DNA from: an uncultured Bacilli bacterium | GTDB taxonomy: Bacteria > Bacillota_I > Bacilli_A > RF39 > UBA660 | Length of the DNA: 64,000 nt | Direction: 5' to 3' | Assembly: GCA_944358255.1 (NCBI GenBank) | Contig: CALVQQ010000002.1 | Location: 3,739 to 67,738, forward strand | Shown here: one piece after another, positions 1-64,000 of the stretch | How the letters are laid out: every line of letters begins with the position of its first letter | Position numbering within the stretch: position 1 is the stretch's first letter | Notes under the pieces: generated by a model | The model's input: the letters and a program-made list of their open reading frames with translations, nothing else | What the model was told of the DNA's origin: nothing | The model's database searches: none | Position numbers and translations under genes: made by a program

Positions 1-1
1 T

Positions 2-355
2 ACAAGTAGAATAGGCGGATTTAATAATATATATGATGATGTCAAACTTGATGATAATATGTTTGAAGTTGTTTTGATAGATGTCTTTAATAAGGCACAG
101 CTTGCAATGACTATGACTTCTGTTTTAACGTCTGATATTAATAAAGTAAAGGGTGTTACTTATTTTAAAACTAATAATCTTTCTATTACTTTTGATGAAA
201 TACCAACTGAATCATGGTGCATAGATGGTGAAGAAATGAAACATAATGAAAAAACTTTTAAATTTGGTATAAATAAGGAAATAAATATGTTAGTACCAAA
301 AAAGAATATAGTAAAGTTGTTTAAAAATATTGAAGAAGTTGATCAATTAAGATGA
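2..355 (+). CDS. C-terminal part of a DAGK-family (YegS/DgkB-like) lipid kinase; the 5' end is cut by the window edge
   Basis: The frame is open from base 2. The tail parallels the C-terminus of the adjacent kinase paralog (DDNMFEVVLID...IDGEE versus DDGFFDVYYVD...VDGE). Confidence 0.5.
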   Translation, partial: TSRIGGFNNIYDDVKLDDNMFEVVLIDVFNKAQLAMTMTSVLTSDINKVKGVTYFKTNNLSITFDEIPTESWCIDGEEMKHNEKTFKFGINKEINMLVPKKNIVKLFKNIEEVDQLR

Positions 356-1218
356 AATGGGTTTTTATTGTAAATAAAGCAGCTGGGAATTGTAAATATA
401 AAAAGATTGCTTCTAATATTATAAAGTATTGTAATAATAAAGACATAGATTTTGTTATTCATTATACTAGATGCGCTGGAGAAGCTACGGCAATTTCTTT
501 GAAGTACAAAAAAGAAAAGAATATTATTTTTGCAGTTGGTGGAGATGGGACTGTCAATGAAGTTTTAAATGGCATTGTTAATACTAAAAATATCTTGGGC
601 GTGTTGCCTGTAGGAAGTGTCAATGATTTTTATAAAACTTTGAAGTTAAATCCTGATGGTATGATTAAATGTGATGTCGGCAAAATAAATGATATGTATT
701 TTTTGAATACCGTTTGTTTTGGTGTTGATGCTGATGTGGCTAATAACATTGACTTGATGAAGATGAAGGGTGTTCCTACTAGTAGGCTTTATGTTGCAAG
801 TATTATACATACGTTGTTAAAATTTAAATTTAAAAGATTAAATTTTAAAGTAAATGATGTAAATATGAGTGGTGAATTTACTACTTTGGTTATTTGTAAT
901 GGTAAATTTTATGTCAATGGTTTTAAGATTTCACCAAATGCTAAAGTTGATGATGGCTTTTTTGATGTTTATTATGTGGACAAACTACCTAAGGTTAAAT
1001 TAGTAAATTTACTTATGAAATTAAAAAATGGACTTCACGAAAATTCTCCTTACGTGCATAAAATGAGAGTTAATAATATCGTTGTTAAAACAGATAGGAA
1101 TGTGGTTGCTAATGTTGATGGTGAAAAATATTTAAATAATGAATTTAAAATTAAGATTATTAAAAAATTTATTCTCGTATATAATAATAAATCGTTAATT
1201 AAGGATTTATTGAAATGA
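352..1218 (+). CDS. Diacylglycerol/lipid kinase catalytic-domain protein (YegS/BmrU family)
   Basis: FAVGGDGTVNEV glycine-rich DAGK catalytic motif, and overall length of about 290 aa. Its start overlaps the stop of the upstream paralog. Confidence 0.7.
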   Translation: MKWVFIVNKAAGNCKYKKIASNIIKYCNNKDIDFVIHYTRCAGEATAISLKYKKEKNIIFAVGGDGTVNEVLNGIVNTKNILGVLPVGSVNDFYKTLKLNPDGMIKCDVGKINDMYFLNTVCFGVDADVANNIDLMKMKGVPTSRLYVASIIHTLLKFKFKRLNFKVNDVNMSGEFTTLVICNGKFYVNGFKISPNAKVDDGFFDVYYVDKLPKVKLVNLLMKLKNGLHENSPYVHKMRVNNIVVKTDRNVVANVDGEKYLNNEFKIKIIKKFILVYNNKSLIKDLLK

Positions 1219-1904
1219 TGTTTTATGATGTTAGAAAAATGTTATTTTCTTTACAAGAAATGAATGTAATTTGTTATTATGAAAAAGTTGTTCCAAATTT
1301 AAATAATGTTATTGGTGTTAGAGTTCCTAAATTAAGAAAAATTGCTAAGGCTATTGTTAAAGAAAATTACATTGAATACTTAAAATTTGATGAAGATTTG
1401 TATTTTGAAGAGTTAATTATTCAAGGTATGATTATAGGTTTATTAAATTTAGATGAAGCAAATTTAAAAAAATATGTTGATTTTTATTTGAATAAAATTT
1501 CTAACTGGGCATTATGTGACGTTTTTGTTGGTAATTTGAAATGTCTAAAAAAATATAAGATTTATTTATTTGATTATTTTTTAAGTATGTTATCTGATTA
1601 TAATGAGTTTAAAAAACGATTTGTTTTTGTGGTATTTTTGACTTATTATGTTGATGAAAAATATGTTGATAAACTAATTTCTGCTGTTTCTTCAGATAAA
1701 GATGACAGATATTATGTTGTTATGGCTAAAGCTTGGCTGATGTCAGTTATATACTTTAAATTTAAAAGTAAGGTTATGACAGAATTATCTAATCATTCTT
1801 TAGATTTTAATACACATAATAAAACTATTCAAAAAATAACTGAATCTTTGAAGTGCACTGATTTTGAAAAAAATGTTTTAAAAAGTATGAAAGTAAAATT
1901 ATAA
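1215..1904 (+). CDS. DNA alkylation repair protein (AlkD/AlkC-like HEAT-repeat glycosylase family)
   Basis: Helical repeat protein of about 230 aa carrying the NWALCD motif typical of the PF08713 DNA alkylation repair family. Start overlaps the upstream gene stop. Confidence 0.55.
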   Translation: MMFYDVRKMLFSLQEMNVICYYEKVVPNLNNVIGVRVPKLRKIAKAIVKENYIEYLKFDEDLYFEELIIQGMIIGLLNLDEANLKKYVDFYLNKISNWALCDVFVGNLKCLKKYKIYLFDYFLSMLSDYNEFKKRFVFVVFLTYYVDEKYVDKLISAVSSDKDDRYYVVMAKAWLMSVIYFKFKSKVMTELSNHSLDFNTHNKTIQKITESLKCTDFEKNVLKSMKVKL

Positions 1905-2005
1905 TGTTTTTTGATTGCAAAATTTTATTAATTGTTTTTCAATAATTGCATTTTGGTATTTAATTTAAATGCAATTTTTTTGTATTGTTTTTTTGATTAT
2001 TTTTA

Positions 2006-3571
2006 TTGTCTAGTTATAATGGTTTTATGAATAAAAAAATTTTTACTGTAAAAGGGTATCTTTTGGATGATGAACAAATGAAAATAGTTAAAAGTAATGC
2101 TAAAAATATATTAGTAATAGCTGGTGCAGGTAGTGGAAAAAGTTTGACTATTGTTGGTAAAATTAAATATTTAATTGAAGTAAAAAGGTTAAGGGAAGAA
2201 GAAATTTTGTGTATTTCTTTTACTAATGATTCTTGTAATTCTTTAAAATCAAGTATTTTAAAAGAATTGGGATGTAATGTTGATGTTTTAACGTTTCATA
2301 AATTGGCTTTAAATATTTTGAAAGATAATAATTTAAATTATTTTGTAGCAGAAAGTAACTTGCTTGATTTTCTTGTAAATGAGTTTATTAATTATGTTTT
2401 TGTTGATGATCATTTTTATAAAAACCTTGTTTTAAAATATTTTGGTGTTAGTTTATTGTTTAGAAATGTTAATGCTTTATATAAAAGTTTATTAGTTACA
2501 AGGAAAAAAGATGTTGATATGTTAATTAATAAAATTTGCACTTTTATTAGGCTGTTTAAGTCAAGTGGAAAAGATTATGAACATTTAAACAAAATTTTCA
2601 ATAAGGAAAAAAATAAGTATTTTAATAGGAATAATGTCTTTTTTTTGATTTTAGTTGTTAAATTAATGTATGAATATGAACTTGAATTATGTTCGGCTGG
2701 TAAGGTTGATTTTGATGATATGATAAGGATTGCTGCTAAAATAGTAAATGAAAGTGGTAAAAGTTATAAGTATAAGTATATAATCATTGATGAGTTTCAA
2801 GATACAAGTTTTGCTAGATATAATTTGATTAAAAGTTTGCTAAATAAAACAAATGCTAATTTTATGGCGGTTGGTGATGATTATCAATCTATTTATAGAT
2901 TTTCAGGATGTGAACTTGGGTTGTTTTTAAATTTTAATAAGTTTTTTGATGATTGTAAAATTTATAAAATTCAAACAACTTATAGGAATAGTTTGGATTT
3001 AGTTAAAATTTGTGAAAAGTTCATTAAGATAAATAAGGACCAGTTAGATAAAAAGTTAAAATCAAATATAAGTTTGTGTAAGCCAATAAAGATAATTTAT
3101 TATATTGATCAAAGAAAAATGTTTTTTAATTTGATTAAGTATTTATATAATTTGGGTGTACGAAATATAATGGTTTTAGGTAGAAATAATAGTAATTTGT
3201 ATGACGTTTTTAGTGATGTTTTTTTTATTGGTAATGAAAATTTTTTGTCTTTAGTTGGTTTTGATGATTTAAAGATAAGGTATTTAACTGTTCATAAATC
3301 AAAAGGTTTGGAAGAAGAGTGCGTTATTGTTGTTTCTTTAATTGATGATGTGTGGGGTTTTCCTAATAAGAAAAAAAATGAAAGGATTTTTAATTATGTT
3401 TTACTTGGTAAAGAAAGATGTCCTTATTCTGAGGAACGTAGACTTTTTTATGTTGCTTTAACGAGAACAAAATCTTATGTTTATTTGTTAGTTGATAAAA
3501 GAAATCCTTCTATTTTTGTAAAAGAGATAATAAAAGAGAATTTTCAAAATATTGAAATTCTCAATATTTAA
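2006..3571 (+). CDS. UvrD/Rep-family helicase-like protein (short form)
   Basis: Walker A AGAGSGKS, DEFQDT motif II and VALTRTK motif VI. The track start is TTG; ATG at 2027 (MNKKIF) is the more likely start. Confidence 0.7.
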   Translation: MSSYNGFMNKKIFTVKGYLLDDEQMKIVKSNAKNILVIAGAGSGKSLTIVGKIKYLIEVKRLREEEILCISFTNDSCNSLKSSILKELGCNVDVLTFHKLALNILKDNNLNYFVAESNLLDFLVNEFINYVFVDDHFYKNLVLKYFGVSLLFRNVNALYKSLLVTRKKDVDMLINKICTFIRLFKSSGKDYEHLNKIFNKEKNKYFNRNNVFFLILVVKLMYEYELELCSAGKVDFDDMIRIAAKIVNESGKSYKYKYIIIDEFQDTSFARYNLIKSLLNKTNANFMAVGDDYQSIYRFSGCELGLFLNFNKFFDDCKIYKIQTTYRNSLDLVKICEKFIKINKDQLDKKLKSNISLCKPIKIIYYIDQRKMFFNLIKYLYNLGVRNIMVLGRNNSNLYDVFSDVFFIGNENFLSLVGFDDLKIRYLTVHKSKGLEEECVIVVSLIDDVWGFPNKKKNERIFNYVLLGKERCPYSEERRLFYVALTRTKSYVYLLVDKRNPSIFVKEIIKENFQNIEILNI

Positions 3572-3645
3572 GACCTGAAAAGTAAGTTTTTGGTGTGATA
3601 ATGTTGAAAATGTAAAAAAGTGTAAAGAAAAAAGATGTTTCCATC

Positions 3646-4695
3646 TTAAAATTCTTTTGTTAGTTCACCCATTTGACTTGTTGGTATAAATCCAGGTTCA
3701 GCCATTATTACATCTGGTATTCTATTTACTATCGTTGCACATGTTAGTTCAACTGTTTGTGGTTTAGCAATTGTTAAATTTGTAGTTGGTTCACCAATAA
3801 CTTCCCAGTTGTTACAATCGTAATCTTCTTCTGAATATACTTTTCCAATACATTCAGTTTCTAATGTTATGCCTTCTTCGGTTGTCGTTGTTACTATTGC
3901 TCGCATTCCTGTACAGTTTCCAGTTTTAATAGTCATGTTTAATGTACTTGATGTGATGTCGTGGTCGCAAAATGTTGGTATGCATTTTTGACTTTGTTTT
4001 GTTATTGTTAAACCTAATTTATCGCATAACCATCCATTTACATTCCACATATAACTTGGTAAGAATTCTCCATTTTCAATTAGTTTTTGTCTTTCTTCAT
4101 TTGATATATTATCTGCAGCTGCAATTTCTTTTTCAAAATCTTCTTTTGTTAATCCAGCCCCGTGTGCTTTTGCAAGTGCAATTCCATAATCTTCTACATT
4201 ATATGAACTGCTTCCTTTAATAGTTGTTATTTTTTGACTTGCCCCTACAAGAGTTGTAATTAAATTTCCCCAAAAGGCATCTTGATATCCGCTTCCTGTA
4301 ATTGTGCAGTTGTTTTCTTTTGCTAATTTGTCTATTTCCATAGTTAGTTTAGGGGAAGAGTTAAATGGGTAAAATGCTTCTTCACAGGTTGTAATAGCAT
4401 TTATACCTAATTTTGCACATAGTAATAAAGCATCTTTGCAGTCGTTCATTAAACTCATCGTTGTAATAATACAAATATCTGGATTTGATTCTTTTAATAA
4501 TGTTTCTGCTTCAGTAACATTTTTTACTATTGTTCCTGTTTTATCACATCCAATTATTTCTGAAATGTCTTTTCCAATTACGTCTGGATTAATATCTATT
4601 GCACCTACAATTTTGCCACCATTTTCTAAAATGTAGCGCATTATATAGACTGACATTTTTCCACATCCGTATTGTACTACTTTAATGTTTTTCAT
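3646..4695 (-). CDS. DapB-like NAD(P)-binding oxidoreductase (possibly 2,4-diaminopentanoate dehydrogenase family)
   Basis: N-terminal Rossmann motif VVQYGCGKMS and an overall DapB-like layout. The specific function is not resolvable by eye. Confidence 0.45.
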   Translation of the reverse strand: MKNIKVVQYGCGKMSVYIMRYILENGGKIVGAIDINPDVIGKDISEIIGCDKTGTIVKNVTEAETLLKESNPDICIITTMSLMNDCKDALLLCAKLGINAITTCEEAFYPFNSSPKLTMEIDKLAKENNCTITGSGYQDAFWGNLITTLVGASQKITTIKGSSSYNVEDYGIALAKAHGAGLTKEDFEKEIAAADNISNEERQKLIENGEFLPSYMWNVNGWLCDKLGLTITKQSQKCIPTFCDHDITSSTLNMTIKTGNCTGMRAIVTTTTEEGITLETECIGKVYSEEDYDCNNWEVIGEPTTNLTIAKPQTVELTCATIVNRIPDVIMAEPGFIPTSQMGELTKEF

Positions 4696-4845
4696 TTTAT
4701 ACCTTCCTTTCTTATATTTTTATTATAGCATTTATAAGTATTTTTATTTATTTTTACTTTGTTTGTTTACATTTTTTTACTAATTATAGTGGTTATAAAT
4801 ATCACATTTATTTATTTTTCATACATTATTATAGAGGTGAAATGC

Positions 4846-5127
4846 ATGAATGATAGGGTGTTAACTGGAATTGTAATAGATGCTGGGCATGGCGGAGTAG
4901 ATGGCGGAGCTTCAGGAAATGGTATAGTTGAAAAAGATTTAAATTTGTTAATAAGTACTTATATGTATGATCGATTTAGAGAATTAGGTGTGCCAGTTAA
5001 AATGACTAGAACTACGGATGAAACTTTAGATTCATCTGAAAGGGTGGATAGAATTCTTGACGCTTATGGGAATGGGAAAGATGTTATAGTTATTTCTAAT
5101 CACATAAACGCCGGAGGACATACTTAG
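4846..5127 (+). pseudogene. 5' fragment (about 93 aa) of a cwlC-like N-acetylmuramoyl-L-alanine amidase (Amidase_3), interrupted by the inserted element
   Basis: RBS AGAGGTG lies 6 nt upstream of ATG 4846. IVIDAGHGGVDGGASGNG matches the CwlC N-terminus (IDPGHGGSDPGATGNG). The fragment ends ...ISNHINAGGHT*, in the middle of the conserved SIHVNSGGGTG block. Confidence 0.7.
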
Positions 5128-5290
5128 CTCATACAACGATTAAATTTATAAGGGTATTAAGACGGCTATATTTAAACAAAAAGAATTTGTTAATAAAGCT
5201 ATACTAAAATTAAGTTTTTAAACTTAAAAAGGCTGTAAAATAAAGAATTTTTAGTATATTTAACTTCAAATGTTAAAAAACACCAAATTT

Positions 5291-5301
5291 TGCTGTATAA
5301 T
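5291..5301 (+). promoter_or_regulatory. Extended -10 promoter element TGCTGTATAAT upstream of the 576-aa gene
   Basis: TGnTATAAT match 70 bp upstream of ATG 5373. No convincing -35 was seen. Confidence 0.3.
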
Positions 5302-5313
5302 GTATTTAAGAAT

Positions 5314-5356
5314 AGCAGTATCATTCTTTTTTAAGATGGATACTGCTTATTTTTTT
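5314..5356 (+). terminator. Terminator-like hairpin with T-run in the leader of the 576-aa gene (possible attenuator, or a terminator used in the circular form)
   Basis: 9-bp stem AGCAGTATC/GATACTGCT with a 16-nt loop, followed by TATTTTTTT, located between the -10 and the RBS GAGGTG. Confidence 0.35.
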
Positions 5357-5372
5357 GAAGTGAGGTGTAGTA

Positions 5373-7103
5373 ATGGCAAAGAAAAAATATGAAACACAAT
5401 TCAGTATATACAAAGTTGATTATAGTCACTCTGTAAAATATTTAAAAGAGGATCAAGGAATTGAAAGTAAAACATATGAAGAACTAGAAAAAAATATTTT
5501 AGATACAATTAAAGGCATGATTTTAAAAAAAGAAAGAAATGAAGTAGTTGATGTAAGAAATGATTACTTTAAAGGTGTAGTTTTTAGAACTTATCATTAT
5601 CCAACTTGGTATGGTGTGATTAATAGCATCGTAGATGAAAAAATTGATATATCAAATACTCATATTTCTTATGTCTTATCTTATTTAAAAGATGATAATC
5701 TGTTTTTACTAACTGGAGGATTAGGAAGTAATTATATTACAGAATTTACTCAAAAAAATTACGGCTTATATTTATTGCCTAAAATGTTGAAAGAAAATAG
5801 TCCTGTCATAAAATCGGTTTTGGAAAATAAAATGTCTGGCAATAGGCTGTCTAGTAAACATTCAAATAGAAACGTAACAACAATTAATACAGAAAATGAT
5901 ATGAGCTCAATATTTAGAGAACTTTCTTTAGAAATTGATAAAGAAATAATAAATAAATTAGGTATAAATACAGATGAAAATAAAAAGTCAAAGAATTTAA
6001 ATCTTATTGCAAAGGATTCCTTCGTTATAAGAAAATCTATAACAATAGAGAATTTAATGAAGGTTTTAGATCAACTGATAAAGGTTGAAAAAAATAAAGA
6101 TAATTTTTCTTTAGGTTATTTTGTTGATGTGAAAAAGCACGGATATTCTTCAAAAAAATTAAATGAACTTCTTATTAAAATTTTTATTGAAAAGAAGATT
6201 GATAATTTTATTTTAGTAGGGGATGACTATTCAGATTATTGCGTAGGTGGAAATAGATATGTTATTAAAGATGTGGATGAGAAGGTTATATATGAAAAAG
6301 AAAGTCCAATAACAATAGAAGACTTATTTGAAAATTGCCTGCCTGACAATATTACAAAGTCAGCAATAGAAAAATTATTAAAATATAATTTAACTGTTTA
6401 CAACGATACAGATACTATTTTGTTCCCTATAAAACTAAAACAAAGTATACAAGGATACATAGAAAATGAAGAAAAGATTCCTTTTTTTCTCTTTAACGGT
6501 AATTGGTTAATGTTTGATACTAATTATATTGATAACCTTGATAATGAGTATAAGAAAAACTATATTGATTTGATTAAAATAGACAAAAAATTGGCTGATA
6601 TTATTACTAATAAAAATCCTGAATTAACAGAAGATTCATATAATAAAGAATTTTCACAATCTAATGATCTTATAGTTGCACATACTGTTTTAAGCAATAA
6701 TATAGAACTTGCTGATTTAATTTATTTTGATAATGATAATTTATATTTGATACATAACAAGTCAAAATTTCAAGGTAATGGTGCTAGGGATGTATTAAAT
6801 CAGATTTTAACTTCAGCAGAATTTATAAATCACTATCTAATGGAAAAAGATAAAAGAGAAATTTTTGGTAAATATTATCATGATATTATAAAAAAATATC
6901 CCAATAATAATAAAATTAAAACTTTAACAGAAGATGAATTTGTTGACTTATTTAAAAAGCCTAACATATATTATATTGCAGGTTTTATGGAAGGACTTTC
7001 AGATAGCTCTGAATCAAATTATGCCAAGTATATTACTTTGGATGCTAGTAAAAAACTTAAAGAAAAAGGATATAATCTATTATTATTTAATATAAATTAT
7101 TAG
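5373..7103 (+). CDS. Hypothetical 576-aa protein of unknown function; candidate accessory or defence gene on the island
   Basis: Long uninterrupted ORF with RBS GAGGTG and its own promoter. No P-loop, HNH, HEPN or other family signature was recognisable by eye. Confidence 0.75.
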   Translation: MAKKKYETQFSIYKVDYSHSVKYLKEDQGIESKTYEELEKNILDTIKGMILKKERNEVVDVRNDYFKGVVFRTYHYPTWYGVINSIVDEKIDISNTHISYVLSYLKDDNLFLLTGGLGSNYITEFTQKNYGLYLLPKMLKENSPVIKSVLENKMSGNRLSSKHSNRNVTTINTENDMSSIFRELSLEIDKEIINKLGINTDENKKSKNLNLIAKDSFVIRKSITIENLMKVLDQLIKVEKNKDNFSLGYFVDVKKHGYSSKKLNELLIKIFIEKKIDNFILVGDDYSDYCVGGNRYVIKDVDEKVIYEKESPITIEDLFENCLPDNITKSAIEKLLKYNLTVYNDTDTILFPIKLKQSIQGYIENEEKIPFFLFNGNWLMFDTNYIDNLDNEYKKNYIDLIKIDKKLADIITNKNPELTEDSYNKEFSQSNDLIVAHTVLSNNIELADLIYFDNDNLYLIHNKSKFQGNGARDVLNQILTSAEFINHYLMEKDKREIFGKYYHDIIKKYPNNNKIKTLTEDEFVDLFKKPNIYYIAGFMEGLSDSSESNYAKYITLDASKKLKEKGYNLLLFNINY

Positions 7104-7420
7104 TAGTTTATGAAGGTATAGAATAATGCATTTACATTTTATAGACTGCAAAACAAAGAAAAATAATATATTGATTATCTTGGCTTAATAATTAATTAAT
7201 ATTTCAATGATGAGATAATATAAATAATTTAAAGTATTAAAAATGTGAATTAAATGATACTAAATATAAGTTTAATTTTCCCAAAGAATTATAGTAATTT
7301 GAGTTGATGAAAAATCACTCTTTTTTTTTATGAGATTTGTTGAATATAAATTAATTTTAATGTATAATTATATTAACTATTAAGCTAATAAGCATATATG
7401 TTAATATAATGGAGGAATTT

Positions 7421-7789
7421 ATGGCTAAAATCACTTTAGGAAATTTTATTGTCAAAAAGAGAAAGAATATGAAATTGTCGTCTAGGCAATTAGCTTTAGC
7501 ATGCGAAGTAACACCAGCATATATGAATGATATAGAAAAAAGTAAAAGAATCCCATCTTCTGAGGTATTAACAAGAATAGCTATGAAATTAAAGTTGGAT
7601 GAAAAAGAAGTTTATCAATTATTTGATTTAGCAGTTGATGATAATAAAGGTAAGGTTTCTTATGATATTGCAGAATATATAATGAATAATGATGAATTGC
7701 GACAATGTATTAGATATGTAATAAAGATTAAAGATAATAGTATATGGAAAAAAATGTTAAACGAAATTAATCAGGAGGGCCAATTATGA
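7421..7789 (+). CDS. XRE-family HTH transcriptional regulator, a putative controller (C) protein of the R-M module
   Basis: HTH segment SSRQLALACEVTPAYMNDIEKSKRIPS. GGAGG RBS at 7411-7415 favours ATG 7421 over the track start at 7409. The stop overlaps the m5C methyltransferase start (ATGA at 7786-7789). Confidence 0.7.
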   Translation: MAKITLGNFIVKKRKNMKLSSRQLALACEVTPAYMNDIEKSKRIPSSEVLTRIAMKLKLDEKEVYQLFDLAVDDNKGKVSYDIAEYIMNNDELRQCIRYVIKIKDNSIWKKMLNEINQEGQL

Positions 7790-8793
7790 AAAAGTATACA
7801 TATATAGATTTATTTGCAGGAGCGGGAGGAATGTCATTAGGTTTTAATAATGCTGGCTTTAAAAATCTTTTAGCAATTGAATGTAATAAAGATTTTGCTG
7901 AAACTTATAAAAAAAATTTTCCTAAACATAATTTGCTAATTGACGATATAAAAAATGTAACTGAAAAACAAATTCGTGATATAATTAAAAATGAGAGGGT
8001 AGATGTTATAATAGGTGGACCACCTTGTCAAGGATTCTCAATTGCAGGAAATATTGGTAGAAATTTTATTGATGATGATAGGAATAGGTTATTTAAAGAG
8101 TTTGTAAGATTTGTTAAAATTATTAAACCTAAAATATTTGTTTTAGAAAATGTAGCTGCTATGGAAAGACACAATAAAGGAAGGACTATAAAAGAGATAG
8201 TTTCATCTTTTGCAGCAATTGGTTATGATATAAAGTACAAAGTTCTTAATGCTGTTAATTATGGTGTTCCACAAGAAAGAAGAAGAATATTTATTGTTGG
8301 TACACTTGGAGAAAATAGATTTGAATATCCTAATAAAGATAATAAGATTGTAACTATAAAGGAAGCAATTGATGATTTGCCTAAATTAGGTAATGGAGAA
8401 AATAGTAATATTCCTAATCATACAGCTATGAAACACTCTGCCCAAATGTTAGAAAAAATGAGTTACGTTTCAGATGGTGGTAATAGAAATGATATACCAG
8501 AAAAATTAAGACCTAAGTCGGGAGACAGTAGAAAATATATAAGATATAATAGTAAAAAACCGTCTTTTTGTGTTACTGGAGATATGCGAAAGATATTTCA
8601 TTATAGTCAAAATAGAGCTTTAACATGCAGAGAATTAGCTAGACTGCAGACTTTTCCAGATACATTCATATTTGTAGGTAATGCCGGCAAAGTTCAACAG
8701 CAAATTGGTAATGCAGTTCCAGTATTATTGGCCAATAAAATAGCTTTACAAGTAAAAGAGGTGTTAGATCATGAGCAAATATCCGAAGATTAA
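7786..8793 (+). CDS. DNA (cytosine-5)-methyltransferase
   Basis: Motif I DLFAGAGGMSLGF, motif IV GGPPCQGFS, motif VI FVLENV, and motif X QIGNAVPV. Confidence 0.9.
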   Translation: MKKYTYIDLFAGAGGMSLGFNNAGFKNLLAIECNKDFAETYKKNFPKHNLLIDDIKNVTEKQIRDIIKNERVDVIIGGPPCQGFSIAGNIGRNFIDDDRNRLFKEFVRFVKIIKPKIFVLENVAAMERHNKGRTIKEIVSSFAAIGYDIKYKVLNAVNYGVPQERRRIFIVGTLGENRFEYPNKDNKIVTIKEAIDDLPKLGNGENSNIPNHTAMKHSAQMLEKMSYVSDGGNRNDIPEKLRPKSGDSRKYIRYNSKKPSFCVTGDMRKIFHYSQNRALTCRELARLQTFPDTFIFVGNAGKVQQQIGNAVPVLLANKIALQVKEVLDHEQISED

Positions 8794-9784
8794 TTATATT
8801 GGAAATAAAAATAAGTTAACTGATTGGATAGTGGATAATTTTCCATTTAAAGAGGGGACTGTTTTAGATCTTTTTTGTGGTGGCTGCTCAGTATCTTATG
8901 CTTTAAAGGAAAAAGGTTATAGAGTATATTCAAATGATGCTTTATATTCAAATTTTGTTTTAGCAAAAGCTATTATAGAAAATAGTAATGTAATCTTAAA
9001 AACTGAAGATTTTGATTTCGATATCCCGAAAAAAGAAATATTAAAAAAGTATAAAGAAATTAGTTTTTTAGAAAATAGACTATATTTTCCAAATGAAGTA
9101 GAAGAATTAGCTGAGTTAGTATGCAAATCAGAAAAATTAGAAAACTATAAGAAATATTTATTTTTATCTTTAATTAGAAGATCGATGATTAGAAAAATAC
9201 CATATTCAAGGATGAATGTTCCTTGGGATCAAATTGTTAAATTAAGGGATGAAGATTATAGTTATGCTAAATATAAAAGAAGAAGAGCGTATCATAATCT
9301 GCCTTTTATAGACCATATTTATGATAATTTAGATAATTATAACGATTCTGTGTTTAATAATAATCAGGATAATAAAGCATTTAATAAAGATGCATTTGAA
9401 ATGATAAATAAATTGACTGAAAAGGTTGATATTATTTACATGGATCCACCATATCCTGCTACGATGAATAAATATGGAGATTTTTATGGAATGTATGATA
9501 GTATTTTTAATAAAGAGATTAATTATATAAATTTTTCAGAGAACAATAAATTTTTGGAAAATTTAGAAAAATTAATTGTGAAATGTTTGCCTAAAACTAA
9601 ATATATAGTCATTAGTGAAAACAATAAAACAAAACCATCAATTTCAGAGATTAATAATATGTTAAGTAAATATGGTAAAGTAGAAATAAAAGAAAAAAAG
9701 CATCAATACAAAGTTACAAATAAGGAAAATAAAAATGAAACTGTTGAAGTGTTAATTATTTTGCAAGTTAAAGAAAACAAGTAA
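8771..9784 (+). CDS. DNA N6-adenine methyltransferase, D12/Dam-like class (DPPY)
   Basis: N-terminal YIGNKNKL (Dam WAGGK-like), FCGGCSV motif I, and DPPYPAT motif IV. It overlaps the upstream methyltransferase by 23 nt. Confidence 0.7.
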   Translation: MSKYPKINYIGNKNKLTDWIVDNFPFKEGTVLDLFCGGCSVSYALKEKGYRVYSNDALYSNFVLAKAIIENSNVILKTEDFDFDIPKKEILKKYKEISFLENRLYFPNEVEELAELVCKSEKLENYKKYLFLSLIRRSMIRKIPYSRMNVPWDQIVKLRDEDYSYAKYKRRRAYHNLPFIDHIYDNLDNYNDSVFNNNQDNKAFNKDAFEMINKLTEKVDIIYMDPPYPATMNKYGDFYGMYDSIFNKEINYINFSENNKFLENLEKLIVKCLPKTKYIVISENNKTKPSISEINNMLSKYGKVEIKEKKHQYKVTNKENKNETVEVLIILQVKENK

Positions 9785-9812
9785 TCACTAGTCTTGATTA
9801 CTTGTTTTCTTT
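9770..9812. terminator. Bidirectional intrinsic terminator between the convergent methyltransferase and restriction endonuclease genes
   Basis: Perfect 18-bp inverted repeat AAAGAAAACAAGTAATCA / TGATTACTTGTTTTCTTT with a 7-nt loop, spanning both stop codons. Confidence 0.7.
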
Positions 9813-10973
9813 ATCAATTTCATCTTTATAAAGATTATCAACTTCTTCTTTACATTTTAATGCTTTTTCTTTGAATTTATTTCTATGCCATTCTAAATAT
9901 TTTAATCTGTCGGGATTAAGTAATTTTTTATCTAGTTTAAAAGTACTAATCCACTGTAATATATCAATATCATGGATTTCATAGTCATTAACCAGTACCA
10001 TACCATCATTATCAAATGAAATATCATATTTATCAAAATATGCATCTACTTGAGTAGATAGTAAAAGCCCGTTATTATAGTCGTATGCTTCATCAATGTT
10101 TCCCTCAGACAAACATATACTGGAGTCTTTTATATGTGAATGTACCAATCCTTTCAACTCTTTTTTTTGAATATAACAAACTTTTTTTCCAAAAAATTTT
10201 ATAGACTCTTTATCTAAGCCATCTTTGTAAATACTATAAAGAATAGGATCTCTTTTTGTATCAACTACTATATTGCTTGGATCAATGAACCAAACTCCCG
10301 TATCTTTATTTGCAGAAATATTTGGCATAAGGTTTAAAAAGTAAATTAGATAATTAATTTGATTATATTTCTTTTTGTCAAATTTAATTGTAGAAGCATA
10401 TTTATATTGTTCTTCTAATTCATTTTTTGTCAAATATCCCTTACTGATTTGTTCAATAGGAGTAACCATTAATGCAATTACATCAATTTTTGATAATTTC
10501 TTTTCTGGGTGATATACTAACGTTTTTAAAAGAAAATCAATTTCTTTTCGATTAGTATTATCTTTTGAATAAGAAGAACAAAAACTAGATGAAGTGTAAA
10601 AGATTTCTGAAAATATATTTCTTTTTTGATTCTGGTCGTCAGCAGATAAAAATTTCCTTGCAAGTTTATGATAACCATTATAAAAAGGCTTAACAAATCC
10701 TAACTTTATAAATTGATTTATTGATTTTCTTGTAGAAGCTTGATCTCGTTTTTGATAAATTCTATTTATTTTTTCTTGAAGTTCTTTATTTAATTTTTCA
10801 TGTTTACAATTTTCACTTAAAATTTCTCTGTTTTCATCAATAAAATCTAAAATTATTCTAAGTGTATTATTAAATCTTAAGTCAAAGATATCAATATATT
10901 CAAGAGTAAACGACCAATATTTATCATATTGCTGATTTTCAATTTTCTTTTTGGTACGAAATAATTTGCTCAT
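9798..10973 (-). CDS. HNH-family restriction endonuclease (HNH_2-like C-terminal domain)
   Basis: C-terminal LVHSHIKDSS...NGLLLSTQVDAYFDKYDISFD matches the AHI...NGLLL...H/D..FD pattern of HNH restriction enzymes. It is convergent with the two methyltransferases. Confidence 0.6.
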   Translation of the reverse strand: MSKLFRTKKKIENQQYDKYWSFTLEYIDIFDLRFNNTLRIILDFIDENREILSENCKHEKLNKELQEKINRIYQKRDQASTRKSINQFIKLGFVKPFYNGYHKLARKFLSADDQNQKRNIFSEIFYTSSSFCSSYSKDNTNRKEIDFLLKTLVYHPEKKLSKIDVIALMVTPIEQISKGYLTKNELEEQYKYASTIKFDKKKYNQINYLIYFLNLMPNISANKDTGVWFIDPSNIVVDTKRDPILYSIYKDGLDKESIKFFGKKVCYIQKKELKGLVHSHIKDSSICLSEGNIDEAYDYNNGLLLSTQVDAYFDKYDISFDNDGMVLVNDYEIHDIDILQWISTFKLDKKLLNPDRLKYLEWHRNKFKEKALKCKEEVDNLYKDEIDKENK

Positions 10974-11238
10974 GTTATTTCACCTCTATTAAATTATAAC
11001 ATGAAATTAACAAAATTAATAATTTCTAATAGCAAAACTAAAAAATTAGGCTAGTTTGAGCACAAAAAAGCATTTTTTTGCATCACTTAGTCATTGACTT
11101 CTATTGGTCAAGTGGTAAAATATAGTAAAATGAAATAATTAGCTGGTGAGAACTATGTCTATATTATTTCATTTTTTTGTTATCTTTATCTCGGTTTAAT
11201 AACTGGGATTTTTTTGTGCACAAATTTTGATAACAAAT

Positions 11239-11437
11239 CCTACTATCCTACTATTTTTTTGTATTTTTCAAAAGTAGGATGGTATATAAGATATTAATTA
11301 TCTTATAAAATAAGAATAAAACTACCGATGATCCTTAATATCAACCTATATAGTAGGATTAATTTCGTAAGTACGAAATAAGAATGGCACCATTAAATTT
11401 CCTTAGTTTATAAGGAATTTTTTAGTTTATGGTGCCA
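11239..11437. promoter_or_regulatory. Palindrome-rich intergenic region with a repeated 8-mer, lying between the restriction endonuclease gene and the HTH/recombinase genes
   Basis: CCTACTAT tandem pair at 11239-11254. The inverse AGTAGGAT occurs at 11273-11280 and 11352-11359. Palindrome ATAAGATA-TTAAT-TATCTTAT at 11286-11306. TTCGTA-AG-TACGAA at 11364-11377. 10-bp inverted repeat ATGGCACCAT/ATGGTGCCAT at 11384-11393 and 11428-11437. Confidence 0.3.
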
Positions 11438-11512
11438 TCTTCTTATGCTCCTAATTTATAATTTGATATTTTTAAAGGGAAATTCATCCTAATTAGAAAG
11501 GAGGTATTATAA

Positions 11513-11776
11513 ATGGATTATGAACAATATATAAAAGTACCATTAGCAGTAATAACAGATAAAAATCTTAAATCTAGTTCTAAAGTTTTATTTAGCTTAT
11601 TGATAATACTAGTACAACAAGAAGGATATTGTTTTGCTGGAAATGATTATTTAGCTGAAAAGTTAAATACAAGTAATAGAACTATTTCAAGATTATTAAA
11701 AGAATTATCTGACATAGGTTATATTAAAATGGAATTTAAACATAAATTTCAAAGAAAAATATATATTATTAAATAG
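11513..11776 (+). CDS. Small HTH-domain protein of 87 aa (regulator, or candidate recombination directionality factor)
   Basis: HTH-like segment GNDYLAEKLNTSNRTISRLLKELSDIGYI. RBS AAAGGAGG. It lies upstream of the recombinase. Confidence 0.55.
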   Translation: MDYEQYIKVPLAVITDKNLKSSSKVLFSLLIILVQQEGYCFAGNDYLAEKLNTSNRTISRLLKELSDIGYIKMEFKHKFQRKIYIIK

Positions 11777-12204
11777 CCAAAAATATCATAACTTTAGACA
11801 ATGTTATTTAAGTCAATGTACATGTTTTTCTTTTTCAATGGTACTCTGTGTCTACAATAATATAATAAATATAATATAAAAAATTTAATTATATAAATTT
11901 AAAATATTTAAATAAGTTTTAAATATTAACATACTTAATCAAAATTAATTAAGGAAAGGAGTGGATATAAGTATGAAAAAAATATCAATAATGAATAATT
12001 TAAACATAAATTTAAATAGGTGGTTTAAATATGGAAGGAGCCTATTTGAATAATATTTCATTTAAAGATCTTATTTTAAAATATCTTATCGAAGAGATAA
12101 TAAAAGAAACAAAAGGAGAATTATCTAATTAATGATTTGCATATTTAATTTTATGATGCTATCATGGATGAGTCTTAATACCCGATTAAAAGAAGGAGGT
12201 AAAA

Positions 12205-13872
12205 GTGTATAATAAATCGGGAATAGATTTCAATGTAGGAATCTATATAAGATTATCTCAAGAAGATAAAGATAAAGATAAAAAATATGAATCTGATAGT
12301 GAAAGTGTAATTAATCAAAGAGAATTATTAACTAATTATGTTAAAAATAATAATTTTAACTTAATAGGAGAATATGTTGATGATGGATATTCTGGCACTG
12401 ATTTTGAAAGACCTGGTTTTCAAAAATTAATTGAAGATATAGAAGAAAAAAAGATTAATTGTGTAATAGTAAAAGATTTATCAAGATTAGGTAGAGATCA
12501 TATTAAGACAGGGTATTATATGGAAACATATTTTCCTGAAAAGAACGTAAGGTTTATATCTATATTGGAATCATACGATAGTTTTAAAAATCAAGCTAGT
12601 AATGATTCTTCAACATTTATAATTGCATGTAATGATTACTATAGTAAACAAAATTCTATTAAAATTAGAAATGTATTAAATGAAAAAAGAAAAAGTGGCA
12701 AATTTGTAGGAAGTTTACCATGCTTTGGATATATGAGAGATCCTGAAGATAAGGGACATTTAATACCAAACCCAGAAACTGCTCCTATAGTTAAACAAAT
12801 ATTTGAATGGAGAAAAAATGGTATTGGTCCATCTAGAATAGTTACTATGCTAAACGAAAAAGGATATCCAACACCTAGTGGATATAAAAAAACAAATTAT
12901 TCTACTAGGCTAATAGTAAGAGATACATGGAACATTTCTTCTGTAAAAAAGATATTAAGCAATAGAATATATACTGGAGATATGGTTCAACATACTCAAA
13001 CTAAAGTTAATTATAAATCTAAGAAAAAAATCACACTAGACCAAAGTATGTGGATGATAGTAGAAAATACACATGAAGCATTAGTTGATAAAGAAACATT
13101 TAAATATATTTCGAATTTAATAAAACAAAATAAAAAAGATGTTAGGCCTAAAAACAGAAGAATAATTAGGGATTTAGAAGGACTTCTATTTTGTAAAGAG
13201 TGTGGTAACAGATTAAGTGTTTTATATAGAAAAAATTTAGATTACTGGAGTGTTAATTGCAATAGATACTCTAGAGACCCATTAAGAAAAAGATGTGAGC
13301 CACACTTTTTTCCTTATAATTATTTAGAAGATCAAATAGTAGAAAAAATAAAATCAAACATAAAAATAAAAATTGAAAATTTAAATATAGAAGAATTAAA
13401 TAAGAGAGTTGCTAGTGAAGTACGAAAGCAAACTAAAGATATAAATAAAAATATAAGTTCTTTAATGAGTGAAAAAGAACAGATAACAAGTAGATTAACT
13501 TCATTATATGAAGATAAATATAATGGTATTATTAATGCAGATACTTATATGGAATTAGCAAAACCCTTTGAAGAAAAGTTACACCAAATTAATGAAAGCA
13601 TTAACAATGATAAAATAAGGGAATATGAAATAAAAAATAAATTAAAAGAATTACCTGATTATACCAAAAAAATAAAAAAGCTATTAGATTTAAATAAGCC
13701 TAGAAAAGAATTAATACATACATTAGTAGATAAAATAGTGATAGATAAAAATAGAATTATAACGATTAAATATAAATATGGTGTGATACCAGACTGTACG
13801 TTTGAATATCAAAATTTAAACTTAGCTCGTAACCCTTATGGTAGAAAAGGAAAGAATCAATATAATAAATGA
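12205..13872 (+). CDS. Large serine recombinase (resolvase/invertase catalytic domain plus recombinase and zinc-ribbon/coiled-coil C-terminal region)
   Basis: N-terminal VGIYIRLSQED catalytic serine motif and DLSRLGRD. 555 aa. C-terminal Cys cluster CKECGN...CNRYS. GTG start with GGAGG RBS. Confidence 0.9.
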   Translation: MYNKSGIDFNVGIYIRLSQEDKDKDKKYESDSESVINQRELLTNYVKNNNFNLIGEYVDDGYSGTDFERPGFQKLIEDIEEKKINCVIVKDLSRLGRDHIKTGYYMETYFPEKNVRFISILESYDSFKNQASNDSSTFIIACNDYYSKQNSIKIRNVLNEKRKSGKFVGSLPCFGYMRDPEDKGHLIPNPETAPIVKQIFEWRKNGIGPSRIVTMLNEKGYPTPSGYKKTNYSTRLIVRDTWNISSVKKILSNRIYTGDMVQHTQTKVNYKSKKKITLDQSMWMIVENTHEALVDKETFKYISNLIKQNKKDVRPKNRRIIRDLEGLLFCKECGNRLSVLYRKNLDYWSVNCNRYSRDPLRKRCEPHFFPYNYLEDQIVEKIKSNIKIKIENLNIEELNKRVASEVRKQTKDINKNISSLMSEKEQITSRLTSLYEDKYNGIINADTYMELAKPFEEKLHQINESINNDKIREYEIKNKLKELPDYTKKIKKLLDLNKPRKELIHTLVDKIVIDKNRIITIKYKYGVIPDCTFEYQNLNLARNPYGRKGKNQYNK

Positions 13873-13970
13873 TTTATCACTATTAATTTAGTGATTTTTT
13901 TATATAGCTAATTTGGTATTTTCGACTTTTGGGTTTATAATGAATTTAATCAAAGGAAAGGAGGAGTACT

Positions 13971-14222
13971 ATGAATCGAGAATATAATGAGAATATGAAT
14001 AAAATTTTTATTGATGGATTAAAAATATACTTAGAATCACATCTAAATGAAAAAAATAAAAAGGTATATAAAGCAGTGGAATCTTCAGTTAATTTTTTAG
14101 AGTCAACAACAAAATTAACTCCAGAAGAATCGAGAGAATATCAAGATATTATAATAAAAATAGTAGGTATTGATGTTATTCAAAGGGTATTTAATAATGT
14201 AACAACTGGTAGTATACGATGA
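13971..14222 (+). CDS. Hypothetical 83-aa protein at the right edge of the island (candidate recombination directionality factor)
   Basis: ORF with RBS AGGAGG that ends about 15 bp before the predicted attR junction. No recognisable domain. Confidence 0.4.
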   Translation: MNREYNENMNKIFIDGLKIYLESHLNEKNKKVYKAVESSVNFLESTTKLTPEESREYQDIIIKIVGIDVIQRVFNNVTTGSIR

Positions 14223-14231
14223 ACGAGCTAA

Positions 14232-15377
14232 TCTTGTGGTGGAGATGGTGCTGAAGTAATATATGCTCTTAGAAATACTAGTACTTTATCTTCTAAAATA
14301 CTTAATGAGTTAGAAAAAGAAGGTCAAAATATTAGAAAAAATTATCAACAAAGATTGCCAAGTAATCCTTCAAAAGATTATTATTTTATTCATAGAGAAA
14401 CGCCTAATACTGAAGCAATAATTGTTGAATATGGTTTTTTAGATAGTTCTAAAGATGATGTTAATCAATTAAAAAATAATTATAAAGATTATGCGGAAGC
14501 CGTTGTAAGAGCCGTTATGGATTATAAAAATTTAAATTATATAGCGCCTGTAGATAGTGGATATTATACGGTACAGAAAGGTGATAGTTTGTGGAGTATA
14601 GCAAATAAATATGGTATTACAGTAGATGAATTAAAAAAACTTAATAATTTAAGTAGTAATATTATAAATGTAGGGCAGACTTTAAAAGTCCAAAAAGAAA
14701 ATGAAATTGCGCCAAGCGATTATCTAATTTATACGGTACAGAAAGGCGATAGCTTGTGGAGCATAGCAAATAAGTATGATACAACGGTTGAAACTATAAA
14801 GAAACTCAATAATTTAAGCGGAACAACTTTACAAATAAATCAACAATTATTAATTCCTAAAGAAGAGGATTTAGATATAAACGTTGGCGAAGATAGTCAA
14901 ATTATCTATAAGGTTAAAAGTGGCGACAGTTTATGGAAAATTGCCAATAGTTATGGTATAACAGTAGATGAACTAAAAAAAGCAAATAATTTATCATCTG
15001 ATTTATTAAGCATTAATCAAGAACTTATTATTCCTGTTAAAACAACGACTGTTGAGCCTGATGAAGGAGAAGAAATTGATGAGATTAAATACGTTGTAGT
15101 TAAGGGTGATAATTTGTACAGTATAGCTAATAAATATAATGTTACAGTCGATGAAATAAAAGAAGCAAATAAGTTATCTTCAAATATTTTAAGTATTGGT
15201 CAAATTTTAGTAATTCCTGGCACAAAAGATTATGCTAATTATACTGTACAAAAAGGTGATAGTTTATGGAAAATTGCTAATAAATATGGTGTTACTGTTA
15301 ATGATATAATGAAAGCAAACAATTTAAATAGCAGTAATTTATCTATTGGACAAGAATTAATAATTCCAACAAAATAA
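14232..15377 (+). pseudogene. 3' fragment of the cwlC-like amidase: the rest of the Amidase_3 domain plus five LysM repeats
   Basis: The frame opens at 14232 (SCGGDGAEVIYALRN...), continuing the Amidase_3 alignment (GGGTGFESYIY in CwlC). Five LysM units follow (Y.V..GDSLW.IA.KY..TV...). The M at 14355 in the ORF track is internal. Confidence 0.7.
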
Positions 15378-15400
15378 AAAATGTGATTAATTCACATTTT
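15378..15400. terminator. Bidirectional terminator hairpin between the amidase 3' fragment and the convergent sleB-like gene
   Basis: 9-bp stem AAAATGTGA/TCACATTTT flanked by A and T runs. Confidence 0.5.
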
Positions 15401-15823
15401 TTAGTGTAATTCTTTACAAACTCCTGGATCAGGTTGGTAAAAACAATGGCTTTTATATCTTCCAGAAAGTGTTTGACCATACCATGTGGTTTTGCAAGAT
15501 GATGTGCCAGAGGGAGCGTAAAACCATAGAGCATTTGTTGCCGGATGGTAATACTCACCTTTTAATACTCTTTCTGCAAGTGATTTCTCTTTTGTGGTTG
15601 CAGAACTGTAAAACAATGAATTATTTATACCACTAAATTGATTGTTTTGATATATTACATCAGTAATTGTCCTTAAATTTGAAAAGGTTAAGCAATCTGC
15701 GATGGCCCTGTTAACTATAACATTTCCTACCATCAGCATGCCTAAGTCGCCTTCACTTAACGCTTCTGCTCTCATTAATCTTGCACACAAATCAAGTTCT
15801 TTATTAGTGTAATTAATTAGCAT
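15401..15823 (-). CDS. SleB-type cell wall hydrolase (Hydrolase_2 catalytic domain; spore cortex-lytic family)
   Basis: LCARLMRAEA...GMLMVGNVIVNR...YQNNQFSG...WYG pattern of the SleB C-terminal domain. Confidence 0.75.
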   Translation of the reverse strand: MLINYTNKELDLCARLMRAEALSEGDLGMLMVGNVIVNRAIADCLTFSNLRTITDVIYQNNQFSGINNSLFYSSATTKEKSLAERVLKGEYYHPATNALWFYAPSGTSSCKTTWYGQTLSGRYKSHCFYQPDPGVCKELH

Positions 15824-15922
15824 TTATATCACCTATTTAATAATATGTAAATAAAATGATTTTGACATAAAAATACATCATTGAAAAAGGTATTTTTATA
15901 TGATATAATCTTTCCATCTGTT

Positions 15923-15996
15923 AGGGGTATAATATAATGGTAGTATTAGCGTCTCCAAAACGCTCCGTTCGGGTTCGAATCCTGATACCCCTGCCA
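15923..15996 (+). tRNA. tRNA-Trp (anticodon CCA)
   Basis: Cloverleaf with acceptor AGGGGTA/TACCCCT, anticodon stem AGCGT/ACGCT with loop CTCCAAA, T-loop TTCGAAT, and 3' GCCA. Confidence 0.85.
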
Positions 15997-16100
15997 AAGT
16001 TAATAAGTCCAAATTTATTTGGAGTAAATATATTTAATCATAGAAAAGAGCATAATTTCTATGATTTTTAAATATTTTTGAAAATTGAGGTGATGTAGAT

Positions 16101-17051
16101 TTGCCGGCGGTATATACTCATTATATTTTTACTAAAGAAGTGTATAGTAAATTAAAATTAAGTACAAAAAATCAAATTAAGAATGAACTAGATTTATTTG
16201 AAATATTTGGAAAAAGTTTTGATATATTATTTTTTTCTGATTCAAAATTAGGCCATTTAGCGCATAATTTTAATACTAATCTGTATTTTAAAAATATTTT
16301 ATTGTATATTAGAAAAAATAATTTGCAAAATGATGAAAAAGTATTAAGCTATCTATATGGATCTATTTGTCATTATATTTTGGATTCTATATGTCATCCT
16401 TACGTATTTTATAGGACTGGAAAATTTAATTTTAGAGATAAAAATTCTTATAAGTATAAAGGTTTGCATAATTATTATGAATATATGATAGATTCAATAT
16501 TATATTTTAATCATAATAAAAGAAAAATGTTTCAAGATAAAGTTTATAAATTACTTTTTCCTAAATTTTGTCCAAATAAATCTTTAAAATTATTAATTAA
16601 TTATGTGATTTTAAATACATTTAATTCGCGTTTTGGATATTTAAAATTTAGAATTGGATATTTGAATTTTAGGTTAGCTTTTAAATATATCATGTTTTCT
16701 AAAGTTGAATATAAAAAGAAAATTTATAGTATTTTAGATAAATTAAATTTATTTAAAAATTTTAATTTATCGAATTTGTGTTATTATATTCCCGAATTAG
16801 ATTATGATGTTATGAATTATGGTAAAAAAAATTGGTGTAATCCAGTTAATGATACGTTAATTAGTAATTATTCATTTGACGAGTTATTTTCTCGCGCAAT
16901 AAAAAAAGCAGTTCAAGTTATTGAAACTGTTAATAGCGTATTACAAAATAATCAACCATTAAATGTGGCATTAAAAGTGATTGGAAACTTTAGTTATTGT
17001 TCTGGAAGTAACTTAAACTTAAATTTAAAAATGCAATATTTTGATTTTTAA
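16101..17051 (+). CDS. Zinc-dependent phospholipase C-family fold protein (hypothetical)
   Basis: N-terminal YTHYI and HYILDSICHPY resemble the zinc-ligand segments of the PLC family (THAMI, HYFGDIDTPYHP). TTG start after RBS GAGGTG. Confidence 0.4.
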   Translation: MPAVYTHYIFTKEVYSKLKLSTKNQIKNELDLFEIFGKSFDILFFSDSKLGHLAHNFNTNLYFKNILLYIRKNNLQNDEKVLSYLYGSICHYILDSICHPYVFYRTGKFNFRDKNSYKYKGLHNYYEYMIDSILYFNHNKRKMFQDKVYKLLFPKFCPNKSLKLLINYVILNTFNSRFGYLKFRIGYLNFRLAFKYIMFSKVEYKKKIYSILDKLNLFKNFNLSNLCYYIPELDYDVMNYGKKNWCNPVNDTLISNYSFDELFSRAIKKAVQVIETVNSVLQNNQPLNVALKVIGNFSYCSGSNLNLNLKMQYFDF

Positions 17052-17692
17052 TCTTTTGTTTTCCTTAAATTTTGTAAAGATGGAAAGGCATTGATAAGTC
17101 TTTTATATAAAGTTTTGTTAACAACATATTTTTGAATATATTCCTTTATTTCGTCGGTTGAGTCTTTGCTTACTTTTTTAGCAATATTTTTAAAATTAAA
17201 TGCGATGTTGAATGATATGGTTAAATCTATAATTAATATACAACTTATTATAAATGCTGTAATATGTAAAACTGTTATATTTGTATTGTTTATTAAATTC
17301 ATGAAAATAGGATTTAACAATTTGATTATTATTACTCCTCCAAGCCCAAAAGGTATTAAAGTTTCTAGGCAAATGCGCCCATTTATGTTATATTTGTTTT
17401 TGCTGTAATCCCACCATCTCATTTTAAAAATCTTTTCTAAAATGTAACTGGTAAAATATTCTAGTATGCCGCAGATTAACATTGATGTGGCGAATAATAT
17501 TAGTAAGTCATCTTGGTATTTTGTTAATGTCAAGGTAAGTAATAACGCGCCAAATCCATATATAGGGCAATAAGGGCCAAGTAAGAAACCTCGATCTTTA
17601 AATTTTTTATTTGCCATATAGCAGTTAATTACTTCACAGATATATCCAATTACTGAATAAATAAAAAAAAGAATTATTAATTTTGATAACAT
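17048..17692 (-). CDS. Polytopic membrane protein, CmpB-like (putative type IV ABC-transporter family)
   Basis: GYICEV...RGFLLGPYCPIYGFGALL signature and multiple transmembrane segments. Confidence 0.45.
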   Translation of the reverse strand: MLSKLIILFFIYSVIGYICEVINCYMANKKFKDRGFLLGPYCPIYGFGALLLTLTLTKYQDDLLILFATSMLICGILEYFTSYILEKIFKMRWWDYSKNKYNINGRICLETLIPFGLGGVIIIKLLNPIFMNLINNTNITVLHITAFIISCILIIDLTISFNIAFNFKNIAKKVSKDSTDEIKEYIQKYVVNKTLYKRLINAFPSLQNLRKTKD

Positions 17693-17779
17693 ATTATCAC
17701 CTTATATTTTAATATATTTTATATGGTATCAAATTATTAATTAATAGTCAAAGCGTTAATTAGACTTTAACTATTAAAT

Positions 17780-18529
17780 ATGATAAAATGTTTATTGGGT
17801 GTTAATATGAAGAAGTTGTTGGTTATAATACCTGCTTTTAATGAAGAAAATAATATTGTTAACACAATTAAATCTATTAAAAGTATTGAAAGTGATTATT
17901 GTCTAATAGATTACATTGTTGTAGATGATTGCTCAGTAGATAATACTTTAGAAGTATGTATTAAGAATGATTTTAATTATATAAGTTTACCTTTAAATTT
18001 AGGTATTGGTGGTGCGGTACAAACTGGATATAAGTATGCATTTGATAATGGTTATGATTATGCCATTCAGTTTGATGGTGATGGACAACATGATGCAACA
18101 TATATTGAGGCATTAATAACTGAATTAGAAAAAGGTGTGGATTTAGTTATTGGGTCGCGATTTATTAATGATGTTAGTGAATTCAAATCTACTAAAATTA
18201 GAAGAATAGGTATATCAATTTTGTCTTTTTTAATAAAAATATTTACTGGTAAAAAAATTACTGATCCTACAAGTGGATTTAGAGCTTGTAATAAAAAAAT
18301 AATAGAATTATTTTCTGACAATTATCCTATTGATTATCCTGAACCTGATTCTATAGTTTATGTTTTGAAAAAGGGTTATAGTGTTTTTGAAATACCAGTA
18401 AAAATGAAAGAAAGAGTTAATGGTTTAAGTTCTATAAATGCATTCAAATCAGTTTATTATATGATTAAAGTGTCGCTCGCTATTATGATTACAGCGTTAA
18501 GTACAAAAGGAGAAAAAAATGAAAACTAG
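17780..18529 (+). CDS. Family 2 glycosyltransferase, GtrB-like polyprenyl-phosphate sugar transferase
   Basis: LLVIIPAFNEENNI...VVDDCSVDNT...DGDGQHD motifs. The likely true start is ATG 17807 (MKKLLVII). Confidence 0.8.
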   Translation: MIKCLLGVNMKKLLVIIPAFNEENNIVNTIKSIKSIESDYCLIDYIVVDDCSVDNTLEVCIKNDFNYISLPLNLGIGGAVQTGYKYAFDNGYDYAIQFDGDGQHDATYIEALITELEKGVDLVIGSRFINDVSEFKSTKIRRIGISILSFLIKIFTGKKITDPTSGFRACNKKIIELFSDNYPIDYPEPDSIVYVLKKGYSVFEIPVKMKERVNGLSSINAFKSVYYMIKVSLAIMITALSTKGEKNEN

Positions 18530-18878
18530 TTTAATAATTTTTTTATCTATATTGTGTTTTATTCTTATAGTATCTATCTTTATAGTTATTTTAAAAAAGA
18601 AGATGTCTTTAAAATATTCGTTGTTGTGGTTAATTTTTGCGCTTATGTTTTTATTAAGTTTAATTTTTCATGGTTTGATAGAAAGATTTGCTAAATTTTT
18701 AGGTTTTGAAGTTGCTAGCAATATGGTTTTTCTAATTGGATTTTTGCTTTTAATGTCTATTACTTTTGCTTTGACTTCAATTATTTCAATACAAAAAGAG
18801 AAGATTGTTATATTAACTCAAGAGTTGGCAATTTTGAAAAAGAAAGTTAAGGAATTAGATGAAAGAGATTATTTGTAA
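18519..18878 (+). CDS. Small membrane protein (DUF2304-like) of the glycosylation cluster
   Basis: Three transmembrane segments and a coiled C-terminus. Overlaps both neighbouring genes. Confidence 0.45.
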   Translation: MKTSLIIFLSILCFILIVSIFIVILKKKMSLKYSLLWLIFALMFLLSLIFHGLIERFAKFLGFEVASNMVFLIGFLLLMSITFALTSIISIQKEKIVILTQELAILKKKVKELDERDYL

Positions 18879-19287
18879 ATTATATAACAAATATAAGGTT
18901 TTTTTAAAATATATATTTTCTGCTGGGCTATCCTTTGTGATAGATTTGGTGTTATTTAGTATTTTTTCATTAGTATTGAAACAATATATTAGTGCTTATG
19001 CAATTATTTTGTCTACTTTTATTGCAAGAGTTATAAGTTCATTTATAAATTATTTGTTAAATGGTAATATGGTTTTTAGAAGCAATAATAAGGTAGTTGA
19101 AAATTCCACATTGATTAAATATTATATTTTAGTTGTAGTTCAAATGTGTGTTTCATCTTTTAGTGTTTATTTCATTTATTTGTTAACTCATTTTAATGAA
19201 ACTTTAATTAAAATACCTGTAGACATATTAATTTTTGTTGTAAATTATTTTGTACAAAAAAAGTTTATATTTGTTAGAAAGGATTAA
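18859..19287 (+). CDS. GtrA-family membrane protein (putative lipid-linked sugar flippase)
   Basis: About 140 aa with four transmembrane segments and the typical GtrA layout next to a GtrB-like glycosyltransferase. Confidence 0.65.
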   Translation: MKEIICKLYNKYKVFLKYIFSAGLSFVIDLVLFSIFSLVLKQYISAYAIILSTFIARVISSFINYLLNGNMVFRSNNKVVENSTLIKYYILVVVQMCVSSFSVYFIYLLTHFNETLIKIPVDILIFVVNYFVQKKFIFVRKD

Positions 19288-19289
19288 TT

Positions 19290-21080
19290 ATGAAAAAATT
19301 TAAGTGTTTTTTTATATTTTTGTGCTCACTATTAACTGTTGTGTCGTTTGTTACTCCTATGACTTTAAATGGTTTAGTGTTTACTCAAAAGGATAATTCT
19401 TTTTTGCTTTACTTGGTTTTTATAATATTTTTGTTTTTGTATTATAAAAAGTATTTATATAGTTTAAAATATAATAAGATTTTTAATTTTTTATCACTTT
19501 TATTTAGTTTATTTATGGTAGTAGGTTATAGCTTTGACGTTACTGATAGCAGTGATTTGTTGTTTGGCTCATGGTTTTTGTTCTTTTTATCGCTTTTAAA
19601 ATTTGTTGGATATTTTATATTTTTTAATGTGACAATTAATGTGATTTTTAATTTTATAAGGGAATATGATTTTTCTGATTTTGTGAAAAAAAATAAATTG
19701 TTATTACTTTTTGAAAAAAATCCTTTTTTGTTTTCTTGTATTTTGTTATTAATTTGTTATTTACCTTATATGATTGCTTATTATCCTGCTGTTATTAATT
19801 ATGATGCTGCTAATCAGATTAAAGAGGTTATGGGAATTCATACTAGGTATATGGATAGTGTAGTATTGATAAATGAAAATGTATTTATAACTAATTTTAA
19901 CCCAGTTATTCATACTCTTTTATTAGGTGGGCTCTTTAAACTTGGATATAATCTCGGTAGTGTTAATTTTGGATTGTTTTTGTATAGTGTTTTTCAAACT
20001 GCTTTAGTTATTATGACTTTTTCTTATGCGATTTGTTTTATGAAAAAACAGGGTATTAAAAGTAAATATCTCATTATATCTTTATTGATTTTTGCGCTTG
20101 TTCCTGTATTTCCAATGTACGCTATGACTACAGTAAAAGATGTAATATTTTCTTGTTTGATTTTGCTTTTAGTAATTTATATATATAAATTCATAATAAA
20201 TGATATTTTGAAAAGAGACTATTTTATATTTTTTGTTATAGTTCTTTTTATGATGTTATTTAGAAATAATGGTCTTTATATTTTGCTATTGGTTTTTCCT
20301 TTTATGATTATAGTTTTAAAGGATAAAAGAAAATCTTTAGTTTTAATATTTGTTTTATCGTTGGTTTCTTATTTTGGGTATAACAGGTTATTAACTTATT
20401 TTGAAATTGCAAATACTAGTATTAGAGAGGCATTATCTATCCCATTTCAACAAACTGCCAGATTAGTAAAATATAGGGAAGAAGTTATTGAAGAAAATGA
20501 TGAAAATATAATTGATGTAATATTAGATTATGATACTTTAGCAGATAGATACGAGCCTGATTTAAGTGACAATGTTAAAAATAAATATAATAAGTATGCG
20601 ACGAGTGATGATTTGAAACGTTATTTTATTGTTTGGTTTAAATATTTATTGAAAGAACCTATGATTTATGTAGATGCAACTTTAAATAATGTTTATGGAT
20701 ATTTTTATCCTAATACTGCTCAGTGGTATTTATATAATGATTATAATACAAAATTGGAAGAAGCTGGTTTTGATTACCATTTTAATAATTTAGATGTTGT
20801 TAGAAATGCTTTAGGTGATTTTTCAAGTGCTTATTCTAGAATCCCATTTTTAGGTTTGATTGTTAATATAGGGTTTACAAGTTGGATATATTTGTTTTTA
20901 CTATGTTCACTAACTATTACAAAAAATAAAAAATATATATTTACTTTATTGCCAGGTTTTGTACTTTTACTTACTTGTGTTGCTGGCCCTGCAAATACAT
21001 ATTTTAGATATATTTTACCTTTAACTTTTACTTTACCTGTTATGGTTCCGTTATTGTTAAAAAAGATTCGTTATAGATAA
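19290..21080 (+). CDS. Large polytopic membrane protein, probably a GT-C-type glycosyltransferase (YfhO/ArnT-like)
   Basis: 596 aa with more than 10 transmembrane segments, located immediately downstream of the GtrB/GtrA genes. Confidence 0.5.
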   Translation: MKKFKCFFIFLCSLLTVVSFVTPMTLNGLVFTQKDNSFLLYLVFIIFLFLYYKKYLYSLKYNKIFNFLSLLFSLFMVVGYSFDVTDSSDLLFGSWFLFFLSLLKFVGYFIFFNVTINVIFNFIREYDFSDFVKKNKLLLLFEKNPFLFSCILLLICYLPYMIAYYPAVINYDAANQIKEVMGIHTRYMDSVVLINENVFITNFNPVIHTLLLGGLFKLGYNLGSVNFGLFLYSVFQTALVIMTFSYAICFMKKQGIKSKYLIISLLIFALVPVFPMYAMTTVKDVIFSCLILLLVIYIYKFIINDILKRDYFIFFVIVLFMMLFRNNGLYILLLVFPFMIIVLKDKRKSLVLIFVLSLVSYFGYNRLLTYFEIANTSIREALSIPFQQTARLVKYREEVIEENDENIIDVILDYDTLADRYEPDLSDNVKNKYNKYATSDDLKRYFIVWFKYLLKEPMIYVDATLNNVYGYFYPNTAQWYLYNDYNTKLEEAGFDYHFNNLDVVRNALGDFSSAYSRIPFLGLIVNIGFTSWIYLFLLCSLTITKNKKYIFTLLPGFVLLLTCVAGPANTYFRYILPLTFTLPVMVPLLLKKIRYR

Positions 21081-21529
21081 TCTTTAAGTTCTACAATGCT
21101 ATTTTTGTTAAAAGCATGTAAATCTTTAGCTAGTTCGAGAATGTCGCTTTTTTCTTTTTTATCTAAATTGTTTACAAAATCTTTTATTCTTTTTTCTAAA
21201 TCTATTTCGCCCATAGTGAATCCTCTAATTAAAATGTTCGCAATTTTACTATCACTGTTATCTCTTTTTATTTCTTCTTCCATCATAGTGTTTGCCATTA
21301 ATTTCTGCATAAACTTGTTTTTAGTAGTTTTTACATTGTATTTTTGTTTTAAGTCTTTTGCCATTTTTAAATAATGCTCATATGTTTTTATATAGCTTTC
21401 TAAAACTTTTTTGATTTTGTTGTCTTTGTTTTTTAATATTTTTATAATTTTTGTTGTGCTTGATAAGCCCATTTTTATATTTTCACATAAATATAATATT
21501 AGTTCATCTTGATTACTCATTTTAATCAC
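21071..21529 (-). CDS. Hypothetical helical protein of 152 aa
   Basis: ORF convergent with the glycosyltransferase cluster, overlapping it by 10 nt. No recognisable motif. Confidence 0.45.
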   Translation of the reverse strand: MIKMSNQDELILYLCENIKMGLSSTTKIIKILKNKDNKIKKVLESYIKTYEHYLKMAKDLKQKYNVKTTKNKFMQKLMANTMMEEEIKRDNSDSKIANILIRGFTMGEIDLEKRIKDFVNNLDKKEKSDILELAKDLHAFNKNSIVELKDYL

Positions 21530-21586
21530 CCACTTTTAGTATTTACAGTTGTTTTAGAATAATTCATGGTATAATAATTTTATAGG

Positions 21587-22360
21587 ATGGTGAAGTTTAT
21601 GAAAGCTTTGGTAACAGGTGCATCTAGTGGCATTGGTAGAGATATGGCAATTTATTTGTCAAAAATTGGTTATGATATTATTTTGGTAGCTAGAAATAAA
21701 GATAAGTTAATTGATGTGAAAGAAAAATTAGATACGCCATCAGATATTTTGATTGCTGATTTAAATAAAAAAGATGATGTTGATAAGGTTATCGATAGAT
21801 GCAAAAAAGAGAAAATTGATGTTTTGATTAATAATGCCGGCTTTGGCTTATATGGGCCATTTTATAAAAGTGATTTAGATAGGGAAATTGAGATGATAAA
21901 TGTTAATGTGATTGCTGTTCATAGGCTTACAAAAGAAGTGTATAAAATGATGAAAGACGCTAATGGTGGTTATATTTTAAATGTTGCTTCTTCTGCTGGG
22001 CTGTTACCTGGTGGCCCATTATTGGATACTTATTATGCTACTAAGTGTTATGTTAGAAGTTTAACTTTAGGATTGTATGAGGAAAATAGAAGGGATTTAA
22101 ATAATGTTCATTTATCTGTTCTTTGTCCTGGCCCTATAAATACTAATTTTAATAATGTTGCAGGTACTAGTTTTAATTTGAAATCAATGAGTAGTGATTT
22201 TGTTGCAAAATATGCTATAGATAAAATGTTTAAAAATAAGGTTGTAATTGTTCCTGGCTTTATGGTTAAATGTGGATTATTTTTTCAAAGGTTTTTAGGT
22301 GTAAAATTATTATTAAAAATAATTTATAATATTCAGGTTAAAAAGGGTAATAAAAACTAA
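21587..22360 (+). CDS. Short-chain dehydrogenase/reductase (SDR)
   Basis: TGASSGIG cofactor motif, NNAG, and YxxxK (YYATK). Confidence 0.8.
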   Translation: MVKFMKALVTGASSGIGRDMAIYLSKIGYDIILVARNKDKLIDVKEKLDTPSDILIADLNKKDDVDKVIDRCKKEKIDVLINNAGFGLYGPFYKSDLDREIEMINVNVIAVHRLTKEVYKMMKDANGGYILNVASSAGLLPGGPLLDTYYATKCYVRSLTLGLYEENRRDLNNVHLSVLCPGPINTNFNNVAGTSFNLKSMSSDFVAKYAIDKMFKNKVVIVPGFMVKCGLFFQRFLGVKLLLKIIYNIQVKKGNKN

Positions 22361-22381
22361 TATAATTTATTAGGTGATTTT

Positions 22382-22900
22382 ATGAGTTATTTTTTGATTT
22401 TTGTTTTTTCTATTTTTATAGGTTTTGTTGGACATTTTTTATATGAGTTTAGTAACCATAATAGGATTGTTGCTTTATTTTTTGCTGTTAATGAAAGTAC
22501 TTGGGAACATATAAAAATTGGATTAACTCCATTGCTTTTATGTACTTTTATTGATGCTTTTTTTAATGGTTATATACATAATTTTTGGTTTAATAAGTTT
22601 GTTTCAATTTTTTGTTTTATTATTTTAATACCATTACTTTTTTATTTTTATAAATTCTTTTTAAAAAAGCATGTTTTAATTATTGATATATTTATATTTG
22701 TGTTTTCTGTATTTGTATCAGTGTTGTTGAATTATTATATGAATTATTATTTTATTAATTGTAATTTAAATGTTATTGGCATTGTTGGAATGTTTATAAT
22801 TATCGTTGCTTATTTTACTTGGACTTATAATCCGCCTAAATGTTTTTTGTTTAAAGATCCTATCTCAAATAAATATGGTATTAATGCTCATTCGCATTGA
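22382..22900 (+). CDS. Hypothetical membrane protein
   Basis: Hydrophobic ORF of 172 aa with several transmembrane segments. Confidence 0.45.
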   Translation: MSYFLIFVFSIFIGFVGHFLYEFSNHNRIVALFFAVNESTWEHIKIGLTPLLLCTFIDAFFNGYIHNFWFNKFVSIFCFIILIPLLFYFYKFFLKKHVLIIDIFIFVFSVFVSVLLNYYMNYYFINCNLNVIGIVGMFIIIVAYFTWTYNPPKCFLFKDPISNKYGINAHSH

Positions 22901-22936
22901 AGTTGAATAATTTACTTTAATCTTATATAATTATAG

Positions 22937-23818
22937 TTGGAGGTTATTGTAGTGAGTTTTGGAGATAGGAAGGATGCAGTTAGGGTTAAAAACATGGATG
23001 GAATGCACATGATTATGTGTGATATAAAACCATTAAGAGCTGACTCTGATGTTTATATTAATCAGAAAGTAGATGTAACTGAACTTGTTAAATATATTGA
23101 GGAAAAGAAAAAAAGTGAAAGTGATTTAACATATTTTCATGCATTTTCGACAGCAATTGCTAAAGTTTTTTATAATAGGCCATTGTTAAATAGGTTTGTT
23201 TTAAATAAGCATTTTTATGATAGGAAAGAGGTGTCTTTGTCTTTTGTGGCAAAGGTTGATTTTGAAGATGATTCTCCTGAGTATTTGAATGTTATTCGTG
23301 TCGGTGAGAATGATACTTTGATTGATGTTAAAAATAAAATAAGCGGTACTGTTAAAAAAGTCAGAAGTGATTCTAAAAATGGAACAGATGATGCTGTTAA
23401 TGTTGTCGGAAAATTACCAAGATTTTTAAGAGTTTTTGTTATGTGGACTTTGAAAAAATTGGATAATCATGGTCTTATTCCTTATAGTTTGATTGAAAAT
23501 GATATTTATCATAGTTCAATCATCATATCCAATTTAGGGAGTATAGATTGTAATGCAATTTATCATAATTTAACAGATTTTGGAACTAATTCTATTTTGA
23601 TGACAATAGGTAAGATTCATAAAGAACAGGTTGTAATGGAAGATGGTAAAGTTGAAATTAGAGATGTATGTGATTTTGGTGTAAATGTTGATGAGAGAAT
23701 AGCGGATGGAGTCTATTTTGCGAAATCTATAAAATTATTTGAGTATATTTTACAAAATCCTGAATTATTAGAAACAAAGGCGTGTGAAAAGATTGAAAGA
23801 GAAAATAAAGTTAAGTAA
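22937..23818 (+). CDS. 2-oxoacid dehydrogenase acyltransferase catalytic-domain family protein (no lipoyl domain)
   Basis: C-terminal DERIADG matches the DHRxxDG catalytic motif of E2/CAT-like acyltransferases. Confidence 0.5.
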   Translation: MEVIVVSFGDRKDAVRVKNMDGMHMIMCDIKPLRADSDVYINQKVDVTELVKYIEEKKKSESDLTYFHAFSTAIAKVFYNRPLLNRFVLNKHFYDRKEVSLSFVAKVDFEDDSPEYLNVIRVGENDTLIDVKNKISGTVKKVRSDSKNGTDDAVNVVGKLPRFLRVFVMWTLKKLDNHGLIPYSLIENDIYHSSIIISNLGSIDCNAIYHNLTDFGTNSILMTIGKIHKEQVVMEDGKVEIRDVCDFGVNVDERIADGVYFAKSIKLFEYILQNPELLETKACEKIERENKVK

Positions 23819-25547
23819 AGAAGAAAAAAAAGAGAATAAACTAGAAAGTAAGTTAAGAAGCCCATGGACTAGATTTTATAAGGATGTTCCTAAACATTTA
23901 AATTATCCTGATATGATGATGTGGGAATTAATTGATGATACTTCAAAGATGTACCCTAATTATGTTGCTTTGGAGTATTTTGGTCAAGAAATAACTTACT
24001 CTAAATTAGTTAGTATGATTCATGAAGCTGCAAGGGCTTTAAGAGCATTAGGAGTTAGTGAAAATGATGTTGTAACTATATGTGCGCCTAATATGCCTCA
24101 GTCTATTGTGATGTTTTATGCTATAAATATGGTTGGAGCAGTTGCTAATATGATTCATCCACTGTCTGCTGAAAATGAGATACTTAATTATTTGACGATT
24201 TCAAATAGTACTTTTGTTTTTTCTATAGATGTTGCTTGTGATAAGTTGCTTAATATTATTGATAAGACTAGAGTTAAAAAAATAGTTGTGATGACTGCTA
24301 ATGGTAGCATGCCAATGTTTATGTCTGTAATGTATTGGCTTGTACAAGGTAGAAAAACTAAGGTTCCTTTTGATAAAAGCAATATTATGTCTTGGAGAGA
24401 TTTTATTGATTTTGGTTATATGTTTAATGATGAGTATATTGTTAAGAGGAGTAAATATGATCCTGCAGTAATATTGTATAGTGGTGGGACTACTGGGAAA
24501 CCTAAGGGTATTTTGTTATCTAATAATAATTTTAATGCATTAGCGATACAAAGTCATTTGATGGCAGATCCTAGTAAAGCAGGAGATTCTGTATTATCTA
24601 TAATGCCAATTTTTCATGGATTTGGCTTAGGTGTTTGTATACATACACCACTTATTTGTGGAATGAGATGTATTTTGATACCACAGTTTAATTATAAAAA
24701 GTTTGGAAATTTAATAAAAAAACATAGACCAAATTTTATTGTCGGGGTTCCTACATTGTATGAAGGTTTATTGAAAAATAAAGATATTAAAGGCAATGAT
24801 ATGTCTTCTGTTACTTGCGTTGTTTCGGGTGGTGATATGATGTTACCTGAATTAAAAAGAAAAGTTGATAGGTTTTTGGAGGAACATGGATCTAGTGCTA
24901 AAGTTAGAATTGGTTATGGTTTGACAGAAGGAAGCGCGGCTAGTTGTTTGACTCCTAGTGGTGAATATCGTGATGGAAGTATAGGCATTCCTTTTCCAGA
25001 TACTTATTATAAAATTGTTAAAGTCAGTACACATGATGAACTTCCATATGGTGAAGATGGTGAGATATGTATTCATGGACCTAGTGTTATGATGGGTTAT
25101 TTAAATGATGTTAAGGAAACTATGCAGACTTTAAGGGAACATAACGATGGTTTGCTTTGGTTACATACTGGTGATATTGGCGCAATGGACGAAGATGGGT
25201 TTGTATATTTTAAGCAAAGATTAAAAAGAATAATAATTTCTTCTGGTTATAATATATATCCTACTTATATTGAAAATGTGATTTCATCTCATCCTGATGT
25301 TCTTACTTGTACTGTCATTGGTGTAGATCACCCCTATAAAGTTCAGGTTGCGAAAGCATATATAGTTTTGAAAGATGGCGTGAATCCTACTGAAAAAATA
25401 AAAAATGAGATTAAAGAATTGTGTAAAAAGAATTTAGCTAAGTATTCTTTGCCAAGCGAATATGAATTCAGAGATTCTTTACCAAGAACATTGGTTGGTA
25501 AGGTTGCTTTTAAAGAATTAGCTGATGAAAATAAAAATGTAAATTAA
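23784..25547 (+). CDS. AMP-dependent acyl-CoA synthetase/ligase
   Basis: YSGGTTGKPKG AMP-binding motif, GYGLTE, and the GD...DEDG hinge. Confidence 0.8.
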   Translation: MKRLKEKIKLSKEEKKENKLESKLRSPWTRFYKDVPKHLNYPDMMMWELIDDTSKMYPNYVALEYFGQEITYSKLVSMIHEAARALRALGVSENDVVTICAPNMPQSIVMFYAINMVGAVANMIHPLSAENEILNYLTISNSTFVFSIDVACDKLLNIIDKTRVKKIVVMTANGSMPMFMSVMYWLVQGRKTKVPFDKSNIMSWRDFIDFGYMFNDEYIVKRSKYDPAVILYSGGTTGKPKGILLSNNNFNALAIQSHLMADPSKAGDSVLSIMPIFHGFGLGVCIHTPLICGMRCILIPQFNYKKFGNLIKKHRPNFIVGVPTLYEGLLKNKDIKGNDMSSVTCVVSGGDMMLPELKRKVDRFLEEHGSSAKVRIGYGLTEGSAASCLTPSGEYRDGSIGIPFPDTYYKIVKVSTHDELPYGEDGEICIHGPSVMMGYLNDVKETMQTLREHNDGLLWLHTGDIGAMDEDGFVYFKQRLKRIIISSGYNIYPTYIENVISSHPDVLTCTVIGVDHPYKVQVAKAYIVLKDGVNPTEKIKNEIKELCKKNLAKYSLPSEYEFRDSLPRTLVGKVAFKELADENKNVN

Positions 25548-25726
25548 TGTAAAAAAGTAAATATCATAATATTTACTTTTTTCTTTAGAAATTATGTTTT
25601 TTTTAGTAAAAAATATTTTTTTTATAAAAATATTTTTTTGTTTTTTAAAATTTTTGTTAAAAAAAACATTGACTTATATGTGTGCCTTTAGTAAGATTAA
25701 TGTAGTCAGCATAGGAGGTGATTTAA

Positions 25727-27679
25727 TTGCAAAAAGATATATTTGATGATCTTGTAGTTGTGAAAAGAAGTGGTCAAAGAGTTAATTTTAATAGTTATAA
25801 AATAGCTGTTGCAATTAAAAGCGCCTTTGATAGTGTTTATGATAATAGTGATGAATCTAATATTAATAAAGTTTATGAAAAAGTTTTAAAATATATAGAA
25901 AATAATTATGAGAATAGAAAAACAATAAATGTTGAAGATATTCAAGATATTATTGAAGCTATGTTACAGGAAGACAAATATTTTGAAGTTTATACGGCTT
26001 TTAGTGAATATAGGAAAAAAAGGGCTATTAGTAGAAAAATATTTACTCAAAAACAACAGCATAAATTTTTAAAAGCTATTGAAAAAATAAACGATGATAA
26101 TGTTTTACTAAGTGATAATACGTTTAAACTTAATGATGTGGTTGTTAAATATGGGATGACGGTTATTAATGAAATAACAAAATCTTATATAATAGATAAT
26201 AAATATCTTAGAGAGCATGATGAAGGAAATATTTTTATTCATGATATGTGTAATTTTTCTTTAGGTAGATTATCTAATATTCATATCGATATGACTGAAT
26301 ATTTAAGAAATAATTCTTTTGATAGTTTTATTTACTATTTGAAAAGTTTAGGTACTGAAGTAAATGGCGAAATTAGTATTCCAGCTTTGGATAAGTTGTT
26401 AGAACAATATTGCTTGCAGACATTTAAAAAGATTTATATTGATTATTTGTCTAAGTATTTGAAAGTATCCGGATTTGATCAATATATTAATTTAAATAAG
26501 ATAATTGAAATGGTTAATAAAGAATCAGATATAATGTTTGAGATGTCTAACTATTCAATATATATGTTATCTTCTCAAGTTGAAAATATATTTAGTCAAG
26601 CTTATAAAGATAGTGTTGATAAATGTAAAAATGACTTTTATTTGAATATTAAAAATCTATTTTGTACTTTGGATGCTTCAAATAGGAAATATTCATTTAG
26701 TTTTGGTACTAGTTCTAATTATATAGGTTCATGTTTAAATAAAATAATTATTGAAGTTTTAAATGAGTTAGATAGATTAAGTAATGTTTCTGCAACATTT
26801 AAATATAATCAGATTAATAAAGATTATTTGAAAGAAATTTGTTCTTTAGTACTTAATGGAAAAAATGTTCTTATTGCTAATCTAAATGCTTCATATAACA
26901 AGAATATAAATGAAGTTGAATATTTCTCTGATGGTGTTAGAATTTTTGAAAATAATAATGATGATGAGAGTGGTTCTGTTGGTAGAATGATGATTGCAAT
27001 TACTTCTATTAATTTTGCTAGATTAGGATTAGAATTTGAAAATGATACAATAAAGAATTTTTATAATAAATTAGATTTTGCGTTAGAAACTGTTAAAAAT
27101 GAATTGTTGTTGACTTTTGAAACCATTGGAAATAAGAATAAAGATAATTATGATTATTTGTTTAATAATAACGTAATGAGTGATCAAAAACTTGAAAATG
27201 GGCAAAAGATAAGAAAAGTTATAAAAAATGGTGATTTATTAATCGGTGTGATAGGTTTAAAAGAGTGCGTTAATCTTTTGGAAAAGGATGAGAGTAAGCA
27301 ATTATCTTTGCTTAGAGATATATTAAAGTTTTTAAATTATAAGTGTTTAAACTATCGTGAAGAAACAAGATTAAATTTTTATATTAACGCGCCTTATGAA
27401 AGTTTGGCTGCGAAGGAATTGATGACTTTGGATAAATCTATTTATGGAATAAGAAAAGAAATAAGAAATAAATATAGTTATGATTCTGTATATAATTTAC
27501 CCATTTTAAAAGATGATTATAAGAGTATTGGTGAAATACAAAAGTTTATCAGTGGCGGAAGTGTTTATGAAATAAAGTTAAATAAGAGTATGAGTATTAA
27601 TAAACTTGAAGAAATGATACTTACTTTGTTTGATAATGATATAGGATTGTTAAAGTTTAGAAGTAAGGAAGTGACTTGA
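25727..27679 (+). CDS. NrdD-like paralog: ATP-cone plus class III RNR-like core, lacking the catalytic cysteines and glycyl-radical tail
   Basis: N-terminal ATP-cone (VVVKRSGQRVNFNSYKIAVAIKSAF) and NIFIHDM resembling NrdD DIHLHDL. No CC thiyl motif, no Zn ribbon, no RxxGY. TTG start with GGAGGTG RBS. Confidence 0.55.
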   Translation: MQKDIFDDLVVVKRSGQRVNFNSYKIAVAIKSAFDSVYDNSDESNINKVYEKVLKYIENNYENRKTINVEDIQDIIEAMLQEDKYFEVYTAFSEYRKKRAISRKIFTQKQQHKFLKAIEKINDDNVLLSDNTFKLNDVVVKYGMTVINEITKSYIIDNKYLREHDEGNIFIHDMCNFSLGRLSNIHIDMTEYLRNNSFDSFIYYLKSLGTEVNGEISIPALDKLLEQYCLQTFKKIYIDYLSKYLKVSGFDQYINLNKIIEMVNKESDIMFEMSNYSIYMLSSQVENIFSQAYKDSVDKCKNDFYLNIKNLFCTLDASNRKYSFSFGTSSNYIGSCLNKIIIEVLNELDRLSNVSATFKYNQINKDYLKEICSLVLNGKNVLIANLNASYNKNINEVEYFSDGVRIFENNNDDESGSVGRMMIAITSINFARLGLEFENDTIKNFYNKLDFALETVKNELLLTFETIGNKNKDNYDYLFNNNVMSDQKLENGQKIRKVIKNGDLLIGVIGLKECVNLLEKDESKQLSLLRDILKFLNYKCLNYREETRLNFYINAPYESLAAKELMTLDKSIYGIRKEIRNKYSYDSVYNLPILKDDYKSIGEIQKFISGGSVYEIKLNKSMSINKLEEMILTLFDNDIGLLKFRSKEVT

Positions 27680-28362
27680 TGGAAATAAGCGGTTTTGAAA
27701 AAATGACTTTAACTGATTATCCTGGTTTTGTCGCGGCTATTGTTTTTACTCAAGGTTGTAATTTTAAATGTCCTTTTTGTCATAATAGTGATTTAATCTA
27801 TTTCAAGAATGGTGCGATTGATGAAAATGAGATTTTAGATTATTTGAGTAAACGTAAAAAAATGCTCGATGGTGTAGTTATTACTGGTGGGGAACCAACT
27901 ATGCAAAAAGATGTAGTTAGTTTTTTAAATAAGGTGAAAGAACTGGGATTAAAAGTTAAATTGGATACTAATGGTGCTAAACCTGAGGTTATAAAAAAAA
28001 TAATAGAATTAAATTTGATTGATTATATTGCAATGGATATAAAAAGTAGCAAGAATAATTATTCAGTAGTAAGTGGGGTAAGTGTTGACTTAGATAAAAT
28101 TTCTGAAAGTGTAAAACTTATAAAAGAATCTGGATTAGACTTTGAATTTAGAACAACGGTTGTTAGAAATTATCATACTTTAAATGATTTGTTAAGTATT
28201 TGTGAATTTGTTGGTAAAGATTCTAAATATTTTTTACAAAATTTTGAAAGTAGTTCTAGGGTTTTAGATGCTAATTTAAAAGCATTTACAAAAGATGAAC
28301 TTTTAGAAATGTGTGCTAAATTAAATGAGAAATTTCCTAATGTTAAAGTTAGAGGAATATAA
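27676..28362 (+). CDS. nrdG: Anaerobic ribonucleoside-triphosphate reductase activating protein (radical SAM)
   Basis: FTQGCNFKCPFCHN radical-SAM cysteine motif and VVITGGEP. Confidence 0.85.
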   Translation: MMEISGFEKMTLTDYPGFVAAIVFTQGCNFKCPFCHNSDLIYFKNGAIDENEILDYLSKRKKMLDGVVITGGEPTMQKDVVSFLNKVKELGLKVKLDTNGAKPEVIKKIIELNLIDYIAMDIKSSKNNYSVVSGVSVDLDKISESVKLIKESGLDFEFRTTVVRNYHTLNDLLSICEFVGKDSKYFLQNFESSSRVLDANLKAFTKDELLEMCAKLNEKFPNVKVRGI

Positions 28363-28392
28363 AATTATACAGGTGATTAGGAGGAGAAAGTT

Positions 28393-30732
28393 ATGTATAA
28401 GGTTAGAAAAAGAGATGGCAAAATAGTGTCATTTGATATTAAAAAGATAGGAGCAGCTATTACTAAAGCGTTTGATGCAGAAAATAAAAATTATGATGAA
28501 AATGTAATTGATTTCTTGTCATTAAAAGTTACTGCTGATTTTGAAAGTAAAGTTAAAGATGACATCATAGATGTTGAAGATATTCAAGATAGTGTTGAAA
28601 AAGTTCTTTCGCAAGCTGGATATGCAGATGTTGCAAAGGCTTATATTTTATATAGAAAATTGCATGAAAAACAACGCGCAATGCAATCAACTATTTTGGA
28701 TTATAAGGATGTTGTAAATAGTTATATCAATGTTACTGACTGGAGAGTTAAGGAAAATTCTACTGTTACATATTCTGTAGGCGGTTTAATTTTAAGTAAT
28801 TCAGGGGCTATTACAGCTAATTATTGGTTAAGTGAAGTTTATGATAAGGAAATAGCTGATGCACATAGAAATTGTGATATACATTTGCATGATTTATCTA
28901 TGTTAACTGGCTACTGTGCTGGTTGGAGTTTGAAGCAATTAATTCAAGAAGGCTTGGGTGGTGTTCCAGGTAAAATAACATCAAGTCCCGCAAAACATTT
29001 AAGTACTTTGTGTAATCAAATGGTTAACTTTTTAGGTATTATGCAAAATGAGTGGGCTGGTGCGCAAGCGTTTTCTTCTTTTGATACTTATTTGGCACCT
29101 TTTGTTAAAATTGATAATTTGTCTCAAAAAGAAGTTAAACAATGTATTCAATCATTTGTTTATGGCGTAAATACTCCAAGTAGATGGGGAACTCAAGCTC
29201 CTTTTACTAATATAACTTTGGATTGGGTTGTTCCAAATGATTTAGCTGAATTAAATTGTATAATTGGTGGAAAAGAAGTTGATTTTAAGTATAAAGATTG
29301 TCAAAAAGAAATGGATATGGTAAATAAAGCTTTCATTGAAATTATGATTGAAGGTGATGCTAATGGTAGAGGTTTCCAATATCCAATTCCTACGTATTCA
29401 ATTACTAAAAATTTTGATTGGACAGAAACTGAAAATAATAAATTATTGTTTGAAATGACCGCTAAATATGGAACTCCTTATTTTTCAAATTATATAAATA
29501 GCGATATGGAACCAAGTGATGTTAGAAGTATGTGTTGTCGTTTAAGACTTGATTTAAGGGAGTTAAGAAAAAAGTCTGGTGGATATTTTGGTAGTGGAGA
29601 ATCTACTGGGTCTATTGGTGTTGTTACAATTAATATGCCAAGAATTGCTTATTTGGCTAAAGATGAAAAAGATTTTTATGAGAGATTAGAGAAAATGATG
29701 AACATTTCTGCTAGAAGTTTAAAGGTAAAAAGAAATGTTATAACTAAATTGCTTGATGAGGGTTTATATCCTTATACTAAAAGATATTTGGGAACTTTTA
29801 ATAATCATTTTTCAACTATAGGTTTAGTAGGTATGAATGAAGCTTGCTTAAATGCTAAGTGGATAAAAGAAGATTTAACTCATGAAAAAGCACAAAAATT
29901 TACGAAAGATGTTCTTAACTTTATGAGAGAAAAACTTTCTGATTATCAAGAAGAGTATGGAGATTTGTATAATTTGGAAGCAACTCCTGCAGAAAGTACT
30001 TCTTATCGTTTGGCTAAAAAAGATAAAAGTTTATATCCTGATATCATTACTGCTTCTGATGATGATACTCCATATTATACTAATAGTTCTCATTTGCCAG
30101 TGGGATTTACTAATGATATTTTTGAGGCTTTGGATATCCAAGATGAACTTCAAACTTTATATACTTCTGGTACAGTTTTCCATGCATTTTTGGGTGAAAG
30201 GTTACCTGACTGGAAAGCTGCAGCTAATTTAGTTAGGAAGATTGCAGAAAATTATAAGTTGCCTTATTATACTTTGAGTCCTACATATTCAATTTGTAAG
30301 AAACATGGTTATTTTGCAGGTGAAGTATTCAAATGCCCTGTTTGTGATGGCGAAACAGAAGTTTATAGCAGAATTACAGGTTATTATAGGCCAGTTAAAA
30401 ACTGGAATGATGGTAAAGCTAAAGAATATAAGATGCGTAAATTGTATGATGTTAATTGTTCTAAAGAACCTCATTCAAAAAAAGTTGAAGATGGAATATT
30501 ACTTTTTGGAACTAAGACTTGCCCTAATTGTAAAATGGCTAAAAAGGTGTTAGATGATGCTAAGGTTGATTATAAATGTGTTGATGCTGAAAAAGATGTT
30601 GATTTAACTTTATCTTATGGAATTAAACAAGCTCCAACTTTGGTAGTAATAAAAAATGGTGAAGTTGAGTTAATTAAGAATATTTCTAATATTAAAAAAT
30701 TTGTTAATGAAAATGTGGTTTGTCATGTATGA
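28393..30732 (+). CDS. nrdD: Anaerobic ribonucleoside-triphosphate reductase NrdD with a C-terminal glutaredoxin/NrdH-like domain fusion
   Basis: ATP-cone N-terminus, DIHLHDL, MCCRL thiyl cysteines, CPVCDGE zinc ribbon, and RITGYYRPV glycyl-radical motif. About 90 extra residues follow, carrying TKTCPNCK (thioredoxin-fold CxxC). Confidence 0.85.
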   Translation: MYKVRKRDGKIVSFDIKKIGAAITKAFDAENKNYDENVIDFLSLKVTADFESKVKDDIIDVEDIQDSVEKVLSQAGYADVAKAYILYRKLHEKQRAMQSTILDYKDVVNSYINVTDWRVKENSTVTYSVGGLILSNSGAITANYWLSEVYDKEIADAHRNCDIHLHDLSMLTGYCAGWSLKQLIQEGLGGVPGKITSSPAKHLSTLCNQMVNFLGIMQNEWAGAQAFSSFDTYLAPFVKIDNLSQKEVKQCIQSFVYGVNTPSRWGTQAPFTNITLDWVVPNDLAELNCIIGGKEVDFKYKDCQKEMDMVNKAFIEIMIEGDANGRGFQYPIPTYSITKNFDWTETENNKLLFEMTAKYGTPYFSNYINSDMEPSDVRSMCCRLRLDLRELRKKSGGYFGSGESTGSIGVVTINMPRIAYLAKDEKDFYERLEKMMNISARSLKVKRNVITKLLDEGLYPYTKRYLGTFNNHFSTIGLVGMNEACLNAKWIKEDLTHEKAQKFTKDVLNFMREKLSDYQEEYGDLYNLEATPAESTSYRLAKKDKSLYPDIITASDDDTPYYTNSSHLPVGFTNDIFEALDIQDELQTLYTSGTVFHAFLGERLPDWKAAANLVRKIAENYKLPYYTLSPTYSICKKHGYFAGEVFKCPVCDGETEVYSRITGYYRPVKNWNDGKAKEYKMRKLYDVNCSKEPHSKKVEDGILLFGTKTCPNCKMAKKVLDDAKVDYKCVDAEKDVDLTLSYGIKQAPTLVVIKNGEVELIKNISNIKKFVNENVVCHV

Positions 30733-31615
30733 TGCAATTGTAATTGGAGCAGGGCCAGCTGGTTTAACAGCTGGCATCTATTTAGCTCGTGGTGGTGCTA
30801 AAACTTTAATAATCGAAAAGGAAAGTATTGGTGGTCAAATAGCTTCTTCTCCTTTGGTTGAAAATTATCCTGGATTTAAAAGTGTGAGTGGAAGTGAACT
30901 TGTAGATACGTTATATGAACAAGTGGTTGATCTTGGGGTTGATATTGAAATTGGCGATGTAAAGTCAATTGAAAATGGTGAGATAAAAAAAGTTTTTGTC
31001 GATGATGCTGTTTATGAGACAAAAACGGTTATAATTGCTACAGGTGTTAAACATAGAAAATTGAATTTGGAAAAAGAAGAAGAATTTATTGGTTCAGGTA
31101 TTCATTTTTGTGCTACTTGCGATGGCCCTTTTTATAAAAATAAAGTTGTCGCTGTGGTTGGAGGCGCTAATAGTGCTGTTATAAATGCAATATATTTATC
31201 ATCTTTATGCGATAAAGTGTATTTAATTTATAGAGGTAAAGATTTAAGGTGTGAAAATAAGTTAAAAGAAAAAGTTAGTAATTTAAAAAATGTTGAAATA
31301 TTGTTAAATTCTAATGTTACTCAATATTTAGGTGTTGATAAGTTAGAAAGAATTGTCGTTAAAGATTTGCAATGTGAAAAAGAAATTCAAGTTGATGGAT
31401 TATTTGTGTCAATTGGAATGAATCCTGAAACTAGTATTAAATTAAATTTAAATAAAACTGATAATGATTATTATGATAGTGTTGATACGTTAACTAATTT
31501 GCCTGGTATTTTTGTTGCTGGAGATTGTAGAAATAAAAATGTTAGACAGGTAACTACAGCTGTAAGTGATGGAACTGTTGCAGCTATAAACGCTTTAAAT
31601 TATTTGCAAAATTAA
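30726..31615 (+). CDS. trxB: Thioredoxin-disulfide reductase
   Basis: GAGPAG FAD motif, CATCDG redox-active disulfide, and GGANSA NADPH motif. ATG 30726 overlaps the nrdD stop (ATGTATGA). Confidence 0.85.
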
Positions 31616-31639
31616 AAAATGCCAAGTTGTTGGCATTTT
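31616..31639. terminator. Bidirectional terminator between trxB and hsp20
   Basis: 10-bp stem AAAATGCCAA/TTGGCATTTT with a 4-nt loop. Confidence 0.5.
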
Positions 31640-32029
31640 TTAGTCGATATTAATAAGTTTTTTATTTTCTTTTTCTTCAACTTTTGGAATTACAATTTTT
31701 AATGTTCCGTTTTTAAATTCGGCTTTTGTTTTTTCTGTGTCAACATTACCTACATAAAATTGTCTTTTAATTTCTCCATAAGTTCTTTCTCTTCTAATGT
31801 AGTTTTTATCTTTTTCTTCTTTGTCTTCTCCTTTTGTTGCTTCTACAGTAAGGTAACCATCATTAATGTCAATAGAAATGTCTTCTTTGTTGAATCCTGG
31901 TATGTCCATTTCTACATGATATTTGTTATCTTTTTCGTAGATATCACATTTCATTGCATTACTTATTCTTTCATCTAGAAAATCATCAAAGAAATTATCA
32001 AGATAATATCTTCTTGGCAATAAACTCAT
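31640..32029 (-). CDS. Hsp20/alpha-crystallin small heat-shock protein
   Basis: Alpha-crystallin domain with C-terminal GTLKIVIPK. Confidence 0.85.
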   Translation of the reverse strand: MSLLPRRYYLDNFFDDFLDERISNAMKCDIYEKDNKYHVEMDIPGFNKEDISIDINDGYLTVEATKGEDKEEKDKNYIRRERTYGEIKRQFYVGNVDTEKTKAEFKNGTLKIVIPKVEEKENKKLINID

Positions 32030-32141
32030 ATCTATCCCTCCTTACATTTTTAAATATAACACCATAATTAGCACTTGTCAATATAGAGTGCTAAATTTTC
32101 ATATTTCTTTCACATTTATATTTTATGTAAAAAAAAGGAAA

Positions 32142-32384
32142 CTATTCTTCAAAAAAGTCTCCTAATTTAATTTCTAGTTTATCAGCAATTAATTTTAAAG
32201 TTTCAATTGATATAGTTGCATGAACTTTTGATGACTCTAAGTTTTTTATATAGCCGTAAGATAAGTTACATAATTCTGCCAAATCTTCTCCAGTTAGTCC
32301 TTTTTGTTTTCTAAATTTTTGAATATTTTTTCCAACTATTGTGTAAATGTTCCTAGTTTTGGGTTTTTCTTTAATATATACCAT
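32142..32384 (-). CDS. XRE-family HTH transcriptional regulator
   Basis: QKGLTGEDLAELCNLSYGYIKNLE helix-turn-helix segment. Confidence 0.75.
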   Translation of the reverse strand: MVYIKEKPKTRNIYTIVGKNIQKFRKQKGLTGEDLAELCNLSYGYIKNLESSKVHATISIETLKLIADKLEIKLGDFFEE

Positions 32385-32525
32385 TACTACTTCACCTATT
32401 TAATTTTCTCATAAATTTAATATTCGTTTAGTCACTATATGCATGACTTTGTAAATAAATTAATTTTTTTATATTATTTTACCATTTTTTACCAAAAAAT
32501 GATTATTAAATAATAATTTAGTGTA

Positions 32526-33611
32526 TTGTTTAACTTGTATCTCTTTGGTAAAATAAGTTATAGGAAGTGTGCCTTTATGAAAAAGAAAAAGTTTTTAGAA
32601 TTGTTAAGCAAAAAAATTAATTACGTTGATAATAAGGATAAACAGAAAATTTTGAATAAATATGATAAAAAAATAAAAGTTAAAATGAAATTTTTATCTG
32701 AAAGAGAAGCTGTTAGTAAGTTTAATGTTGAGAAGATTGTGAAAAAAGAGTTATGTTTGTTTAAAATAAAAACCTTTTTTATAAAAGTTTTTAATGGAAT
32801 TTTGTCTTTTATAAAACTTGTGTATTTGAAAGTATTCAATTGTATAAAGGTGTTTACTAAAAAGAAACCGTTTAGTAATAATTCTAAAAAAATAAAAAAA
32901 GAAAAACAATTATATAGTGGTACTGAAAATTTAAGACTGAAGAATAAATGGTGTAGATTATTGATGATATTCTTGTATATATTATTATTAGTAATATTGT
33001 TTGTATTATGTATTTTCTTTTTTGTAAATGTTATAGCTTTATTAGATGGTATTAGAATTTTTAGTTTTATTTCTACTACGTGTTTATTTATTATATGTAT
33101 TATTCTGCTTTTGTTTTTGTTAAATAGTGTTTTACATAATATTAAAATCGATTTTCGAAAAGTTCGTTTTCACTTTGTAATTCTGGTAATGTTATTGGGA
33201 TGCAGTGTTGGCTATTCAATATATGAGTTTTATAAATTAAGTGAAATTGATGATTTTTCTGATGCTTATACTATGTCTAGTGAGACTGATTTCTTTGACT
33301 TGATGGAGGATGATACATTAGATATCCAGTTTAATTCTGAATATGATACTCAATATCAAATAAAATATGATAATTCTTTAGAGGGTCAGATTAAAATTGT
33401 AACTAATTATTATAGAAATTATTATGATTATGTTATTAAAAAAAATCGCGGGGATATTTATATTTCTTTTCATGTTAATAATAGAAATGTTGTTAGTACT
33501 TTGATTGATGGGCTTAGAGAAGATAAGTTATATAATTTAGATGAATTAAAAAGATATGATATTACAATTTATATTAGTGAAGACGATAAAGATAAAATAA
33601 ATGTATATTAA
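32526..33611 (+). CDS. DUF1700-like membrane protein
   Basis: N-terminal FLELLSKKINYV...ILNKYDKKI...LSEREAVSKF pattern, followed by transmembrane segments and an extracellular domain. Probable start ATG 32577 (MKKKKF). Confidence 0.4.
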   Translation: MFNLYLFGKISYRKCAFMKKKKFLELLSKKINYVDNKDKQKILNKYDKKIKVKMKFLSEREAVSKFNVEKIVKKELCLFKIKTFFIKVFNGILSFIKLVYLKVFNCIKVFTKKKPFSNNSKKIKKEKQLYSGTENLRLKNKWCRLLMIFLYILLLVILFVLCIFFFVNVIALLDGIRIFSFISTTCLFIICIILLLFLLNSVLHNIKIDFRKVRFHFVILVMLLGCSVGYSIYEFYKLSEIDDFSDAYTMSSETDFFDLMEDDTLDIQFNSEYDTQYQIKYDNSLEGQIKIVTNYYRNYYDYVIKKNRGDIYISFHVNNRNVVSTLIDGLREDKLYNLDELKRYDITIYISEDDKDKINVY

Positions 33612-33786
33612 ATAAAAAACTCTAGAAATTCTAGAGTTTTTGTGTTGTTGAACACATTTGTGAATATTTGTTCTTTTTCAAGAACAATTTTATTATATAC
33701 TAAAATTTGATTTTTGTAAATAATTTGTGCCTAAAATTTGTTTTTAATATAAAAACAATTCATATGAATTGTTTAATTTATTTAGA

Positions 33787-33861
33787 TGGCGCCTGATGCA
33801 GGACTCGGACCTGCGACCTAACGGTTAACAGCCGTGCGCTCTACCGACTGAGCTAATCAGG
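33787..33861 (-). tRNA. tRNA-Asn (anticodon GTT)
   Basis: Reverse complement gives GCCTGAT TAGCTCAGTCGGTAGAGC...CTGTTAA...GGTCGCAGGTCCGAGTCCTGC ATCAGGC GCCA, with a terminator palindrome AACAATTCATATGAATTGTT just downstream. Confidence 0.8.
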
Positions 33862-33965
33862 CATTGCATTAGTATTATATTAAATATGATTTGTAAAGTC
33901 AACAAATTTATAAAAAAAATTGTATTATTGTTATTTTTTTATTATAATATATTTGGTGAATATAA

Positions 33966-34919
33966 ATGAATGATAGTATGGAAGTTCTAAATTTTGATGA
34001 TTCAAATGATAAGTTTAGTATACTTGAAACTTATGGAGAAAATTTAAGTAGGAAATTTTATATAACTAATCCTGCTATTGGGCGAGATAAAGAAATTAAT
34101 GAAACTATTTTAATTTTGTTAACTCCAGAGAAAAGTGCTTTATTAACTGGTAAACCTGGTATAGGTAAAACTGCTATAGTTGAGGGACTGGGATATAGAA
34201 TGCAAAGAGGTGAAGTTCCTGATGCTTTAAAAAATTATGAATTGATAAAAGTTAATATTACCAGTTTGTTGGGAAATGCTGTTAGTGAGGGGCGAAATGA
34301 AAATAGATTACAGTTGTTAGTTGATGAATTGAAGGAAAGAACTAATATAATTTTGTTTATAGATGAAGTTCACCTATTAGTTAGTAGAAACACTTCTAAT
34401 TTGAATGTCGATTTTGCTAATATGTTAAAACCTGGATTGGATAGGGGTACTATTAAAATGATAGGAGCAACGACTACAGAAGAATATGAATATTATATAT
34501 TAAGAGATCGCGCATTTTTGAGACGTTTTCAACGTGTTGATGTTGCTGAGCCAACTCAGGAGGAAACTGTTGAAATATTACTTGGAACTATGCCAAAAAT
34601 TGAAAAACAAACTGGTGTTGATTGCACATATACTGATTTTGTTAAGAAAAGGATTTGTGAATTTATAGTTCAGATGACAGATCAATATAAGAGAATATAC
34701 GAAATAGGAAATAGATATCCTGATATTTCCTTGGCTTTGCTTGGAAATGCTTTTTCAAATGCTGTGTTTGAAAATTTAAAAGTTTTAAAAATACATCATG
34801 TTTATAATGCAATTAAAAGTGCAAAAAACGTTTATGAAGATGTTAAGAAAAAGGAGTTGATAAAGTTTAAAGAACAGTTTAAGGATATTATTGGGGATGA
34901 AAATGCTATTTTAGATTAG
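33966..34919 (+). CDS. Stand-alone Clp/Hsp100 D1-type AAA+ ATPase domain protein (no N-domain, middle domain or D2)
   Basis: Collinear with the ClpB D1 region: [10 protein letters not shown], Walker [15 protein letters not shown], Walker B ILFIDEVH, sensor GATT, and arginine finger RRFQRV. Confidence 0.7.
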
Positions 34920-34927
34920 GAGAGAAT

Positions 34928-36151
34928 ATGAAAGAAGAAATATTTGAATTTATTGAAGAAGAAAAACAACGTCAGCAAAATAATGTTGAATTGATTGCAT
35001 CTGAAAATTTTGTTTCGTTAGATGTAATGAGAGCTCAAGGAAGTGTATTGACAAATAAGTATGCTGAAGGTTATCCAGGTAAGAGATATTATGGTGGCTG
35101 TGAGTTTGTCGATAAAGTAGAAAATATTGCGAGAGAGAGATTAAAACAATTATTTAAAGTTAATTATGTTAATGTGCAGCCACATTCAGGTAGTTCTGCA
35201 AATATGGCAGTATATAAAGCTTTACTAAATGTTGGAGATAAAGTTATGGGAATGAGTTTAAGTGCTGGTGGGCATTTAACTCATGGGCATTTAATTAATT
35301 TTAGTGGACTTGAGTATAAAATAGTTTCTTACGATGTTGATAAAGAAACTGAATGTATAGATTATAATGAAGTTGAAAAATTAGCACTTTTGGAAAAGCC
35401 TAAAATGATTATTGCTGGTGCGAGTGCATATTCTAGAATTATTGATTATAAACGTTTTCGTGAAATTGCTGATAAAGTTGGCGCATATCTTATGGTAGAT
35501 ATGGCACATGTGGCTGGACTAGTCGCTTCAGGATTGCATCCAAATCCTTGCGAGTATGCGCATGTGGTTACAAGTACTACTCATAAAACTTTAAGGGGTC
35601 CTCGTGGTGGTATAATTTTAACTAATGACGAAGAAGTTTCTAAGAAAATTGATAAAATGATTTTTCCTGGTATACAAGGTGGTCCATTGATGCATGTTAT
35701 TGCTGCAAAGGCGGTATGTTTTGCTGAAGCCATGGAGCCAAGTTTTAAAATATATCAAAAACAGGTTATAGATAACGCAAAAGCATTAGCAGAGAGATTA
35801 AAATCTAGAAATTTGAGGATAGTAACTGGTGGAACTGATAATCATTTAATTTTAGTAGATCTTAGAAATTTGAATATTACCGGGAAAGAAGCTGAAGAAA
35901 TTTTAGAAAAAGTTAATATTACGTGTAATAAAAATGGTATTCCTTTTGACCCGGAAAGTCCATTTAAGACTAGCGGAATTAGGTTGGGAACACCTGCAAT
36001 GACTACTCGTGGCTTTAAGGAAAAAGAATTTGAATTTATTGCAGATTGTATTGTAGATGCTTTGGAAAATAAAAATGATGAAGAAAAGTTAAGCAGTATA
36101 AAAAAAGATGTCTTGACATTGTTAGAAAAGTTTACTTTATATGAAAATTAA
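34928..36151 (+). CDS. glyA: Serine hydroxymethyltransferase
   Basis: LIASENF, the PLP-lysine region [14 protein letters not shown], and overall conserved length of about 407 aa. Confidence 0.95.
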
Positions 36152-36283
36152 TTTTTCTTAATTAGTAGAAATTTGAAAATCAAATATTTGTAATTAAATA
36201 TTTGATTTTTTGTGCTTAAAATTAAATTTTTTGCGTTTTGATTTGTGTATTTGTCTATGTTATATTTCATTTAGGGAGGTTTT

Positions 36284-36964
36284 ATGAAAGAATATTTAGT
36301 GCTAAAAAATGTTAGCAAAAGTGTTAACGGAAATTATATTTTAAAAAATATTGACTTGATAATTAATAAAGGAGAGATAATTGGAATTGTTGGTTTAAAT
36401 GGTAGTGGTAAAACTACTTTATTAAAATGTATTTTAAACTTTGTGAAGTTTGAAGGAAAAATTTATGTTAATAATAAACAAAATAATTTTTTGGTTAATA
36501 CTGGTTTTTTAATTGAAAATCCAAATCTGTATTTAAATATCAGTGGCAAAAAAAATATATCTTTTTGGTTAAATTTTTTTAGTGATATTGATATTAATTA
36601 TGTGAATGAACTTTGTTCTTTATTTAATTTAAATTTAAGTAAAAAAGTTAAAAAATATTCTTTAGGAATGAAACAAAAGTTGGGCCTGATTTTGGCTTTA
36701 ATTAATAAACCTGAATTATTATTATTAGATGAGCCAACTAATGGACTTGATATAAAAAATATAATTAATTTACGTAATATTCTACTTAATTTAAATGGGA
36801 CAACTATCTTAATTTCTTCACATGATATAAATGAATTGTCTAAAATTTGTGATAGATTGATTTTAATAAATAATGGAGAAATAGTAAGAATAATAAAAAA
36901 ATGTGATTTCCCTATTTATCGTGAAAAAAAATTAGTGGAAATATTGGAGTGTAAATATGTTTAA
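36284..36964 (+). CDS. ABC transporter ATP-binding protein
   Basis: Walker A GLNGSGKTT, LSLGMKQKL signature, and Walker B LLLLDEPT. Confidence 0.8.
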   Translation: MKEYLVLKNVSKSVNGNYILKNIDLIINKGEIIGIVGLNGSGKTTLLKCILNFVKFEGKIYVNNKQNNFLVNTGFLIENPNLYLNISGKKNISFWLNFFSDIDINYVNELCSLFNLNLSKKVKKYSLGMKQKLGLILALINKPELLLLDEPTNGLDIKNIINLRNILLNLNGTTILISSHDINELSKICDRLILINNGEIVRIIKKCDFPIYREKKLVEILECKYV

Positions 36965-37916
36965 ATTGGTTAAAATATTGTTAAAACGAGAAATAAAAAA
37001 GAGTTATTTTATTTCGTTTTTGATAATAATAACTTTATTTTCATTTGTTGTTTGTAGTATTTCATATAAAAATTATAAATTTAGTGAAAAAGAAACTATA
37101 ATCATTAATGATAAATTAAGTGAGGAAGAATATTATAAGCAATACCCTAGTGGATTATTTGATAGATATTTATATTATTATGAACTTTATATAAAAGAAA
37201 GTATTAATAAAATTAAATTAAATAATCTGTATAATGATAATGAGTTATTTTCGTTTGAAAATATATATAAGGTTCAAGTTTTTTTATCTATTATTTCAAT
37301 TATTGTTGGATCCGTATTAATGTTAAATGAATATAAAAATGGTACTATAAAATTGTTTCTTAACAAAGGATTACCTAGATTTAAGGTATTTATGTCGTTT
37401 TTAATGTGCTGTTTAATTTTATTAGTAATTTTAAATTTATTTTTGTTTTTGGTGTATACTTTATCATTAATAATAGTAAGTCATTCTTTTGAATTATTTA
37501 AACTTAAAATACCTGAAATTTTGAATGGTGAAATTGAGTATGTAAATTATTATTTGAAATCTTTTAGTAAATATTTGATTAATATATTTCCTATTATTTT
37601 TATTGGATTATTTTCGTTTTGCTTTTCTATACTATGTCTAAATCGTTTAATAGTCATTTGTGTTTCATTTTTTTTAGAGGTATTTGGTATAGTAATTTTT
37701 CAATGGTTACTTGAATATAAAATTCGTTTTTTAATGTATACTTTTTTGCCTTATTTAGATTATACGATTTTCAATGATAAATTGAATATTATTTTGTTTA
37801 ATATGCAATATGGAACAACTTTGTCGTTATATAATGGAAGTTTTATTTTGTTATTTACTTTAATATTAATGTTTGCACTTTCATTAATCCGTTTTGTAAA
37901 AAGAGATATAAATTAA
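36957..37916 (+). CDS. ABC-2-type transporter permease (membrane protein)
   Basis: Six hydrophobic segments, translationally coupled to the upstream ATPase. Confidence 0.5.
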   Translation: MFKLVKILLKREIKKSYFISFLIIITLFSFVVCSISYKNYKFSEKETIIINDKLSEEEYYKQYPSGLFDRYLYYYELYIKESINKIKLNNLYNDNELFSFENIYKVQVFLSIISIIVGSVLMLNEYKNGTIKLFLNKGLPRFKVFMSFLMCCLILLVILNLFLFLVYTLSLIIVSHSFELFKLKIPEILNGEIEYVNYYLKSFSKYLINIFPIIFIGLFSFCFSILCLNRLIVICVSFFLEVFGIVIFQWLLEYKIRFLMYTFLPYLDYTIFNDKLNIILFNMQYGTTLSLYNGSFILLFTLILMFALSLIRFVKRDIN

Positions 37917-37922
37917 AAAGAG

Positions 37923-38372
37923 TCATAAAACTCTTTCGCACAAATCCTCGTATTTTCTGCCTCGAGGAATAATTTTAAATATTCTAGTATTTTCATCTAT
38001 TATGTTAATTTTTATGTCTAATCTATTTTTAGGAAGTATATCTTCAATTAAATCAGACCATTCAATGATACATACACCTTTTTTGTTAAAATATTCAGTG
38101 ATTCCAATGTCTTCTTTCATTTCATTTAGTCTGTATACGTCCATGTGAAATAGTTTCATTTTTCCTTCATACTCTTTAATAATTGTAAAAGTTGGTGAAG
38201 TAATGTTTTCTTCTATTCCCATTGATGCAGCAAATGCTTTTGCAAATACTGTTTTTCCACTTCCTAAATCTCCTTGTAAACAAATTACCATATTTGGAAA
38301 TTTTTCGCTTTCTATGTTTTGAGCTAATTCTATAGTCTCTTCTTCGTTATTTGTTGTTATTTTGTATTCCAT
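37923..38372 (-). CDS. tsaE: tRNA threonylcarbamoyladenosine biosynthesis ATPase TsaE
   Basis: ICLQGDLGSGKT P-loop and SPTFTI motif. Confidence 0.85.
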   Translation of the reverse strand: MEYKITTNNEEETIELAQNIESEKFPNMVICLQGDLGSGKTVFAKAFAASMGIEENITSPTFTIIKEYEGKMKLFHMDVYRLNEMKEDIGITEYFNKKGVCIIEWSDLIEDILPKNRLDIKINIIDENTRIFKIIPRGRKYEDLCERVL

Positions 38373-38506
38373 AAAATCACCACAATTTTATTGTATCATT
38401 AAAAATGGATAATGGACAATATATTTTTTATTCTTTACATATAAAATGATGTTATTCGCCTTTTCCTAGTATAAAAGACTACATATTATACAGTAGGAGG
38501 TATTTT

Positions 38507-39034
38507 ATGTATTTTGATGAAAGAGAAAATTATTTGGATTATGTTGGTGAAGCGGTAAATAATTATGTTGAGGTAGAGGATAAGGATCATAATGAACTTA
38601 ATAATCATGAGACATATCATTTTAAAAATAATAAGATATATGATATTAATAATATAAATATTAATAATTATAGAGATAATATGTCAATTGATTTAAGTAT
38701 GCCCAAAGATGCGTTAAATAAAGGTGGAATATTTAAAAATATTTATGACCCATATAAAAATTATGTTTATAAAGTGGTCGTTAGTGGTGAAAGGGATGAA
38801 TTGTTATTAAAAATTCAAGAATTAACTTTTGCTATGAAAGATTTAGGATTGTATTTGGATGTTTATCCAAATAATACAGATATTTTTGATATTTTTAAAA
38901 GTTATGAAAAAGAATTAAAGGAATTAAAAAAGACTTATGAAGGTAAATATGGCCCTTTAAATTCGTTTGATGTTGAAGGAAGTAAATATGAATGGTATTT
39001 AAATCCATGGCCATGGGATAAAGGGGGTAATTAA
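38507..39034 (+). CDS. CotJA-CotJB fusion-like spore coat protein
   Basis: Middle segment SMPKDALNKGGIFKNIYDPY is CotJA-like. The C-terminal LYLDVYPNNTDIFDIF...YGPL is the CotJB motif. Confidence 0.5.
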   Translation: MYFDERENYLDYVGEAVNNYVEVEDKDHNELNNHETYHFKNNKIYDINNININNYRDNMSIDLSMPKDALNKGGIFKNIYDPYKNYVYKVVVSGERDELLLKIQELTFAMKDLGLYLDVYPNNTDIFDIFKSYEKELKELKKTYEGKYGPLNSFDVEGSKYEWYLNPWPWDKGGN

Positions 39035-39035
39035 T

Positions 39036-39596
39036 ATGTTTAAATATGAAAAAATGTTAGAATATCCTATAAATATACGAAAAAAAGATTTAAGAATGGC
39101 TAAGTTGTTAATGGCTCAGCTGGGAGGCCCTGATAGTGAACTTAGTGCGTCACTAAGATATTTTTGTCAGAGATATACTATGCCAGATGCTAAGGGTAAA
39201 GCCTTGTTGACTGATATTGCCACTGAAGAATTTGGGCATATTGAGATGATTCAAACTATGATTTATCAATTAACTAAAGATGCATCATTAAAAGAATTAA
39301 AAGATGCAGGGCTTGATAGCTATTTTGTTCAGCATAAAAAAGGAATTTATCCTGTAGATGCAAGTGGTGTTCCATTTACTGCTTCTTATTTTCAGTCAAC
39401 TGGAGATCCTATAGTTGATTTGCAAGAAGATATGGCTGCTGAAGAAAAGGCAAGGGCAACATATGAGAATTTAATGGATTTAACCGATGATGCTGATTTA
39501 CTTGCACCTTTGAGTTTTTTAAGACAAAGAGAAGTTGTTCATTTTAATAGATTTAAAGAGTTACATGATGAGTATAAGAAAAATGGATTAAAATAA
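39036..39596 (+). CDS. cotJC: Spore coat protein CotJC (manganese catalase family)
   Basis: MAKLLMAQLGGPDSELSASLRYFCQRYT...EEFGHIEM ferritin-like di-metal motifs. Confidence 0.8.
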   Translation: MFKYEKMLEYPINIRKKDLRMAKLLMAQLGGPDSELSASLRYFCQRYTMPDAKGKALLTDIATEEFGHIEMIQTMIYQLTKDASLKELKDAGLDSYFVQHKKGIYPVDASGVPFTASYFQSTGDPIVDLQEDMAAEEKARATYENLMDLTDDADLLAPLSFLRQREVVHFNRFKELHDEYKKNGLK

Positions 39597-39662
39597 ATGC
39601 AATACTATAGTTTTTACTATAGTATTTTTTTGACTTAATGAGTTAGATATTATATAATTTTT

Positions 39663-40391
39663 TTGTTGGTGAATTATATGCTAGAATTAAAAAATATAAA
39701 TTATAAGGTAGATAATAAATATATTTTAAAAGATATTAATTTGGAAATAAAGGACCATGAATTTGTGTTGATTACTGGACCTAATGGTAGTGGCAAAAGT
39801 ACGTTGGTTAAAATTATTATGGGATTAATTAAACCTACTAGTGGCTCTATTGTAATTAATGGCTATGATATAACTGATAAAAGTGTATATGAAAGGGCAA
39901 AAATGGGTATTACTTTTACTTTTCAAACTCCAGTTGTTTTTAAAGGTCTTACTGTAAGGGATTTACTTTGTATAAGTAGAGATTATTATTATGACGATTA
40001 TATTGGTAGAGAATTGCTTAGAAAAGTTGGTCTTTGTGCACAGGAATATTTGGATAGGGAAGTAAATAATAGTTTAAGTGGCGGTGAGCTTAAAAGAATA
40101 GAACTTGCTTGTGCGCTAGGAAAACAGGGAAATTATATTTTATTTGATGAACCTGAAGCGGGTATAGATTTGTGGAGTTTTGAGGATTTAACTAATATTT
40201 TTAAAAGTATGAAAAAATCTAAAAAAAGTGGGATGTTAGTTATTTCACATCAAGAAAGATTATTTAATTTAGCTGATAGAATTGTTATTATTGAAAATGG
40301 AACTATAAAAGAAATTGGAAGTAAAAATAAAATTAGTAAATATTTAAAAAACATTAAATGTGAAAAATGTATGAGGGATTGTAATGAATAA
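39663..40391 (+). CDS. sufC: Fe-S cluster assembly ATPase SufC
   Basis: Walker A GPNGSGKST, LSGGELKR signature, and ILFDEPEAGID. Confidence 0.8.
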   Translation: MLVNYMLELKNINYKVDNKYILKDINLEIKDHEFVLITGPNGSGKSTLVKIIMGLIKPTSGSIVINGYDITDKSVYERAKMGITFTFQTPVVFKGLTVRDLLCISRDYYYDDYIGRELLRKVGLCAQEYLDREVNNSLSGGELKRIELACALGKQGNYILFDEPEAGIDLWSFEDLTNIFKSMKKSKKSGMLVISHQERLFNLADRIVIIENGTIKEIGSKNKISKYLKNIKCEKCMRDCNE

Positions 40392-41301
40392 AGATGATAA
40401 TGATATTCTTTTTAATATTTTAAATGAAGAAATTAGTGAAGATAGTATCCATAATATAAGAAAAAATGGTGAAACTGTTAGTCGACATGACTCTGATGAA
40501 ATAAGTATTGTGTCTAAGAAAGCAAAGCAGGGTATAGAGATTTATGTGAAGTCTTCAGTTAAAAATCAAGTTGTTCAAGTACCAGTCTTGTTAACTACTG
40601 AGGGATTCACAGATGTGGTTTATAATGATTATAATGTGAGCGATAATGCTGAAGTTACTATAGTTGCTGGATGTGCAATTCATAATGATTGTGAAATCAC
40701 TAGTATGCATTCTGGTGTTCATGCATTTAATATTGGTAAAAATGCAAAGGTAAAGTATGTGGAAAAACATTATGGATGTGGTCAAATTGATTCTAATAGG
40801 ATTATTAATACTGATACAATAATAAATTTGGGTAAAGGTTCTAGTTTGGTTATTGAAACAGTTCAAATTAGCGGTGTTGATAAGTCTACTAGAAATACTA
40901 TTGCTGTTTTGGAAGATGAAAGTACACTTGAAATTACTGAAAAATTAATGACTGCTTCTAATGATAATGTTTTGTCTTCTTATAAAATTAATTTAAATGG
41001 TATAAATACTAAAGCTAATTTAATTTCAAGAAGTATTGCTAAAAATAATAGTTGTCAAGAATTTGTTAGTGAATTAATTGGAAATAATAAATCGTTTGGT
41101 CATATTGAGTGTGATGCAATTATAATGGACAATGCGAAAGTTTCATCTACTCCTAAAATTATTGCTAATAGTGTAGATGCTGAACTTACTCATGAGGCTG
41201 CTATTGGAAAAATCAGCGGTGAACAACTTTTAAAATTAGAAACTTTAGGATTGACTAAAGAGGAAGCAGAAGCTGAAATAATTAAAGGTTTTATGAAATA
41301 A
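40384..41301 (+). CDS. SufB/SufD-family Fe-S assembly protein (short form)
   Basis: Beta-helix repeat pattern typical of SufB/D, overlapping the sufC stop. Confidence 0.55.
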   Translation: MNKDDNDILFNILNEEISEDSIHNIRKNGETVSRHDSDEISIVSKKAKQGIEIYVKSSVKNQVVQVPVLLTTEGFTDVVYNDYNVSDNAEVTIVAGCAIHNDCEITSMHSGVHAFNIGKNAKVKYVEKHYGCGQIDSNRIINTDTIINLGKGSSLVIETVQISGVDKSTRNTIAVLEDESTLEITEKLMTASNDNVLSSYKINLNGINTKANLISRSIAKNNSCQEFVSELIGNNKSFGHIECDAIIMDNAKVSSTPKIIANSVDAELTHEAAIGKISGEQLLKLETLGLTKEEAEAEIIKGFMK

Positions 41302-41324
41302 GATATATCGTTAAAATATATCTT

Positions 41325-41879
41325 TTAATTTGATAATAAATTATCACATAAATCATTAATTAATTTTGAAATTTCTTCTGGAGAATTTTTAAATTTGTCA
41401 TCTATCCATTTTTCTATTATTCCAATGCTACCAAAAGCAAAAAAATTAAAGATGTAATCAATTTGATTTGTTGAAAATTTTGTTAATTTGTTTTTCCACT
41501 CTGTGGCACTTTTTATGTAACCTAAATATACAATTTTTCTGATAAATTCTTTGTTTCCATAAGGGCCAAATAATACTTTGCATGCATTTTGGTTTTCGTA
41601 AATTATTTTTATCATGCTATCTATAAATGGCTTTATGCTTTCGTTATTTTCAATTAAATCCATACTTTTTTTAATGTCGTTATATAACTCTAATTCTATT
41701 TTTTCAATTAAGTCATATATATCAACATAGTACTTATAAAATGTGGCGCGATTGATGTCAGCTAAACTGCATAACTCTGTAACAGTAATTTTGCTTATTT
41801 CTTTTTTCTCCATGAGTTTTAGCATGCTATCTTTAATTGTTGTTAAAGTGTATTTTGTTCTACGATCCATCCTTTTCAT
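41325..41879 (-). CDS. TetR-family transcriptional regulator
   Basis: N-terminal HTH ITVTELCSLADINRATFYKYY. Confidence 0.75.
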   Translation of the reverse strand: MKRMDRRTKYTLTTIKDSMLKLMEKKEISKITVTELCSLADINRATFYKYYVDIYDLIEKIELELYNDIKKSMDLIENNESIKPFIDSMIKIIYENQNACKVLFGPYGNKEFIRKIVYLGYIKSATEWKNKLTKFSTNQIDYIFNFFAFGSIGIIEKWIDDKFKNSPEEISKLINDLCDNLLSN

Positions 41880-42035
41880 TTTTTCTCCCTTATTTTATAC
41901 AAAATCGATAACATTTGTTTATTATTAAACAATTTATACATAAAATGATTATTGTAAAAATCTTATATTAAAAGTATAATTTAATATGTAAAGTTAGTCA
42001 ACACATTGTTGATTATTGTGAAAGGAATGTGAAAT

Positions 42036-43730
42036 ATGTTTGATAAATTAAAACAATTATTTAAGTCTAAAACAGAGTTGCCTTGGTTTAAATATTATGG
42101 AAATATGCCTAAAAGACTTAAGTATTTTGAAGGTAGTTTGTATGAGTATATGGAAAATACGGCTATTAAATATCCTAATTACTGTGCAATTGAGTTTTTT
42201 AATAAAAAAATGAATTATAAGACTTTATTAGATGAAATTGATGGGGTTGCTTTAAGTTTAATTGATGATGGGGTTAAAGAAAATGATATCGTTACTATTT
42301 GTATTGCTAATTCTCCTGAAGCAGTTGTTGCATTTTATGCTGTTAATAAAATAGGTGCGGTATCTAATATTATTCATCCTTTAAGTAGCGAGAATGAAAT
42401 TAAAAATTTTATAAAAAATACTAATTCTAATGTGGTTTTTGTTTCTGATATTTTATATGATACTATGATTAGTATTTGTAATGATTTGAAAATTAAATCT
42501 GTTGTTGTTTGCCCGCTTTCAAATAAAATGGATACAGTTCATAAACTTTTATATAATGTATTTAAAGCCCCTAAGTTGAATGACTTGCCAGAAAATTTTA
42601 TTTTATATAATGATTATATGACGATTTCTTTAGATACCTGTGAAACTGTTCATAGAAATTATGATGATGACGCTGTAATTTTATATAGTGGTGGTACTAC
42701 AGGCAGCCCTAAAGGTGTGGTTTTAAGTAATTTGTGCTTTAACTCAATACCTTTGCAATATTCTCATGTTATTGAAGCTCATCCGGGTGATTCTATTTTG
42801 AGTTATTTACCTATATTTCATGGATTTGGTTTGTGCGTTTCTATCCATACTCCTTTAACTTATGGAATGAGATGTGTTTTGGATCCTAAAATAGATGTTA
42901 AAAAAATTAATAGTATTTTAAAGAATAAGAAGATTAATTTTTTGCCTGTGATTCCTGCTCTTTTAAATGTGATGATTAAAGATAAAACTTTGAGTAAAAA
43001 TGCATTTAAAAATTTAAGGTACATAGTCAGTGGTGGAGACTTTCTAAATTTAGAATTGAAACAGTCCGCTGAAAAGTTTGTTAATAGTCATGGGTCAAGT
43101 GCTAAAATAATTGTTGGTTATGGTTTGACTGAAGCAATGGCAGCTGTCTGTGCTAGTATTGAACCAAATTATAAGAGTAAGAGTGTCGGTGTTCCGCTAC
43201 CTGATAATCGTTATAAAGTATTAAAAAATGATACACATATTCCATGTGATAAGAATGAAGTTGGTGAAATTTGTTTGGCTGGACCTAGTTTAATGAGTCG
43301 TTATTATAAAAATGAAGAGGAAACTTTTAAGGCTTTGCAAGTTCATGATGATGGAATTTTGTGGTTGCATACAGGTGATTTGGGGTATGTTGGTGATGAT
43401 GATGTATTATATTTTGAAACAAGGAAAAAACGTGTAATTATTTCTAATGGTTTTAATATATATCCAAATTATATCGAAGAAGTTTTAAATAAACATCCTT
43501 ATGTCGAAACATCAATTGTAGTTGGCCAAAGAGATAAGGCGAGGGCTCAAGTCGCAAAAGCAGTTATTGTTTTAAAAGATGATGTTATTGAATCAGAAAA
43601 AGTTAAAACTGAAATAAAAGATTATTTGAAAAAAAATATTAGTAGATATTCGGTTCCAAAAATCTATGAATTTACTAAGGAATTACCTAAAACTAAAGTC
43701 GGCAAAGTTGATTTTAAAGCCTTAGAGTGA
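42036..43730 (+). CDS. AMP-dependent acyl-CoA synthetase/ligase (paralog of 23784-25547)
   Basis: YSGGTTGSPKG, GYGLTE, and GDLGYVGDDD motifs. Divergent from the TetR gene. Confidence 0.8.
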   Translation: MFDKLKQLFKSKTELPWFKYYGNMPKRLKYFEGSLYEYMENTAIKYPNYCAIEFFNKKMNYKTLLDEIDGVALSLIDDGVKENDIVTICIANSPEAVVAFYAVNKIGAVSNIIHPLSSENEIKNFIKNTNSNVVFVSDILYDTMISICNDLKIKSVVVCPLSNKMDTVHKLLYNVFKAPKLNDLPENFILYNDYMTISLDTCETVHRNYDDDAVILYSGGTTGSPKGVVLSNLCFNSIPLQYSHVIEAHPGDSILSYLPIFHGFGLCVSIHTPLTYGMRCVLDPKIDVKKINSILKNKKINFLPVIPALLNVMIKDKTLSKNAFKNLRYIVSGGDFLNLELKQSAEKFVNSHGSSAKIIVGYGLTEAMAAVCASIEPNYKSKSVGVPLPDNRYKVLKNDTHIPCDKNEVGEICLAGPSLMSRYYKNEEETFKALQVHDDGILWLHTGDLGYVGDDDVLYFETRKKRVIISNGFNIYPNYIEEVLNKHPYVETSIVVGQRDKARAQVAKAVIVLKDDVIESEKVKTEIKDYLKKNISRYSVPKIYEFTKELPKTKVGKVDFKALE

Positions 43731-43757
43731 AAAGTTTTTTGAACTTTTCATTTTTTT

Positions 43758-44351
43758 TTGGTAGAATATGTGCGAGGGATGTTTATGTATACATTATTTA
43801 TTGATACTCATAGTAGTAAGATATGTTTAGCTTTGTATGATGGTAAGATACTTATAAAAAGTGAAAAAGAAAGTATAGAAAGTCATTCTATTTACGTTGT
43901 TCCAATGTTAAAAGAGTTGATGGAAAATAATAATGTTTCTTTTGATGATATAAAAAATGTGGTTGCTGTTAATGGCCCTGGTAGTTTTACTGGAATTAGA
44001 ATTGGTCTTAGTGTTGCAAAGGCAATTTGTTATTCTTTAGATAAACCTATATACTTAATTTCTAGTTTAACATCTATGTTAGTAAGTTATGAATCTGATG
44101 ATTATAAGATGGCTGTTATACCTGATAATAAAGGGTTTTATATTAGTGTTTTTGATAAAGATAATAATTCTGTTGTCGATGAAAAATATCAGGAAAATAT
44201 TGATGAGTATTTGTCTAAATATAATAAAGTAAGTGGTTTATTGGATGTTAAAAAAATCATTGATTATGCTTTGATGGGAGAACCTGTTAATGTTTTTAAG
44301 GTTAAGGCTAATTATGTTAAAGTAATCGAGGTTATGAATGATAAAAAGTAA
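43758..44351 (+). CDS. tsaB: tRNA t6A biosynthesis protein TsaB
   Basis: YeaZ-like N-terminal LFIDTHS and GPGSFTGIRIG. Likely start ATG 43785. Confidence 0.8.
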   Translation: MVEYVRGMFMYTLFIDTHSSKICLALYDGKILIKSEKESIESHSIYVVPMLKELMENNNVSFDDIKNVVAVNGPGSFTGIRIGLSVAKAICYSLDKPIYLISSLTSMLVSYESDDYKMAVIPDNKGFYISVFDKDNNSVVDEKYQENIDEYLSKYNKVSGLLDVKKIIDYALMGEPVNVFKVKANYVKVIEVMNDKK

Positions 44352-45675
44352 GCAAATTAAAGAATATGAATTTGAACTTGATTATTTTATTGATGAAAGT
44401 GTAGTTGGTTATTTAAAATATGAAGTTACTTATGAAGTTGTAAATGTTACTGATGTATATGTTGATGATAAATATAGAAAACAGGGTATTGCAACTGAAC
44501 TTTTTAATTATTTATTTAATAGTGTTAAACCAGAAAAATTTATGTTGGAAGTTAATGAAAATAATTTGGGTGCGATTAATTTATATAAAAAATTTGGATT
44601 TGTTACTATACATGTAAGAAAAAAATATTATAAGGATGGAGATGCGTTAATTATGGAGTCAAAGGTGTGCGATGATGTTTATATATTGGCTATAGAATCT
44701 TCTTGTGATGAAACTAGTGTGAGTATTGTAAAAAATGGTACTGTAGATGTTGCTACTACTGTTAACTCTCAAATAGACGTTCATAAAAATTATGGTGGTG
44801 TTGTTCCTGAAGTAGCATCTAGAATGCATTTAGAGAATATTACTTTTGTCCTTGATGAGACTTTATCTAAAGCTAATATGAAACTAGAAGATATGGATGC
44901 GTTTGCTTGTACTTATGCTCCTGGTCTTTTGGGCAGTCTATTGGTTGGTTTAGAGACTACGAAAACTTTGAGTTTGATTTATAATAAGCCTTTTATTAAA
45001 GTTAATCATATGATGGGGCATATTTATGCTAACAATATTGGAAATAATATGAGTTATCCGTTACTTGCTTTGATAGTGAGTGGTGGACATACTGATTTGA
45101 TTTATATGGAAAGTGAGACAAGTATTGAATATATTGGTCAGACTTTAGATGATGCTGTTGGTGAGTGTTTTGATAAAGTGGCTAGAATTGTTAATTTGCC
45201 TTATCCGGGTGGACCTAATGTTGAAAAACTAGCATTAAATGGCAGGGATACTTATCCAATGCCTAATTTATTAAGTGATGGTAGTACTAATTTTAGTTTT
45301 AGTGGAATTAAAAGTCATGTAGTTAATTTGGTTCACAATGAAAAACAAAGGGGAAATAGTATTAATGAAGAAGATTTATGTTGCTCTTTTCAAAATGCAG
45401 TTACTAAATCGTTGGTTTCTAAAACTTTACTTGCTTTAAATAAGACGGGCGCTAAAAATTTAATAATGGCTGGCGGTGTTGCTAGTAATAGTTTTATTAG
45501 AGAATCTATAAGAAAAATGTGTGAAGAAAATAATATTAATTTTAGTGTTCCGGATAAAAAGTATTGCACTGATAATGGAACTATGATTGGGGCAGCCGCA
45601 TATGTTTTGTATAAAAATAATAAATTCGCTAGTTTAAATACAAATGCGAAAAGTCATGAGTTGTTAACTTTATAA
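44338..45675 (+). CDS. tsaD: RimI-like GNAT acetyltransferase fused to tRNA N6-adenosine threonylcarbamoyltransferase TsaD
   Basis: N-terminal GNAT (VDDKYRKQGIATELF), then TsaD/Kae1 (LAIESSCDETSVSIV, GMMGHIYAN, MAGGVASN). Confidence 0.8.
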   Translation: MIKSKQIKEYEFELDYFIDESVVGYLKYEVTYEVVNVTDVYVDDKYRKQGIATELFNYLFNSVKPEKFMLEVNENNLGAINLYKKFGFVTIHVRKKYYKDGDALIMESKVCDDVYILAIESSCDETSVSIVKNGTVDVATTVNSQIDVHKNYGGVVPEVASRMHLENITFVLDETLSKANMKLEDMDAFACTYAPGLLGSLLVGLETTKTLSLIYNKPFIKVNHMMGHIYANNIGNNMSYPLLALIVSGGHTDLIYMESETSIEYIGQTLDDAVGECFDKVARIVNLPYPGGPNVEKLALNGRDTYPMPNLLSDGSTNFSFSGIKSHVVNLVHNEKQRGNSINEEDLCCSFQNAVTKSLVSKTLLALNKTGAKNLIMAGGVASNSFIRESIRKMCEENNINFSVPDKKYCTDNGTMIGAAAYVLYKNNKFASLNTNAKSHELLTL

Positions 45676-45710
45676 TTGACTTTTTTTGTTTTCATTATAA
45701 AATTAAAATA

Positions 45711-46214
45711 GTGGAACATATGAGAAAAGTAATGTTAAAAAATTTATTTTTAATGGTTATTATGATATGTGTTTTGTGTATATCTTTTTTTGGTGTTACT
45801 TGGGCTTGGTCTACTGGTGCAATTGAAAAATTTTATTCTAGTAATGATGACTTAGCAATCTCGGTTAATTATGTAGATGGATCGATGATTAATCAAAAAT
45901 GTGATGGGACAAGTCAAAGTAAAAGTTTTGTTGTTTTAAATGATTCAAATGAAGTTGGTTATTTTAATGTTATTTTGTATATTGATAATGTTTCAACTGA
46001 AGAAATTGGAAACTATATTTATTATCAGTTGTTAGATGATAATGGTGATGTTTTAGCTTATGGTAATTTGGCTGATATCTATAGTTCTAATAAAATATCT
46101 TTAATTGTAAACGAAGAAATTTTTATAAATGAAAGTAAAAGTTATACTTTAAAAGTCTGGAGCGATGTTTGTGAAAGTGAAGGATTTATAAGTGCTCATT
46201 TGATTGTTAACTAA
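45711..46214 (+). CDS. Hypothetical secreted protein
   Basis: N-terminal signal or anchor followed by a non-hydrophobic domain. Confidence 0.45.
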   Translation: MEHMRKVMLKNLFLMVIMICVLCISFFGVTWAWSTGAIEKFYSSNDDLAISVNYVDGSMINQKCDGTSQSKSFVVLNDSNEVGYFNVILYIDNVSTEEIGNYIYYQLLDDNGDVLAYGNLADIYSSNKISLIVNEEIFINESKSYTLKVWSDVCESEGFISAHLIVN

Positions 46215-46251
46215 ATTTAATTCTTTTTTTTTGATTTTTTAATATAATTTA

Positions 46252-48837
46252 TTGGTGATACTATTGAACTACAATAAAGCAGGGCTTACGGATAAAGAAG
46301 TAGCAATTAGTAGGCAAAATCATGGTAGTAATAGAATAACAAGTAGTAAAAAAAATAGTTTTTTTAGGCTTGTAATTGAGTCTTTAAATGATCCTATTAT
46401 AAAAATATTGCTTATTGCTTTGGGTGTTAAAGTGGTATTTTTGTTTCAAGATAGTGATTTTTATGAATTGGTGGGTATTATTTTATCAATTTTGGTTGCT
46501 AGTATAATTAGTAGTTTAAGTGAGTATGGTAGTGAAAAAGCATTTCAAAAACTGGCGGAAGAAAATAGTAAAGTGGATGTTAAAGTTTTTAGAAATTCAA
46601 AACTTATAAATGTTGATATTGATGAAATTGTGGTTGGAGATTTTGTTTTGCTAGAAAGTGGAGATAGAGTTTGTGCTGATGGGGTTCTTGTTGAAGGTGA
46701 AATTTATGTTGACGAGTCAATGTTAACTGGGGAAACAAAAGAAAAGTTGAAAGTAGTTAATGATAAGGTTTTTAGAGGAAGTGTTATTACAAATAAGCAT
46801 GGTATTATGAAAGTGTATGAAGTGGGCTTCAATACTTTTTATGGTAATATTGCTAAAAGTATTGAAGAAGCAAGCCCTGTGAGTCCTTTGAAAATGAGGC
46901 TTAGAAAATTGGCCCAACTGATAAGTAGAATTGGCTATTTCTGTGCTTTTTTAGTAATGTTTTCTTATTTGTTTAATGTTATTGTTGTTGAAAATAATTT
47001 TGAGATTTCACAGATATTATCGATGATTAAAAATTATAAGATTATATTCCCACATTTGTTGTATTCTCTTACTTTAGCTGTGACTATAATTGTAGTCTGC
47101 GTTCCTGAAGGTTTGCCAATGATGATTACGCTTGTTTTGAGTTCTAACATGAAAAGAATGTTAAAAAATAATGTTTTGGTTAGAAAGTTGGTCGGTATAG
47201 AAACGGCAGGCAATATTAATATTTTGTTTAGTGATAAAACTGGTACGATTACTAAGGGTGAATTTAGTGTGGTTGGATTATGTTTGTATGATGGAACTTT
47301 TTATAAAAATTTTGATAAAATTAAGTCTGAAAAATTAAAGGAACTTTTGTATTTATCTTTGATTTATAATAATGCTGCGTTTTTAAATGGTACTGAAATA
47401 CTGGGTGGCAATGTTACTGATCGGGCAATTATTAAGTTTGTTGGTAAGAATGAAAAAAATAAATATGCAATAGTTAATGAGGAACCTTTTGATAGTAAAA
47501 ATAAGTATTCTAGCGTAACTGTTAATTATGATGGTGAAACTACATTTTATAAAGGCGCTTTTGAGATGTTTAAGGATAATATTAGTTTTTATTGTAATAA
47601 TGAAGGTATGAAAAAAATTGTTAATTTAAGTGAACTAAATAAATTAGTTGATAAGTATGCTAAGGCTGGTTATAGGATTATTACTTTGGTAATTAAAAAT
47701 GGAAAAAGTTATACCTTTATTGGAATTGTTTTGATTAAAGATGAGGTTAGAAAGGAAAGTATTGAGGGAATAAATTTGGTTACAGCAGCTGGAATACAAA
47801 CTGTCATGCTAACTGGCGATTCGCTTGAAACTGCTAAAAATGTTGCTATGGAAATTGGACTTGTAAATAGTGAAAATGATTATGTTATTACTAGTGAAGA
47901 ACTAAATAAAATGTCTGATGAGGAAGTTAAACTTATTCTGCCTAAATTAAAGGTAGTTGCAAGAAGTTTGCCTAATGATAAGAAAAGACTTGTTTTGTTG
48001 TCACAAGAACTTGGACTTGTTGTTGGAATGACTGGAGATGGTGTTAATGATGCCCCTGCTTTAAAGAAAGCAGATGTTGGTTTTGCAATGGGAAGTGGGA
48101 CTGAAGTCGCTAAGGAAGTTAGTGATATTGTTATTTTAGATGATAATTTTTTGAGTATTACAAAAACTGTTCTTTTTGGAAGAACAATTTTTAAGAGTAT
48201 TAGAAAGTTTATAATTTTTCAGCTAACTGTTAACTTGTGCGCGGTTAGTTTATCTATAATTGGTCCATTTATTGGAATTATGACACCTGTTACAGTTATT
48301 CAAATGTTATGGGTTAATATGGTGATGGATACACTCGCTGGGATTGCATTTGCTTATGAGGCACCAATAAAAGATTATATGAAGGAAAAACCTAAGAAAA
48401 AAGATGAACCAATAATGAATCATTATATGTTAAATGAAATTTTTGTTACTGGTTTATTTAGTACTTTAATTTGTATATTTTTTCTAAAATCAGCTTTTAT
48501 TCATCAACTTTTTAGAATAGATAATAATGATAAATATGTTATGACAGCTTTTTTTGGTCTATTTATTTTTTTAGCAATTTTTAATTCTTTTAATGCGAGA
48601 ACACATAGATTAAATCTTTTGGCTAATATTTTTAAGAATAAGGTATTCCTTTGTGTGATTGGATTAATAGTTATCGTTCAACTTATTTTGATATATTGTG
48701 GTGGTAGTATTTTTAGAACTACAGGTTTAACATTTATAGAATTTCAAATTATGGTCATTTTAGCATTTTTTGTAATTCCTTTTGATTTGTTACGAAAAAT
48801 TGTTTTAAAAAAATTTAATAAATTAAGTGGTTGTTAA
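46252..48837 (+). CDS. P-type cation-transporting ATPase (Ca2+ type IIA-like)
   Basis: DKTGTIT phosphorylation motif, TGDS, GDGVNDAPALKKADVGFAMG hinge, and the PEGLP transmembrane motif. Confidence 0.9.
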   Translation: MVILLNYNKAGLTDKEVAISRQNHGSNRITSSKKNSFFRLVIESLNDPIIKILLIALGVKVVFLFQDSDFYELVGIILSILVASIISSLSEYGSEKAFQKLAEENSKVDVKVFRNSKLINVDIDEIVVGDFVLLESGDRVCADGVLVEGEIYVDESMLTGETKEKLKVVNDKVFRGSVITNKHGIMKVYEVGFNTFYGNIAKSIEEASPVSPLKMRLRKLAQLISRIGYFCAFLVMFSYLFNVIVVENNFEISQILSMIKNYKIIFPHLLYSLTLAVTIIVVCVPEGLPMMITLVLSSNMKRMLKNNVLVRKLVGIETAGNINILFSDKTGTITKGEFSVVGLCLYDGTFYKNFDKIKSEKLKELLYLSLIYNNAAFLNGTEILGGNVTDRAIIKFVGKNEKNKYAIVNEEPFDSKNKYSSVTVNYDGETTFYKGAFEMFKDNISFYCNNEGMKKIVNLSELNKLVDKYAKAGYRIITLVIKNGKSYTFIGIVLIKDEVRKESIEGINLVTAAGIQTVMLTGDSLETAKNVAMEIGLVNSENDYVITSEELNKMSDEEVKLILPKLKVVARSLPNDKKRLVLLSQELGLVVGMTGDGVNDAPALKKADVGFAMGSGTEVAKEVSDIVILDDNFLSITKTVLFGRTIFKSIRKFIIFQLTVNLCAVSLSIIGPFIGIMTPVTVIQMLWVNMVMDTLAGIAFAYEAPIKDYMKEKPKKKDEPIMNHYMLNEIFVTGLFSTLICIFFLKSAFIHQLFRIDNNDKYVMTAFFGLFIFLAIFNSFNARTHRLNLLANIFKNKVFLCVIGLIVIVQLILIYCGGSIFRTTGLTFIEFQIMVILAFFVIPFDLLRKIVLKKFNKLSGC

Positions 48838-48850
48838 CTTATTAAATTTT

Positions 48851-50707
48851 TTATTTGTCACATGGTTTAAGAGCCTTTATATAAGCCTCTTCATATTCTT
48901 CTTCAAACATTTTTAATTCTTTTTCTCTTTTATTTGCATATTCCACTAAATCAAGTGCTTCTTTTTCAAGTTGTCTTAATTGGCTAGCTGTTATGTCTTG
49001 TTTTGATAAAAAGTATAATCTTTGCATGAATATATCTGTGTATCTTCTTATGGGAGCACTAGAATGAGAGTATGTATTCAGTTTTAAACCAAAATGTCCG
49101 ACATTGTTTAGGGAATAAGCAGCTTTAGGATAAAATTCTCCTAAAATTGTTATGGTGTCTTGATCTAATTTTTCAGGGCTTTTTAATAATGATTCTAATG
49201 TTGGTATTTCGGGCTTTTCATGAATGCGATATATTACTGGTAATTCGCCAATTTTAGATAAATATTCGGCTAATAGTCGGTTATATAAAATCATACTTTC
49301 ATGAACAATTTTTTCTGAATAGTGTCTGTCTACTATTGAAATATCGTGTATTATATCTTTAATGAATCTATAGTCATTTCTTTGCGAATTGTTTAATAGT
49401 GAAGTTATGTATTCAAGTAATTTTATAGAATAATCTAAATCGCTAGATATTGAAATTTCGCCTCGTAAAATTCTATCTGCAGATGTATAAGATAAACTGT
49501 GGTCAATTGATATTGTTTCCTCGGTAAAGTAATAGTCTTCTATTTCTCCGGTTTTTCCAAGTTTTACATATAAACTAATTGCGTTACGTTTTTTTCCTTT
49601 ATCAAGTGATAGGTGTTGTTTTGAGATATTCGGTGGAATCATATGTATTATTTGATTGGGTAAATATATTGATTTAAATGTTTGCTGAGCGTTTAAATCT
49701 AGTTGCGATTTTGGTTTTAAAAAACTTCCTACGTCTGCTATGTGGATTCCTAACGTATATCCATCTCTTTCTTGTCTTATTGAGATAGCATCATCTTTAA
49801 TTGAATCGCTTACTGTTCCATCAATTGTTATAGTGACTGGATTAGCCTCTTTGTAAATTAGAAGTTGAAAATCTTTTGCTTGAGATGCACTTTCTTCAGT
49901 TAATTTTGGTTTTATATCGTATTTTATCATTACATCAGATGGAGTGGTATTGTTAGTTTTGTTTTGCATAATGTTTTCAAGTTCATTTATAATTATACTA
50001 AATTTAGGTGGTAAATTTCTTGCTTTTAAGGTTTCTAGTCTTTTAAAAAATGATAAATCTATTTTAAGGTCACTTATTTGACTTGCTAACATGTGTAAAA
50101 TATGTAAGTATTGATATATGCTGTCGTTTTGTGCCTCTATGTGTTCAAAACATTTTTTTAGTATATAAATAAATAATTTTTGGTTTTCTTTATTACGTAT
50201 ATCTTTTTGTTGTTCGTTATTATCATTAAATATAATTAGTATTCTTTGACTTTCTAAAATTCTTTCTAAATTTCCTATTTGTGGATAAAAACTTTGTTTA
50301 GTTTCATCTTTATTTCTGAAAAGTATATTACTTATTTTATCTTTTAAGTGTGTTAAATTTGTTTTAATTGTATTATTTAAAGTTTCATTTGTTAAACCGG
50401 TAATTTTAATTAGTAGTCGAGCTTGTTTAAATATGAATAAGTGGGTGTCTTTTTCGCTAAATGTACAAGATGTAGTAATGCTTTCTATTAAATTAATAAT
50501 TTTTATTGCATTGCGAAAATGCTTTACATTCTCGGTTTTAATGTAATTAATTATTTCAGTATCTAGAAGTTTTAGTAGCATTTTTAGTAATTGTTTGTGA
50601 TTGTCTATTTGGGTATCGTATCCCATTTTCTTTTGTAGTTCTTCAAAAATAGTGCTTATATCTTCATTAATTTCAACAATTTTAGATACTGACATTTTTT
50701 TACCCAT
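48851..50707 (-). CDS. RNase II/R-family 3'-5' exoribonuclease-like protein (RNB domain)
   Basis: DDAISIRQERDGYTLGIHIADV RNB catalytic segment and the HFGL...YSHSSAPIRRYTDI motif. Confidence 0.7.
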   Translation of the reverse strand: MGKKMSVSKIVEINEDISTIFEELQKKMGYDTQIDNHKQLLKMLLKLLDTEIINYIKTENVKHFRNAIKIINLIESITTSCTFSEKDTHLFIFKQARLLIKITGLTNETLNNTIKTNLTHLKDKISNILFRNKDETKQSFYPQIGNLERILESQRILIIFNDNNEQQKDIRNKENQKLFIYILKKCFEHIEAQNDSIYQYLHILHMLASQISDLKIDLSFFKRLETLKARNLPPKFSIIINELENIMQNKTNNTTPSDVMIKYDIKPKLTEESASQAKDFQLLIYKEANPVTITIDGTVSDSIKDDAISIRQERDGYTLGIHIADVGSFLKPKSQLDLNAQQTFKSIYLPNQIIHMIPPNISKQHLSLDKGKKRNAISLYVKLGKTGEIEDYYFTEETISIDHSLSYTSADRILRGEISISSDLDYSIKLLEYITSLLNNSQRNDYRFIKDIIHDISIVDRHYSEKIVHESMILYNRLLAEYLSKIGELPVIYRIHEKPEIPTLESLLKSPEKLDQDTITILGEFYPKAAYSLNNVGHFGLKLNTYSHSSAPIRRYTDIFMQRLYFLSKQDITASQLRQLEKEALDLVEYANKREKELKMFEEEYEEAYIKALKPCDK

Positions 50708-50794
50708 ATTACACCTACAATCTTTTTACATTTTAACATAATTTTTTTTTAATAATCAATCTTATTTTAGAATTTTTTTTAAATCTTTGATATA

Positions 50795-51235
50795 ATGGTT
50801 TTAGGTGTTAGTATGAATAAAAAATTGTTTAAAATTATTTATTTGTTACTTGTAACAATTTTTAGTGTGTGTACTATTTTTGAGATTTATAATTATTTGC
50901 TTTTTAATTCTAATTTGTTTGGGTTAGTTTATTTAATATTTTCAGTTTTTCTTTGTTTTAATATGTTTATTATAATTTTTAATTTTGATGCTGCTAATTT
51001 TAAAATAAGAGTTAGTAAGAATTTTATGATTGCCATTATTGGTCTGTTTTCAAGTTTTATATTATATTTTTTAACTTTGAATTTAATATCATATGTTGAC
51101 GAAAGTAATGCTTTTATCGATAAAATATTTTTATCAATTAAAGTTTTTAAACCGATTATTTATTTAATTTTAATTGTTTTTTCATTAATGGAATCTAATT
51201 TTAATATTGTTTTAAGGCCTAGAAAAAACTTGTAA
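50795..51235 (+). CDS. Hypothetical membrane protein
   Basis: Four hydrophobic segments. Confidence 0.4.
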   Translation: MVLGVSMNKKLFKIIYLLLVTIFSVCTIFEIYNYLLFNSNLFGLVYLIFSVFLCFNMFIIIFNFDAANFKIRVSKNFMIAIIGLFSSFILYFLTLNLISYVDESNAFIDKIFLSIKVFKPIIYLILIVFSLMESNFNIVLRPRKNL

Positions 51236-51276
51236 TTTGTAATTAATTGTATTAAAATATTTAAGTGAGGTGAATT

Positions 51277-51738
51277 ATGAAAAAATTTTGGGATAAATAT
51301 AAAGTTTTAATTATCATCGTGATACTTTTAGGAGTTTTTGTTGGACTTTCATTTTTATTAGAAGATGAAAATATAAACAATGAAACTAGTTCATCAGAGC
51401 CAAGTGTTTCAGAATGGGTAAATGATAGTTTAGAGGAAAAATATACTATTGCCGTTATAGCTCAAACAACATGTGGTTATTGTGAAATGTATAAACCTGT
51501 TGTTGAAAGTGTTCAAAATAAATATGAAGACTTAAATATTTATTGGTTCCATACTGATGAATTATCAAATGCTGATTATTCTACTTTGAGTGGTACTTAT
51601 GATATATCTGATACGTTTAAAGGAACTCCTTATACAATGTTAACATATCACGGTGTGTTAGTTGATTACATCAGTGGTTATGTTGATGAAGATACTTTAG
51701 TTCAATTCTTAATTGATAATGGAGTAATTAATGAATAG
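51277..51738 (+). CDS. Membrane-anchored thioredoxin-like thiol-disulfide oxidoreductase
   Basis: N-terminal transmembrane anchor, then the CGYC CxxC motif in a thioredoxin-fold context. Confidence 0.65.
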   Translation: MKKFWDKYKVLIIIVILLGVFVGLSFLLEDENINNETSSSEPSVSEWVNDSLEEKYTIAVIAQTTCGYCEMYKPVVESVQNKYEDLNIYWFHTDELSNADYSTLSGTYDISDTFKGTPYTMLTYHGVLVDYISGYVDEDTLVQFLIDNGVINE

Positions 51739-51753
51739 TATTCATTAATTTTT

Positions 51754-52878
51754 TTGTATATTATGAAGAAAAAAATATGTTTTATAGTATTTACTGTTTT
51801 ATTGGTTGTGTTATTAATAAAATATTTTGTATCAGCTTATGAAATACAATATAGTTTAGATGATTTTGATGTTGTTGAAATTTATGAAAATGGAAAATAT
51901 TATTTTGAGTTAACTCATGACGATATGTCTTTTAATGTTTTATTTTATAAAAATAGAAAGTTATCGAAAAAATTAATAAAAAAAGTTAGTATTTTTCAAG
52001 GAGAAAATTATAATTGTTTAGATATTAATTTTGATTTTTATTCGCATTATCCAATTTGTTATGATAAAAATAATAATATAATTCATTTTTCATTAATTTC
52101 TGATGATGATATAGTTGAATATTTATTAGATTTGGGTGTGGCTACTGTTTCAAAAGTGGATTATGAGGATGAGTTTTATTTTACTAATAGTTTAGATAAA
52201 GATCAATTCATTGCAGTATGGAAATATAACGGGTTTTATTTGCTCGATAGTAATGGCGTTAAATCAATAGATATGTTTGAAAATGATAGATATAACAATA
52301 CATTAAGTTATTTGTATAAAAACGTTATATTTTTACCTAATTACGATGAAGATTTGTTTTTTACAAAATTTATATTGCTTGATATTACTAATGGAAAGTA
52401 TAAAATGTATGAATCTGATTTTGAGATAAGCTATGATTCTTATATTTCAGGTACACATGGAAATAACATTTATTTGTTTGATAGAAAAAATGATGCTTTG
52501 TACGAAATAAATATTAAAAATGGTAAAATTGAATGTGTTGGCGATACTGAAAAGGGATTTATAAAATATGAAAATGGTAAAAAAGTTAAAGCTGTATTAA
52601 AAGAGTATGATGAAGATTATGTTATGTATTTTGATGTTAATTATAATAATATAGTTGTGAATGTTCTTGATTACTACTACACGTATAATGAAAATATTTT
52701 TACTAAATTTAGATATGATGAAAATTATAGTCTAATCAGTATATTTGAAAATGATATTTATTATTTATCGGATGCTGATTTGTATGTTTTTAATCCATTT
52801 TATGGTAATAGATTGATTTTACATTATTTTGAACTAAATTTTAACGATTCTAATAGAATATTTATTTATAATAAATAA
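51754..52878 (+). CDS. Hypothetical membrane-anchored extracellular protein
   Basis: N-terminal anchor and an aromatic-rich domain of 374 aa. Confidence 0.45.
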   Translation: MYIMKKKICFIVFTVLLVVLLIKYFVSAYEIQYSLDDFDVVEIYENGKYYFELTHDDMSFNVLFYKNRKLSKKLIKKVSIFQGENYNCLDINFDFYSHYPICYDKNNNIIHFSLISDDDIVEYLLDLGVATVSKVDYEDEFYFTNSLDKDQFIAVWKYNGFYLLDSNGVKSIDMFENDRYNNTLSYLYKNVIFLPNYDEDLFFTKFILLDITNGKYKMYESDFEISYDSYISGTHGNNIYLFDRKNDALYEINIKNGKIECVGDTEKGFIKYENGKKVKAVLKEYDEDYVMYFDVNYNNIVVNVLDYYYTYNENIFTKFRYDENYSLISIFENDIYYLSDADLYVFNPFYGNRLILHYFELNFNDSNRIFIYNK

Positions 52879-52923
52879 ATCACTTTAATATAAAAAATCA
52901 TATATTATATTAGGTGATTTTTT

Positions 52924-53253
52924 ATGTTATTAAATGGTAATAGAGAAATGGTTGAAACTCCTTTTTATAGTGTATATGTTGTGGTGAATGGTGATACATT
53001 ATATAAGATAAGCAAAGATTTTAATGTTAATCCTAAACTGTTAGCTGAATTAAATGGCTTAAAATTAGATGAATATATATATCCTAATCAGGTGTTGCTT
53101 ATTCCTAAAAAAGGTGTCCAATTTTATATAACTAAAGATGATGATACTTTGAGAGATGTTAGTAAAATTTTCAATGTTAGTGAAGATAATATTGTAAAAC
53201 AAAATAAAAGTATTTATTTACTTCCAGGGCAAATGATATTTTATAAAGATTAA
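52924..53253 (+). CDS. Tandem LysM-domain protein
   Basis: Two LysM units (YVVVNGDTLYKISKDF...; YITKDDDTLRDVSKIF...). Confidence 0.7.
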   Translation: MLLNGNREMVETPFYSVYVVVNGDTLYKISKDFNVNPKLLAELNGLKLDEYIYPNQVLLIPKKGVQFYITKDDDTLRDVSKIFNVSEDNIVKQNKSIYLLPGQMIFYKD

Positions 53254-53320
53254 CCTAGTTTCTAGGTTTTTTATTGTAAAATTATTAATTATATTTTATA
53301 ATTAGTTTATAAAATAGGAG

Positions 53321-54934
53321 TTGTTGATTGTGATAATTAGAAAGCCTTATGCATTTTTAATAAAACATTTTAGAATGATACATTTATTTATTTTTGCATG
53401 TGTTTTATATGTTTCTTATAAGTCAACTGCTTTATTAAATTTTTTTAACGGATATGTTAAAAATGGGTATTATTCTTATGTGGATAATCTTGCTAGTTCA
53501 TTAATTAATTTTTATGTTTTTTTTGCGATAATAATTATTGTTTTACTTGGCGCTACTATTTATATTTTATTAAAGTGGAAAGATAAAAAGAGAACTATTT
53601 ATGTTTTTATATGCTGCTTTTATATTGCTCTTTTTATTGTTTTTATCGTTTATTTTGGATTTCTTACTGTTATTGAAAATAATATAATTGATCAAAGGGC
53701 TTTGCGAGGGTATAGAGATATATTATTCTTATTAATTATTCCTCAATATTTCTTTGTTATTGTTTCTTTAGTACGTGGTCTAGGCTTTGATATAAAAAAA
53801 TTTGATTTTAGAAAAGATATGGAAGAACTTCAGATACAAGCTCCCGACGATGAAGAAGTTGAAATTAGTTTTGGAAAAGATAATTATAAAATTAAAAGAA
53901 AATTTAGAAGAACTTATAGAGAATTAAAGTATTATGCTTTAGAAAATAAATTTTTCTTTGCGTTGATTTGTCTGTTATTCGTTATATCTTTTAGTTTTGT
54001 TATTTATCTTAATTTTGAAGTTTATAATAAAAAGTACAATGAGTCTGAAGTATTTACCATAGATGGAGTTAATTATAAGGTAATATCTTCATATGCAAGT
54101 AATGTTAATTATAAAGGTAATATAATTACGGAGGGAAAAGAATATATAATAATATTGCTTAATATTGAAAATAATTCTGATGAGAGAAAAACATTAAAAA
54201 CCGAGGATTTAAAGTTAATTAGTAAAAACCAACAATATTCAGTTAGTTTTTCTAAAAATAATCATTTCATTGATTTTGGCGAGGGTTATTATAATCAAAT
54301 ATTATATCCGGGCGAAGAAAAAAGTTATCTTTTAATATATGAAATACCAGAAAGTAGTATTGATAAATCGTATATCTTTAGAATGATAAGTGATGTTAAT
54401 TATTTGCGAGGTGAAATACAATCTAATCATAGAGATGTAATTATTACTCCGACTTATTATCAAAAAGGAGACGTTATTAAATCGGTTAATTTGGGTGGTG
54501 TAGTGGATTTAGGTTCTACAACATTGACGGATACTAATGCAATAGTTTTGTCTTATGAAACCAATAGTTCTTATACTGTCTCATATAATTATTGTGTTTT
54601 AAATAATTGTTATGTGGGAGAAAAAGTAATTGCTCCTGATATAGTCGGAAAAATTCCTAAAACAATTATGAAATTGGAAATTGATTTTCAGTCTAATGAA
54701 AATTTGTTTATAAGTAAATATCTAAAAGATAATGAAGATTTAATTAGTATGTTTGGTAAACTTGTTTATGTTGTGGATGGCGTAAAAAAATCTTGTGAGT
54801 TGGAAACATTTGATTATGAATATTTGACTGGACGAGATGTTTATGCAGAAGTTCCAGCTGAAATTTTAAATGCTTCTAGTATTATACTTAATATTACAGT
54901 TAGAAATATTGTATTTAATATTACTTTAAAATGA
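53321..54934 (+). CDS. Hypothetical polytopic membrane protein with a large extracellular domain
   Basis: 537 aa with multiple N-terminal transmembrane segments. Confidence 0.45.
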   Translation: MLIVIIRKPYAFLIKHFRMIHLFIFACVLYVSYKSTALLNFFNGYVKNGYYSYVDNLASSLINFYVFFAIIIIVLLGATIYILLKWKDKKRTIYVFICCFYIALFIVFIVYFGFLTVIENNIIDQRALRGYRDILFLLIIPQYFFVIVSLVRGLGFDIKKFDFRKDMEELQIQAPDDEEVEISFGKDNYKIKRKFRRTYRELKYYALENKFFFALICLLFVISFSFVIYLNFEVYNKKYNESEVFTIDGVNYKVISSYASNVNYKGNIITEGKEYIIILLNIENNSDERKTLKTEDLKLISKNQQYSVSFSKNNHFIDFGEGYYNQILYPGEEKSYLLIYEIPESSIDKSYIFRMISDVNYLRGEIQSNHRDVIITPTYYQKGDVIKSVNLGGVVDLGSTTLTDTNAIVLSYETNSSYTVSYNYCVLNNCYVGEKVIAPDIVGKIPKTIMKLEIDFQSNENLFISKYLKDNEDLISMFGKLVYVVDGVKKSCELETFDYEYLTGRDVYAEVPAEILNASSIILNITVRNIVFNITLK

Positions 54935-54943
54935 GGTGTTATT

Positions 54944-55456
54944 ATGGAAAAACCTAAAAATAGAAAAGAATTGGTAAAGGCTTTGATAAGTACTAATTTG
55001 ACTGAAGAAGAACATGATGAATTGTTGGAAATGCTTATTGATAATCCTATAAGCGTAAATTTGGAAAAAAATGAAAATTTGTCTCTTAGTGATAAAATTG
55101 CTGATAAGGTGACTGCTTTGGCTGGTAGTTGGGCTTTTATAATTTGTTTTGCTTTTTTTATATTCTTTTGGATAATTTTAAATACGGTTATTATTTTTAA
55201 AAATCCGGTTGATCCTTATCCTTTTATTTTATTAAATTTGCTTTTGTCTTGTATATCTGCTTTGCAAGCTCCATTTATTATGATGAGTCAAAATAGGCAT
55301 GCAAAAAAAGATAGTTTGAGAAATGAAAATGATTATTTAACTGATTTAAAAAGTGAATTGATTTTGGAAGAATTACATAATCAAATGGATGAAATTTTGA
55401 AAAATCAGAAAAAAATTTTAAAATATATTGAAGATGATGAAAAATTTCTAAAATAA
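54944..55456 (+). CDS. DUF1003-family membrane protein
   Basis: Central two-transmembrane hairpin with PFILLNLLLS...QAPFIMMSQNR, characteristic of DUF1003. Confidence 0.55.
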   Translation: MEKPKNRKELVKALISTNLTEEEHDELLEMLIDNPISVNLEKNENLSLSDKIADKVTALAGSWAFIICFAFFIFFWIILNTVIIFKNPVDPYPFILLNLLLSCISALQAPFIMMSQNRHAKKDSLRNENDYLTDLKSELILEELHNQMDEILKNQKKILKYIEDDEKFLK

Positions 55457-55501
55457 ATAAAAAACATACGATGTTTAAAGTAATCGTATGTTATTTTCTT
55501 G

Positions 55502-55575
55502 TGGAGGACCCGGCCGGAGTCGAACCGGCGCTCGGGGAGTTGCAGTCCCATGCCTTAGCCTCTTGGCTACGGGTC
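55502..55575 (-). tRNA. tRNA-Cys (anticodon GCA)
   Basis: Reverse complement GGACCCG TAGCCAAGAGGCTAAGGC ATGGGACTGCAACTCCCC...GGTTCGACTCCGG CGGGTCC TCCA. Confidence 0.85.
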
Positions 55576-55692
55576 CGTGTATATATATTTTAAAATATGT
55601 ACTTTTAACTGTCAAGTTCTATATTATATGATATGTAATATAGTGATTTAATAAACTTGTTTTTTGTGTTAAAATGTAATAGGTGATAGTAG

Positions 55693-57144
55693 TTGAAAAA
55701 GTATCGTTGTAATTTATGTGGATATATTTATGAATGTGAGGAATTACCTTTGGATTTTGTTTGTCCAGTTTGTGGTGTTGATTATTCAAATTTTAATATA
55801 TATGTGGAAAATGAGGTTGATAAAAGGGTAAAAATCAGTGAAGATAATCCGGCTATTTATAGAATTAATGAGAAATGTATAAATTGTGGTCAGTGTAAAG
55901 ATACTTGTGAAAATAAGGTTGGTATTAAATATGACTCTGCTAAAGCGAGAGATGTTATATGTATAAATTGCGGGCAGTGTGTTTTGGGTTGTCCTGCCGG
56001 TGCATTAGTTCCAAAATATAATTATAAAGAAGTGGATAAAGTTATAAATAATCATGAAAAAATTGTGATTGCTATTACAGCTCCTGCTGTTAGGGTTAGT
56101 TTGGGTGAGGAGTTTGGTTTAGATTCAGGAACTTTTGTTGAAGGAAAAATGGTGAGCGCGCTTAAAATGTTAGGCTTTGATTATGTTTTTGATGTTACTT
56201 TTGGTGCTGATATGACAATAATGGAAGAGGTAAGCGAGTTAATAGATCGTGTTAATAATAATGGTAAATTGCCTATGTTTACTAGTTGCTGTCCTTCTTG
56301 GGTAAAATATGTGGAGATTTTTCACCCTGAATTAATATCAAATTTATCAACAACTAAAAGCCCGATTGCTATTCATACTGCATTAATAAAAAAATATTTT
56401 TCACGAATTAGAAATATTGATGAGAGTGATATAGTAATTGTTGCTATAACGCCTTGTACTGCTAAGAAAATGGAGGCTTCAAGAGAAGAGTTAAAAGGTA
56501 CTGATTTTGTTTTGACAACGAGTGAATTAGCTATTTATATTAGGGAAAAAGATATTGATTTTAATAATTTAGTTGATGGTGAATTTGATAAGCTTATGAG
56601 TAAAGGTTCTGGCGGTGGAGTTATTTTTGGTAATAGTGGTGGCGTGATGGAATCTGCTATTAGAACTTTGAATTTCTTCGTAACTGGCGAAAAAATTGAT
56701 GGTGATAAACTTACGATTTTAAAGCAATTACATGGACAAGAAAATTTTAAGGAAGCGTCTATTGAAATAGGTAATAAAATATATAATTTGGCAGTTGTTT
56801 ATAGTATGCCTGCTTTAGAAGATTTTTTGATTAATATGAAACATTCTTCTAAACAATATCATTTTGTTGAAGTTATGAATTGTCCAGGTGGATGTATTGG
56901 TGGTGGTGGTCAGCCTCTTAAAGCAATTGGAAAGTTAAATGAAATTAGGGATAAGAGAATTGAATCATTATATAATGATGACGCTAAATTGGATGTTAAA
57001 AGTAGTTTTGAAAATCCTGATGTTAAAAAAGTTTATAGTGAGTATTTGGATACACCTTTTAGTGATAAATCAAAAAAATTGTTGCATACTAAGTATTTTG
57101 ATAAAAGTAATTTATTAAATAAAGATGCTGCTATTGTTAAATGA
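55693..57144 (+). CDS. [FeFe]-hydrogenase catalytic subunit with an N-terminal rubredoxin-like domain and 2x[4Fe-4S] ferredoxin domain
   Basis: Rubredoxin CNLCGY...CPVCG, ferredoxin CINCGQC...CINCGQC, and H-cluster motifs TSCCPSWV and MNCPGGCIGGGGQP. Confidence 0.85.
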   Translation: MKKYRCNLCGYIYECEELPLDFVCPVCGVDYSNFNIYVENEVDKRVKISEDNPAIYRINEKCINCGQCKDTCENKVGIKYDSAKARDVICINCGQCVLGCPAGALVPKYNYKEVDKVINNHEKIVIAITAPAVRVSLGEEFGLDSGTFVEGKMVSALKMLGFDYVFDVTFGADMTIMEEVSELIDRVNNNGKLPMFTSCCPSWVKYVEIFHPELISNLSTTKSPIAIHTALIKKYFSRIRNIDESDIVIVAITPCTAKKMEASREELKGTDFVLTTSELAIYIREKDIDFNNLVDGEFDKLMSKGSGGGVIFGNSGGVMESAIRTLNFFVTGEKIDGDKLTILKQLHGQENFKEASIEIGNKIYNLAVVYSMPALEDFLINMKHSSKQYHFVEVMNCPGGCIGGGGQPLKAIGKLNEIRDKRIESLYNDDAKLDVKSSFENPDVKKVYSEYLDTPFSDKSKKLLHTKYFDKSNLLNKDAAIVK

Positions 57145-57177
57145 TAAAATTTAATCATATATTTAAAGGGAGGAAAT

Positions 57178-59712
57178 ATGTTAGAATTAAGAAATATTAG
57201 TAAAGTATATATTACTGAAGCTTTTAAGCAAAATGCTCTTGATGGTGTAAGTATTAAATTTAGAAAAAGTGAATTTGTTAGTATTTTGGGTCCAAGTGGT
57301 AGTGGTAAAACAACTTTGTTGAATATAATTGGTGGCCTGGATAAGTATACAAGTGGTGATCTTTTAATAGATGGTGTGAGTACAAAAAAATATAAAGATA
57401 GAGATTGGGATACCTATAGAAATCATAGAATTGGTTTTGTTTTTCAAAATTATAATTTGATTACTCATCAAAGTATTTTGTCTAATGTTGAACTTGCTTT
57501 AACTTTGTCTGGAGTGGATAAAAAAACTAGAAGGTTAAAAGCTATTGAAGTGCTAAATAGGGTTGGATTAAAAGATCATATTTATAAAAAACCTAATCAA
57601 TTAAGTGGTGGTCAAATGCAAAGGGTTGCTATTGCAAGGGCTCTTGTTAATGACCCGGATATTTTACTTGCTGATGAGCCTACTGGCGCTCTTGATACTA
57701 AAACGAGTAAGCAGATAATGGATATTTTAAAGGAAATTTCTGGTGATAGGTTAATAATTATGGTGACTCATAATTCTGAACTTGCAGCAAAATATTCAAG
57801 TAGAGTTATTAATTTGTTGGATGGTAAAGTAACTAATGATTCTAATCCATATGATTTTGAAGATGAAACTAGTTCCACTGTTGTCAATCAAAAAACTTTT
57901 ATGTCTTTTTTAACTGCTCTAAGTTTGAGTATGAATAATCTTATGACTAAAAAGGGAAGAACTATTTTAACGGCTTTTGCTGGATCTATAGGCATTATTG
58001 GAATAGCTTTGATTATGTCTCTTTCTAATGGAGTTCAAGAGTATATTAATGATGTAGAAGAGGAAACTTTGGCTAGTTATCCTATTGCGATTGAAGAAGA
58101 ATCTTTAGAGTTGTCTGATTTTATGTCATCTTTTCAAAATAATAATGATATTGAAGATTATGACTCTAATAAGGTGTATTCAAATAATATTATGACTAAT
58201 ATGATGAGTATGATGTCTTCTAAAGTTCAAAGTAATAACTTGGAAGCTTTTAAGAGTTATATTGAAAGTGGAAAATCAAATATTTTGGATTATTCTTCTG
58301 CAATTAGTTATTCATATAATTTGGATTTGCAAATTTATAAGGATGATGATGAAAATGTTGTTCAAGTTAATCCTAATGATGTTTTGGATAAAATTGGTGT
58401 AGGAAATATGAACATGATTTACATGTCTACTAGTGTGTTTGCCGAGATTTTTGATAATGAAGAAATGAATAGTGAAATGTATGAAGTTGTAGCCGGAAGA
58501 TGGCCTAAAAAGTATAATGAAGTTGTTTTACTTGTTGATGAAAATAATCAAATCGTTGATTATACTCTTTATGCTTTGGGCTTGAAAGATAGCGATGAAC
58601 TTAGTGATATGTATAATAAAATTTTAAATGGTGAAGAGTTTGAAACTTCAAATACTACTTATGATATTGATGATTTAGTCGGTATAAAATTTAAATTTTT
58701 ATTAAATTCAGATTATTATGTTAAAGAAAATGGCATTTGGATTGATAAAAGTAATAATGAAGAGTTTTTAAAAGATAAATTGCAAAGTGCTGAAGAACTT
58801 GTTGTAACAGGTGTTGTTAAACCATCTGATAATTCTTTAGTAAACCAAACTTATGGTGGAATACTTTATTTAAAAGATTTAAAAGAATACGTTATTAATA
58901 AAATTAATGATTCTGAAATTGTTAAAGATCAAATTGACAATCCAAATGTAAATATTTTTACTGGCAAGGAGTTTAGTAATGATAAATTTGATATGAGTTC
59001 TTTGTCACCTGAACAACTCGCATATCTGCAAAGTTTATCGCCTACTGAAATGGCAGAAGTTATAGAAAATTTTAAAAATCAAGTTGGCATCACTTATGAT
59101 GAAGTGTTGAGTAAATTAGGTGTTGTTGATTTGGATAAACCTTCTGCAATAAATATTTACCCAAAAGATTTTGATTCTAAAAATGAAATTATTGATATAA
59201 TTAATAGTTATAATGATGAACAACGTGATAGCAATCATGAGGAAAATGTTATAAATTATAGTGATATTGTTGGAGTTATGATGAATGGTGTTTCAACAAT
59301 TATTAATGTTATTAGTTATGTTTTAATGGCTTTTGTTAGTATATCACTTGTTGTATCTTCAATTATGATTGGAATTATTACTTATATTTCTGTTCTTGAA
59401 AGAACTAAGGAAATTGGCATTTTAAGAAGTATTGGTGCTAGTAAAAGAGATATTTCAAGAGTATTTAATGCTGAGACATTTATAGTCGGATTATTTGCTG
59501 GTATTATGGGTATTGTAGTTACTGTTATATTGAATATTCCTATTAATTTAATAATAGAGAGTTTAACTGATATTCCTAATTTATCTATTTTGCCTATATG
59601 GGGTGCTTTGATTTTAATAGTTATAAGTACAATTTTAACAATAATAGCTGGACTTATACCTTCTAAAATTGCAAGTAAAAAAGATCCTGTAGAAGCATTA
59701 AGGGTTGAATAA
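57178..59712 (+). CDS. MacB-like fused ABC transporter (ATPase plus FtsX-type permease)
   Basis: Walker A GPSGSGKTT, LSGGQMQRVAIARAL, a large periplasmic-type domain, and C-terminal FtsX transmembrane segments. Confidence 0.85.
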   Translation: MLELRNISKVYITEAFKQNALDGVSIKFRKSEFVSILGPSGSGKTTLLNIIGGLDKYTSGDLLIDGVSTKKYKDRDWDTYRNHRIGFVFQNYNLITHQSILSNVELALTLSGVDKKTRRLKAIEVLNRVGLKDHIYKKPNQLSGGQMQRVAIARALVNDPDILLADEPTGALDTKTSKQIMDILKEISGDRLIIMVTHNSELAAKYSSRVINLLDGKVTNDSNPYDFEDETSSTVVNQKTFMSFLTALSLSMNNLMTKKGRTILTAFAGSIGIIGIALIMSLSNGVQEYINDVEEETLASYPIAIEEESLELSDFMSSFQNNNDIEDYDSNKVYSNNIMTNMMSMMSSKVQSNNLEAFKSYIESGKSNILDYSSAISYSYNLDLQIYKDDDENVVQVNPNDVLDKIGVGNMNMIYMSTSVFAEIFDNEEMNSEMYEVVAGRWPKKYNEVVLLVDENNQIVDYTLYALGLKDSDELSDMYNKILNGEEFETSNTTYDIDDLVGIKFKFLLNSDYYVKENGIWIDKSNNEEFLKDKLQSAEELVVTGVVKPSDNSLVNQTYGGILYLKDLKEYVINKINDSEIVKDQIDNPNVNIFTGKEFSNDKFDMSSLSPEQLAYLQSLSPTEMAEVIENFKNQVGITYDEVLSKLGVVDLDKPSAINIYPKDFDSKNEIIDIINSYNDEQRDSNHEENVINYSDIVGVMMNGVSTIINVISYVLMAFVSISLVVSSIMIGIITYISVLERTKEIGILRSIGASKRDISRVFNAETFIVGLFAGIMGIVVTVILNIPINLIIESLTDIPNLSILPIWGALILIVISTILTIIAGLIPSKIASKKDPVEALRVE

Positions 59713-59773
59713 TCACTCATTTTATGAGTGATTTTTGATGCAATAATTTTATTATTTTGATATAATTATTTAT

Positions 59774-60772
59774 ATGAAAAGATTAAAATATATTTTGAAG
59801 AAACTTAAGACATTGGACTATAAAAATATGATTTATGTTGCGGGTAAAGTAAGCAAAAAAACTGGAAAAATTAGGTTTTTTGTTCTTTTGGATATGATAC
59901 ATTGCGCTTTGGTTTATGGCAGTGGTTATATGGATTACTTTGAATTTGAATTTTATTTACTTAATAAAAGTGAAAGAGCGACTTATATTACTAGTAATGT
60001 TAATAATAATATTATTAAAAAATATAATGATCCTAAATATAATTATATATTTGATGATAAAGCAGTTTTTAATGATACTTTTAAAAGTTTTTTGAAAAGA
60101 GATTATATAAATTTAGAACATTTGATGTATGATGATTTTGTTAAGTTTGTTAAAAATAAAAAGAAAATTGTTGTTAAGCCTTTAAATGAATGTGGCGGAA
60201 AGGGTGTAGAAGTTATTTCTATTGATAAAAAAAGTGATTTAGAAAAAATTTTTAATTCATTAATAAGGAACAAGCAATATTTGGTAGAGGATTATATTAA
60301 TCAATGTAAGGAAATGAGTCTGCTATATGGCAAAAGTGTTAATACTTTAAGAATTTTGACTTTTTATAAAAATAAAAAAGTGTATATATTAAAGTCTATT
60401 TTGAAAATAGGAAATGGTGGGGCTGTAGATAATTTTAGCAGTGGTGGAATGTACACTTTTGTGGATGAAAATGGTAAAGTTTATGTTCCTGCTATAGATG
60501 AAGAAGGTAATGTTTTTGAAGTTCATCCTATATCAAAAAAGAAGATTGTTGGGTTTGAAATACCAAAATATAAAGAAGTAATGGATTTTGTAAAAGAACT
60601 AGGCATGGTGGTGCCTAAGGTTAGATATGTTGGTTGGGATATCGCAATAACAAGTAATGGTCCTGTGGTAGTTGAAGGAAATAATTTTTCTGGGATTTTT
60701 CAAGTAAAGCCAAGTATTAGTGGTATAAAAACAGGGGATTTACCAAATTATAGAAAATATATGGATATTTAG
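59774..60772 (+). CDS. ATP-grasp domain protein (sugar-transfer-associated ATP-grasp-like)
   Basis: VVKPLNECGGKGVEVIS ATP-grasp glycine-rich loop. Confidence 0.5.
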   Translation: MKRLKYILKKLKTLDYKNMIYVAGKVSKKTGKIRFFVLLDMIHCALVYGSGYMDYFEFEFYLLNKSERATYITSNVNNNIIKKYNDPKYNYIFDDKAVFNDTFKSFLKRDYINLEHLMYDDFVKFVKNKKKIVVKPLNECGGKGVEVISIDKKSDLEKIFNSLIRNKQYLVEDYINQCKEMSLLYGKSVNTLRILTFYKNKKVYILKSILKIGNGGAVDNFSSGGMYTFVDENGKVYVPAIDEEGNVFEVHPISKKKIVGFEIPKYKEVMDFVKELGMVVPKVRYVGWDIAITSNGPVVVEGNNFSGIFQVKPSISGIKTGDLPNYRKYMDI

Positions 60773-60781
60773 AGGTGTAAT

Positions 60782-61522
60782 ATGAGAAGTTTTATTGGTG
60801 CATGTGTTATTATTACGTTGGGAATTGCAATTTTCTTGGGGCTGCTTATTTTTAAATTTGACGGTAATAATAAGAAATTATATTCTTTTATTGATTCTAT
60901 GGGTTTGATTGGTTTTGTGCTTTTAGGTATATTTTATGTTTTACCTGAATGTATGGGCTTTCTTGATGATAATTATAATTTGATTCAATGTTATTCTTAT
61001 TTGTTTTTGATGATCTTGTTAGGAGTATTTTTAATAAGGGTTGTTTTGTATTTTTTACCAAAAAAGAAGGATGCAATAAGTGATTTATCATATTCTTATG
61101 TTATACTGTTGTTTGTTAGTTTATTGTTGATTTTTATTGAAGGCGTTATGGTGTATACTACTAAAGGAAACTATTTAAATTTAACGTTTTTGTTTATTAA
61201 ATTTTTCTTATATAATTTAGTGTTAGGAATAGTTTTGGTTACTAATTTTAAAAAACATCGTTTTGATTTGACTAAGAGTTTTAAAGGATTGACGATAGTT
61301 TTTGTATTTGGTATAATTGGCTATTTTTTATCTTTTAATGGGAATTTTTTATATAAAAATAGTTTAATTATGGGATCTATTTTGGGTGTAATTTTAGGGA
61401 TGTTGTTTTACATTGTTATTAGAATTTATGTTGAATATTTTAAGGAAAATAAAAATTCGCCAGCTAAAACTGTGGGTTTAATTGTTGGTTGTATAGTATT
61501 GTTATTATCTAATTTATTGTAG
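60782..61522 (+). CDS. Hypothetical polytopic membrane protein
   Basis: About 7 transmembrane segments. Confidence 0.45.
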   Translation: MRSFIGACVIITLGIAIFLGLLIFKFDGNNKKLYSFIDSMGLIGFVLLGIFYVLPECMGFLDDNYNLIQCYSYLFLMILLGVFLIRVVLYFLPKKKDAISDLSYSYVILLFVSLLLIFIEGVMVYTTKGNYLNLTFLFIKFFLYNLVLGIVLVTNFKKHRFDLTKSFKGLTIVFVFGIIGYFLSFNGNFLYKNSLIMGSILGVILGMLFYIVIRIYVEYFKENKNSPAKTVGLIVGCIVLLLSNLL

Positions 61523-62152
61523 GTGAATTGTATGTTAAAAAAGATTTTAAAAGAGAATATTGGTTATTTAATTGCATTGGTAGTTTTACTCGTTGTTTCA
61601 GTGGTAGTAAAATTATATTTTTCAGATTATGTTTTGTCAGTTGATAAGTCTATTAGTGATTTTTTTCAAATTAAATTGGTTAGTGAAAGTAATACAACTT
61701 TTATGAAGATAGTTACTTTTTTTGGAAGTGCTATTCCTTTTATAGTTATTGTTTTATTGACTTTTTTATTTATTAAAAATAAATCTTATTCATTTTATAT
61801 GTTTGTAAATTTGCTGTGGGTTTATGTTGTTAGTGTAATTTTTAAAAATGTTATTATGAGAGAACGCCCGATAATTAGTTTGATAGAAAAACCTAGTGAT
61901 TATTCTTTCCCTAGTGGGCACACCATGTGTTCTATAGCTTTTTATGGTTTTATTGTTTATTTGTTGCTTAAAAATGTGAAAAATTATTTTTTGAAATGGT
62001 TAATAATATTTATTTTTGCTATGTTAGTCATATTTATTGGTATAAGTAGAATATATTTAAATGTTCATTATTTTACTGATGTTATTGCTGGTTTGATATT
62101 AGGATCTATTTGTTTGTTGATGATTATTAATATTTATAATAAAAGTGAATAG
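61523..62152 (+). CDS. PAP2-family membrane phosphatase (candidate undecaprenyl-pyrophosphate phosphatase)
   Basis: PAP2 motifs KxxxxxxRP (MRERP), PSGHT and SRxxxxxHxxxD (SRIYLNVHYFTD). Confidence 0.75.
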   Translation: MNCMLKKILKENIGYLIALVVLLVVSVVVKLYFSDYVLSVDKSISDFFQIKLVSESNTTFMKIVTFFGSAIPFIVIVLLTFLFIKNKSYSFYMFVNLLWVYVVSVIFKNVIMRERPIISLIEKPSDYSFPSGHTMCSIAFYGFIVYLLLKNVKNYFLKWLIIFIFAMLVIFIGISRIYLNVHYFTDVIAGLILGSICLLMIINIYNKSE

Positions 62153-62213
62153 TGAATGTTATCATTTGACTGATTATATTTAGTTAGATATAATATTTTA
62201 AACTTTTATAAAG

Positions 62214-63068
62214 GTGGGTATGTTTATGAAAGAAAGAATTTCTTTAATTTTAAAAGGTATAGTTTTAGGAGTTTCTTTTATTTTGCCAGGTGTAAGTGGC
62301 GGCGTTTTGTCGGTTGTTATGGGAATTTATGATAAATTGATAGAAGCTGTTAGTCATTTTTATGAGTCTTGGGCGAATTTTAAAAGGTATTTTAATTTTT
62401 TGTTTTTTTTAGGTATTGGTGGTATTTTTTCTGTATTGGTTTTAACTAATGTTATTGAATATGCTTTAAATAAAATACCGGTTATTACTATTTTAATATT
62501 TGTAGGGCTTATTGTAGGTGGGGTTCCACAATTATTTAATAAAATAAAAAAAGATGTATCGTTTGGTAATATTTTGCTAATGTTTATTGGTATTGGTTTG
62601 CTAGTACTTATGTCTATTACTACTGGTGGGGCTAATAATCAAATGATTGATACTAGTTTTGTAAGTATGCTTAAAATGTTTGGCGTTGGAATACTTGCTT
62701 CTGCCACTATTGTTATTCCTGGCGTTAGTGGTTCATTTTTGTTAATGGTTATGGGATACTATGAGCCATTATTGCGAATAATTAATGAAATCACTTCTTT
62801 TACGAATTTATATAATAATGTAATTGTAATGATACCTTTGGGAATTGGGTTGGTTATAGGAGCAATTGTAATAGCTAAAATAATTGATTTTTGTTTAAAT
62901 AAATATCCAGTAAAAACATACTATGTTATTATAGGATTTGTAATTGCGTCTATTATTGAAGTATTTTTAAGTGTTTTTAATTATAATTTTAATTTATTAA
63001 CAATGATTGTTGGATTGGTACTTATGATTGTAAGTTCAATTGTAGTATACATATTTTTTGAAAAATAG
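62214..63068 (+). CDS. DUF368-family membrane protein (polyprenyl-phosphate transporter family)
   Basis: Internal duplication with two GVSGG/GVSGS motifs (LPGVSGGVL, IPGVSGSFLL), typical of DUF368. Likely start ATG 62226. Confidence 0.65.
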   Translation: MGMFMKERISLILKGIVLGVSFILPGVSGGVLSVVMGIYDKLIEAVSHFYESWANFKRYFNFLFFLGIGGIFSVLVLTNVIEYALNKIPVITILIFVGLIVGGVPQLFNKIKKDVSFGNILLMFIGIGLLVLMSITTGGANNQMIDTSFVSMLKMFGVGILASATIVIPGVSGSFLLMVMGYYEPLLRIINEITSFTNLYNNVIVMIPLGIGLVIGAIVIAKIIDFCLNKYPVKTYYVIIGFVIASIIEVFLSVFNYNFNLLTMIVGLVLMIVSSIVVYIFFEK

Positions 63069-63107
63069 TTTGTTTTTTACTAAAATTATGTTATTATATT
63101 CTTACAT

Positions 63108-63182
63108 GCAGGCGTAGTACAACGGCTAGTACGCGGCCTTGCCAAGGCTGAGACGTGGGTTCGATTCCCATCGCTTGCTCCA
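63108..63182 (+). tRNA. tRNA-Gly (anticodon GCC)
   Basis: GCAGGCG TAGTACAACGGCTAGTAC GCGGCCTTGCCAAGGCTGAG ACGTGGGTTCGATTCCCAT CGCTTGC TCCA. Confidence 0.85.
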
Positions 63183-64000
63183 TGTAGTTTAACGAAACCC
63201 TGTATTTACTGGGTTTTTATTATGTTATGTTTTTGTTTTTATTTCTATTTTTACTCTCATTTTTGCTACTTCGGAGTAATTCTGGAGTAATTTTTAATAA
63301 AACTTATCAGTAGTTAATGCTAACTCCTCTTATTTCTTTTATTATATGTCCATACTTATTAACTGTTGTATTAAAATTTGAATGCCCTAAGGTTTTACTT
63401 ATATGATAAAGTTCTTAGTTCTTGATCATCATAGTGACAACAAATGTATATCTTAGATAATATTATCGTATTTTTTTGACTTTTGATTTATAACAATAAC
63501 AGTAAAACCTTTTTCTAAAATTAGTATCAGAATATGGTAAATCATAATATGATTATAAAACAACATAGTATTATCATCAATTTTTATATTTAATTCGTTC
63601 ATTAAAAATGCTTTATATTCTTTAATAATATCTAATAATTTTGTTGTATGTAAAAGGAAAATAAAAAAAGAAATTGACTACAGCTCCAAGCGGAGCGAAA
63701 CCAATTTCTATAATTAGATTATACAATATTTTTAAAAATATGTCAAATCGGAGTGTAGTTCGATAGAGTAAAATGGATATGGGATTCTATACAAAAAGGA
63801 AGACCTAATGTAAAATGTAATTATTAAACAAACACTTAAGGAGGTCTTCCATATGGAAATTATATCACAAAACTATGAAAAAATATTAGAAAATATAATA
63901 ATTAATAATTTTTGCTAATTTTCATTTGGAAGTTCGTTAAAAAAAACAGACTTTACTCTAAAAATTTGCTTTTTTTGTTATTTATAAATCTTGAAGTGTT

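What the first reader, a model, noticed from the sequence alone, without database searches (positions are those of the whole stretch)
4846..15377. cwlC-like spore/mother-cell amidase gene split by a 9.1 kb serine-recombinase element (skin-like intervening element)
The 93-aa ORF ending at 5127 and the frame that opens at 14232 are the two halves of one Amidase_3 plus 5xLysM protein. The split falls inside the conserved HVNSGGGTG block: N-fragment ...HINAGG-HT*, C-fragment SC-GGDGAEVIY. Between the halves lies an element whose only recombination gene is a large serine recombinase at its right end. This is the architecture of the skin (sigK) and SPbeta (spsM) elements, which interrupt mother-cell sporulation genes and are removed by a serine recombinase to rebuild the gene during sporulation. 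The host is clearly a spore former (cotJ, sleB-like hydrolase next door), and CwlC-type amidases are mother-cell expressed. A cwlC-type target is not among the commonly cited intervening-element hosts, to my knowledge. The alternative reading is a simple inactivating insertion.
Basis: partly seen in the sequence, partly recalled or inferred. Interest (0 to 1): 0.8.

Follow-up and report, generated by a model that had tools for sequence, protein, structure and literature searches.

The report
Recombinase island splitting a sporulation amidase
A 9.1 kb mobile island carrying a restriction-modification system sits exactly in the middle of a cell-wall amidase gene of an uncultured gut spore-former, and sequence evidence suggests, without proving, that its serine recombinase cuts it out during sporulation to rebuild the gene.

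Summary
ORF 4846-5127 and the frame opening at 14232 are the collinear halves of one Amidase_3 + 5xLysM gene. A 9,122-bp element lies between them. The crossover is the dinucleotide GG, at 5116-5117 and 14238-14239. Joining there gives a 469-aa ORF reading HINAGGGDGAEVIY, as in intact orthologs.

The case is not unique. About 28 of 80 related species genomes are split at the same GG. So are 77 of 77 evaluable metagenome contigs that carry a related recombinase. At least six attP types occur. The elements are 6-17 kb, lack phage genes, carry variable restriction/defence cargo and move between species.

Two in-silico results favour the skin-like reading. The amidase has a conserved sigma-K-type promoter. 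A 33-aa ORF just upstream of the recombinase carries a CATA-type -10 with the same geometry as the host's cotJ, cwlJ-like and amidase promoters.

Excision itself was not seen.

Verdict: a new member of the skin/SPbeta/gin kind, with a new target gene and host lineage.

The parts
4820..4848 (+). Promoter-like element of the amidase gene: -10 CATACATTA (4820-4828), ribosome-binding site AGAGGTG, start ATG at 4846
   Evidence: CATAnnnTA is present upstream of 45 of 60 orthologs, against 0.068 expected per region. The full AC-N16-17-CATAnnnTA is present in 29 of 60, against 0.007 expected. In the window itself the AC lies at N14, so only the -10 fits.
4846..5127 (+). 5' fragment of the amidase gene (93 aa plus stop). 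Host sequence ends at 5117; the last two codons and the stop are element DNA.
   Evidence: Amidase_3 profile positions 1-78; collinear with intact orthologs; dN/dS 0.07 against the intact allele in L001.
5090..5143 (+). attL, with crossover dinucleotide GG at 5116-5117
   Evidence: by comparison with the empty attB in L001 and with attR.
5118..14239 (.). The 9,122-bp intervening element (non-phage island driven by a large serine recombinase)
   Evidence: GC content is similar to the flanks. No phage structural genes were found.
5373..7103 (+). 576-aa cargo ORF of unknown function
   Evidence: No Pfam, PADLOC or PHROGs hit. No relative in any other locus of the genome set (L001-L083).
7409..10973 (.). 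Complete type II restriction-modification module: controller HTH (7409-7789, +), C5 cytosine methyltransferase (7786-8793, +), D12-class methyltransferase (8771-9784, +), HNH-type restriction endonuclease (9798-10973, -)
   Evidence: REase_II E 1.9e-64; MTase_II E 2e-113 and 1e-87. The same module is found in the L078 and L086 elements.
11513..11776 (+). 87-aa HTH_36 protein. It resembles only the N-terminal winged-helix domain of phage or plasmid replication initiators. It is conserved upstream of the recombinase in att families A and B.
   Evidence: No CATA-type promoter lies in front of it. A sigma-70-like TTGACT-16-TAAAAT lies at 11094-11121, but such matches are not enriched in the region.
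12005..12132 (+). CATA-type -10 (CATAAATTT, 12005-12013), ribosome-binding site TAGGTGG, and a 33-aa ORF (12031-12132, MEGAYLNNISFKDLILKYLIEEIIKETKGELSN). This is the candidate directionality factor, or a leader peptide of the recombinase operon.
   Evidence: The motif is present in 15 of 18 genome loci and 54 of 64 metagenome loci, against 0.015 expected. An analogous small ORF lies upstream of the recombinase in families A, B, C and D. In the conserved core, synonymous changes outnumber replacements (this estimate is biased).
12205..13872 (+). Large serine recombinase, 555 aa, with catalytic serine in the motif YIRLSQED
   Evidence: Resolvase, Recombinase, Zn_ribbon_recom. (R16, S18 and the zinc-ribbon cysteines are invariant in 11 relatives). 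(phrog_95 integrase). (TnpX and SprA are the nearest solved structures).
13971..14222 (+). 83-aa ORF in the variable cargo slot between the recombinase and attR
   Evidence: It is present only in the near-identical L059 module. Other elements carry unrelated genes of 94-414 aa in this position. There are no family hits.
14212..14265 (+). attR, with crossover dinucleotide GG at 14238-14239
14240..15377 (+). 3' fragment of the amidase gene: the rest of Amidase_3 plus five LysM domains. The frame is open from 14232.
   Evidence: Amidase_3 profile positions 85-172; five LysM.; dN/dS 0.02-0.03 against both intact and split alleles of the same species.
15401..15873 (-). Convergent neighbour: a 140-aa SleB/CwlJ-type Hydrolase_2 gene with its own CATA-type promoter (CATATTATT starting at 15847 on the minus strand). 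This is context only, conserved next to the amidase in L001-L003.

Best explanation
The element is a small, non-phage integrative island whose only mobility gene is a large serine recombinase (LSR).

Shown:
- The LSR integrated the island by conservative site-specific recombination at a GG dinucleotide. That dinucleotide lies inside the codons for the conserved HINAGG|GDGAE loop of an Amidase_3 + 5xLysM cell-wall hydrolase gene.
- The first two zinc ligands of the enzyme are thereby separated from the C-terminal half of the catalytic domain (which holds the catalytic glutamate, by analogy with CwlV) and from the wall-binding domains.
- attL and attR are intact, so precise excision would restore a 469-aa ORF.
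- A whole clade of related recombinases is dedicated to this one site in a lineage of uncultured gut Bacilli. Their attP arms have diverged.
- The islands carry variable restriction-modification and defence-like cargo and move between species.

Inferred:
- The amidase is a late mother-cell gene driven by a sigma-K-type promoter, and is functionally analogous to CwlC of B. subtilis.
- During sporulation a mother-cell sigma factor (E or K) fires the CATA-type promoter in front of the 33-aa ORF and the recombinase gene.
- The small protein acts as a recombination directionality factor, allowing the LSR to recombine attL with attR.
- The island leaves as a circle in the terminally differentiated mother cell, and the rebuilt amidase gene is expressed there.
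- The forespore keeps the island, so it is inherited at no cost to the host. This would explain why the site is such a popular docking place.
For: Anatomy:
- The fragments are collinear.
- The join is in frame and identical to intact orthologs.
- The crossover core is 2 bp and non-palindromic, and the attP arms are symmetric at 16 of 24 positions.
- The LSR has all three domains and an invariant catalytic serine.

Recurrence:
- About 28 of 80 species-representative genomes are split at the identical position, with at least six P-arm families.
- All 77 evaluable metagenome contigs carrying a recombinase at least 67% identical have the amidase 3' fragment downstream, broken at the same GG.

Fragment integrity:
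- All 22 5' fragments seen lack stop codons.
- 70 of 73 complete 3' fragment ORFs are intact.
- Within the window's species, dN/dS is 0.02-0.03 whether split or intact alleles are compared.
- The recombinases themselves are under purifying selection (dN/dS 0.04-0.3).

Target gene timing:
- AC-N16-17-CATAnnnTA occurs upstream of 29 of 60 orthologs, against 0.007 expected per region. The -10 alone occurs in 45 of 60.
- That this matches the B. subtilis sigma-K consensus is from my own knowledge.
- cwlC and cwlH are late mother-cell lysis hydrolases (PMC517825).

Recombinase timing:
- The composite motif CATAnnnT-N3-6-RBS-start occurs only six times in the 64-kb window, against 0.23 expected.
- The six sites are the amidase, cotJ, the cwlJ/sleB-like gene, a double-LysM protein, an ABC transporter, and the small ORF in front of the LSR.
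- The motif precedes the small ORF in 15 of 18 genome loci and 54 of 64 metagenome loci, against 0.015 expected.

Precedent:
- In the C. difficile skin element the recombinase is constitutive and a small sigma-E-dependent factor confers mother-cell specificity. Its transcription start lies 14 bp before the start codon (PMC5025042).
- gin is a non-phage element carrying a restriction-modification system, and it is excised from gerE during sporulation (PMC5595907).
Against: - No excised form was found. The predicted attP junction is absent from IMG/VR and from the metagenome collection.
- Synonymous divergence of the recombinases (0.03-0.9) is far below that of the host amidases (above 1). The window's right-hand module is 96% identical at the DNA level, and its recombinase 99% at the protein level, to that of a host whose amidase is only 55% identical. 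Insertions may therefore be recent. The intact fragments and low dN/dS then say little about selection after insertion.
- The site is polymorphic within the species: empty in L001, family A in the window, family C in L003.
- The promoter assignment rests on consensus matching in a 25% GC genome. The small-ORF -10 (CATAAATTT) fits sigma-E better than sigma-K, has no clear -35, and could be a variant sigma-A -10.
- The window's own amidase promoter has the AC at N14 rather than N16-17.
- A 33-aa directionality factor would be smaller than the 72-aa CD1234, and nothing ties it to the recombinase beyond position and conservation.
- Sporulation of this uncultured host is predicted, not observed.
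Confidence: 0.55

Rival explanations
1. Plain gene-disrupting insertion. The amidase site is simply a conserved and tolerated landing pad for a clade of LSR islands. Carriers lack a working amidase, perhaps buffered by other hydrolases. Excision happens only sporadically, for transfer, and has no link to sporulation.
For: - The elements are much younger than the host species splits and move between species (L059).
- Site occupancy is polymorphic within a species.
- Several genomes carry a second amidase paralog next door.
- No attP was found.
- LSR elements in general integrate inside genes, because they cannot duplicate the target end (my own knowledge).
Against: - The target has a conserved sigma-K-type promoter.
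- The recombinase operon carries the same rare promoter geometry as the host's cotJ, cwlJ-like and amidase genes, in several att families.
- About a third of species representatives carry an insertion in a gene that is otherwise retained across the lineage, and the fragments are almost never decayed.
- The neighbouring paralogs have Arg in place of the zinc-ligand His (SNRLN), so they are unlikely to substitute.
Confidence: 0.3
2. A reversible switch that is not developmental (active lysogeny type). Excision is triggered by stress, phage attack or population signals in vegetative cells. This toggles amidase activity or mobilises the defence cargo.
For: - The cargo is restriction/defence-like and highly variable.
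- Sigma-70-like promoters lie upstream of the HTH_36 gene (11094-11121) and directly before the LSR (12136-12165, in a block conserved across families).
- Precedents are A118/comK and the yin element, which is excised at all growth phases.
Against: - Sigma-70-type matches are not enriched over shuffles (26 against 30.6).
- The amidase has no signal peptide and a sporulation-type promoter, so it is unlikely to matter in vegetative cells.
- No repressor/antirepressor or SOS-type module was recognised.
Confidence: 0.12
3. Artefact, or two naturally separate genes. The split would be an assembly chimera, or the two ORFs would be independent genes in this lineage.
For: None beyond the fact that most comparison sequences are metagenome assemblies.
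Against: - The same junction, to the base, appears in more than 100 independent contigs from different studies and assemblers.
- Intact single-gene orthologs exist at 97% identity.
- The fragments cover complementary halves of one domain.
Confidence: 0.01

Closest known systems
skin elements in sigK (B. subtilis SpoIVCA/Skr; C. difficile CD1231/CD1234)
   Same: - An LSR-bearing element interrupts the coding frame of a mother-cell sporulation gene.
- The recombinase gene lies at one end of the element.
- Precise excision rebuilds the gene.
- In C. difficile a small sporulation-controlled factor gives directionality and cell specificity (PMC5025042). This matches the small ORF with a CATA-type promoter seen here.
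   Different: - The target is a cell-wall amidase, not a sigma factor.
- The elements are 6-17 kb and have no phage remnants, whereas B. subtilis skin is 48 kb (my own knowledge).
- Many recombinase/attP subfamilies share one site across dozens of species.
- The elements are clearly mobile between species.
- The window LSR matches SprA only at E 1.8e-16, and the nearest phage LSRs are at most 32% identical.
- Excision is untested.
gin element in gerE of Bacillus cereus ATCC 10987
   Same: - It is a non-prophage gene-intervening island.
- It carries a restriction-modification system.
- It uses serine recombinase(s) and is excised during sporulation (PMC5595907).
- This is the closest match in element type.
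   Different: - gin is 28.6 kb with three serine recombinases and recJ. Here there is a single LSR in a 9.1 kb element.
- The target gene and the host lineage differ.
- Here the cargo slots are hypervariable across a large population of elements.
SPbeta prophage in spsM (SprA/SprB)
   Same: - An LSR splits a late mother-cell gene.
- The directionality factor has a sporulation-specific promoter, and the element stays in the spore genome (PMC4191935).
- SprA is among the nearest solved structures (9dxd).
   Different: - SPbeta is a full, inducible 134-kb phage (size from my own knowledge).
- The elements here have no virion, lysis or packaging genes.
yin (yabG), vfbin (spoVFB) and vrin (spoVR) intervening elements
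   Same: They have the same logic of sporulation genes interrupted by recombinase-bearing elements.
   Different: - They are prophage-like.
- yin is unique to one strain, whereas the amidase site is occupied in roughly a third of related species.
- No amidase target is named in the four intervening-element papers searched for it (PMC4191935, PMC7192596, PMC10747680, PMC5595907) or in the three full-text searches.
B. subtilis CwlC/CwlH (mother-cell lysis amidases), for the target gene
   Same: - N-terminal Amidase_3 domain with no signal peptide.
- C-terminal peptidoglycan-binding repeats.
- Predicted sigma-K-type promoter (PMC517825).
   Different: - It has LysM x5 instead of SPOR repeats.
- Orthology is not demonstrated. 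The best curated family is CwlD, far below its cut-off (78.6 against 221.6 bits).
- The function is inferred.

Membership tests
Large serine recombinase integrative element | The recombinase has an N-terminal resolvase catalytic domain with the nucleophilic serine, a recombinase domain and a zinc-ribbon domain | tested here: met
   (PF00239, PF07508, PF13408). (R16, S18 and C330/C333/C352/C364 invariant in 11 relatives).
Large serine recombinase integrative element | attL and attR share only a 2-bp non-palindromic crossover core. attP has imperfect inverted arms. The target site is not duplicated. | tested here: met
   The core is GG. attP arm symmetry is 16/24 in the window and L011, and 11/24 in L002 and L018. 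attB symmetry is 5-9/24.
Sporulation gene-intervening element (skin / SPbeta / vfbin / gin type) | The element interrupts a coding frame, and a precise join restores the intact gene | tested here: met
   (469-aa ORF identical in layout to intact orthologs).
Sporulation gene-intervening element (skin / SPbeta / vfbin / gin type) | The target gene is expressed in the mother cell during sporulation | tested here: inconclusive
   There is in-silico support only. A sigma-K-type promoter is conserved upstream of orthologs (29/60 full motif, 45/60 -10 alone). The window's own copy has the -10 but an off-spacing -35. No expression data exist.
Sporulation gene-intervening element (skin / SPbeta / vfbin / gin type) | The host forms endospores | tested here: inconclusive
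   cotJB/cotJC and a SleB/CwlJ-like hydrolase are in the window. RF39 is predicted to sporulate (PMC10868615). The host is uncultured, and its placement in RF39 is from memory of GTDB names.
Sporulation gene-intervening element (skin / SPbeta / vfbin / gin type) | The recombinase or a directionality factor is under sporulation-specific control | tested here: inconclusive
   A CATA-type -10 with the geometry of the host's cotJ, cwlJ-like and amidase promoters precedes a conserved small ORF upstream of the LSR. This is a consensus match only. The function of the small ORF is unknown.
Sporulation gene-intervening element (skin / SPbeta / vfbin / gin type) | The element is excised as a circle in the mother cell during sporulation and retained in the spore | not testable with these tools
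   Searches for the attP junction found nothing. This neither supports nor refutes a rare, mother-cell-only event.
Prophage or prophage remnant | Virion, packaging or lysis genes | tested here: not met
   PHROGs gives only integrase, transcriptional regulator and a replication-initiator N-terminal domain. The 26 complete elements are 6.3-16.8 kb with restriction/defence cargo.
CwlC-type mother-cell lysis amidase | N-terminal Amidase_3 domain without a signal peptide | tested here: met
   The domain starts at residue 9 of the protein (read directly from the sequence).
CwlC-type mother-cell lysis amidase | C-terminal SPOR repeats and orthology to B. subtilis CwlC | tested here: not met
   The protein has five LysM domains instead. 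There is no curated equivalog. The best NCBIfam hit is CwlD, below its cut-off. So it works like CwlC but is not filed as CwlC.
Type II restriction-modification system (cargo) | Methyltransferase(s), restriction endonuclease and controller protein in one cluster | tested here: met

The most novel reading that the evidence does not exclude
This reading has two parts.

A shared docking site for defence cargo:
- The amidase codons HINAGG|GDGAE would be a lineage-wide germline-safe docking site.
- A dedicated clade of serine recombinases uses it to shuttle hypervariable anti-phage and restriction cargo between species of uncultured gut spore-formers.
- The islands are kept in the spore (germline) and removed in the mother cell (soma) under sigma-E/K control, so they cost the host nothing.

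A new kind of directionality factor:
- Directionality would be supplied by a roughly 30-aa peptide encoded just upstream of the recombinase.
- It would be smaller than the 72-aa CD1234 and, from my own knowledge, than other described directionality factors for a large serine recombinase.
- It would give a compact excision module for genome engineering.
Probability: 0.3. Interest if true: 0.75.

Novelty: new member of a known kind. Interest (0 to 1): 0.62.

Why it matters
Interrupted sporulation genes that are rebuilt by recombinase-driven excision are known for only six targets: sigK, spsM, spoVFB, spoVR, gerE and yabG. Almost all come from cultured Bacillus or Clostridium.

If the mechanism holds, this case adds three things:
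- It adds a cell-wall amidase as a seventh target, in an uncultured, genome-reduced gut lineage whose ability to sporulate is itself only predicted.
- The scale is unusual. One dinucleotide is occupied in about a third of related species and in hundreds of gut metagenome contigs, by elements with diverged attP sites and interchangeable restriction/defence cargo. This links two fields: developmental DNA rearrangement and defence-island mobility.
- It offers a natural panel of orthogonal recombinase/attP pairs that share one attB, each with a candidate mini directionality factor.

It also gives testable markers of active sporulation in gut metagenomes, in the form of attB and attP junction reads.

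Tried and rejected
1. Crossover at the shared GGAG. My first join there gave a 467-aa ORF two residues shorter than every intact ortholog. It was replaced by the GG core.

2. The 83-aa ORF (13971-14222) as directionality factor. It lies in a variable cargo slot and is present only in the near-identical L059 module. It has no CATA-type promoter.

3. The HTH_36 gene (11513) as directionality factor. It is conserved in families A and B, but it looks like a truncated replication-initiator DNA-binding domain and has no sporulation-type promoter. It is left open as a regulator.

4. A co-divergence test, meant to show that selection acted on split halves after insertion. It failed because the elements are far younger than the host splits. 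Within-species dN/dS is low but has little power.

5. Searches for the excised form. The attP junction was absent from IMG/VR and from the metagenome contigs.

6. Search for phage relatives. A single-protein scan gave only hits at 26-27% identity. A profile scan found L086 to be another island at the amidase site inside a contig labelled viral, and L088 also holds an amidase 3' fragment. Neither shows a phage.

7. Strict B. subtilis sigma-E two-block pattern. It gave no hit in the region 4601-15900.

8. Sigma-70 scan of the recombinase region. Matches were not enriched over shuffles.

9. L127 as a possible alternative target or free form. It is just cargo running to the contig end.

10. Structure prediction of a recombinase-peptide complex.

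Full report
**1. The observation**

The region is about 25% GC, like its flanks. The ORF at 4846-5127 encodes 93 aa that match Pfam Amidase_3 profile positions 1-78 of 174. The frame that opens at 14232 and ends at 15377 matches positions 85-172 and then five LysM domains. The two pieces are therefore complementary halves of one catalytic domain.

A search with the joined protein found many uninterrupted orthologs. One is 97% identical and 469 aa long (P0001), and dozens lie at 50-85% identity. All read ...SNHINAGGGDGAEVIY... across the break.

My first join, at a shared GGAG, was two residues short. Comparison with the empty site on contig L001 shows that attL follows the host sequence through ...GCCGGAGG and attR resumes at GGTGGAGAT... 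The overlap, and so the crossover, is the dinucleotide GG at 5116-5117 and 14238-14239. The element is 9,122 bp. The corrected join gives a 469-aa ORF.

The inferred attP is cgatgaacgagctaatcttgt-GG-acatacttagctcatacaacg. Its arms match in inverted orientation at 16 of 24 positions around a non-palindromic 2-bp centre. This is the expected layout for a large serine recombinase (LSR) site.

**2. Contents of the element**

Reading left to right:
- A 576-aa ORF with no hit in Pfam, PADLOC or PHROGs.
- A complete type II restriction-modification module: controller HTH, C5 methyltransferase, D12-class methyltransferase, and an HNH-type endonuclease on the opposite strand.
- An 87-aa HTH_36 protein that resembles only the N-terminal DNA-binding domain of phage or plasmid replication initiators.
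- A 33-aa ORF at 12031-12132.
- A 555-aa LSR at 12205-13872, with Resolvase, Recombinase and Zn_ribbon_recom domains.
- An 83-aa ORF with no family hits.

No virion, packaging, lysis or conjugation gene was recognised. The nearest phage recombinases are at most 32% identical. The nearest solved structures are TnpX and SprA of SPbeta.

**3. The split is widespread**

A scan of one genome per species returned 80 loci from uncultured gut Bacilli. Record titles include Clostridium sp. CAG:628 and CAG:1000, Mycoplasma sp. CAG:611, Coprobacillus sp. CAG:605 and Candidatus Coprovivens.
- About 28 of the 80 loci hold only the 3' part of the gene at that place. Every one diverges from the host sequence at exactly the same GG.
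- The sequences abutting the GG fall into at least six unrelated P-arm families.
- Where the flank is available, a recombinase 50-99% identical to the window's lies upstream on the same strand.

A profile of these recombinases then found 430 relatives in metagenome contigs.
- Of the best 80, 77 have the amidase 3' fragment 0.07-6.5 kb downstream. The other three run out of contig.
- All 77 break at the same GG.

This recombinase clade is therefore dedicated to one target.

**4. What kind of element**

Twenty-six elements with both ends in hand measure 6.3-16.8 kb.
- The only universal gene is the recombinase.
- A C5 methyltransferase is present in 16 of the 26.
- The rest is highly variable, with 73 singleton proteins.
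- Recurrent cargo includes Fic, a metallophosphoesterase, a Schlafen-like helicase, and HNH and MutH/Sau3AI-type endonucleases.
- The slot between the recombinase and attR holds a different gene in nearly every element, including a protein kinase.
- The window's restriction-modification module recurs with a different recombinase subfamily in L078 and L086.

These are modular, non-phage cargo islands. The gin element of B. cereus is the closest described type.

**5. The elements are mobile**

- Synonymous divergence between recombinases is 0.03-0.9. That of the corresponding host amidase fragments is saturated, above 1.
- The window's right-hand module (HTH_36, small ORF, LSR, 83-aa ORF) is 96% identical at the DNA level to that of L059. 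The two recombinases are 99% identical at the protein level. The L059 host amidase is only about 55% identical to the window's.
- Within the window's own species the site can be empty (L001), hold a family A element (the window) or hold a family C element (L003, whose fragment cluster has 49 members).

The elements therefore spread horizontally and are not fixed. This weakens any argument from the integrity of the fragments, although that integrity is striking:
- All 22 5' fragments seen lack stop codons.
- 70 of 73 complete 3' fragment ORFs are intact.
- dN/dS within the species is 0.02-0.03 whether split or intact alleles are compared.

**6. Is the target a mother-cell gene?**

The protein has no signal peptide; the domain starts at residue 9. 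It has C-terminal wall-binding repeats, like CwlC. It is not a curated equivalog of any named amidase: the best hit is CwlD at 78.6 bits against a 221.6-bit cut-off.

Upstream regions of orthologs are otherwise unalignable, yet they share tttCATAnAnTA-N3-TAGGTGA-N5-ATG.
- The full pattern AC-N16-17-CATAnnnTA is present in 29 of 60 orthologs, against 0.007 expected per region. I recall this pattern as the B. subtilis sigma-K consensus.
- The -10 alone is present in 45 of 60, against 0.068 expected.
- The window's copy has CATACATTA at 4820-4828, but its AC is at N14.

In B. subtilis, cwlC and cwlH are among the last mother-cell genes switched on, and they lyse the mother cell (PMC517825).

The window also holds cotJB and cotJC and a SleB/CwlJ-type hydrolase. 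The order RF39 is predicted to form spores (PMC10868615). I believe these CAG genera belong to RF39, from memory of GTDB.

**7. Is excision tied to sporulation?**

This is the inferred step. The composite motif CATAnnnT-N3-6-RBS-N3-10-start occurs only six times on both strands of the 64-kb window, against 0.23 expected from first-order Markov sequences. The six sites are:
- the amidase;
- the cotJ operon;
- the cwlJ/sleB-like gene;
- a 109-aa double-LysM protein, which has a perfect AC-N16;
- an ABC transporter;
- the 33-aa ORF in front of the recombinase.

A small ORF of 27-39 aa lies directly upstream of the recombinase in families A, B, C and D. The examples share a loose FKD...L(I/V)xxYL pattern. 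The motif precedes the small ORF in 15 of 18 genome loci and 54 of 64 metagenome loci, against 0.015 expected.

In the conserved core of the small ORF, changes are mostly synonymous (pN/pS 0.12). That figure is biased, because I chose the region by its amino-acid conservation.

A conserved TTTGCA-18-TATCAT with an upstream TG lies between the small ORF and the recombinase. If real, it would give the C. difficile arrangement: a constitutive recombinase plus a small factor under sporulation control (PMC5025042).

The second is not conserved.

**8. What is missing**

The predicted attP junction was not found in the viral or metagenome collections. An event confined to dying mother cells would be rare in assemblies, so this is weak evidence either way. 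Promoter calls in AT-rich DNA are consensus matches. The host is uncultured.

**9. Comparison and novelty**

The published interrupted sporulation genes are sigK, spsM, spoVFB, spoVR, gerE and yabG. The papers read for this name no amidase target, and three full-text searches found no report of one.

This locus fits that kind of system in every feature that can be tested in silico. It is new in four respects:
- the target gene;
- the host lineage;
- its prevalence;
- the population of interchangeable defence-cargo islands sharing one attB.

I rate it a new member of a known kind. My confidence in the mother-cell excision mechanism is moderate (0.55). The main rival, a tolerated disrupting insertion, stands at about 0.3.

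Noticed in passing
window 52899-53253 (+): A 109-aa protein made of two LysM-like repeats. It is preceded by a perfect AC-N16-CATATATTA-N3-TAGGTGA, the best sigma-K-type promoter match in the window. It is a likely spore coat or cortex protein.
   Followed up: partly
L070, L072, L078, L079, L039, L065 (coordinates): Several genomes carry a second, more distant amidase paralog close to the split copy. It is always intact, but it reads SNRLN instead of SNHIN, so the zinc-ligand His is replaced by Arg. It may be a catalytically dead paralog.
   Followed up: no
L136 (C fragment from about 1843) and L149 (C fragment from about 3339): Two 3' fragments end prematurely inside a LysM repeat with the same foreign tail, GDT(L/I)FMGNNE(Y)*. 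This suggests a second, different insertion site within the LysM-coding region of the same gene.
   Followed up: no
L059 6794-10272 against window 11036-14512: The right-hand module (HTH_36, small ORF, LSR, 83-aa ORF) is 96% identical at the DNA level between two hosts whose amidases are only about 55% identical, while the left-hand cargo differs. This points to recent transfer between species plus module shuffling.
   Followed up: partly
window 5373-7103 (+): The 576-aa cargo ORF has no hit in Pfam, PADLOC or PHROGs and no relative in any of the 83 genome-set loci tested (L001-L083). It is an orphan, possibly a defence gene.
   Followed up: partly
window 15923-15996 (+): A tRNA-Trp (CCA) gene lies between the cwlJ/sleB-like gene and the next ORF, about 550 bp downstream of the amidase gene.
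   Followed up: yes
window 38507-39596 (+): In the cotJ operon the first ORF is 175 aa, with the CotJB domain only at residues 98-171, so it may be a fused cotJA-like/cotJB gene. It is followed by cotJC (Mn_catalase). The promoter CATATTATA starts at 38482.
   Followed up: partly
L042 8364-9905 and 18707-20257: Two more distant recombinases (30-36% identical), each with an upstream small ORF, lie on a contig whose amidase is intact. One ends about 100 bp before the amidase start. Relatives of this clade may therefore use other sites nearby.
   Followed up: no
window 25727-30732 (+): Two NrdD-type anaerobic ribonucleotide reductase genes lie in tandem around an activase gene. The second has a C-terminal glutaredoxin/thioredoxin-like extension.
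   Followed up: no

Follow-up and report, generated by a model that had tools for sequence, protein, structure and literature searches.

The window, a 64,000-nt stretch of DNA from an uncultured Bacilli bacterium, holds an amidase gene (Amidase_3 followed by five LysM repeats) whose two parts lie more than 9 kb apart. What is the DNA between them, how did it arrive there, and what does its presence mean for the interrupted gene? The original prediction was that a serine integrase had moved a minimal integrative element, whose attL and attR were to be mapped against an empty site. L093, from the same species, provides such a site (92–93% nucleotide and 97% amino acid identity). It matches the window up to position 5117 and again from 14238; the two matches share exactly 2 bp, GG, and this sets the bounds of the insert at 5118–14239 (+ strand, as for all features below unless marked; 9,122 bp, with one core copy counted), within 1 bp of the 5118–14240 first proposed.

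The 5′ fragment of the CwlC-like Amidase_3/LysM gene (4846–5117; Amidase_3, 4.5e-17) begins with an ATG at 4846 and ends at the core GG (5116–5117); in the split state its frame reads on to a stop at 5125–5127. The 3′ fragment (14238–15377), comprising the remaining catalytic domain and the five LysM repeats, starts at the second GG (14238–14239). Removal of the insert in silico rebuilt the conserved motif NHINAGGGDGAEV: the excised sequence reads ...AAC GCC GGA GGT GGA GAT GGT..., or NAGGGDG, and AGGGDG is present in all intact orthologues. The DNA that codes for this motif of the amidase catalytic domain forms attB, crossover takes place at the dinucleotide GG of the motif's second Gly codon, and the reconstructed attP reads ...GAGCTAA TCTTGT GG ACATAC TTAGCTC..., with 7-bp inverted repeats placed 6 bp on each side of the core. 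A short core within a glycine-codon context shared by both junctions had been anticipated from the window itself.

The gene is intact in most of 80 species representatives, so that related species mostly offer empty sites, and within the window's own species three different elements and one empty site are known at the locus. The suggested comparison of composition with the flanks gave a mild difference (GC, 24.3% in the insert versus 26.3%; tetranucleotide distance, 0.167 versus 0.115 ± 0.015 for equal-sized host chunks). Apart from this mildness we found no support for a block that is not mobile at all, be it core genome, an assembly chimera or DNA between a pair of amidase-like genes that are unrelated. 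Empty sites occur in the same and in related species, the fragments join into a conserved motif with a 2-bp overlap, and independent assemblies from ENA, Logan and JGI show identical junctions. A non-mobile block thus has a negligible chance of being correct, and we regard it as refuted by the motif of the intact orthologues, the L093 empty site and the near-identical copies in other hosts described below. Neither a core gene order lacking a recombinase nor a pair of unrelated amidase fragments, the two observations that the original prediction had held to be fatal to it, was found.

An element 99.4–99.5% identical in nucleotides, with an identical junction, is present in L081, L083 and L084, where the amidase flank is 56–58% identical; its occurrence in such divergent alleles indicates that it moved recently between hosts. 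A conserved non-coding left end (5118–5372; the P′ arm plus about 250 bp) is common to elements with different cargo. In L094–L098 this left end abuts still other amidase alleles, and over that stretch only, identity is 87% in L096, 96% in L098 and 75% in L097. Related recombinases occupy the amidase site in at least 14 of 80 RF39-type species. Large serine recombinases (LSRs) 50–70% identical to that of the window lie directly 5′ of the 3′ amidase fragment in L024, L029, L064, L066, L072, L073, L077, L079 and L080, beside (i) Gabija, (ii) a type I-like methyltransferase and specificity-subunit pair, (iii) a complete type I restriction-modification (R-M) system with a retron-XI RT-protease, or (iv) m5C methyltransferases with a MutH/Sau3AI-like nuclease. 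Other related elements carry SIR2-HerA (L034), toxSAS-Panacea, nSTAND3 or a PLD-DUF3427 helicase. A search of other genomes, also proposed at the outset, thus returned both the same element in other host alleles and related recombinases at the site with different cargo. Positions 5118–14239 are almost certainly an integrated LSR defence element, and the element belongs to a diversified family that uses the same site in many RF39-type gut Bacilli while swapping defence modules.

The recombinase (12205–13872; 555 aa, GTG start) has the expected domains (Resolvase, 7e-22; Recombinase, 2.2e-23; Zn_ribbon_recom, 5.6e-9) and matches PHROG 95 integrases (1.3e-95), the TnpX catalytic domain (4.3e-28), which is its closest solved structure, and SprA (1.8e-16). 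Upstream lies a winged-helix protein (11513–11776; 87 aa; HTH_36, 7.9e-10), placed, like the recombinase, where it had been predicted. Its homologues stand 5′ of the recombinase in L024, L073 and L081 and are also found in L010, L018, L023 and L038. In some family members the recombination module includes it as an accessory gene. Between the two we identified a micro-ORF that had been overlooked (12031–12132; 33 aa, MEGAYLNNISFKDLILKYLIEEIIKETKGELSN), just upstream of the recombinase. Together with an RBS and the −10-like CATAAATTT it spans 12005–12132, and it is kept in L029, L024, L073, L072, L077 and L064. By conservation, the partners of the recombinase are the micro-ORF, which may act in directionality or regulation, and, in some members of the family, the HTH_36 protein. 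The small ORF at the attR edge, an 83-aa ORFan (13971–14222), had also been counted among the recombination genes. It has only 10 relatives (88–98% identity), which are the last gene before attR in L100–L104 but sit mid-element among cargo genes in L105–L108, and it is probably cargo or an accessory gene rather than part of the recombination module.

All four predicted R-M genes were recovered with family matches: an HTH_3 controller-like regulator (7409–7789; 126 aa; PADLOC HTH_VI, 1.3e-9; Control_protein, 1e-5), whose stop overlaps the start of the next gene (ATGA); a C5-cytosine DNA methyltransferase (7786–8793; PF00145, 7.6e-83; MTase_II, 2.3e-113); a D12-class N6-adenine DNA methyltransferase (8771–9784; PF02086, 9.7e-28; MTase_II PDLC03385, 1.3e-87); and, convergent with the methyltransferases, an HNH (His-Me finger) type II endonuclease (9798–10973, − strand; HNH_2, 1.4e-5; PADLOC REase_II PDLC03529, 1.9e-64). 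The regulator is 72% identical in L034, where it adjoins the same R-M genes. Neisseria gonorrhoeae has the same three enzyme genes together (m5C, 57%; m6A, 43%; HNH nuclease, 35% identity), at a locus that may be NgoAXVI (GGTGA). Two methyltransferases, one per strand, are typical of the asymmetric sites of type IIS systems, and HphI, MnlI and Eco31I are HNH enzymes (PMC2816704). By analogy with HphI/NgoAXVI-type and MnlI/Eco31I-type systems, which likewise combine an HNH nuclease with one m5C and one m6A methyltransferase, the architecture suggests an asymmetric, type IIS, HphI-like site; the cargo here differs from those systems in the 126-aa HTH_3 controller gene before the methyltransferases and in its convergent nuclease gene. 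The claim that the cargo is defence is upheld by these genes and by the other defence systems at the same site in other species.

Could the element be what remains of a serine-integrase temperate phage or a phage satellite, as skin is? The recombinase matches PHROG 95 integrases, the HTH_36 protein is similar to the N-terminal part of replication initiators from phages, and defective prophages make up many of the LSR elements in sporulation genes (PMC5595907). Yet a PHROGs scan of five proteins revealed no phage structural gene, genes for structure, packaging or lysis are missing here and in more than 10 sister elements, and megablast against 50,697 phage records gave no match. The family is consistently compact (5.7–9.6 kb) and built of intact defence modules rather than gene debris, and the near-identical copies in different hosts indicate that the element is currently mobile. 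A phage remnant is therefore very improbable. Protein-family scans of the insert detected no conjugation genes either, as had been claimed for both gene classes. The accompanying statement that replication genes are absent needs one qualification: the 87-aa HTH_36 protein has a replication-type match, the sole one, confined to the winged-helix N-terminus of replication initiators (PHROGs).

A promoter-like sequence, AC-N14-CATACATTA (4804–4828), precedes the amidase gene, with the −10-like CATACATTA at 4820–4828, 5 nt 5′ of the RBS AGAGGTG, and the motif is conserved in orthologous upstream regions: CATAnnnTA is at the same position in 39 of 41 orthologues. The full sigma-K consensus AC-N16/17-CATAnnnTA precedes the amidase in 34 of 41 species versus 0.6% of random 100-nt windows, the consensus being that of Bacillus and Clostridium, which may not be RF39's; the species of the window has 14 nt between AC and the −10 instead of 16–17, which counts against a sporulation reading. 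The composite motif has six sites in the window (0.1 expected), before the amidase, a cwlJ/sleB-like gene, a cotJB/cotJC-like operon, a small LysM protein, a MacB-like gene and the micro-ORF. The second of these, the host neighbor encoding a CwlJ/SleB-like cortex hydrolase (15401–15823, − strand; spore_SleB, 2.3e-12, below cutoff; PF07486 Hydrolase_2 on an orthologue), is preceded by CATATTATT and an RBS. Like CwlC, the amidase has no signal peptide. From these features it looks like a CwlC-type mother-cell sporulation gene with a predicted sigma-K/sigma-E-type promoter, and the missing signal peptide and this promoter together suggest that only the terminally differentiating mother cell would require it. 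The relatives fall in order RF39 (PMC8035907), which has no cultured member and is predicted to sporulate (PMC10868615).

The element may accordingly resemble intervening elements of the skin/gin kind, by analogy. The LSR recombined attP (GAGCTAA-N6-GG-N6-TTAGCTC) with attB and split the amidase gene, an insertion that would be free of cost in vegetative cells if the amidase serves only the mother cell. There, as happens with skin, SPbeta and gin, the LSR would probably excise the element precisely and rebuild the gene, and the forespore would retain the insertion. A small factor would assist excision, the best candidate being the micro-ORF, expressed from a mother-cell-type promoter. The gin element of Bacillus cereus ATCC10987 is likewise not a phage, carries an R-M system and interrupts the coding sequence of gerE, a sporulation gene of the mother cell; it encodes a serine recombinase, GirC, with a small accessory factor, GirX, comparable to the LSR and candidate micro-ORF here, and its precise excision, which rebuilds the host gene, has been demonstrated experimentally (PMC5595907). 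It differs in size (28.6 versus 9.1 kb), in its three recombinases rather than one LSR, in its 9-bp overlap rather than 2-bp core and in residing in a cultured Bacillus rather than in an amidase gene of uncultured RF39; cargo here is almost entirely defence. In skin (sigK) and SPbeta (spsM), with SpoIVCA or SprA plus SprB, an LSR has also inserted into a mother-cell gene, as proposed here (PMC4191935, PMC5499854, PMC5025042), and SprA is a detectable homologue of our LSR. Both are intact or defective prophages of 48–134 kb in other target genes. The promoter of the directionality factor gene sprB, whose sigma-E/K −10 is perfect but whose −35 is not (PMC4191935), resembles CATAAATTT-RBS before the micro-ORF. 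No SprB or Skr homologue is present in the element, and the candidate factor in this family is only 27–50 aa.

The LSR transposons of clostridia are the other obvious comparison. Tn4451/Tn4453 and Tn5397 (TnpX/TndX) are small cargo elements too (about 6–20 kb), with one LSR and a 2-bp core, and move through a circular intermediate. Their core is GA and their cargo antibiotic resistance, with Mob/oriT in Tn4451 and conjugation genes in Tn5397, whereas the element here has a GG core, defence cargo, no mobilization gene found in the insert and a single conserved coding motif as its target. Such a transposon, or an integrative mobilizable element, might simply have found safe harbor in a conserved, dispensable autolysin gene, which would be inactive while occupied; the LSR would then excise sporadically, for transfer only and free of developmental control. 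The TnpX-like catalytic domain fits this account, and TnpX, to our knowledge, excises without a directionality factor. An attB in a catalytic motif conserved across species would alone explain the broad host range, and the three elements and empty site of one species speak of turnover. Across ten elements, no sigma-K-type motif lies within 60 nt 5′ of any ORF of at least 50 aa; the similar −10 motif before the micro-ORF and recombinase has no recognizable −35 element, and neither the L064-type lineage nor the second LSR family has this CATA motif. The excised attP junction was not found in JGI metagenome contigs or IMG/VR, although assemblies rarely capture such circles.

Against mere shelter stand the sigma-K consensus upstream of the target in 34 of 41 species, the CwlC-like lack of a signal peptide and the same rare motif at the micro-ORF/LSR operon as at the spore genes of the window. 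Interrupted alleles keep intact frames, and comparisons between alleles that are all interrupted give dN/dS of 0.01–0.05 (dS, 0.3–0.77). These values point to continued purifying selection on the split amidase, but could instead reflect unoccupied periods if elements turn over quickly. Interrupted alleles also appear to be the majority state in the window's species (49 member sequences in the split C-fragment cluster versus 3 in the intact cluster), and, as far as we know, every LSR insertion in a mother-cell gene that has been studied by experiment is excised there (PMC5595907, PMC4191935). We consider insertion without developmental control possible but doubtful. Developmental excision, taken alone, is an even call, and an integrated defence element that includes it is, as a whole statement, slightly favored.

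Whichever way excision is controlled, the locus resembles integration hot-spot defence islands, in which variable defence systems stand beside a recombinase at a conserved site across strains and species; here the hot spot is inside a protein-coding catalytic motif rather than a tRNA gene or intergenic region, and two LSR lineages use two motifs of one gene, the second recombinase family (30% identity) targeting the DAGHGG motif of the same amidase. This setting bears on the one remaining gene, orf576 (5373–7103). The 576-aa product had been called an orphan, and by itself it matches nothing in Pfam, PADLOC, NCBIfam or PHROG, nor any PDB fold; its relatives at 76% and 71% identity match PF19614 at 1e-21 and 5e-18, making it a divergent DUF6119/TIGR04141 protein, with E445, D448, H461, K463 and Q477 among its invariant residues. 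In the sister element L034 its slot, next to the same R-M genes, holds the SIR2-HerA system, and from this genomic context orf576 is a candidate defence gene. A hot spot of this kind allows guilt-by-embedding inference for genes such as DUF6119.

The amidase fragments on either side of the element carry no frameshifts or stops; the N-terminal half of the Amidase_3 domain ends at 5117, and the remaining domain and five LysM repeats begin at 14238. We rebuilt the amidase in silico and used it as a query on one genome per species, where the gene is uninterrupted in most of the best 80 loci. The intact loci read ...AAT CAC ATA AAT GCA GGT GGT GGC GAT GGT GCT GAA GTA (NHINAGGGDGAEV). A protein search retrieved an intact amidase (P0270), 97% identical to the rebuilt one and encoded on contig L093, an empty site from the same species. 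L093 aligns with 4664-5117 and 14238-15378 of the window, which is low-GC DNA (about 25-26%), and the two alignments share exactly 2 bp, GG, a signature of serine recombinase crossover. This overlap therefore sets the insert at 5118-14239 (9,122 bp, one core copy included). Thus, the mapping of attL and attR against an empty site, called for in the original prediction, bore out both its insert coordinates and its placement of the crossover inside glycine codons.

The reconstructed attP is GAGCTAA-TCTTGT-GG-ACATAC-TTAGCTC, with 7-bp inverted repeats and 6 bases on each side of the core; a 2-bp central crossover and an imperfect inverted repeat in attP are features of large serine recombinase (LSR) sites. 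The attP junction of an excised element would be GCTAATCTTGTGGACATACTTAGC, and the host-specific attB junction ..AACGCCGGAGGTGGAGATGG... With the GG core as the join, the gene reads NHINAGGGDGAEV, matching the intact orthologues and regaining the three-glycine motif, and precise excision yields an intact conserved ORF, as for gene-intervening elements.

The LSR (12205-13872, + strand) is a 555-aa protein with Resolvase (PF00239, 7e-22, residues 13-166), Recombinase (PF07508, 2.2e-23, residues 190-309) and Zn_ribbon_recom (PF13408, 5.6e-9, residues 324-383) domains, i.e., the catalytic, Recombinase and zinc beta-ribbon architecture and the length (about 450-700 aa) of this class. It matches the PHROG 95 integrase (1.3e-95) and, among proteins of solved structure, is closest to TnpX (catalytic domain, 4.3e-28) and the SPbeta recombinase SprA (1.8e-16). 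It is the sole gene common to all of the elements that we compared. Excision by LSRs requires a separate recombination directionality factor, and there are two candidates for this role: a conserved 33-aa micro-ORF (12031-12132) and an HTH_36 protein (11513-11776, + strand). Micro-ORFs of 27-50 aa that share the core ..(I/E)TFK(D/N)..L...Y(L/I).. lie immediately 5' of the LSR gene in the lineages examined of family 1 (LSRs of the window type, at an AGGGDG site), and an HTH_36 gene lies beside the LSR gene in some family-1 elements and in a second LSR lineage, family 2. The small ORF at the attR edge (orf83, 13971-14222, + strand, 83 aa), previously counted among the recombination genes, was rejected as a directionality factor. 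Its only relatives are 88-98% identical, travel with cargo modules and can lie mid-element, far from attR, which places it outside the recombination module.

Domain and profile scans found all of the element genes listed in the original prediction at their window coordinates. A controller-like HTH_3 regulator (7409-7789, + strand) has a stop codon overlapping the start of a C5-cytosine methyltransferase gene (7786-8793, + strand; MTase_II, 2.3e-113), which in turn overlaps a D12-class N6-adenine methyltransferase gene (8771-9784, + strand; MTase_II, 1.3e-87). An HNH nuclease (9798-10973, - strand) is convergent with these and matches the PADLOC type II restriction endonuclease model (REase_II, 1.9e-64), so a nuclease adjoins its cognate methyltransferase genes, all apparently intact, as in type II restriction-modification (R-M) systems. 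The same three enzymes occur together on the Neisseria gonorrhoeae chromosome (57, 43 and 35% identity), at a locus that we take to be NgoAXVI (GGTGA, HphI-like). Type IIS enzymes of the HNH class include HphI, MnlI and Eco31I, and at an asymmetric site each strand is methylated by a different enzyme, which an m5C and m6A pair fits (PMC2816704). With two methyltransferases of different chemistry and an HNH nuclease, the module reads as type IIS-like and would cleave an asymmetric site at a distance.

Between the nuclease and HTH_36 genes lies a long intergenic stretch (10974-11512) that has no Rfam match. Its features are a promoter-like site with a TG-extended -10 (11094-11121), a hairpin resembling a terminator (11188-11209) and, at about 11385-11440, a long inverted repeat (ATGGCACCA...TGGTGCCAT). 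A scan of the sequence for sigma-70 promoters and terminators gave counts no better than those in shuffled sequence. Rfam found nothing inside the element; its matches in the window are four tRNAs, all outside the element. One tRNA gene (15923-15993), about 1.7 kb from attR and just past the CwlJ-like gene, is not the integration site.

Of the 80 species representatives, at least 14 have the amidase gene split at the same codons. Nine of these loci (L024, L029, L064, L066, L072, L073, L077, L079 and L080) carry an LSR 50-70% identical to that of the window directly upstream of the 3' fragment, and amidase alleles 97-98% identical in protein sequence bear three different elements (window, L029 and L024) or none (L093). 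The cargo is varied and rich in defense genes: Gabija (GajA, 8.7e-140; GajB, 3.2e-110) with an N6-methyltransferase and an S subunit in L064 and L079; type I R-M with a retron-type XI RT-protease (3.6e-149) in L072; an Eco57I-like methyltransferase with a specificity subunit in L077; two m5C methyltransferases with a MutH/Sau3AI-like nuclease in L066 and L080; and toxSAS-Panacea, nSTAND3 and a PLD-DUF3427 helicase in L100-L108. In L034 (9989-21050), SIR2-HerA is followed by the same C/m5C/m6A/HNH module (72-88% and 67% identity; 82% at the nucleotide level), so the controller, two methyltransferases and nuclease are kept together there. In the species of L034, the amidase gene is present as a tandem pair of paralogues, of which the first is intact and the second is split by the sister element. 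Locus L036, considered as a 3.6-kb insert, was rejected because it holds two tandem amidase paralogues instead. Different cargo at the same site, which the original prediction had suggested looking for, is therefore found in other species with related LSRs.

The L029 element carries an m5C methyltransferase, an ASCH protein and ORFs with no assigned function. Cargo ORFs of 198, 254, 378 and 285 aa in the sister elements (L029:1977-3339, L029:4648-5784 and L024:2921-3778) are further candidate defense genes. The first three have no convincing Pfam or PADLOC match (the 254-aa ORF has a weak PADLOC match, E 6e-4), and the 285-aa ORF has none in a Pfam scan. The 378-aa ORF, located 3' of the m5C methyltransferase gene, may encode its nuclease.

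Family 2, whose LSR is about 30% identical to that of the window, inserts into the same amidase gene at a DAGHGG motif, with the crossover also in Gly-Gly codons. Its insertions are in L010 (836-10010), L018, L038, L040, L060 and L062, and at L081:1-4423, and the family carries an HTH_36 gene and a 47-aa micro-ORF of its own (MEVVYNVKYKFKN...). In L010, where the element is about 9.1 kb, attL reads GATGCTGGGCATGGAGGA up to the junction and ATAGG beyond it. L081 holds insertions of both families, so its amidase gene is in three pieces.

The window element itself recurs at 99.4-99.5% nucleotide identity in L081, L083 and L084, from other samples, and at 97.8% in L082. Samples in which it is present include ERZ24773342, ERZ24773231, ERR4096386 and ERZ28614520. 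On the L081-L084 contigs, similarity to the window ends about 27 bp beyond the junction; the junction is identical, and 250 bp of the amidase flank is only 56-58% identical (L081 and L083 versus the window). The left end of the element is also fused to further amidase alleles in L094-L098, and in L096-L098 the match to the window is limited to the first 260-370 bp past the junction and is followed by different cargo, which in L098 is the m5C/378-aa/ASCH module otherwise found in L029. A near-identical element in divergent alleles, together with the differing cargo of L096-L098, indicates that the element is currently mobile, has moved recently and horizontally, and has exchanged cargo modules. 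These comparisons supply the search of other genomes that the original prediction had proposed. In composition, the element is only slightly atypical. The neighborhood is variable even without the element: between its amidase and Hydrolase_2 genes, L093 (1644-2277) has a gene for a small Fic-domain protein and an ORF of 61 aa, both missing from the window. Elsewhere in the window (25727-30732), an NrdG activase gene sits between two genes for NrdD-like anaerobic ribonucleotide reductases; the 779-aa protein is full length, and the 650-aa protein matches NrdD in two separated stretches only.

The 576-aa gene (orf576, 5373-7103) was described at first as an orphan. It has no match of its own in Pfam, PADLOC, NCBIfam or PHROGs (in Pfam and NCBIfam, none even at E ≤ 10). 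PF19614 (DUF6119) is matched by full-length relatives that are 76% and 71% identical (1.3e-21 and 5.5e-18), and TIGR04141, "sporadically distributed protein", by more distant relatives (3.5e-11 and 1.8e-22). A word-index search gave 179 relatives, and there are 470 representatives of clusters at 50% identity, all of about 570-600 aa. The profile matches of its relatives and this single length class argue that orf576, which lacks a profile match of its own, belongs to DUF6119/TIGR04141 by transitive homology. A literature search for DUF6119 or TIGR04141 found no functional work. In L086-L089, the first gene within the interrupted amidase is a 71%-identical copy, and genes for Fic, HipA_C and type I R-M come next; the L090 copy has AAA_15/DnaG-like genes on one side and genes for Fic, MazE and type I R-M on the other; and in L034, SIR2-HerA occupies the slot of orf576. 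This embedding makes orf576 a candidate defense gene. The family has a conserved C-terminal ELAD...LIHNK...NQ motif, which may point to a PD-(D/E)xK-like nuclease; no structure search confirmed such a fold. At two loci (L086:8001-11230 and L090:8001-11246) the DUF6119 gene is directly 5' of a gene for a Fic-domain protein of about 500 aa, and the pair may work as a two-gene system; in the window, the gene has no Fic partner.

The interrupted gene may point to a developmental context. In Bacillus subtilis, CwlC is a sigma-K-dependent mother-cell lysis amidase with a catalytic domain, wall-binding repeats and no signal peptide, and the amidase here is alike in all three respects. CATAnnnTA lies a few bases 5' of the ribosome-binding site (RBS) in 39 of the 41 amidase orthologues, whose upstream regions are otherwise divergent. 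An AC dinucleotide 16-17 nt farther upstream, which completes the sigma-K consensus of Bacillus/Clostridium, is present in 34 of the 41, compared with 0.6% of random 100-nt windows. We used this control alone because the "other ORF" control (7.3%) probably includes amidase ORFs. On these upstream motifs, the amidase is probably a CwlC-like mother-cell gene under a sigma-K-type promoter. Other Amidase_3 paralogues (L025:4807, L034:1069 and L036:1146) have hydrophobic N-termini (CwlD-like) and no CATAnnnTA upstream, and none was seen interrupted.

Within the window, the composite motif CATAnnnT(A/T)-RBS-start occurs at six sites versus 0.1 expected from shuffles: the amidase, the adjacent CwlJ/SleB-like hydrolase (15823-15847), the micro-ORF 5' of the LSR gene, a CotJB-like/CotJC-like pair (38482-39596), a 109-aa LysM protein (52899-53253) and a MacB-like ABC transporter (57156-57178). 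It may mark a mother-cell sigma regulon in RF39. The sporulation-type genes in the window are cwlJ/sleB-like, cotJC-like (Mn-catalase family) and cotJB-like (PWPW motif, by eye); an NCBIfam survey of the 64 kb found no spo0A, sig or spoIV genes. Relatives of the host fall in order RF39 (PMC8035907), for which sporulation with a reduced set of genes has been predicted (PMC10868615). When interrupted alleles are compared with each other, their frames are intact and dN/dS is 0.01-0.05 at dS 0.3-0.77. In this species, the cluster of the split C-terminal fragment has 49 member sequences versus 3 for the intact form.

There are several ways to read such an element. A prophage or phage satellite was rejected: none of the five proteins scanned is a structural PHROG, megablast gave no match to the element in PLSDB plasmids or INPHARED phages (50,697 phage records), and the sister elements likewise lack capsid, tail, packaging and lysis genes. 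A tblastn search of plasmids with orf576 also gave no match. Elements of the Tn4451/Tn5397 type have a GA crossover and a TnpZ/oriT mobilization or conjugation module, whereas this element has a GG core, and domain scans found no relaxase or Mob domain in any of its ORFs; the likeness is limited to the LSR catalytic domain, which resembles that of TnpX. The element is an LSR integrative element, a known kind, and the original view of a delimited, mobile, LSR-driven defense island holds. It possibly belongs as well to the sporulation gene-intervening elements (skin, SPbeta, vfbin, vrin and gin), a class that lies inside mother-cell genes, is excised in the mother cell during sporulation and is kept in the spore. 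Of these, gin is non-viral, carries R-M genes and is excised by its LSR from a mother-cell gene (PMC5595907). At the sprB promoter, the sigma-E/K -10 is perfect and the -35 poor (PMC4191935), and the micro-ORF here likewise has a -10-like motif with no -35 match: CATAAATTT-RBS precedes the micro-ORF and LSR gene in 6 lineages.

Given these likenesses, we consider the chances evenly balanced that the element would be excised in the mother cell. A plain transposon that uses the amidase gene as a safe harbor is a serious alternative, to which we give somewhat less than an even chance. Several observations count against developmental excision. An exact search of the assembled JGI metagenome contigs and IMG/VR for the attP junction of an excised circle found none, in a kind of data that seldom captures such circles; the micro-ORF motif has no -35 and is missing from both the L064 lineage of family 1 and family 2; the AC to CATAnnnTA spacing at the amidase is 14 nt, not 16-17, in the window's own species; and the sigma consensus was taken from bacteria other than RF39. 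Sigma-K-type promoters were also not found 5' of element ORFs of at least 50 aa in ten elements. Developmental excision could be part of a broader proposal, which we offer tentatively: that the elements of uncultured RF39 gut Bacilli are an undescribed, developmentally excised class of gene-intervening elements, compact and defense-only, residing in a sigma-K-dependent CwlC-like mother-cell lysis amidase gene and served by two unrelated LSR lineages, each at its own catalytic motif (AGGGDG or DAGHGG). A mother-cell promoter would then drive a micro-ORF of 27-50 aa that serves as directionality factor, and DUF6119/TIGR04141 would be a new stand-alone anti-phage gene.

The amidase gene is a recurrent integration hot spot within a coding catalytic motif, used by two LSR lineages. 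The alignments yield several natural LSR/attP/attB pairings, of a type in demand for genome engineering. In RF39, an abundant uncultured lineage of the human and animal gut, the hot spot works as a natural exchanger of defense cassettes and therefore provides context-based candidates for new defense genes. The main one is DUF6119/TIGR04141, which comprises about 470 clusters at the 50% identity level, and the others are the L029 and L024 ORFs. If the sporulation link is false, the element is an ordinary, well-delimited integrative defense island. If it is true, gene-intervening elements reach past Bacillus and Clostridium to reduced-genome Bacilli, and the element would offer independent evidence for sporulation in RF39 together with a tiny candidate directionality factor.

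Follow-up and report, generated by a model that had tools for sequence, protein, structure and literature searches.

A DUF6119/TIGR04141-family gene in the first position of a serine-recombinase island is a candidate immunity gene with a predicted nuclease-like domain

Organization of the island and its first gene

The window analyzed here is a 64,000-nucleotide stretch of very AT-rich DNA (GC about 0.20-0.34) from an uncultured Bacilli bacterium. On the basis of a split amidase gene, a serine recombinase and a conserved element-end sequence that is common to three related loci (L006, L011 and L020), an integrated island of ∼9.1 kb (5117..14241) could be delineated. The upstream amidase fragment (4847-5127; ORF 4759-5127) is limited to positions 1-78 of the Amidase_3 profile, which has 174 positions, and its last residues are '...HINAGG'; the frame picks up again at ∼14237 ('GGDGAEVIYALRN...'), and the downstream fragment (14232-15377) contains Amidase_3 positions 85-172 together with five LysM repeats. 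The approximate attL and attR were placed at GGAGGA (5113-5118) and GGAG (14241-14244), respectively. As a gapped-pattern search of JGI metagenomes matched no uninterrupted 'empty-site' amidase, the boundaries of the island were drawn from the split gene only. In spore-formers, sporulation genes may be interrupted by 'intervening elements' that are excised by serine recombinases, and a split amidase carrying a serine-recombinase island resembles such elements. In one related locus (L001), a second and different serine-recombinase element was observed directly 5' of the same amidase fragment, which marks the amidase site as a hotspot of insertion.

The island is flanked by ordinary chromosomal genes. 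A gene for a SleB-type cortex hydrolase (15401-15823, minus strand) was found close to the split amidase, and a 521-aa UvrD/helicase IV-like protein is encoded just outside the island (2006-3571). The latter matched the PADLOC models of GajB and of a helicase associated with DRT systems (E 1e-42 to 1e-47); its neighbors, a DAG-kinase-like and a DNA-alkylation-repair-like protein, had no PADLOC matches. This protein is therefore more likely a housekeeping helicase than part of Gabija.

The first gene of the island, downstream of the split amidase, occupies 5373..7103 (plus strand, stop codon included) and encodes a 576-aa protein of the DUF6119/TIGR04141 family. Downstream of it lies a type II R-M module (7409..10973) with genes for a C-protein-like HTH protein (7409-7789), an m5C MTase (7786-8793), an N6A MTase (8771-9784) and an HNH REase (9798-10973, minus strand). 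The remaining genes code for an 87-aa winged-helix protein (11513-11776; wHTH, HTH_36/DnaD-like), which is similar to the N-terminal part of phage replication initiators (PHROGs E ∼1e-12), a large serine recombinase (12205-13872), whose best NCBIfam matches include XisF and CcrB, and an 83-aa ORF between the recombinase and attR (13971-14222), which had no family match and is possibly a recombination directionality factor. Thus, the position of the 576-aa gene as first gene of the island, as given in the first-pass annotation of this DNA, was confirmed by the two amidase fragments. Its description as the sole non-R-M cargo has to be abandoned, since the winged-helix protein, the recombinase and the 83-aa ORF are carried as well.

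Several observations show that ORF 5373-7103 is a real gene. It runs from ATG at 5373 to a stop codon at 7101-7103, is overlapped by no rival ORF of at least 80 aa, and is preceded by a ribosome-binding site (GAGGTG, 5359-5364) located 8-9 nt 5' of the ATG. The N-terminus MAKKKYETQFSIYK is kept across homologs, and pairwise dN/dS values against homologs from other islands were 0.10-0.20, showing that the gene is under purifying selection. The identical protein occurs on at least 13 metagenomic contigs, one GTDB genome, the MAG of an uncultured gut 'Bacilli bacterium', contains a 99% identical copy, and there are ∼180 close homologs at 59-100% identity. The earlier impression of a long and well-formed ORF was therefore correct.

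The gene and the R-M operon are separated by a spacer of 305 nt. As this spacer contains a weak hairpin with T9 (∼7301-7329), followed by a promoter-like site (7340-7368) and a C-box-like palindrome (7367-7410), the DUF6119 gene and the R-M module are separate transcription units. We also observed that the promoter-like sequence, TTGAAT-17-TATAAT, overlaps the 20-nt imperfect palindrome (7367-7386/7391-7410) directly 5' of the HTH gene at 7409, as would be anticipated for a C-box, the operator through which a C protein would control the R-M module.

Upstream of the DUF6119 gene, a terminator-like leader hairpin with a U-run (5308..5356, plus strand) ends just before the ribosome-binding site. 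Its stem, AGCAGTAT(C)...(G)ATACTGCT, spans about 5308-5349 and is followed by a T-run that abuts the ribosome-binding site, leaving no room for a promoter in between. The predicted folding energy was -19.7 kcal/mol (z = -3.6), and none of 200 shuffled sequences was equally stable. The hairpin is kept in the window and in L006, L011, L014 and L020-L023, 5' of homologs at 60-76% protein identity, where the flanking intergenic DNA has diverged; the leader in L024 has another sequence with an equivalent hairpin and T-run at the same place (L024 ∼9955-9990). A scan against Rfam assigned the leader to no family. The hairpin might act as an attenuator, or it might insulate the gene from transcripts that read through out of the interrupted host gene. 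Folding energy, shuffling and conservation thus bore out the leader hairpin that had been proposed from the sequence, and the accompanying claim that the gene has its own promoter was not confirmed. The sigma-70-like match TTAAAA-17-TATAAT (5273..5301, plus strand) should be regarded as weak evidence and indistinguishable from chance, because hexamers of this kind arise in this AT-rich DNA at the frequency found in shuffled sequence (28 promoter-like matches observed in the region, 25 ± 5.4 expected).

Family membership and genomic neighborhoods of homologs

When the 576-aa protein was scanned directly against Pfam (E <= 10), NCBIfam, PADLOC, PHROGs and, by phmmer, the PDB, no match was obtained, and it reached neither the PF19614 nor the TIGR04141 HMM even at E <= 10. 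Its family could be recognized through homologs. Four proteins that are 69-76% identical to it over 100% of the length (P0005, P0010, P0036 and P0093) matched PF19614 with 61-79 bits (E 1e-17 to 1e-22; curated cut-off 27 bits). An exhaustive search with a profile of the query subfamily yielded 653 family clusters at 50% identity; most of these proteins are full-length (570-610 aa), with the same architecture as the window protein. Six of 10 sampled family members matched TIGR04141 at E <= 2.4e-8, five of them above its cut-off of 35 bits and the strongest with E 1.6e-34, and relatives are labeled 'DUF6119 family protein' in RefSeq. Since full-length homologs score above the cut-offs, these comparisons of sequence show, by transitivity, that the protein is a divergent member, from an AT-rich genome, of DUF6119 (PF19614)/TIGR04141 'sporadically distributed protein'. 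Remote homology searching, which had been recommended for this gene, was informative for the family and gave no match in these libraries for the window protein alone.

The gene had also been regarded as something not previously described; the family is in fact already catalogued. A search of the literature for DUF6119, PF19614, TIGR04141 and 'sporadically distributed protein' returned incidental annotation mentions and no dedicated study; in one text, TIGR04141 is described as 'commonly associated to mobilomes'. No model of PADLOC-DB v2.0.0 matched the window protein or 10 diverse family members (E <= 0.01). Two family members used as tblastn queries had no relatives among 50,697 phage and 72,556 plasmid records, and none were found by a pattern scan of IMG/VR with the alignment of the close subfamily, so a phage-encoded or plasmid-borne origin was not supported.

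To characterize the surroundings of the family, 15 distinct contexts of homologs with 21-100% identity were examined for defense genes within 8 kb. Such genes were present in about 12 of the 15 contexts, usually directly adjacent, which is a raw count with no formal background control; they comprised R-M, Abi, Hachiman, McrBC, GmrSD, PD-Lambda-3 and PtuA-like types. The first-pass suggestion of guilt by association with defense genes was therefore borne out. Type II R-M genes accompany the gene in the window, L001-5 and L018. Around P0014, an amidase fragment and the gene are followed by Fic, HipA and type I R-M genes, and P0005 lies between an upstream PtuA/AriA-like ATPase and DnaG-like protein and downstream Fic, MazE and type I R-M genes. 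P0116 is found with two N6 MTases and AIPR. In L024/L038, an NgoFVII-type R-M system is located upstream and a DpnII-type R-M system and GmrSD downstream, whereas in L027 a type I REase-like protein and Hachiman HamA/HamB are directly upstream. Other neighborhoods contain a type IIG enzyme with a specificity subunit (L030), LlaJI-type R-M, Vsr and HaeIII R-M (L032), a relaxase, a serine recombinase, AbiEi/AbiEii and a Cap4-type nuclease (L033), or a PD-Lambda-3_A homolog, a UvrD/S24 protein, McrBC and HepT/MNT (L034). L037 has four serine-recombinase genes and no defense genes. Consistent placement of homologs in housekeeping operons, which would have spoken against a defense role, was not found, only L036 being surrounded by housekeeping genes alone.

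The absence of a partner gene conserved across these contexts is in keeping with a unit of one gene. In the closest relatives from other islands, the stop codon of the DUF6119 gene is followed, at a distance of 2-13 nt, by a gene of ∼501 aa (L006 9725-11230, L011 9738-11246, L020 7690-9192 and L023 11725-13230) that looks translationally coupled. The downstream gene carries a Fic domain in L006 and L011, where it is followed by HipA or MazE and type I R-M genes. In L020, the Fic-sized gene (501 aa, 2 nt downstream) is not individually annotated and nothing else was recognized; in L023, a Fic-sized gene (502 aa) precedes genes of the size of type I HsdR/HsdM/HsdS, with families taken from pooled counts. 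The window copy is without a Fic partner. As a separate observation, a PtuA/AriA-like AAA_15/21 ATPase and a 298-aa DnaG-zinc-ribbon protein are encoded at L011 5162-7703, directly 5' of the P0005 homolog, and possibly form a Septu/PARIS-like two-gene system, for which PADLOC gives no complete-system call.

Nucleotide homology between the window and related islands extends from the att end to 7097, where the DUF6119 gene ends, and no further. For L014 and L024, homology to the window island begins only at the leader hairpin. On the basis of these limits, leader and gene behave as a discrete cassette placed before interchangeable cargo.

Predicted structure and putative active site

An AlphaFold model from a shallow alignment was mediocre (pLDDT 70), and one built with 90 sequences (20-76% identity) was confident (pLDDT 93.1, pTM 0.81). 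In this predicted model, the N-terminal ∼410 residues (5373..6605, plus strand) form three alpha+beta modules, followed by a C-terminal PD-(D/E)xK-like domain of restriction-endonuclease fold (residues ∼412-576; 6606..7100, plus strand) that contains an alpha-beta-beta-beta-alpha-beta restriction-endonuclease-like core. Structural likenesses listed for this domain include Bse634I, HamA, EcoT38I, Cfr10I, CdiA-CT and Cas4, and further Cap4, NucC, Can2, SduA and NgoMIV.

The only invariant columns in the alignment of 90 sequences are E445, D448, K463 and R472 (90/90), and Q477 and E420 are nearly so (89/90 and 88/90, respectively). All of these residues except E420 are located in a putative catalytic segment, E445-x-[A/C]-D448 ... 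[H/C]461-x-K463 ... R472-[D/E]473 ... Q477 (6705..6803, plus strand). His occupies position 461 in 68 sequences and Cys in 22; at position 437, 48 sequences have His and 41 have Asp. No clear coupling was observed between the two positions. PD-(D/E)xK motifs I-IV are known as E ... D ... (D/E)xK ... Q on an alpha-beta-beta-alpha arrangement. In the model, the conserved residues are located on a helix (420-425), two strands (449-452 and 456-465) and a helix (468-489), which is the layout where these motifs are expected, with D448 and K463 spaced 15 residues apart. In this comparison by motif geometry, the Asp and Lys of the catalytic motif (D448 and K463) are present without exception where they would be expected, E420 and Q477 are almost always present, and His or Cys takes the place of (D/E). 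The active-site acid is relocated in Cfr10I-type enzymes, and the invariant E445 may here take over the role of the second acid.

When the high-confidence model was compared with the PDB by Foldseek, neither the full-length protein nor the nuclease domain had a significant match, and the sole match was a local one to a METTL16 VCR/KA1-like region. The profile of 90 members retrieved only noise from PDB sequences (STN1, E 0.53), and hhalign of the family profile with HamA, with a Cap4-type nuclease and with the cleavage domain of FokI (its sequence checked against 1fok/2fok) gave probabilities below 1%, leaving the catalytic region unaligned. As sequence-profile methods do not see the relationship, the nuclease assignment is based on fold and motif geometry, from which we consider it quite probable that the C-terminal domain is a PD-(D/E)xK nuclease. 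Structure prediction thus delivered a confident model with a restriction-endonuclease-like domain, and not a significant PDB match for it. The earlier statement that no ATPase P-loop, HNH, HEPN, TIR, SIR2 or methyltransferase motif could be recognized stands in that Walker A, GxGxxG and library matches are absent, and has to be modified because family-wide conservation and the predicted fold point to a PD-(D/E)xK-like site. A P-loop ATPase was rejected as Walker A is absent; HNH and HEPN readings were also rejected, the HNH-like and RxxxxH regex matches being trivial and off the conserved columns.

The N-terminal modules have conserved residues of their own (W79, S99, TGGxG 114-118, G131, G156, R166 and W378) and weak similarity to TBP/KA1-like nucleic-acid- or ligand-binding domains, the weak likenesses being TplEi, the METTL16 VCR, DUF4468, the RnlA NRD and the RNase HIII N-domain. 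This part of the model is probably a sensor or a nucleic-acid/substrate-binding region.

Proposed function and comparison with known systems

Taken together, we infer that the 576-aa protein is a credible candidate immunity gene product with a defense or abortive-infection function. In the reading that we prefer, to which we assign a probability of roughly 55%, it would be a stand-alone multi-domain protein that combines an N-terminal sensor or nucleic-acid-binding part with a C-terminal nuclease of variant active site (E445-x-x-D448 ... [H/C]461-x-K463 ... R472 ... Q477) and acts on foreign DNA with leader-limited expression. Such a single-protein nuclease could attack invading DNA in the manner of type IV restriction, or serve as an abortive-infection effector activated by a trigger. 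The type IV-like option is considered because a cognate methyltransferase is lacking: neighbors vary and no methyltransferase partner is conserved, which is consistent with a type IV restriction enzyme. Indirect hints of an abortive-infection or toxin effector come from the terminator-like leader and from the Fic, HipA and AIPR neighbors. The hairpin, lying between any upstream promoter and the ribosome-binding site, would probably keep basal expression low, and leader and gene may constitute a self-contained cassette at the leading end of islands, before interchangeable R-M or other defense cargo.

Among the alternatives, a function in the backbone of the element fares best and still appears unlikely. 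The protein might be an excision/directionality cofactor of the serine recombinase, comparable to XisH/XisI, which are excision factors acting with XisF in the cyanobacterial fdxN element (PMC4874684), or a relaxase/nickase for mobilization comparable to MOBC, whose relaxases have a restriction-endonuclease fold (PMC6499999). It would share with these proteins a nuclease fold and the location on a large-serine-recombinase element, but it differs in size and domain content, 576 aa with three extra domains being far larger than XisH or typical directionality factors. Moreover, the DUF6119 family is widespread without such genes nearby: for many homologs (in L036, and where the gene follows LlaJI in L032 or Hachiman in L027 or lies next to McrBC in L034), the surrounding 8 kb contain neither a serine recombinase nor a relaxase, L014 and L024 have only gene and leader in common in unrelated islands, and no relatives were found in the 72,556 plasmids.

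The frequency of R-M genes, which are the most common neighbors and often directly adjacent and co-oriented, might instead suggest that the protein assists or guards the R-M system beside it. PrrC, for example, is a nuclease that fires when its partner R-M enzyme, EcoprrI, is inhibited, and the 576-aa protein could be a similar back-up nuclease or could aid the establishment of an incoming R-M cassette. However, the adjacent systems are of unrelated types (I, II, IIG, LlaJI-like and IV) and some contexts have Hachiman, AbiE or nothing in place of R-M, so a specific physical partnership is unlikely; the window gene, too, is 305 nt away from an R-M operon that has its own promoter-like site and C-box-like palindrome. 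We regard this explanation as improbable. Equally improbable is a role as a selfish or toxin-like addiction module, or as a nuclease fold that has lost catalysis and only binds DNA, kept for the stability of the island and not for blocking phages: the acidic residue of (D/E)xK is replaced by His or Cys, a terminator-like leader would be expected for a tightly repressed toxic gene, and several relatives have a Fic-domain gene within 2-13 nt downstream with HipA or MazE nearby, but no small antitoxin-like partner is conserved, and E445, D448, K463, R472 and Q477, (near-)invariant at 20% identity, argue for a working active site.

The sensor-nuclease reading can be extended to the whole family. 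We tentatively propose, at somewhat less than even odds, that DUF6119/TIGR04141 is a new and widespread single-gene anti-phage/anti-plasmid system, built of three TBP/KA1-like alpha+beta modules as a sensor of novel architecture and a variant nuclease (E-x-x-D...[H/C]-x-K), silenced by a conserved attenuator hairpin and seeding the first position of R-M islands as a leader-plus-gene cassette. If this were true, ∼650 'DUF6119' clusters would gain a function and PADLOC-type catalogues, from which the family is missing at present, a single-gene system, and the His/Cys substitution would extend the known variation of PD-(D/E)xK chemistry. The N-terminal region, for which no solved structural analogue was found, might sense foreign nucleic acid in a way not seen before. 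The cassette behavior, with a conserved first gene, swappable R-M cargo and an amidase-splitting serine-recombinase island, also bears on how defense islands are assembled.

With regard to known systems, the function, fold and defense association of DUF6119 are unreported as far as the searchable literature and PADLOC go. Type IIS and IIS-like enzymes such as FokI and N.BspD6I also combine N-terminal recognition domains with a C-terminal PD-(D/E)xK cleavage domain. In contrast to both, the DUF6119 protein has no conserved cognate methyltransferase nearby and carries His or Cys for the second acid; to FokI it has no sequence or profile similarity, and its predicted N-terminal domains are alpha+beta modules and not the winged-helix D1-D3 that make up the N-terminal region of FokI. 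PD-(D/E)xK nucleases are likewise used in defense by type IV enzymes (Mrr/MspJI-like), Shedu SduA, Hachiman HamA, Cap4, NucC and Can2. The DUF6119 protein differs from these in having no CARF/SAVED domain, helicase partner or CD-NTase; none of 11 family members had a PADLOC match, and the hhalign comparisons with HamA and Cap4 were negative. Another defense-island nuclease would not surprise specialists, and the mechanism would not be categorically new: it would be a variation on a familiar theme, in which a defense island encodes a sensor joined to an effector nuclease.

Follow-up and report, generated by a model that had tools for sequence, protein, structure and literature searches.

Class III ribonucleotide reductases (RNRs) are described as consisting of NrdD2 and an activase, NrdG, and it took until 2024-2025 for structures to resolve how an ATP-cone controls their activity. 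In yeast, Rnr4, a eukaryotic class Ia paralog of the beta subunit that generates the radical, is the catalytically inactive partner of Rnr2, with which it forms an obligate heterodimer. The inactive R1 homologs of herpesviruses (for example M45 of MCMV and UL45 of HCMV) belong to viral class Ia, are unlinked to an active RNR and have been re-used for interference with host signaling. NrdR, the transcriptional repressor of nrd operons, is a protein of about 150 aa that carries an N-terminal Zn-ribbon DNA-binding domain and an ATP-cone. Furthermore, in Leeuwenhoekiella blandensis an ATP-cone has reportedly been transplanted onto the radical-generating NrdB, an active and essential class I subunit.

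The stretch of DNA that we analyzed (64,000 nucleotides, hereafter the window) encodes, next to the genes of a class III RNR, a protein that we call X, which resembles each of these systems in some respects. Like Rnr4, which functions together with an active enzyme, X is a conserved paralog of an RNR subunit minus the catalytic and cofactor residues, but it is bacterial, it comes from a class III catalytic subunit, and its partner enzyme works elsewhere without it. With the herpesvirus R1 homologs it has in common that the RNR fold is kept while the catalytic residues are lost; unlike them, X is cellular and operon-linked to an active RNR. The cone of NrdR senses ATP/dATP to control RNR supply, and X would likewise be a non-catalytic ATP-cone protein; however, it has no Zn ribbon, it is 650 aa long with a 500-aa NrdD barrel, and it is not basic. 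The L. blandensis NrdB is comparable in that control of RNR activity would be exerted by an ATP-cone on a non-catalytic polypeptide, whereas the cone of X sits on an inert paralog, in a class III system with a cone already present on the catalytic subunit.

The best match of X in both sequence and fold is the formate-type MGCR NrdD (P. copri, PDB 8P23; NF005497/PRK07111). The two have in common an N-terminal ATP-cone of the two-nucleotide type, a linker helix with the sequence QQHKFxKAxE, a 10-stranded alpha/beta barrel with a finger loop, and an NrdG activase encoded alongside. Unlike the P. copri-type enzyme, X is devoid of the Zn ribbon, the glycyl-radical domain (GRD), the equivalents of Cys171 and Cys416 and the Asn of GRGN, and its NxN flap, ATPAE loop, specificity-site hairpin and loop 2 are lost or deleted. 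In real NrdDs the cone frees or restrains the NxN connector, and dATP-dependent dimerization of the cones is known for the NrdDs of S. thermophilus and P. copri (PMC12662201, PMC11226230). On the evidence described here, X appears to be neither an enzyme nor a relic in decay but an accessory or regulatory component not described before. In the literature that could be searched, which includes a minority of subscription-journal papers, we found no description of a GRD-less or inactive NrdD paralog or of an RNR pseudoenzyme like X.

Fold, ancestry and lost motifs of X

An earlier note on this DNA had taken X for an NrdD-family protein with an ATP-cone, and both parts of this assignment hold: the Pfam profiles of the ATP-cone and of NRDD match well above their gathering scores (Table 1), and a Foldseek search with a confident AF2 model of X (pLDDT 87.2) returned NrdD structures as the top matches (8p28, 8p23, 9d3x, 1h78 and 4u3e; E 5e-29), with TM values of about 0.66-0.80 against core-only NrdD chains. 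X thus keeps the NrdD fold. The match to PF13597 runs from profile position 18 to 504 (of 562) and so lacks the C-terminal end, and X falls far under the cut-off of every NCBIfam NrdD equivalog (best NF005497, with 169 bits vs 764). The layout of ATP-cone plus barrel recurs in hundreds of sequences, so that chance as its explanation is excluded.

Table 1. Features of X and the adjoining class III RNR genes (positions in the window)
Feature	Position	Strand	Evidence
Putative promoter TTGACT-17 nt-TAAGAT, upstream of X	25669..25697	+	Consensus scan; consensus match only
RBS AGGAGG of X, 8 nt before the TTG start	25713..25718	+	Sequence reading
X, 650-aa catalytically dead NrdD paralog, TTG start	25727..27679	+	ATP-cone plus NrdD barrel
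ATP-cone of X, residues 10-100	25754..26026	+	Pfam PF03477, 61 bits vs gathering score 26
Core of X (residues 144-644), a degenerate NrdD alpha/beta barrel	26156..27658	+	Pfam PF13597 (NRDD), 105 bits vs gathering score 26
FIHD (residues 170-173), what is left of HxHD, the motif that binds the triphosphate	26234..26245	+	Alignment to NrdDs
Finger-loop remnant EYFSDGVRIFEN...GRMM, residues 398-420	26918..26986	+	Alignment; thiyl Cys and Asn replaced
nrdG, NrdG2-type radical-SAM activase	27679..28362	+	TIGR02495, 227 bits vs cut-off 131
nrdD, MCCR-type catalytic subunit of class III RNR, intact and with its own ATP-cone	28393..30732	+	NF006126, 1150 bits vs cut-off 548
trxB-like thioredoxin reductase	30725..31615	+	Pfam Pyr_redox_2, 147 bits

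The neighboring NrdD belongs to a different type, the thioredoxin-type MCCR/PRK08270, and carries a fused thioredoxin domain. It matches Pfam NRDD with 644 bits, harbors MCCR at residue 380, the CxxC...CxxC cysteines and RITGY at residue 660, and ends in a thioredoxin/glutaredoxin-like domain with CPNC (about nt 30490-30672), which is picked up by the Glutaredoxin/Thioredoxin profiles at residues 700-760. A BLASTP comparison of X with this NrdD gives only 52 bits, as against 213-315 bits for MGCR-type NrdDs from relatives, and X as a recent copy of the adjacent nrdD was therefore rejected. Hence, the idea that X is an NrdD paralog stands, but not that it derives from its neighbor; judged from the sequence comparison, X descends from the formate-type MGCR/PRK07111 (P. 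copri-like) subclass. A neighbor-joining tree, drawn without support values, gives a hint of more than one independent origin of the GRD-less forms. An origin from or association with phages was also considered and rejected, as no relative of X was found among 2.9 million viral contigs.

For the comparison of motifs, X was aligned with P. copri-type (MGCR) NrdDs, and positions were counted over the full-length relatives of X (about 274), which have the same losses in common. In the HxHD motif, which binds the triphosphate in NrdD (PMC11226230), the first His is replaced by Phe in X, such that only xIHD is kept within an 'IFIHDM' segment; Tyr or Phe occupies this position in 257/274 relatives. 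The IHDM segment that had been noticed before thus is the remnant of this motif. The beta-A Cys (P. copri Cys171) corresponds to Asn184 in X and is a Cys in none of the 274 relatives. At the finger-loop tip, X has GVR where NrdD has GCR, meaning that the equivalent of P. copri Cys416 is lost, and this G-x-R tip is hypervariable, with a Cys in 4/274. The Asn of GRGN, which lies 21 residues after the thiyl Cys, is likewise gone: the sequence reads GRMM in X, and the position is Ile, Val, Leu or Met in 228/274 relatives. X ends 4 residues past the last barrel strand (the median C-terminal tail of the 274 relatives is also 4 aa), and neither the four-Cys Zn ribbon nor the RxxGY glycyl-radical motif is found in the alignment.

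The absence of radical machinery claimed in the earlier note is thereby confirmed, with no intact glycyl-radical domain and no catalytic cysteines in the alignment. However, the loss extends beyond the radical residues. The NxN substrate flap is deleted in X and in 269/274 relatives, loop 2 is deleted in X and in 238/274, the specificity-site hairpin is deleted in X, and the ATPAE phosphate loop is not conserved. By homology to NrdD, the ATP-cone is the only nucleotide site in X that can still be recognized. The finger loop of the X family, for its part, displays a conserved motif of its own, VEYFS[ND]GxRI[FY]EN, and the barrel could on this account still be binding something.

Genomic linkage and selective constraint

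X and nrdG overlap by one base, the stop codon of the former (TGA, 27677-27679) running into the start codon of the latter (ATG at 27679) in the sequence TGATG, and the start of trxB and the end of nrdD share 8 nt, as read from the sequence. Both the RBS and the TTG start of X are conserved in L001-L003, its three closest orthologous loci, where the promoter-like site upstream is almost invariant. The placement of X in the same operon as nrdG-nrdD, which had been proposed for this DNA, agrees with the promoter-like site and the stop/start overlap, and it is supported that X is the first gene of a tightly packed transcription unit shared with nrdG-nrdD. A search for NrdR boxes upstream of X in 67 loci gave, as weak negative evidence, best scores that were distributed as in shuffled controls, and no NrdR gene is present within the 64-kb window.

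A survey of other genomes showed that the three-gene arrangement is common to most carriers of X. In 76/78 X loci from species-representative genomes, X is directly followed by nrdG2, and nrdD and then trxB come downstream of it wherever the contig reaches that far. X and nrdG overlap or abut at nearly all loci, and the genes that flank X-nrdG-nrdD(-trxB) differ between loci. At two loci (L016 and L048), the gene that directly follows X is an MGCR-type nrdD and not nrdG, and these loci have a different, short kind of activase; at two others (L084 and L086), distant relatives of X are placed divergently to nrdD-nrdG. In low-GC gut Bacilli, X almost always heads or adjoins class III RNR genes. 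Three distant relatives without GRD and Cys (L081, L082 and L085) stand alone among unrelated neighbors with no RNR gene. Furthermore, some relatives (L076 and L080) have a split NrdD whose radical loop is a separate peptide, which therefore must dock in trans.

In higher-GC metagenomic loci, the nrdG-nrdD-trxB cassette is found without X in 51/53 cases. Because the cassette occurs there without it, X is a lineage-specific add-on of low-GC gut Bacilli, and because the cassette works without it, X is dispensable for the MCCR type of enzyme.

With respect to selection, X keeps an intact length of 640-665 aa in 120 clusters and in the genomes of about 78 species, a broken ORF being seen in one locus only (L008), and its dN/dS of 0.09-0.16 is similar to that of nrdG and trxB. 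By these measures X is under purifying selection and hence no decaying gene, which contradicts the possibility, raised in the earlier note, that it is an evolutionary remnant.

Within X, the constraint is distributed unevenly. Residues K13, R14, Y95, R99 and R103 align with Lys7, Arg8, Tyr83, Arg87 and Arg91 of P. copri NrdD, which contact dATP/ATP (PMC11226230), and all five are invariant across the X family. Positions with at least 90% conservation amount to 43/96 (45%) in the cone vs 45/485 (9%) in the core, and residues 191-320 are the least conserved part, with 4/130 such positions. The pattern in the partner NrdD is the opposite, with values of 0.88-0.97 for the core and 0.81 for the cone, and the mean distance is 1.24 for the core of X vs 0.13 for the NrdD core. 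As far as sequence conservation indicates, the constraint is inverted with respect to the real enzyme, and the best-conserved part of X is the ATP-cone with its nucleotide-contacting residues. This pattern fits the idea of a nucleotide-sensing regulatory subunit, as had been suggested earlier. In a mirror-tree analysis, the segment of NrdD that best tracked the divergence of X was the cone, with a weak and confounded signal (partial r 0.17-0.28); the core of X also tracks nrdG and trxB (r 0.23).

The segment 433-520 of X is also conserved.

Possible roles of X

The reading that we prefer, and to which we would assign a probability of about 0.45, is that X is a non-catalytic NrdD paralog that may serve class III RNR as a trans-acting, ATP/dATP-sensing accessory. 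Its cone would still bind ATP/dATP, and it would act in trans, because what the cone would normally target in cis, the NxN flap above the active site of the same chain, is gone. The likeliest route would be a nucleotide-dependent cone-cone pairing of X with the co-expressed NrdD, or with another X, which would adjust RNR activity to the ratio of dATP to ATP, and the barrel of X would be merely an inert NrdD-shaped scaffold. Counting against such a trans-acting accessory are the ATP-cone that the partner NrdD already has, the distant relatives that stand alone, the MCCR cassettes of higher-GC loci that lack X, the weakness of the mirror-tree signal, and the conserved finger-loop motif, which could point to a ligand of the barrel. 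A narrower and more tentative proposal, which we regard as possible but doubtful, is that low-GC gut Bacilli have a hetero-oligomeric class III RNR in which the second ATP-cone, contributed by X, would pair with the NrdD cone in a dATP-dependent fashion and thus set or override activity control in trans.

One could alternatively imagine that X was taken over for a function without direct connection to NrdD activity, be it as an ATP/dATP sensor or buffer with another output or as a binder of another ligand, and that its linkage to the RNR genes reflects history or co-regulation. The stand-alone GRD-less, Cys-less genes beside unrelated functions would be in keeping with this, as would the family's own finger-loop motif, the conserved 433-520 segment and the hint of multiple origins in the (unsupported) neighbor-joining tree. 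We nonetheless consider it unlikely, since nearly all members of the main clade are linked to class III RNR genes, in three architectures and with variable flanks, and since the core residues that X conserves are all among those conserved in true NrdDs, with no new polar cluster seen in the alignment. Nor is there a basic surface bias towards nucleic-acid binding (pI 5.7). A nucleic-acid-binding regulator was considered in its own right and found no support, given this pI, a family median of 7.65 and the lack of any DNA-binding domain in a Pfam scan of X.

In the dimers that class III RNRs form, only a single monomer at a time is active (PMC11226230), and X might pair with an NrdD monomer via the canonical barrel dimer interface, giving an asymmetric alpha-alpha' heterodimer in which one half is active and the other inactive for good, in analogy to Rnr2-Rnr4 of yeast. 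In favor of this, the overall NrdD barrel is kept in X, X is co-translated with the RNR genes, and at L016 and L048 it adjoins an NrdD of its own subclass. However, the dimer-interface helices and the equivalent of the specificity site (residues 191-320) are precisely the least conserved part, the beta-hairpin and loop 2 being deleted. Furthermore, X is kept alike beside MGCR-type NrdDs and the very different MCCR type, and the MCCR cassette works elsewhere without it, which makes such a core heterodimer distinctly improbable.

The translational coupling of X to nrdG, with overlapping or abutting genes in nearly all loci, would also suit a helper in radical installation, made in step with NrdG, in which X acts as a scaffold or chaperone that receives NrdG or the glycyl-radical domain of NrdD in the empty top of its barrel. 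Since the barrel has no glycyl-radical domain of its own, the docking site is vacant, and the separate radical peptides of L076 and L080 provide a case of docking in trans. At L016 and L048, however, X is followed by nrdD and the activase is of another, short type. Activation works without X in other lineages, and a helper of this kind would leave unexplained why constraint within X is highest in the ATP-cone, such that we give this explanation little credence.

Finally, although every catalytic motif is lost and the core evolves fast, and although some relatives have split NrdDs whose radical peptide is separate, neither a pseudogene remnant nor a second active reductase with its radical domain supplied in trans is at all probable, the former because of the low dN/dS and the intact reading frames, and the latter, which was rejected, because X has no thiyl Cys, beta-A Cys or substrate-binding motifs and no stand-alone RRITGY-like radical peptide is encoded within the window.

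Meaning for RNR regulation

In public records, X proteins are annotated as 'anaerobic ribonucleoside-triphosphate reductase'. Because of this annotation, inferences on the RNR repertoire of these abundant uncultured gut bacteria, such as formate- versus thioredoxin-type or copy counts, are inflated. A conserved, operon-encoded NrdD paralog with the cone as its sole nucleotide site recognizable by homology would add a new layer of RNR regulation. X would be a natural experiment in which an allosteric module is set apart from catalysis, and it would provide a case, from bacteria, of a pseudoenzyme that arose from a radical enzyme. If the hetero-oligomeric proposal is true, anaerobic RNRs would have in X their first regulatory pseudo-subunit, and X would be the first one of any glycyl-radical enzyme to derive from the catalytic subunit itself.

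A NrdD paralogue without radical machinery

The NrdD paralogue (X) lies exactly where the earlier note had placed it, and both parts which that note had recognised, an ATP-cone and an NrdD-like core, are matched in Pfam (ATP-cone, residues 10-100, 61 bits; NRDD, residues 144-644, 105 bits), though the latter match covers only profile positions 18-504 of 562. X falls far under the cut-off of all NCBIfam NrdD equivalogs, the top one being NF005497/PRK07111 with 169 bits versus 764. Its closest solved relative by sequence and fold is the Prevotella copri NrdD (8P23), and an AlphaFold2 model built on an alignment of 56 family members (mean pLDDT 87.2) matches the NrdD structures of P. copri, S. 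thermophilus, T4 and T. maritima with Foldseek E-values down to 5e-29 and TM-scores of 0.67-0.80.

Features of the window around X
Feature	Position	Strand	Details
Acyl-CoA-synthetase-like gene	23784-25547
AT-rich hairpin	25557-25582		GTAAATAT-CATA-ATATTTAC, then T-run; directly after the preceding gene
Promoter-like site upstream of X	25669-25697		TTGACT-17-TAAGAT
X	25727-27679	+	TTG start, 8 bases after AGGAGG; 650 aa
nrdD and overlapping thioredoxin-reductase gene	28393-31615
Two ORFs 3' of the operon	31640-32384	-	129 aa and 80 aa
Strong promoter-like site near these ORFs	32081-32053		TTGACA-17-TATATT, extended TG

Residue roles were taken from the P. copri paper (PMC11226230) and transferred to X through a closely related NrdD of the MGCR (formate-type) subclass aligned to 8P23. 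The catalytic residues are absent from X in this alignment. Among 274 full-length relatives the beta-A cysteine is never found, the NxN flap is gone in 269 and loop 2 in 238; G-x-R is conserved in the finger loop, but x is hypervariable (I, K, R, E, T, L, V and others) and a cysteine in just four, and the median tail past the last strand is 4 residues. The loss of the thiyl cysteine, Zn ribbon and RxxGY motif, first noticed in the earlier note, is thus borne out. No stand-alone glycyl-radical peptide is encoded within the 64-kb window. X is therefore predicted from its sequence to be incapable of radical ribonucleotide reduction, the absent radical cysteine, glycyl-radical domain (GRD) and substrate elements ruling out an active enzyme.

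Catalytic elements of NrdD and their state in X
Element	State in X
NxN substrate flap (RENANVDGD)	deleted
HxHD	FIHD
Beta-A Cys171 (P. copri)	Asn184
Specificity-site beta-hairpin GFSTGHGxLRxP	deleted
Loop 2 HSRAGAQV	deleted
Finger loop YMGCRTRV	YFSDGVRIFEN
GRGN	GRMM
ATPAE phosphate loop	not conserved
Zn ribbon and glycyl-radical loop	absent; chain stops 4 residues past last barrel strand

Nor is X a decaying pseudogene or, as the earlier note had also considered, an evolutionary remnant; both are contradicted by its low dN/dS (0.09, 0.16 and 0.10 against the orthologous loci L001, L002 and L003; nrdG 0.18-0.27, trxB 0.15-0.18, nrdD 0.04-0.06) and by its wide conservation in intact form. A large protein database has well over 100 clusters at 90% identity, of 640-665 aa and 43-97% identity, each with ATP-cone and NRDD, and a 50%-identity library holds 119 representatives at E <= 1e-30; GRD-less, Cys-less forms extend to about 28% identity. 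A one-genome-per-species scan gave about 200 loci, and 78 of the 80 retrieved are X-like, all from uncultured gut, rumen or digester MAGs of 21-34% GC labelled Bacilli, Mollicutes, Tenericutes, Erysipelotrichaceae, or Clostridium sp. CAG:762 and CAG:1193. A scan of 2.9 million viral contigs gave no relative. In public records X-type proteins are named 'anaerobic ribonucleoside-triphosphate reductase'. The sole broken case among the retrieved loci is L008 (728-2683): X is divided there between ORFs 728-1441 and 1451-2683, whether as a true pseudogene or through misassembly. Many contigs of about 27% GC with this Bacilli-type operon (L005, L007, L008, L010 and others) were deposited as 'uncultured Muribaculaceae bacterium' (Bacteroidota), labels which their gene content suggests are wrong.

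The operon and its relatives

As the earlier note stated, X is followed by nrdG (TIGR02495, 227 bits) and a genuine, intact nrdD (NF006126, 1150 bits; MCCR at residue 380, the Zn-ribbon cysteine pattern, RITGY at residue 660), to which a thioredoxin-reductase-like gene (trxB) can now be added. The four genes are tightly packed: the TGA of X shares its A with the ATG of nrdG, 30 nt separate nrdG from nrdD, and the last 8 nt of nrdD also belong to trxB. The promoter-like site, 5' leader and TTG start are all kept in the three closest orthologous loci. The hairpin, kept in L001-L003 and missed by the terminator scan because its stem is too poor in G-C pairs, is probably the terminator of the acyl-CoA-synthetase-like gene and would set that gene apart from the X operon. 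The window NrdD, of the MCCR (thioredoxin-type) subclass, has a thioredoxin/glutaredoxin-like domain at its C-terminus (CPNC, residues ~700-760), which with TrxB would form a self-contained chain from NADPH through TrxB and this domain to NrdD. Of the two ORFs beyond the operon, identified by eye from their translations, the longer resembles Hsp20/alpha-crystallin and the shorter an XRE-type HTH regulator.

A survey for this gene order in other genomes, as the earlier note had proposed, found an NrdG2-type activase directly after X, overlapping or abutting, in 76 of 78 loci, then an MCCR-type nrdD and trxB wherever the contig permits. The flanks vary among genomes, so it is the block that is conserved as a unit. 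Loci L016 and L048 differ: directly after X comes a true NrdD of the MGCR type, which in L048 is complete (YMGCRTRV, Zn ribbon, RRITGY) with a short NrdG after it and in L016 runs off the contig end. In L084:2882-8124 and L086:2875-8097 the genes of distant X-like proteins (P0175 and P0193; 707 and 698 aa) point away from an MCCR nrdD-nrdG pair, with about 360 nt between the divergent genes and, in L086, a dUTPase after nrdG. This is a third architecture in which a dead NrdD paralogue is linked to genes of a class III RNR. Three very distant GRD-less, Cys-less ATP-cone-NrdD proteins are stand-alone genes, beside an oligopeptide ABC transporter (P0234, L081), a rotamase/HAD/radical-SAM group (P0260, L082/L083) and MscL/pyruvate kinase (P0204, L085).

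As a control, metagenomes were searched with the window NrdD. Among 53 loci with sufficient upstream sequence, 51 (GC 43-63%) have nrdG-nrdD-trxB without X, whereas the low-GC loci L089 and L090, with NrdDs 86-87% identical to the window's, have it. X is therefore a lineage-specific addition, nearly always attached to class III RNR genes, and is not generally needed by MCCR-type NrdD.

X is not a copy of the neighbouring NrdD, with which it shares just 52 bits in BLASTP, mainly in the cone; MGCR-type NrdDs of related genomes reach 213-315 bits, and the cones of the L076 and L080 NrdDs are almost motif-for-motif identical to that of X. In a rough neighbour-joining tree, drawn without support values, MGCR NrdDs form the sister group of the main X clade, and several GRD-less forms of very low similarity, some of the stand-alone proteins included, fall elsewhere, a hint that loss of the radical machinery happened more than once. 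The NrdDs at L080:6998-9432 and L076:1916-4350 (also P0230, P0240, P0247) are themselves split: the MGCR-type ORF ends right past the Zn ribbon, and the glycyl-radical loop (..VKFERIRRITGYLVGTLDRFNNAKK..) is encoded apart from it, in an ORF of about 50 aa preceded by an RBS of its own (GGGAGGAG); a short NrdG comes next. Docking of the radical domain in trans would be needed here, much as for GrcA/YfiD with PFL.

A cone proposed to act in trans

In class III RNRs, ATP or dATP at the cone frees or restrains a connector bearing the NxN flap, and dATP drives cone dimerisation, P. copri NrdD forming tetramers (PMC12662201; PMC11226230). Across 77 X sequences, 43 of 96 cone positions are at least 90% conserved versus 45 of 485 in the core; the partner NrdDs of the same loci show the reverse (core 0.88-0.97, cone 0.81). 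P. copri Lys7, Arg8, Tyr83, Arg87 and Arg91, which touch two dATP/ATP molecules in the cone (PMC11226230), align with K13, R14, Y95, R99 and R103 of X, all five invariant in the family. The conserved core residues are a subset of those kept in real NrdDs, with no new polar cluster seen in the alignment, and the finger loop carries a separate conserved motif, VEYFS[ND]GxRI[FY]EN.

X has a strongly constrained input module whose cis output is deleted, and the simplest reading is that its cone would act in trans. It would bind ATP or dATP and, in steps that we infer, associate in a nucleotide-dependent manner with another cone, most plausibly that of the co-expressed NrdD, the barrel being an inert scaffold. 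A partial-correlation mirror-tree analysis gives a weak and confounded hint: divergence of X follows that of the NrdD cone (partial r 0.17-0.28) more closely than that of the NrdD core (0.07-0.13), but the X core follows nrdG and trxB as well (0.23).

That X helps to install the glycyl radical fits in part: it agrees with the X-nrdG coupling, but leaves the constrained cone unaccounted for and is at odds with the X-nrdD-nrdG order of L016 and L048. In view of the stand-alone distant homologues, X may instead, though less probably, have a role unrelated to NrdD activity. A canonical core heterodimer with NrdD, like Rnr2/Rnr4, is disfavoured on two grounds: the segment corresponding to the dimer-interface and specificity-site helices (residues 191-320) has degenerated furthest, with only 4 of its 130 positions at least 90% conserved, and X is retained alongside two NrdD subclasses that differ greatly from each other. 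An NrdR-like DNA-binding role finds no support, as the Zn ribbon is absent and the pI is 5.7; recognisable NrdR boxes, scored against a consensus, are not enriched upstream of X.

A GRD-less, Cys-less NrdD paralogue is not mentioned in the full-text literature, recent RNR phylogeny papers or 2026 glycyl-radical-enzyme review examined. Inactive RNR paralogues are known from yeast (Rnr4) and herpesviruses (R1 homologues). X resembles these, and as an ATP-cone regulator it would resemble NrdR and cone-bearing NrdB, so that by analogy it has conceptual precedents and is not categorically new. It should be of interest to specialists in RNR and pseudoenzymes, and the proposed role is testable by standard anaerobic RNR biochemistry.
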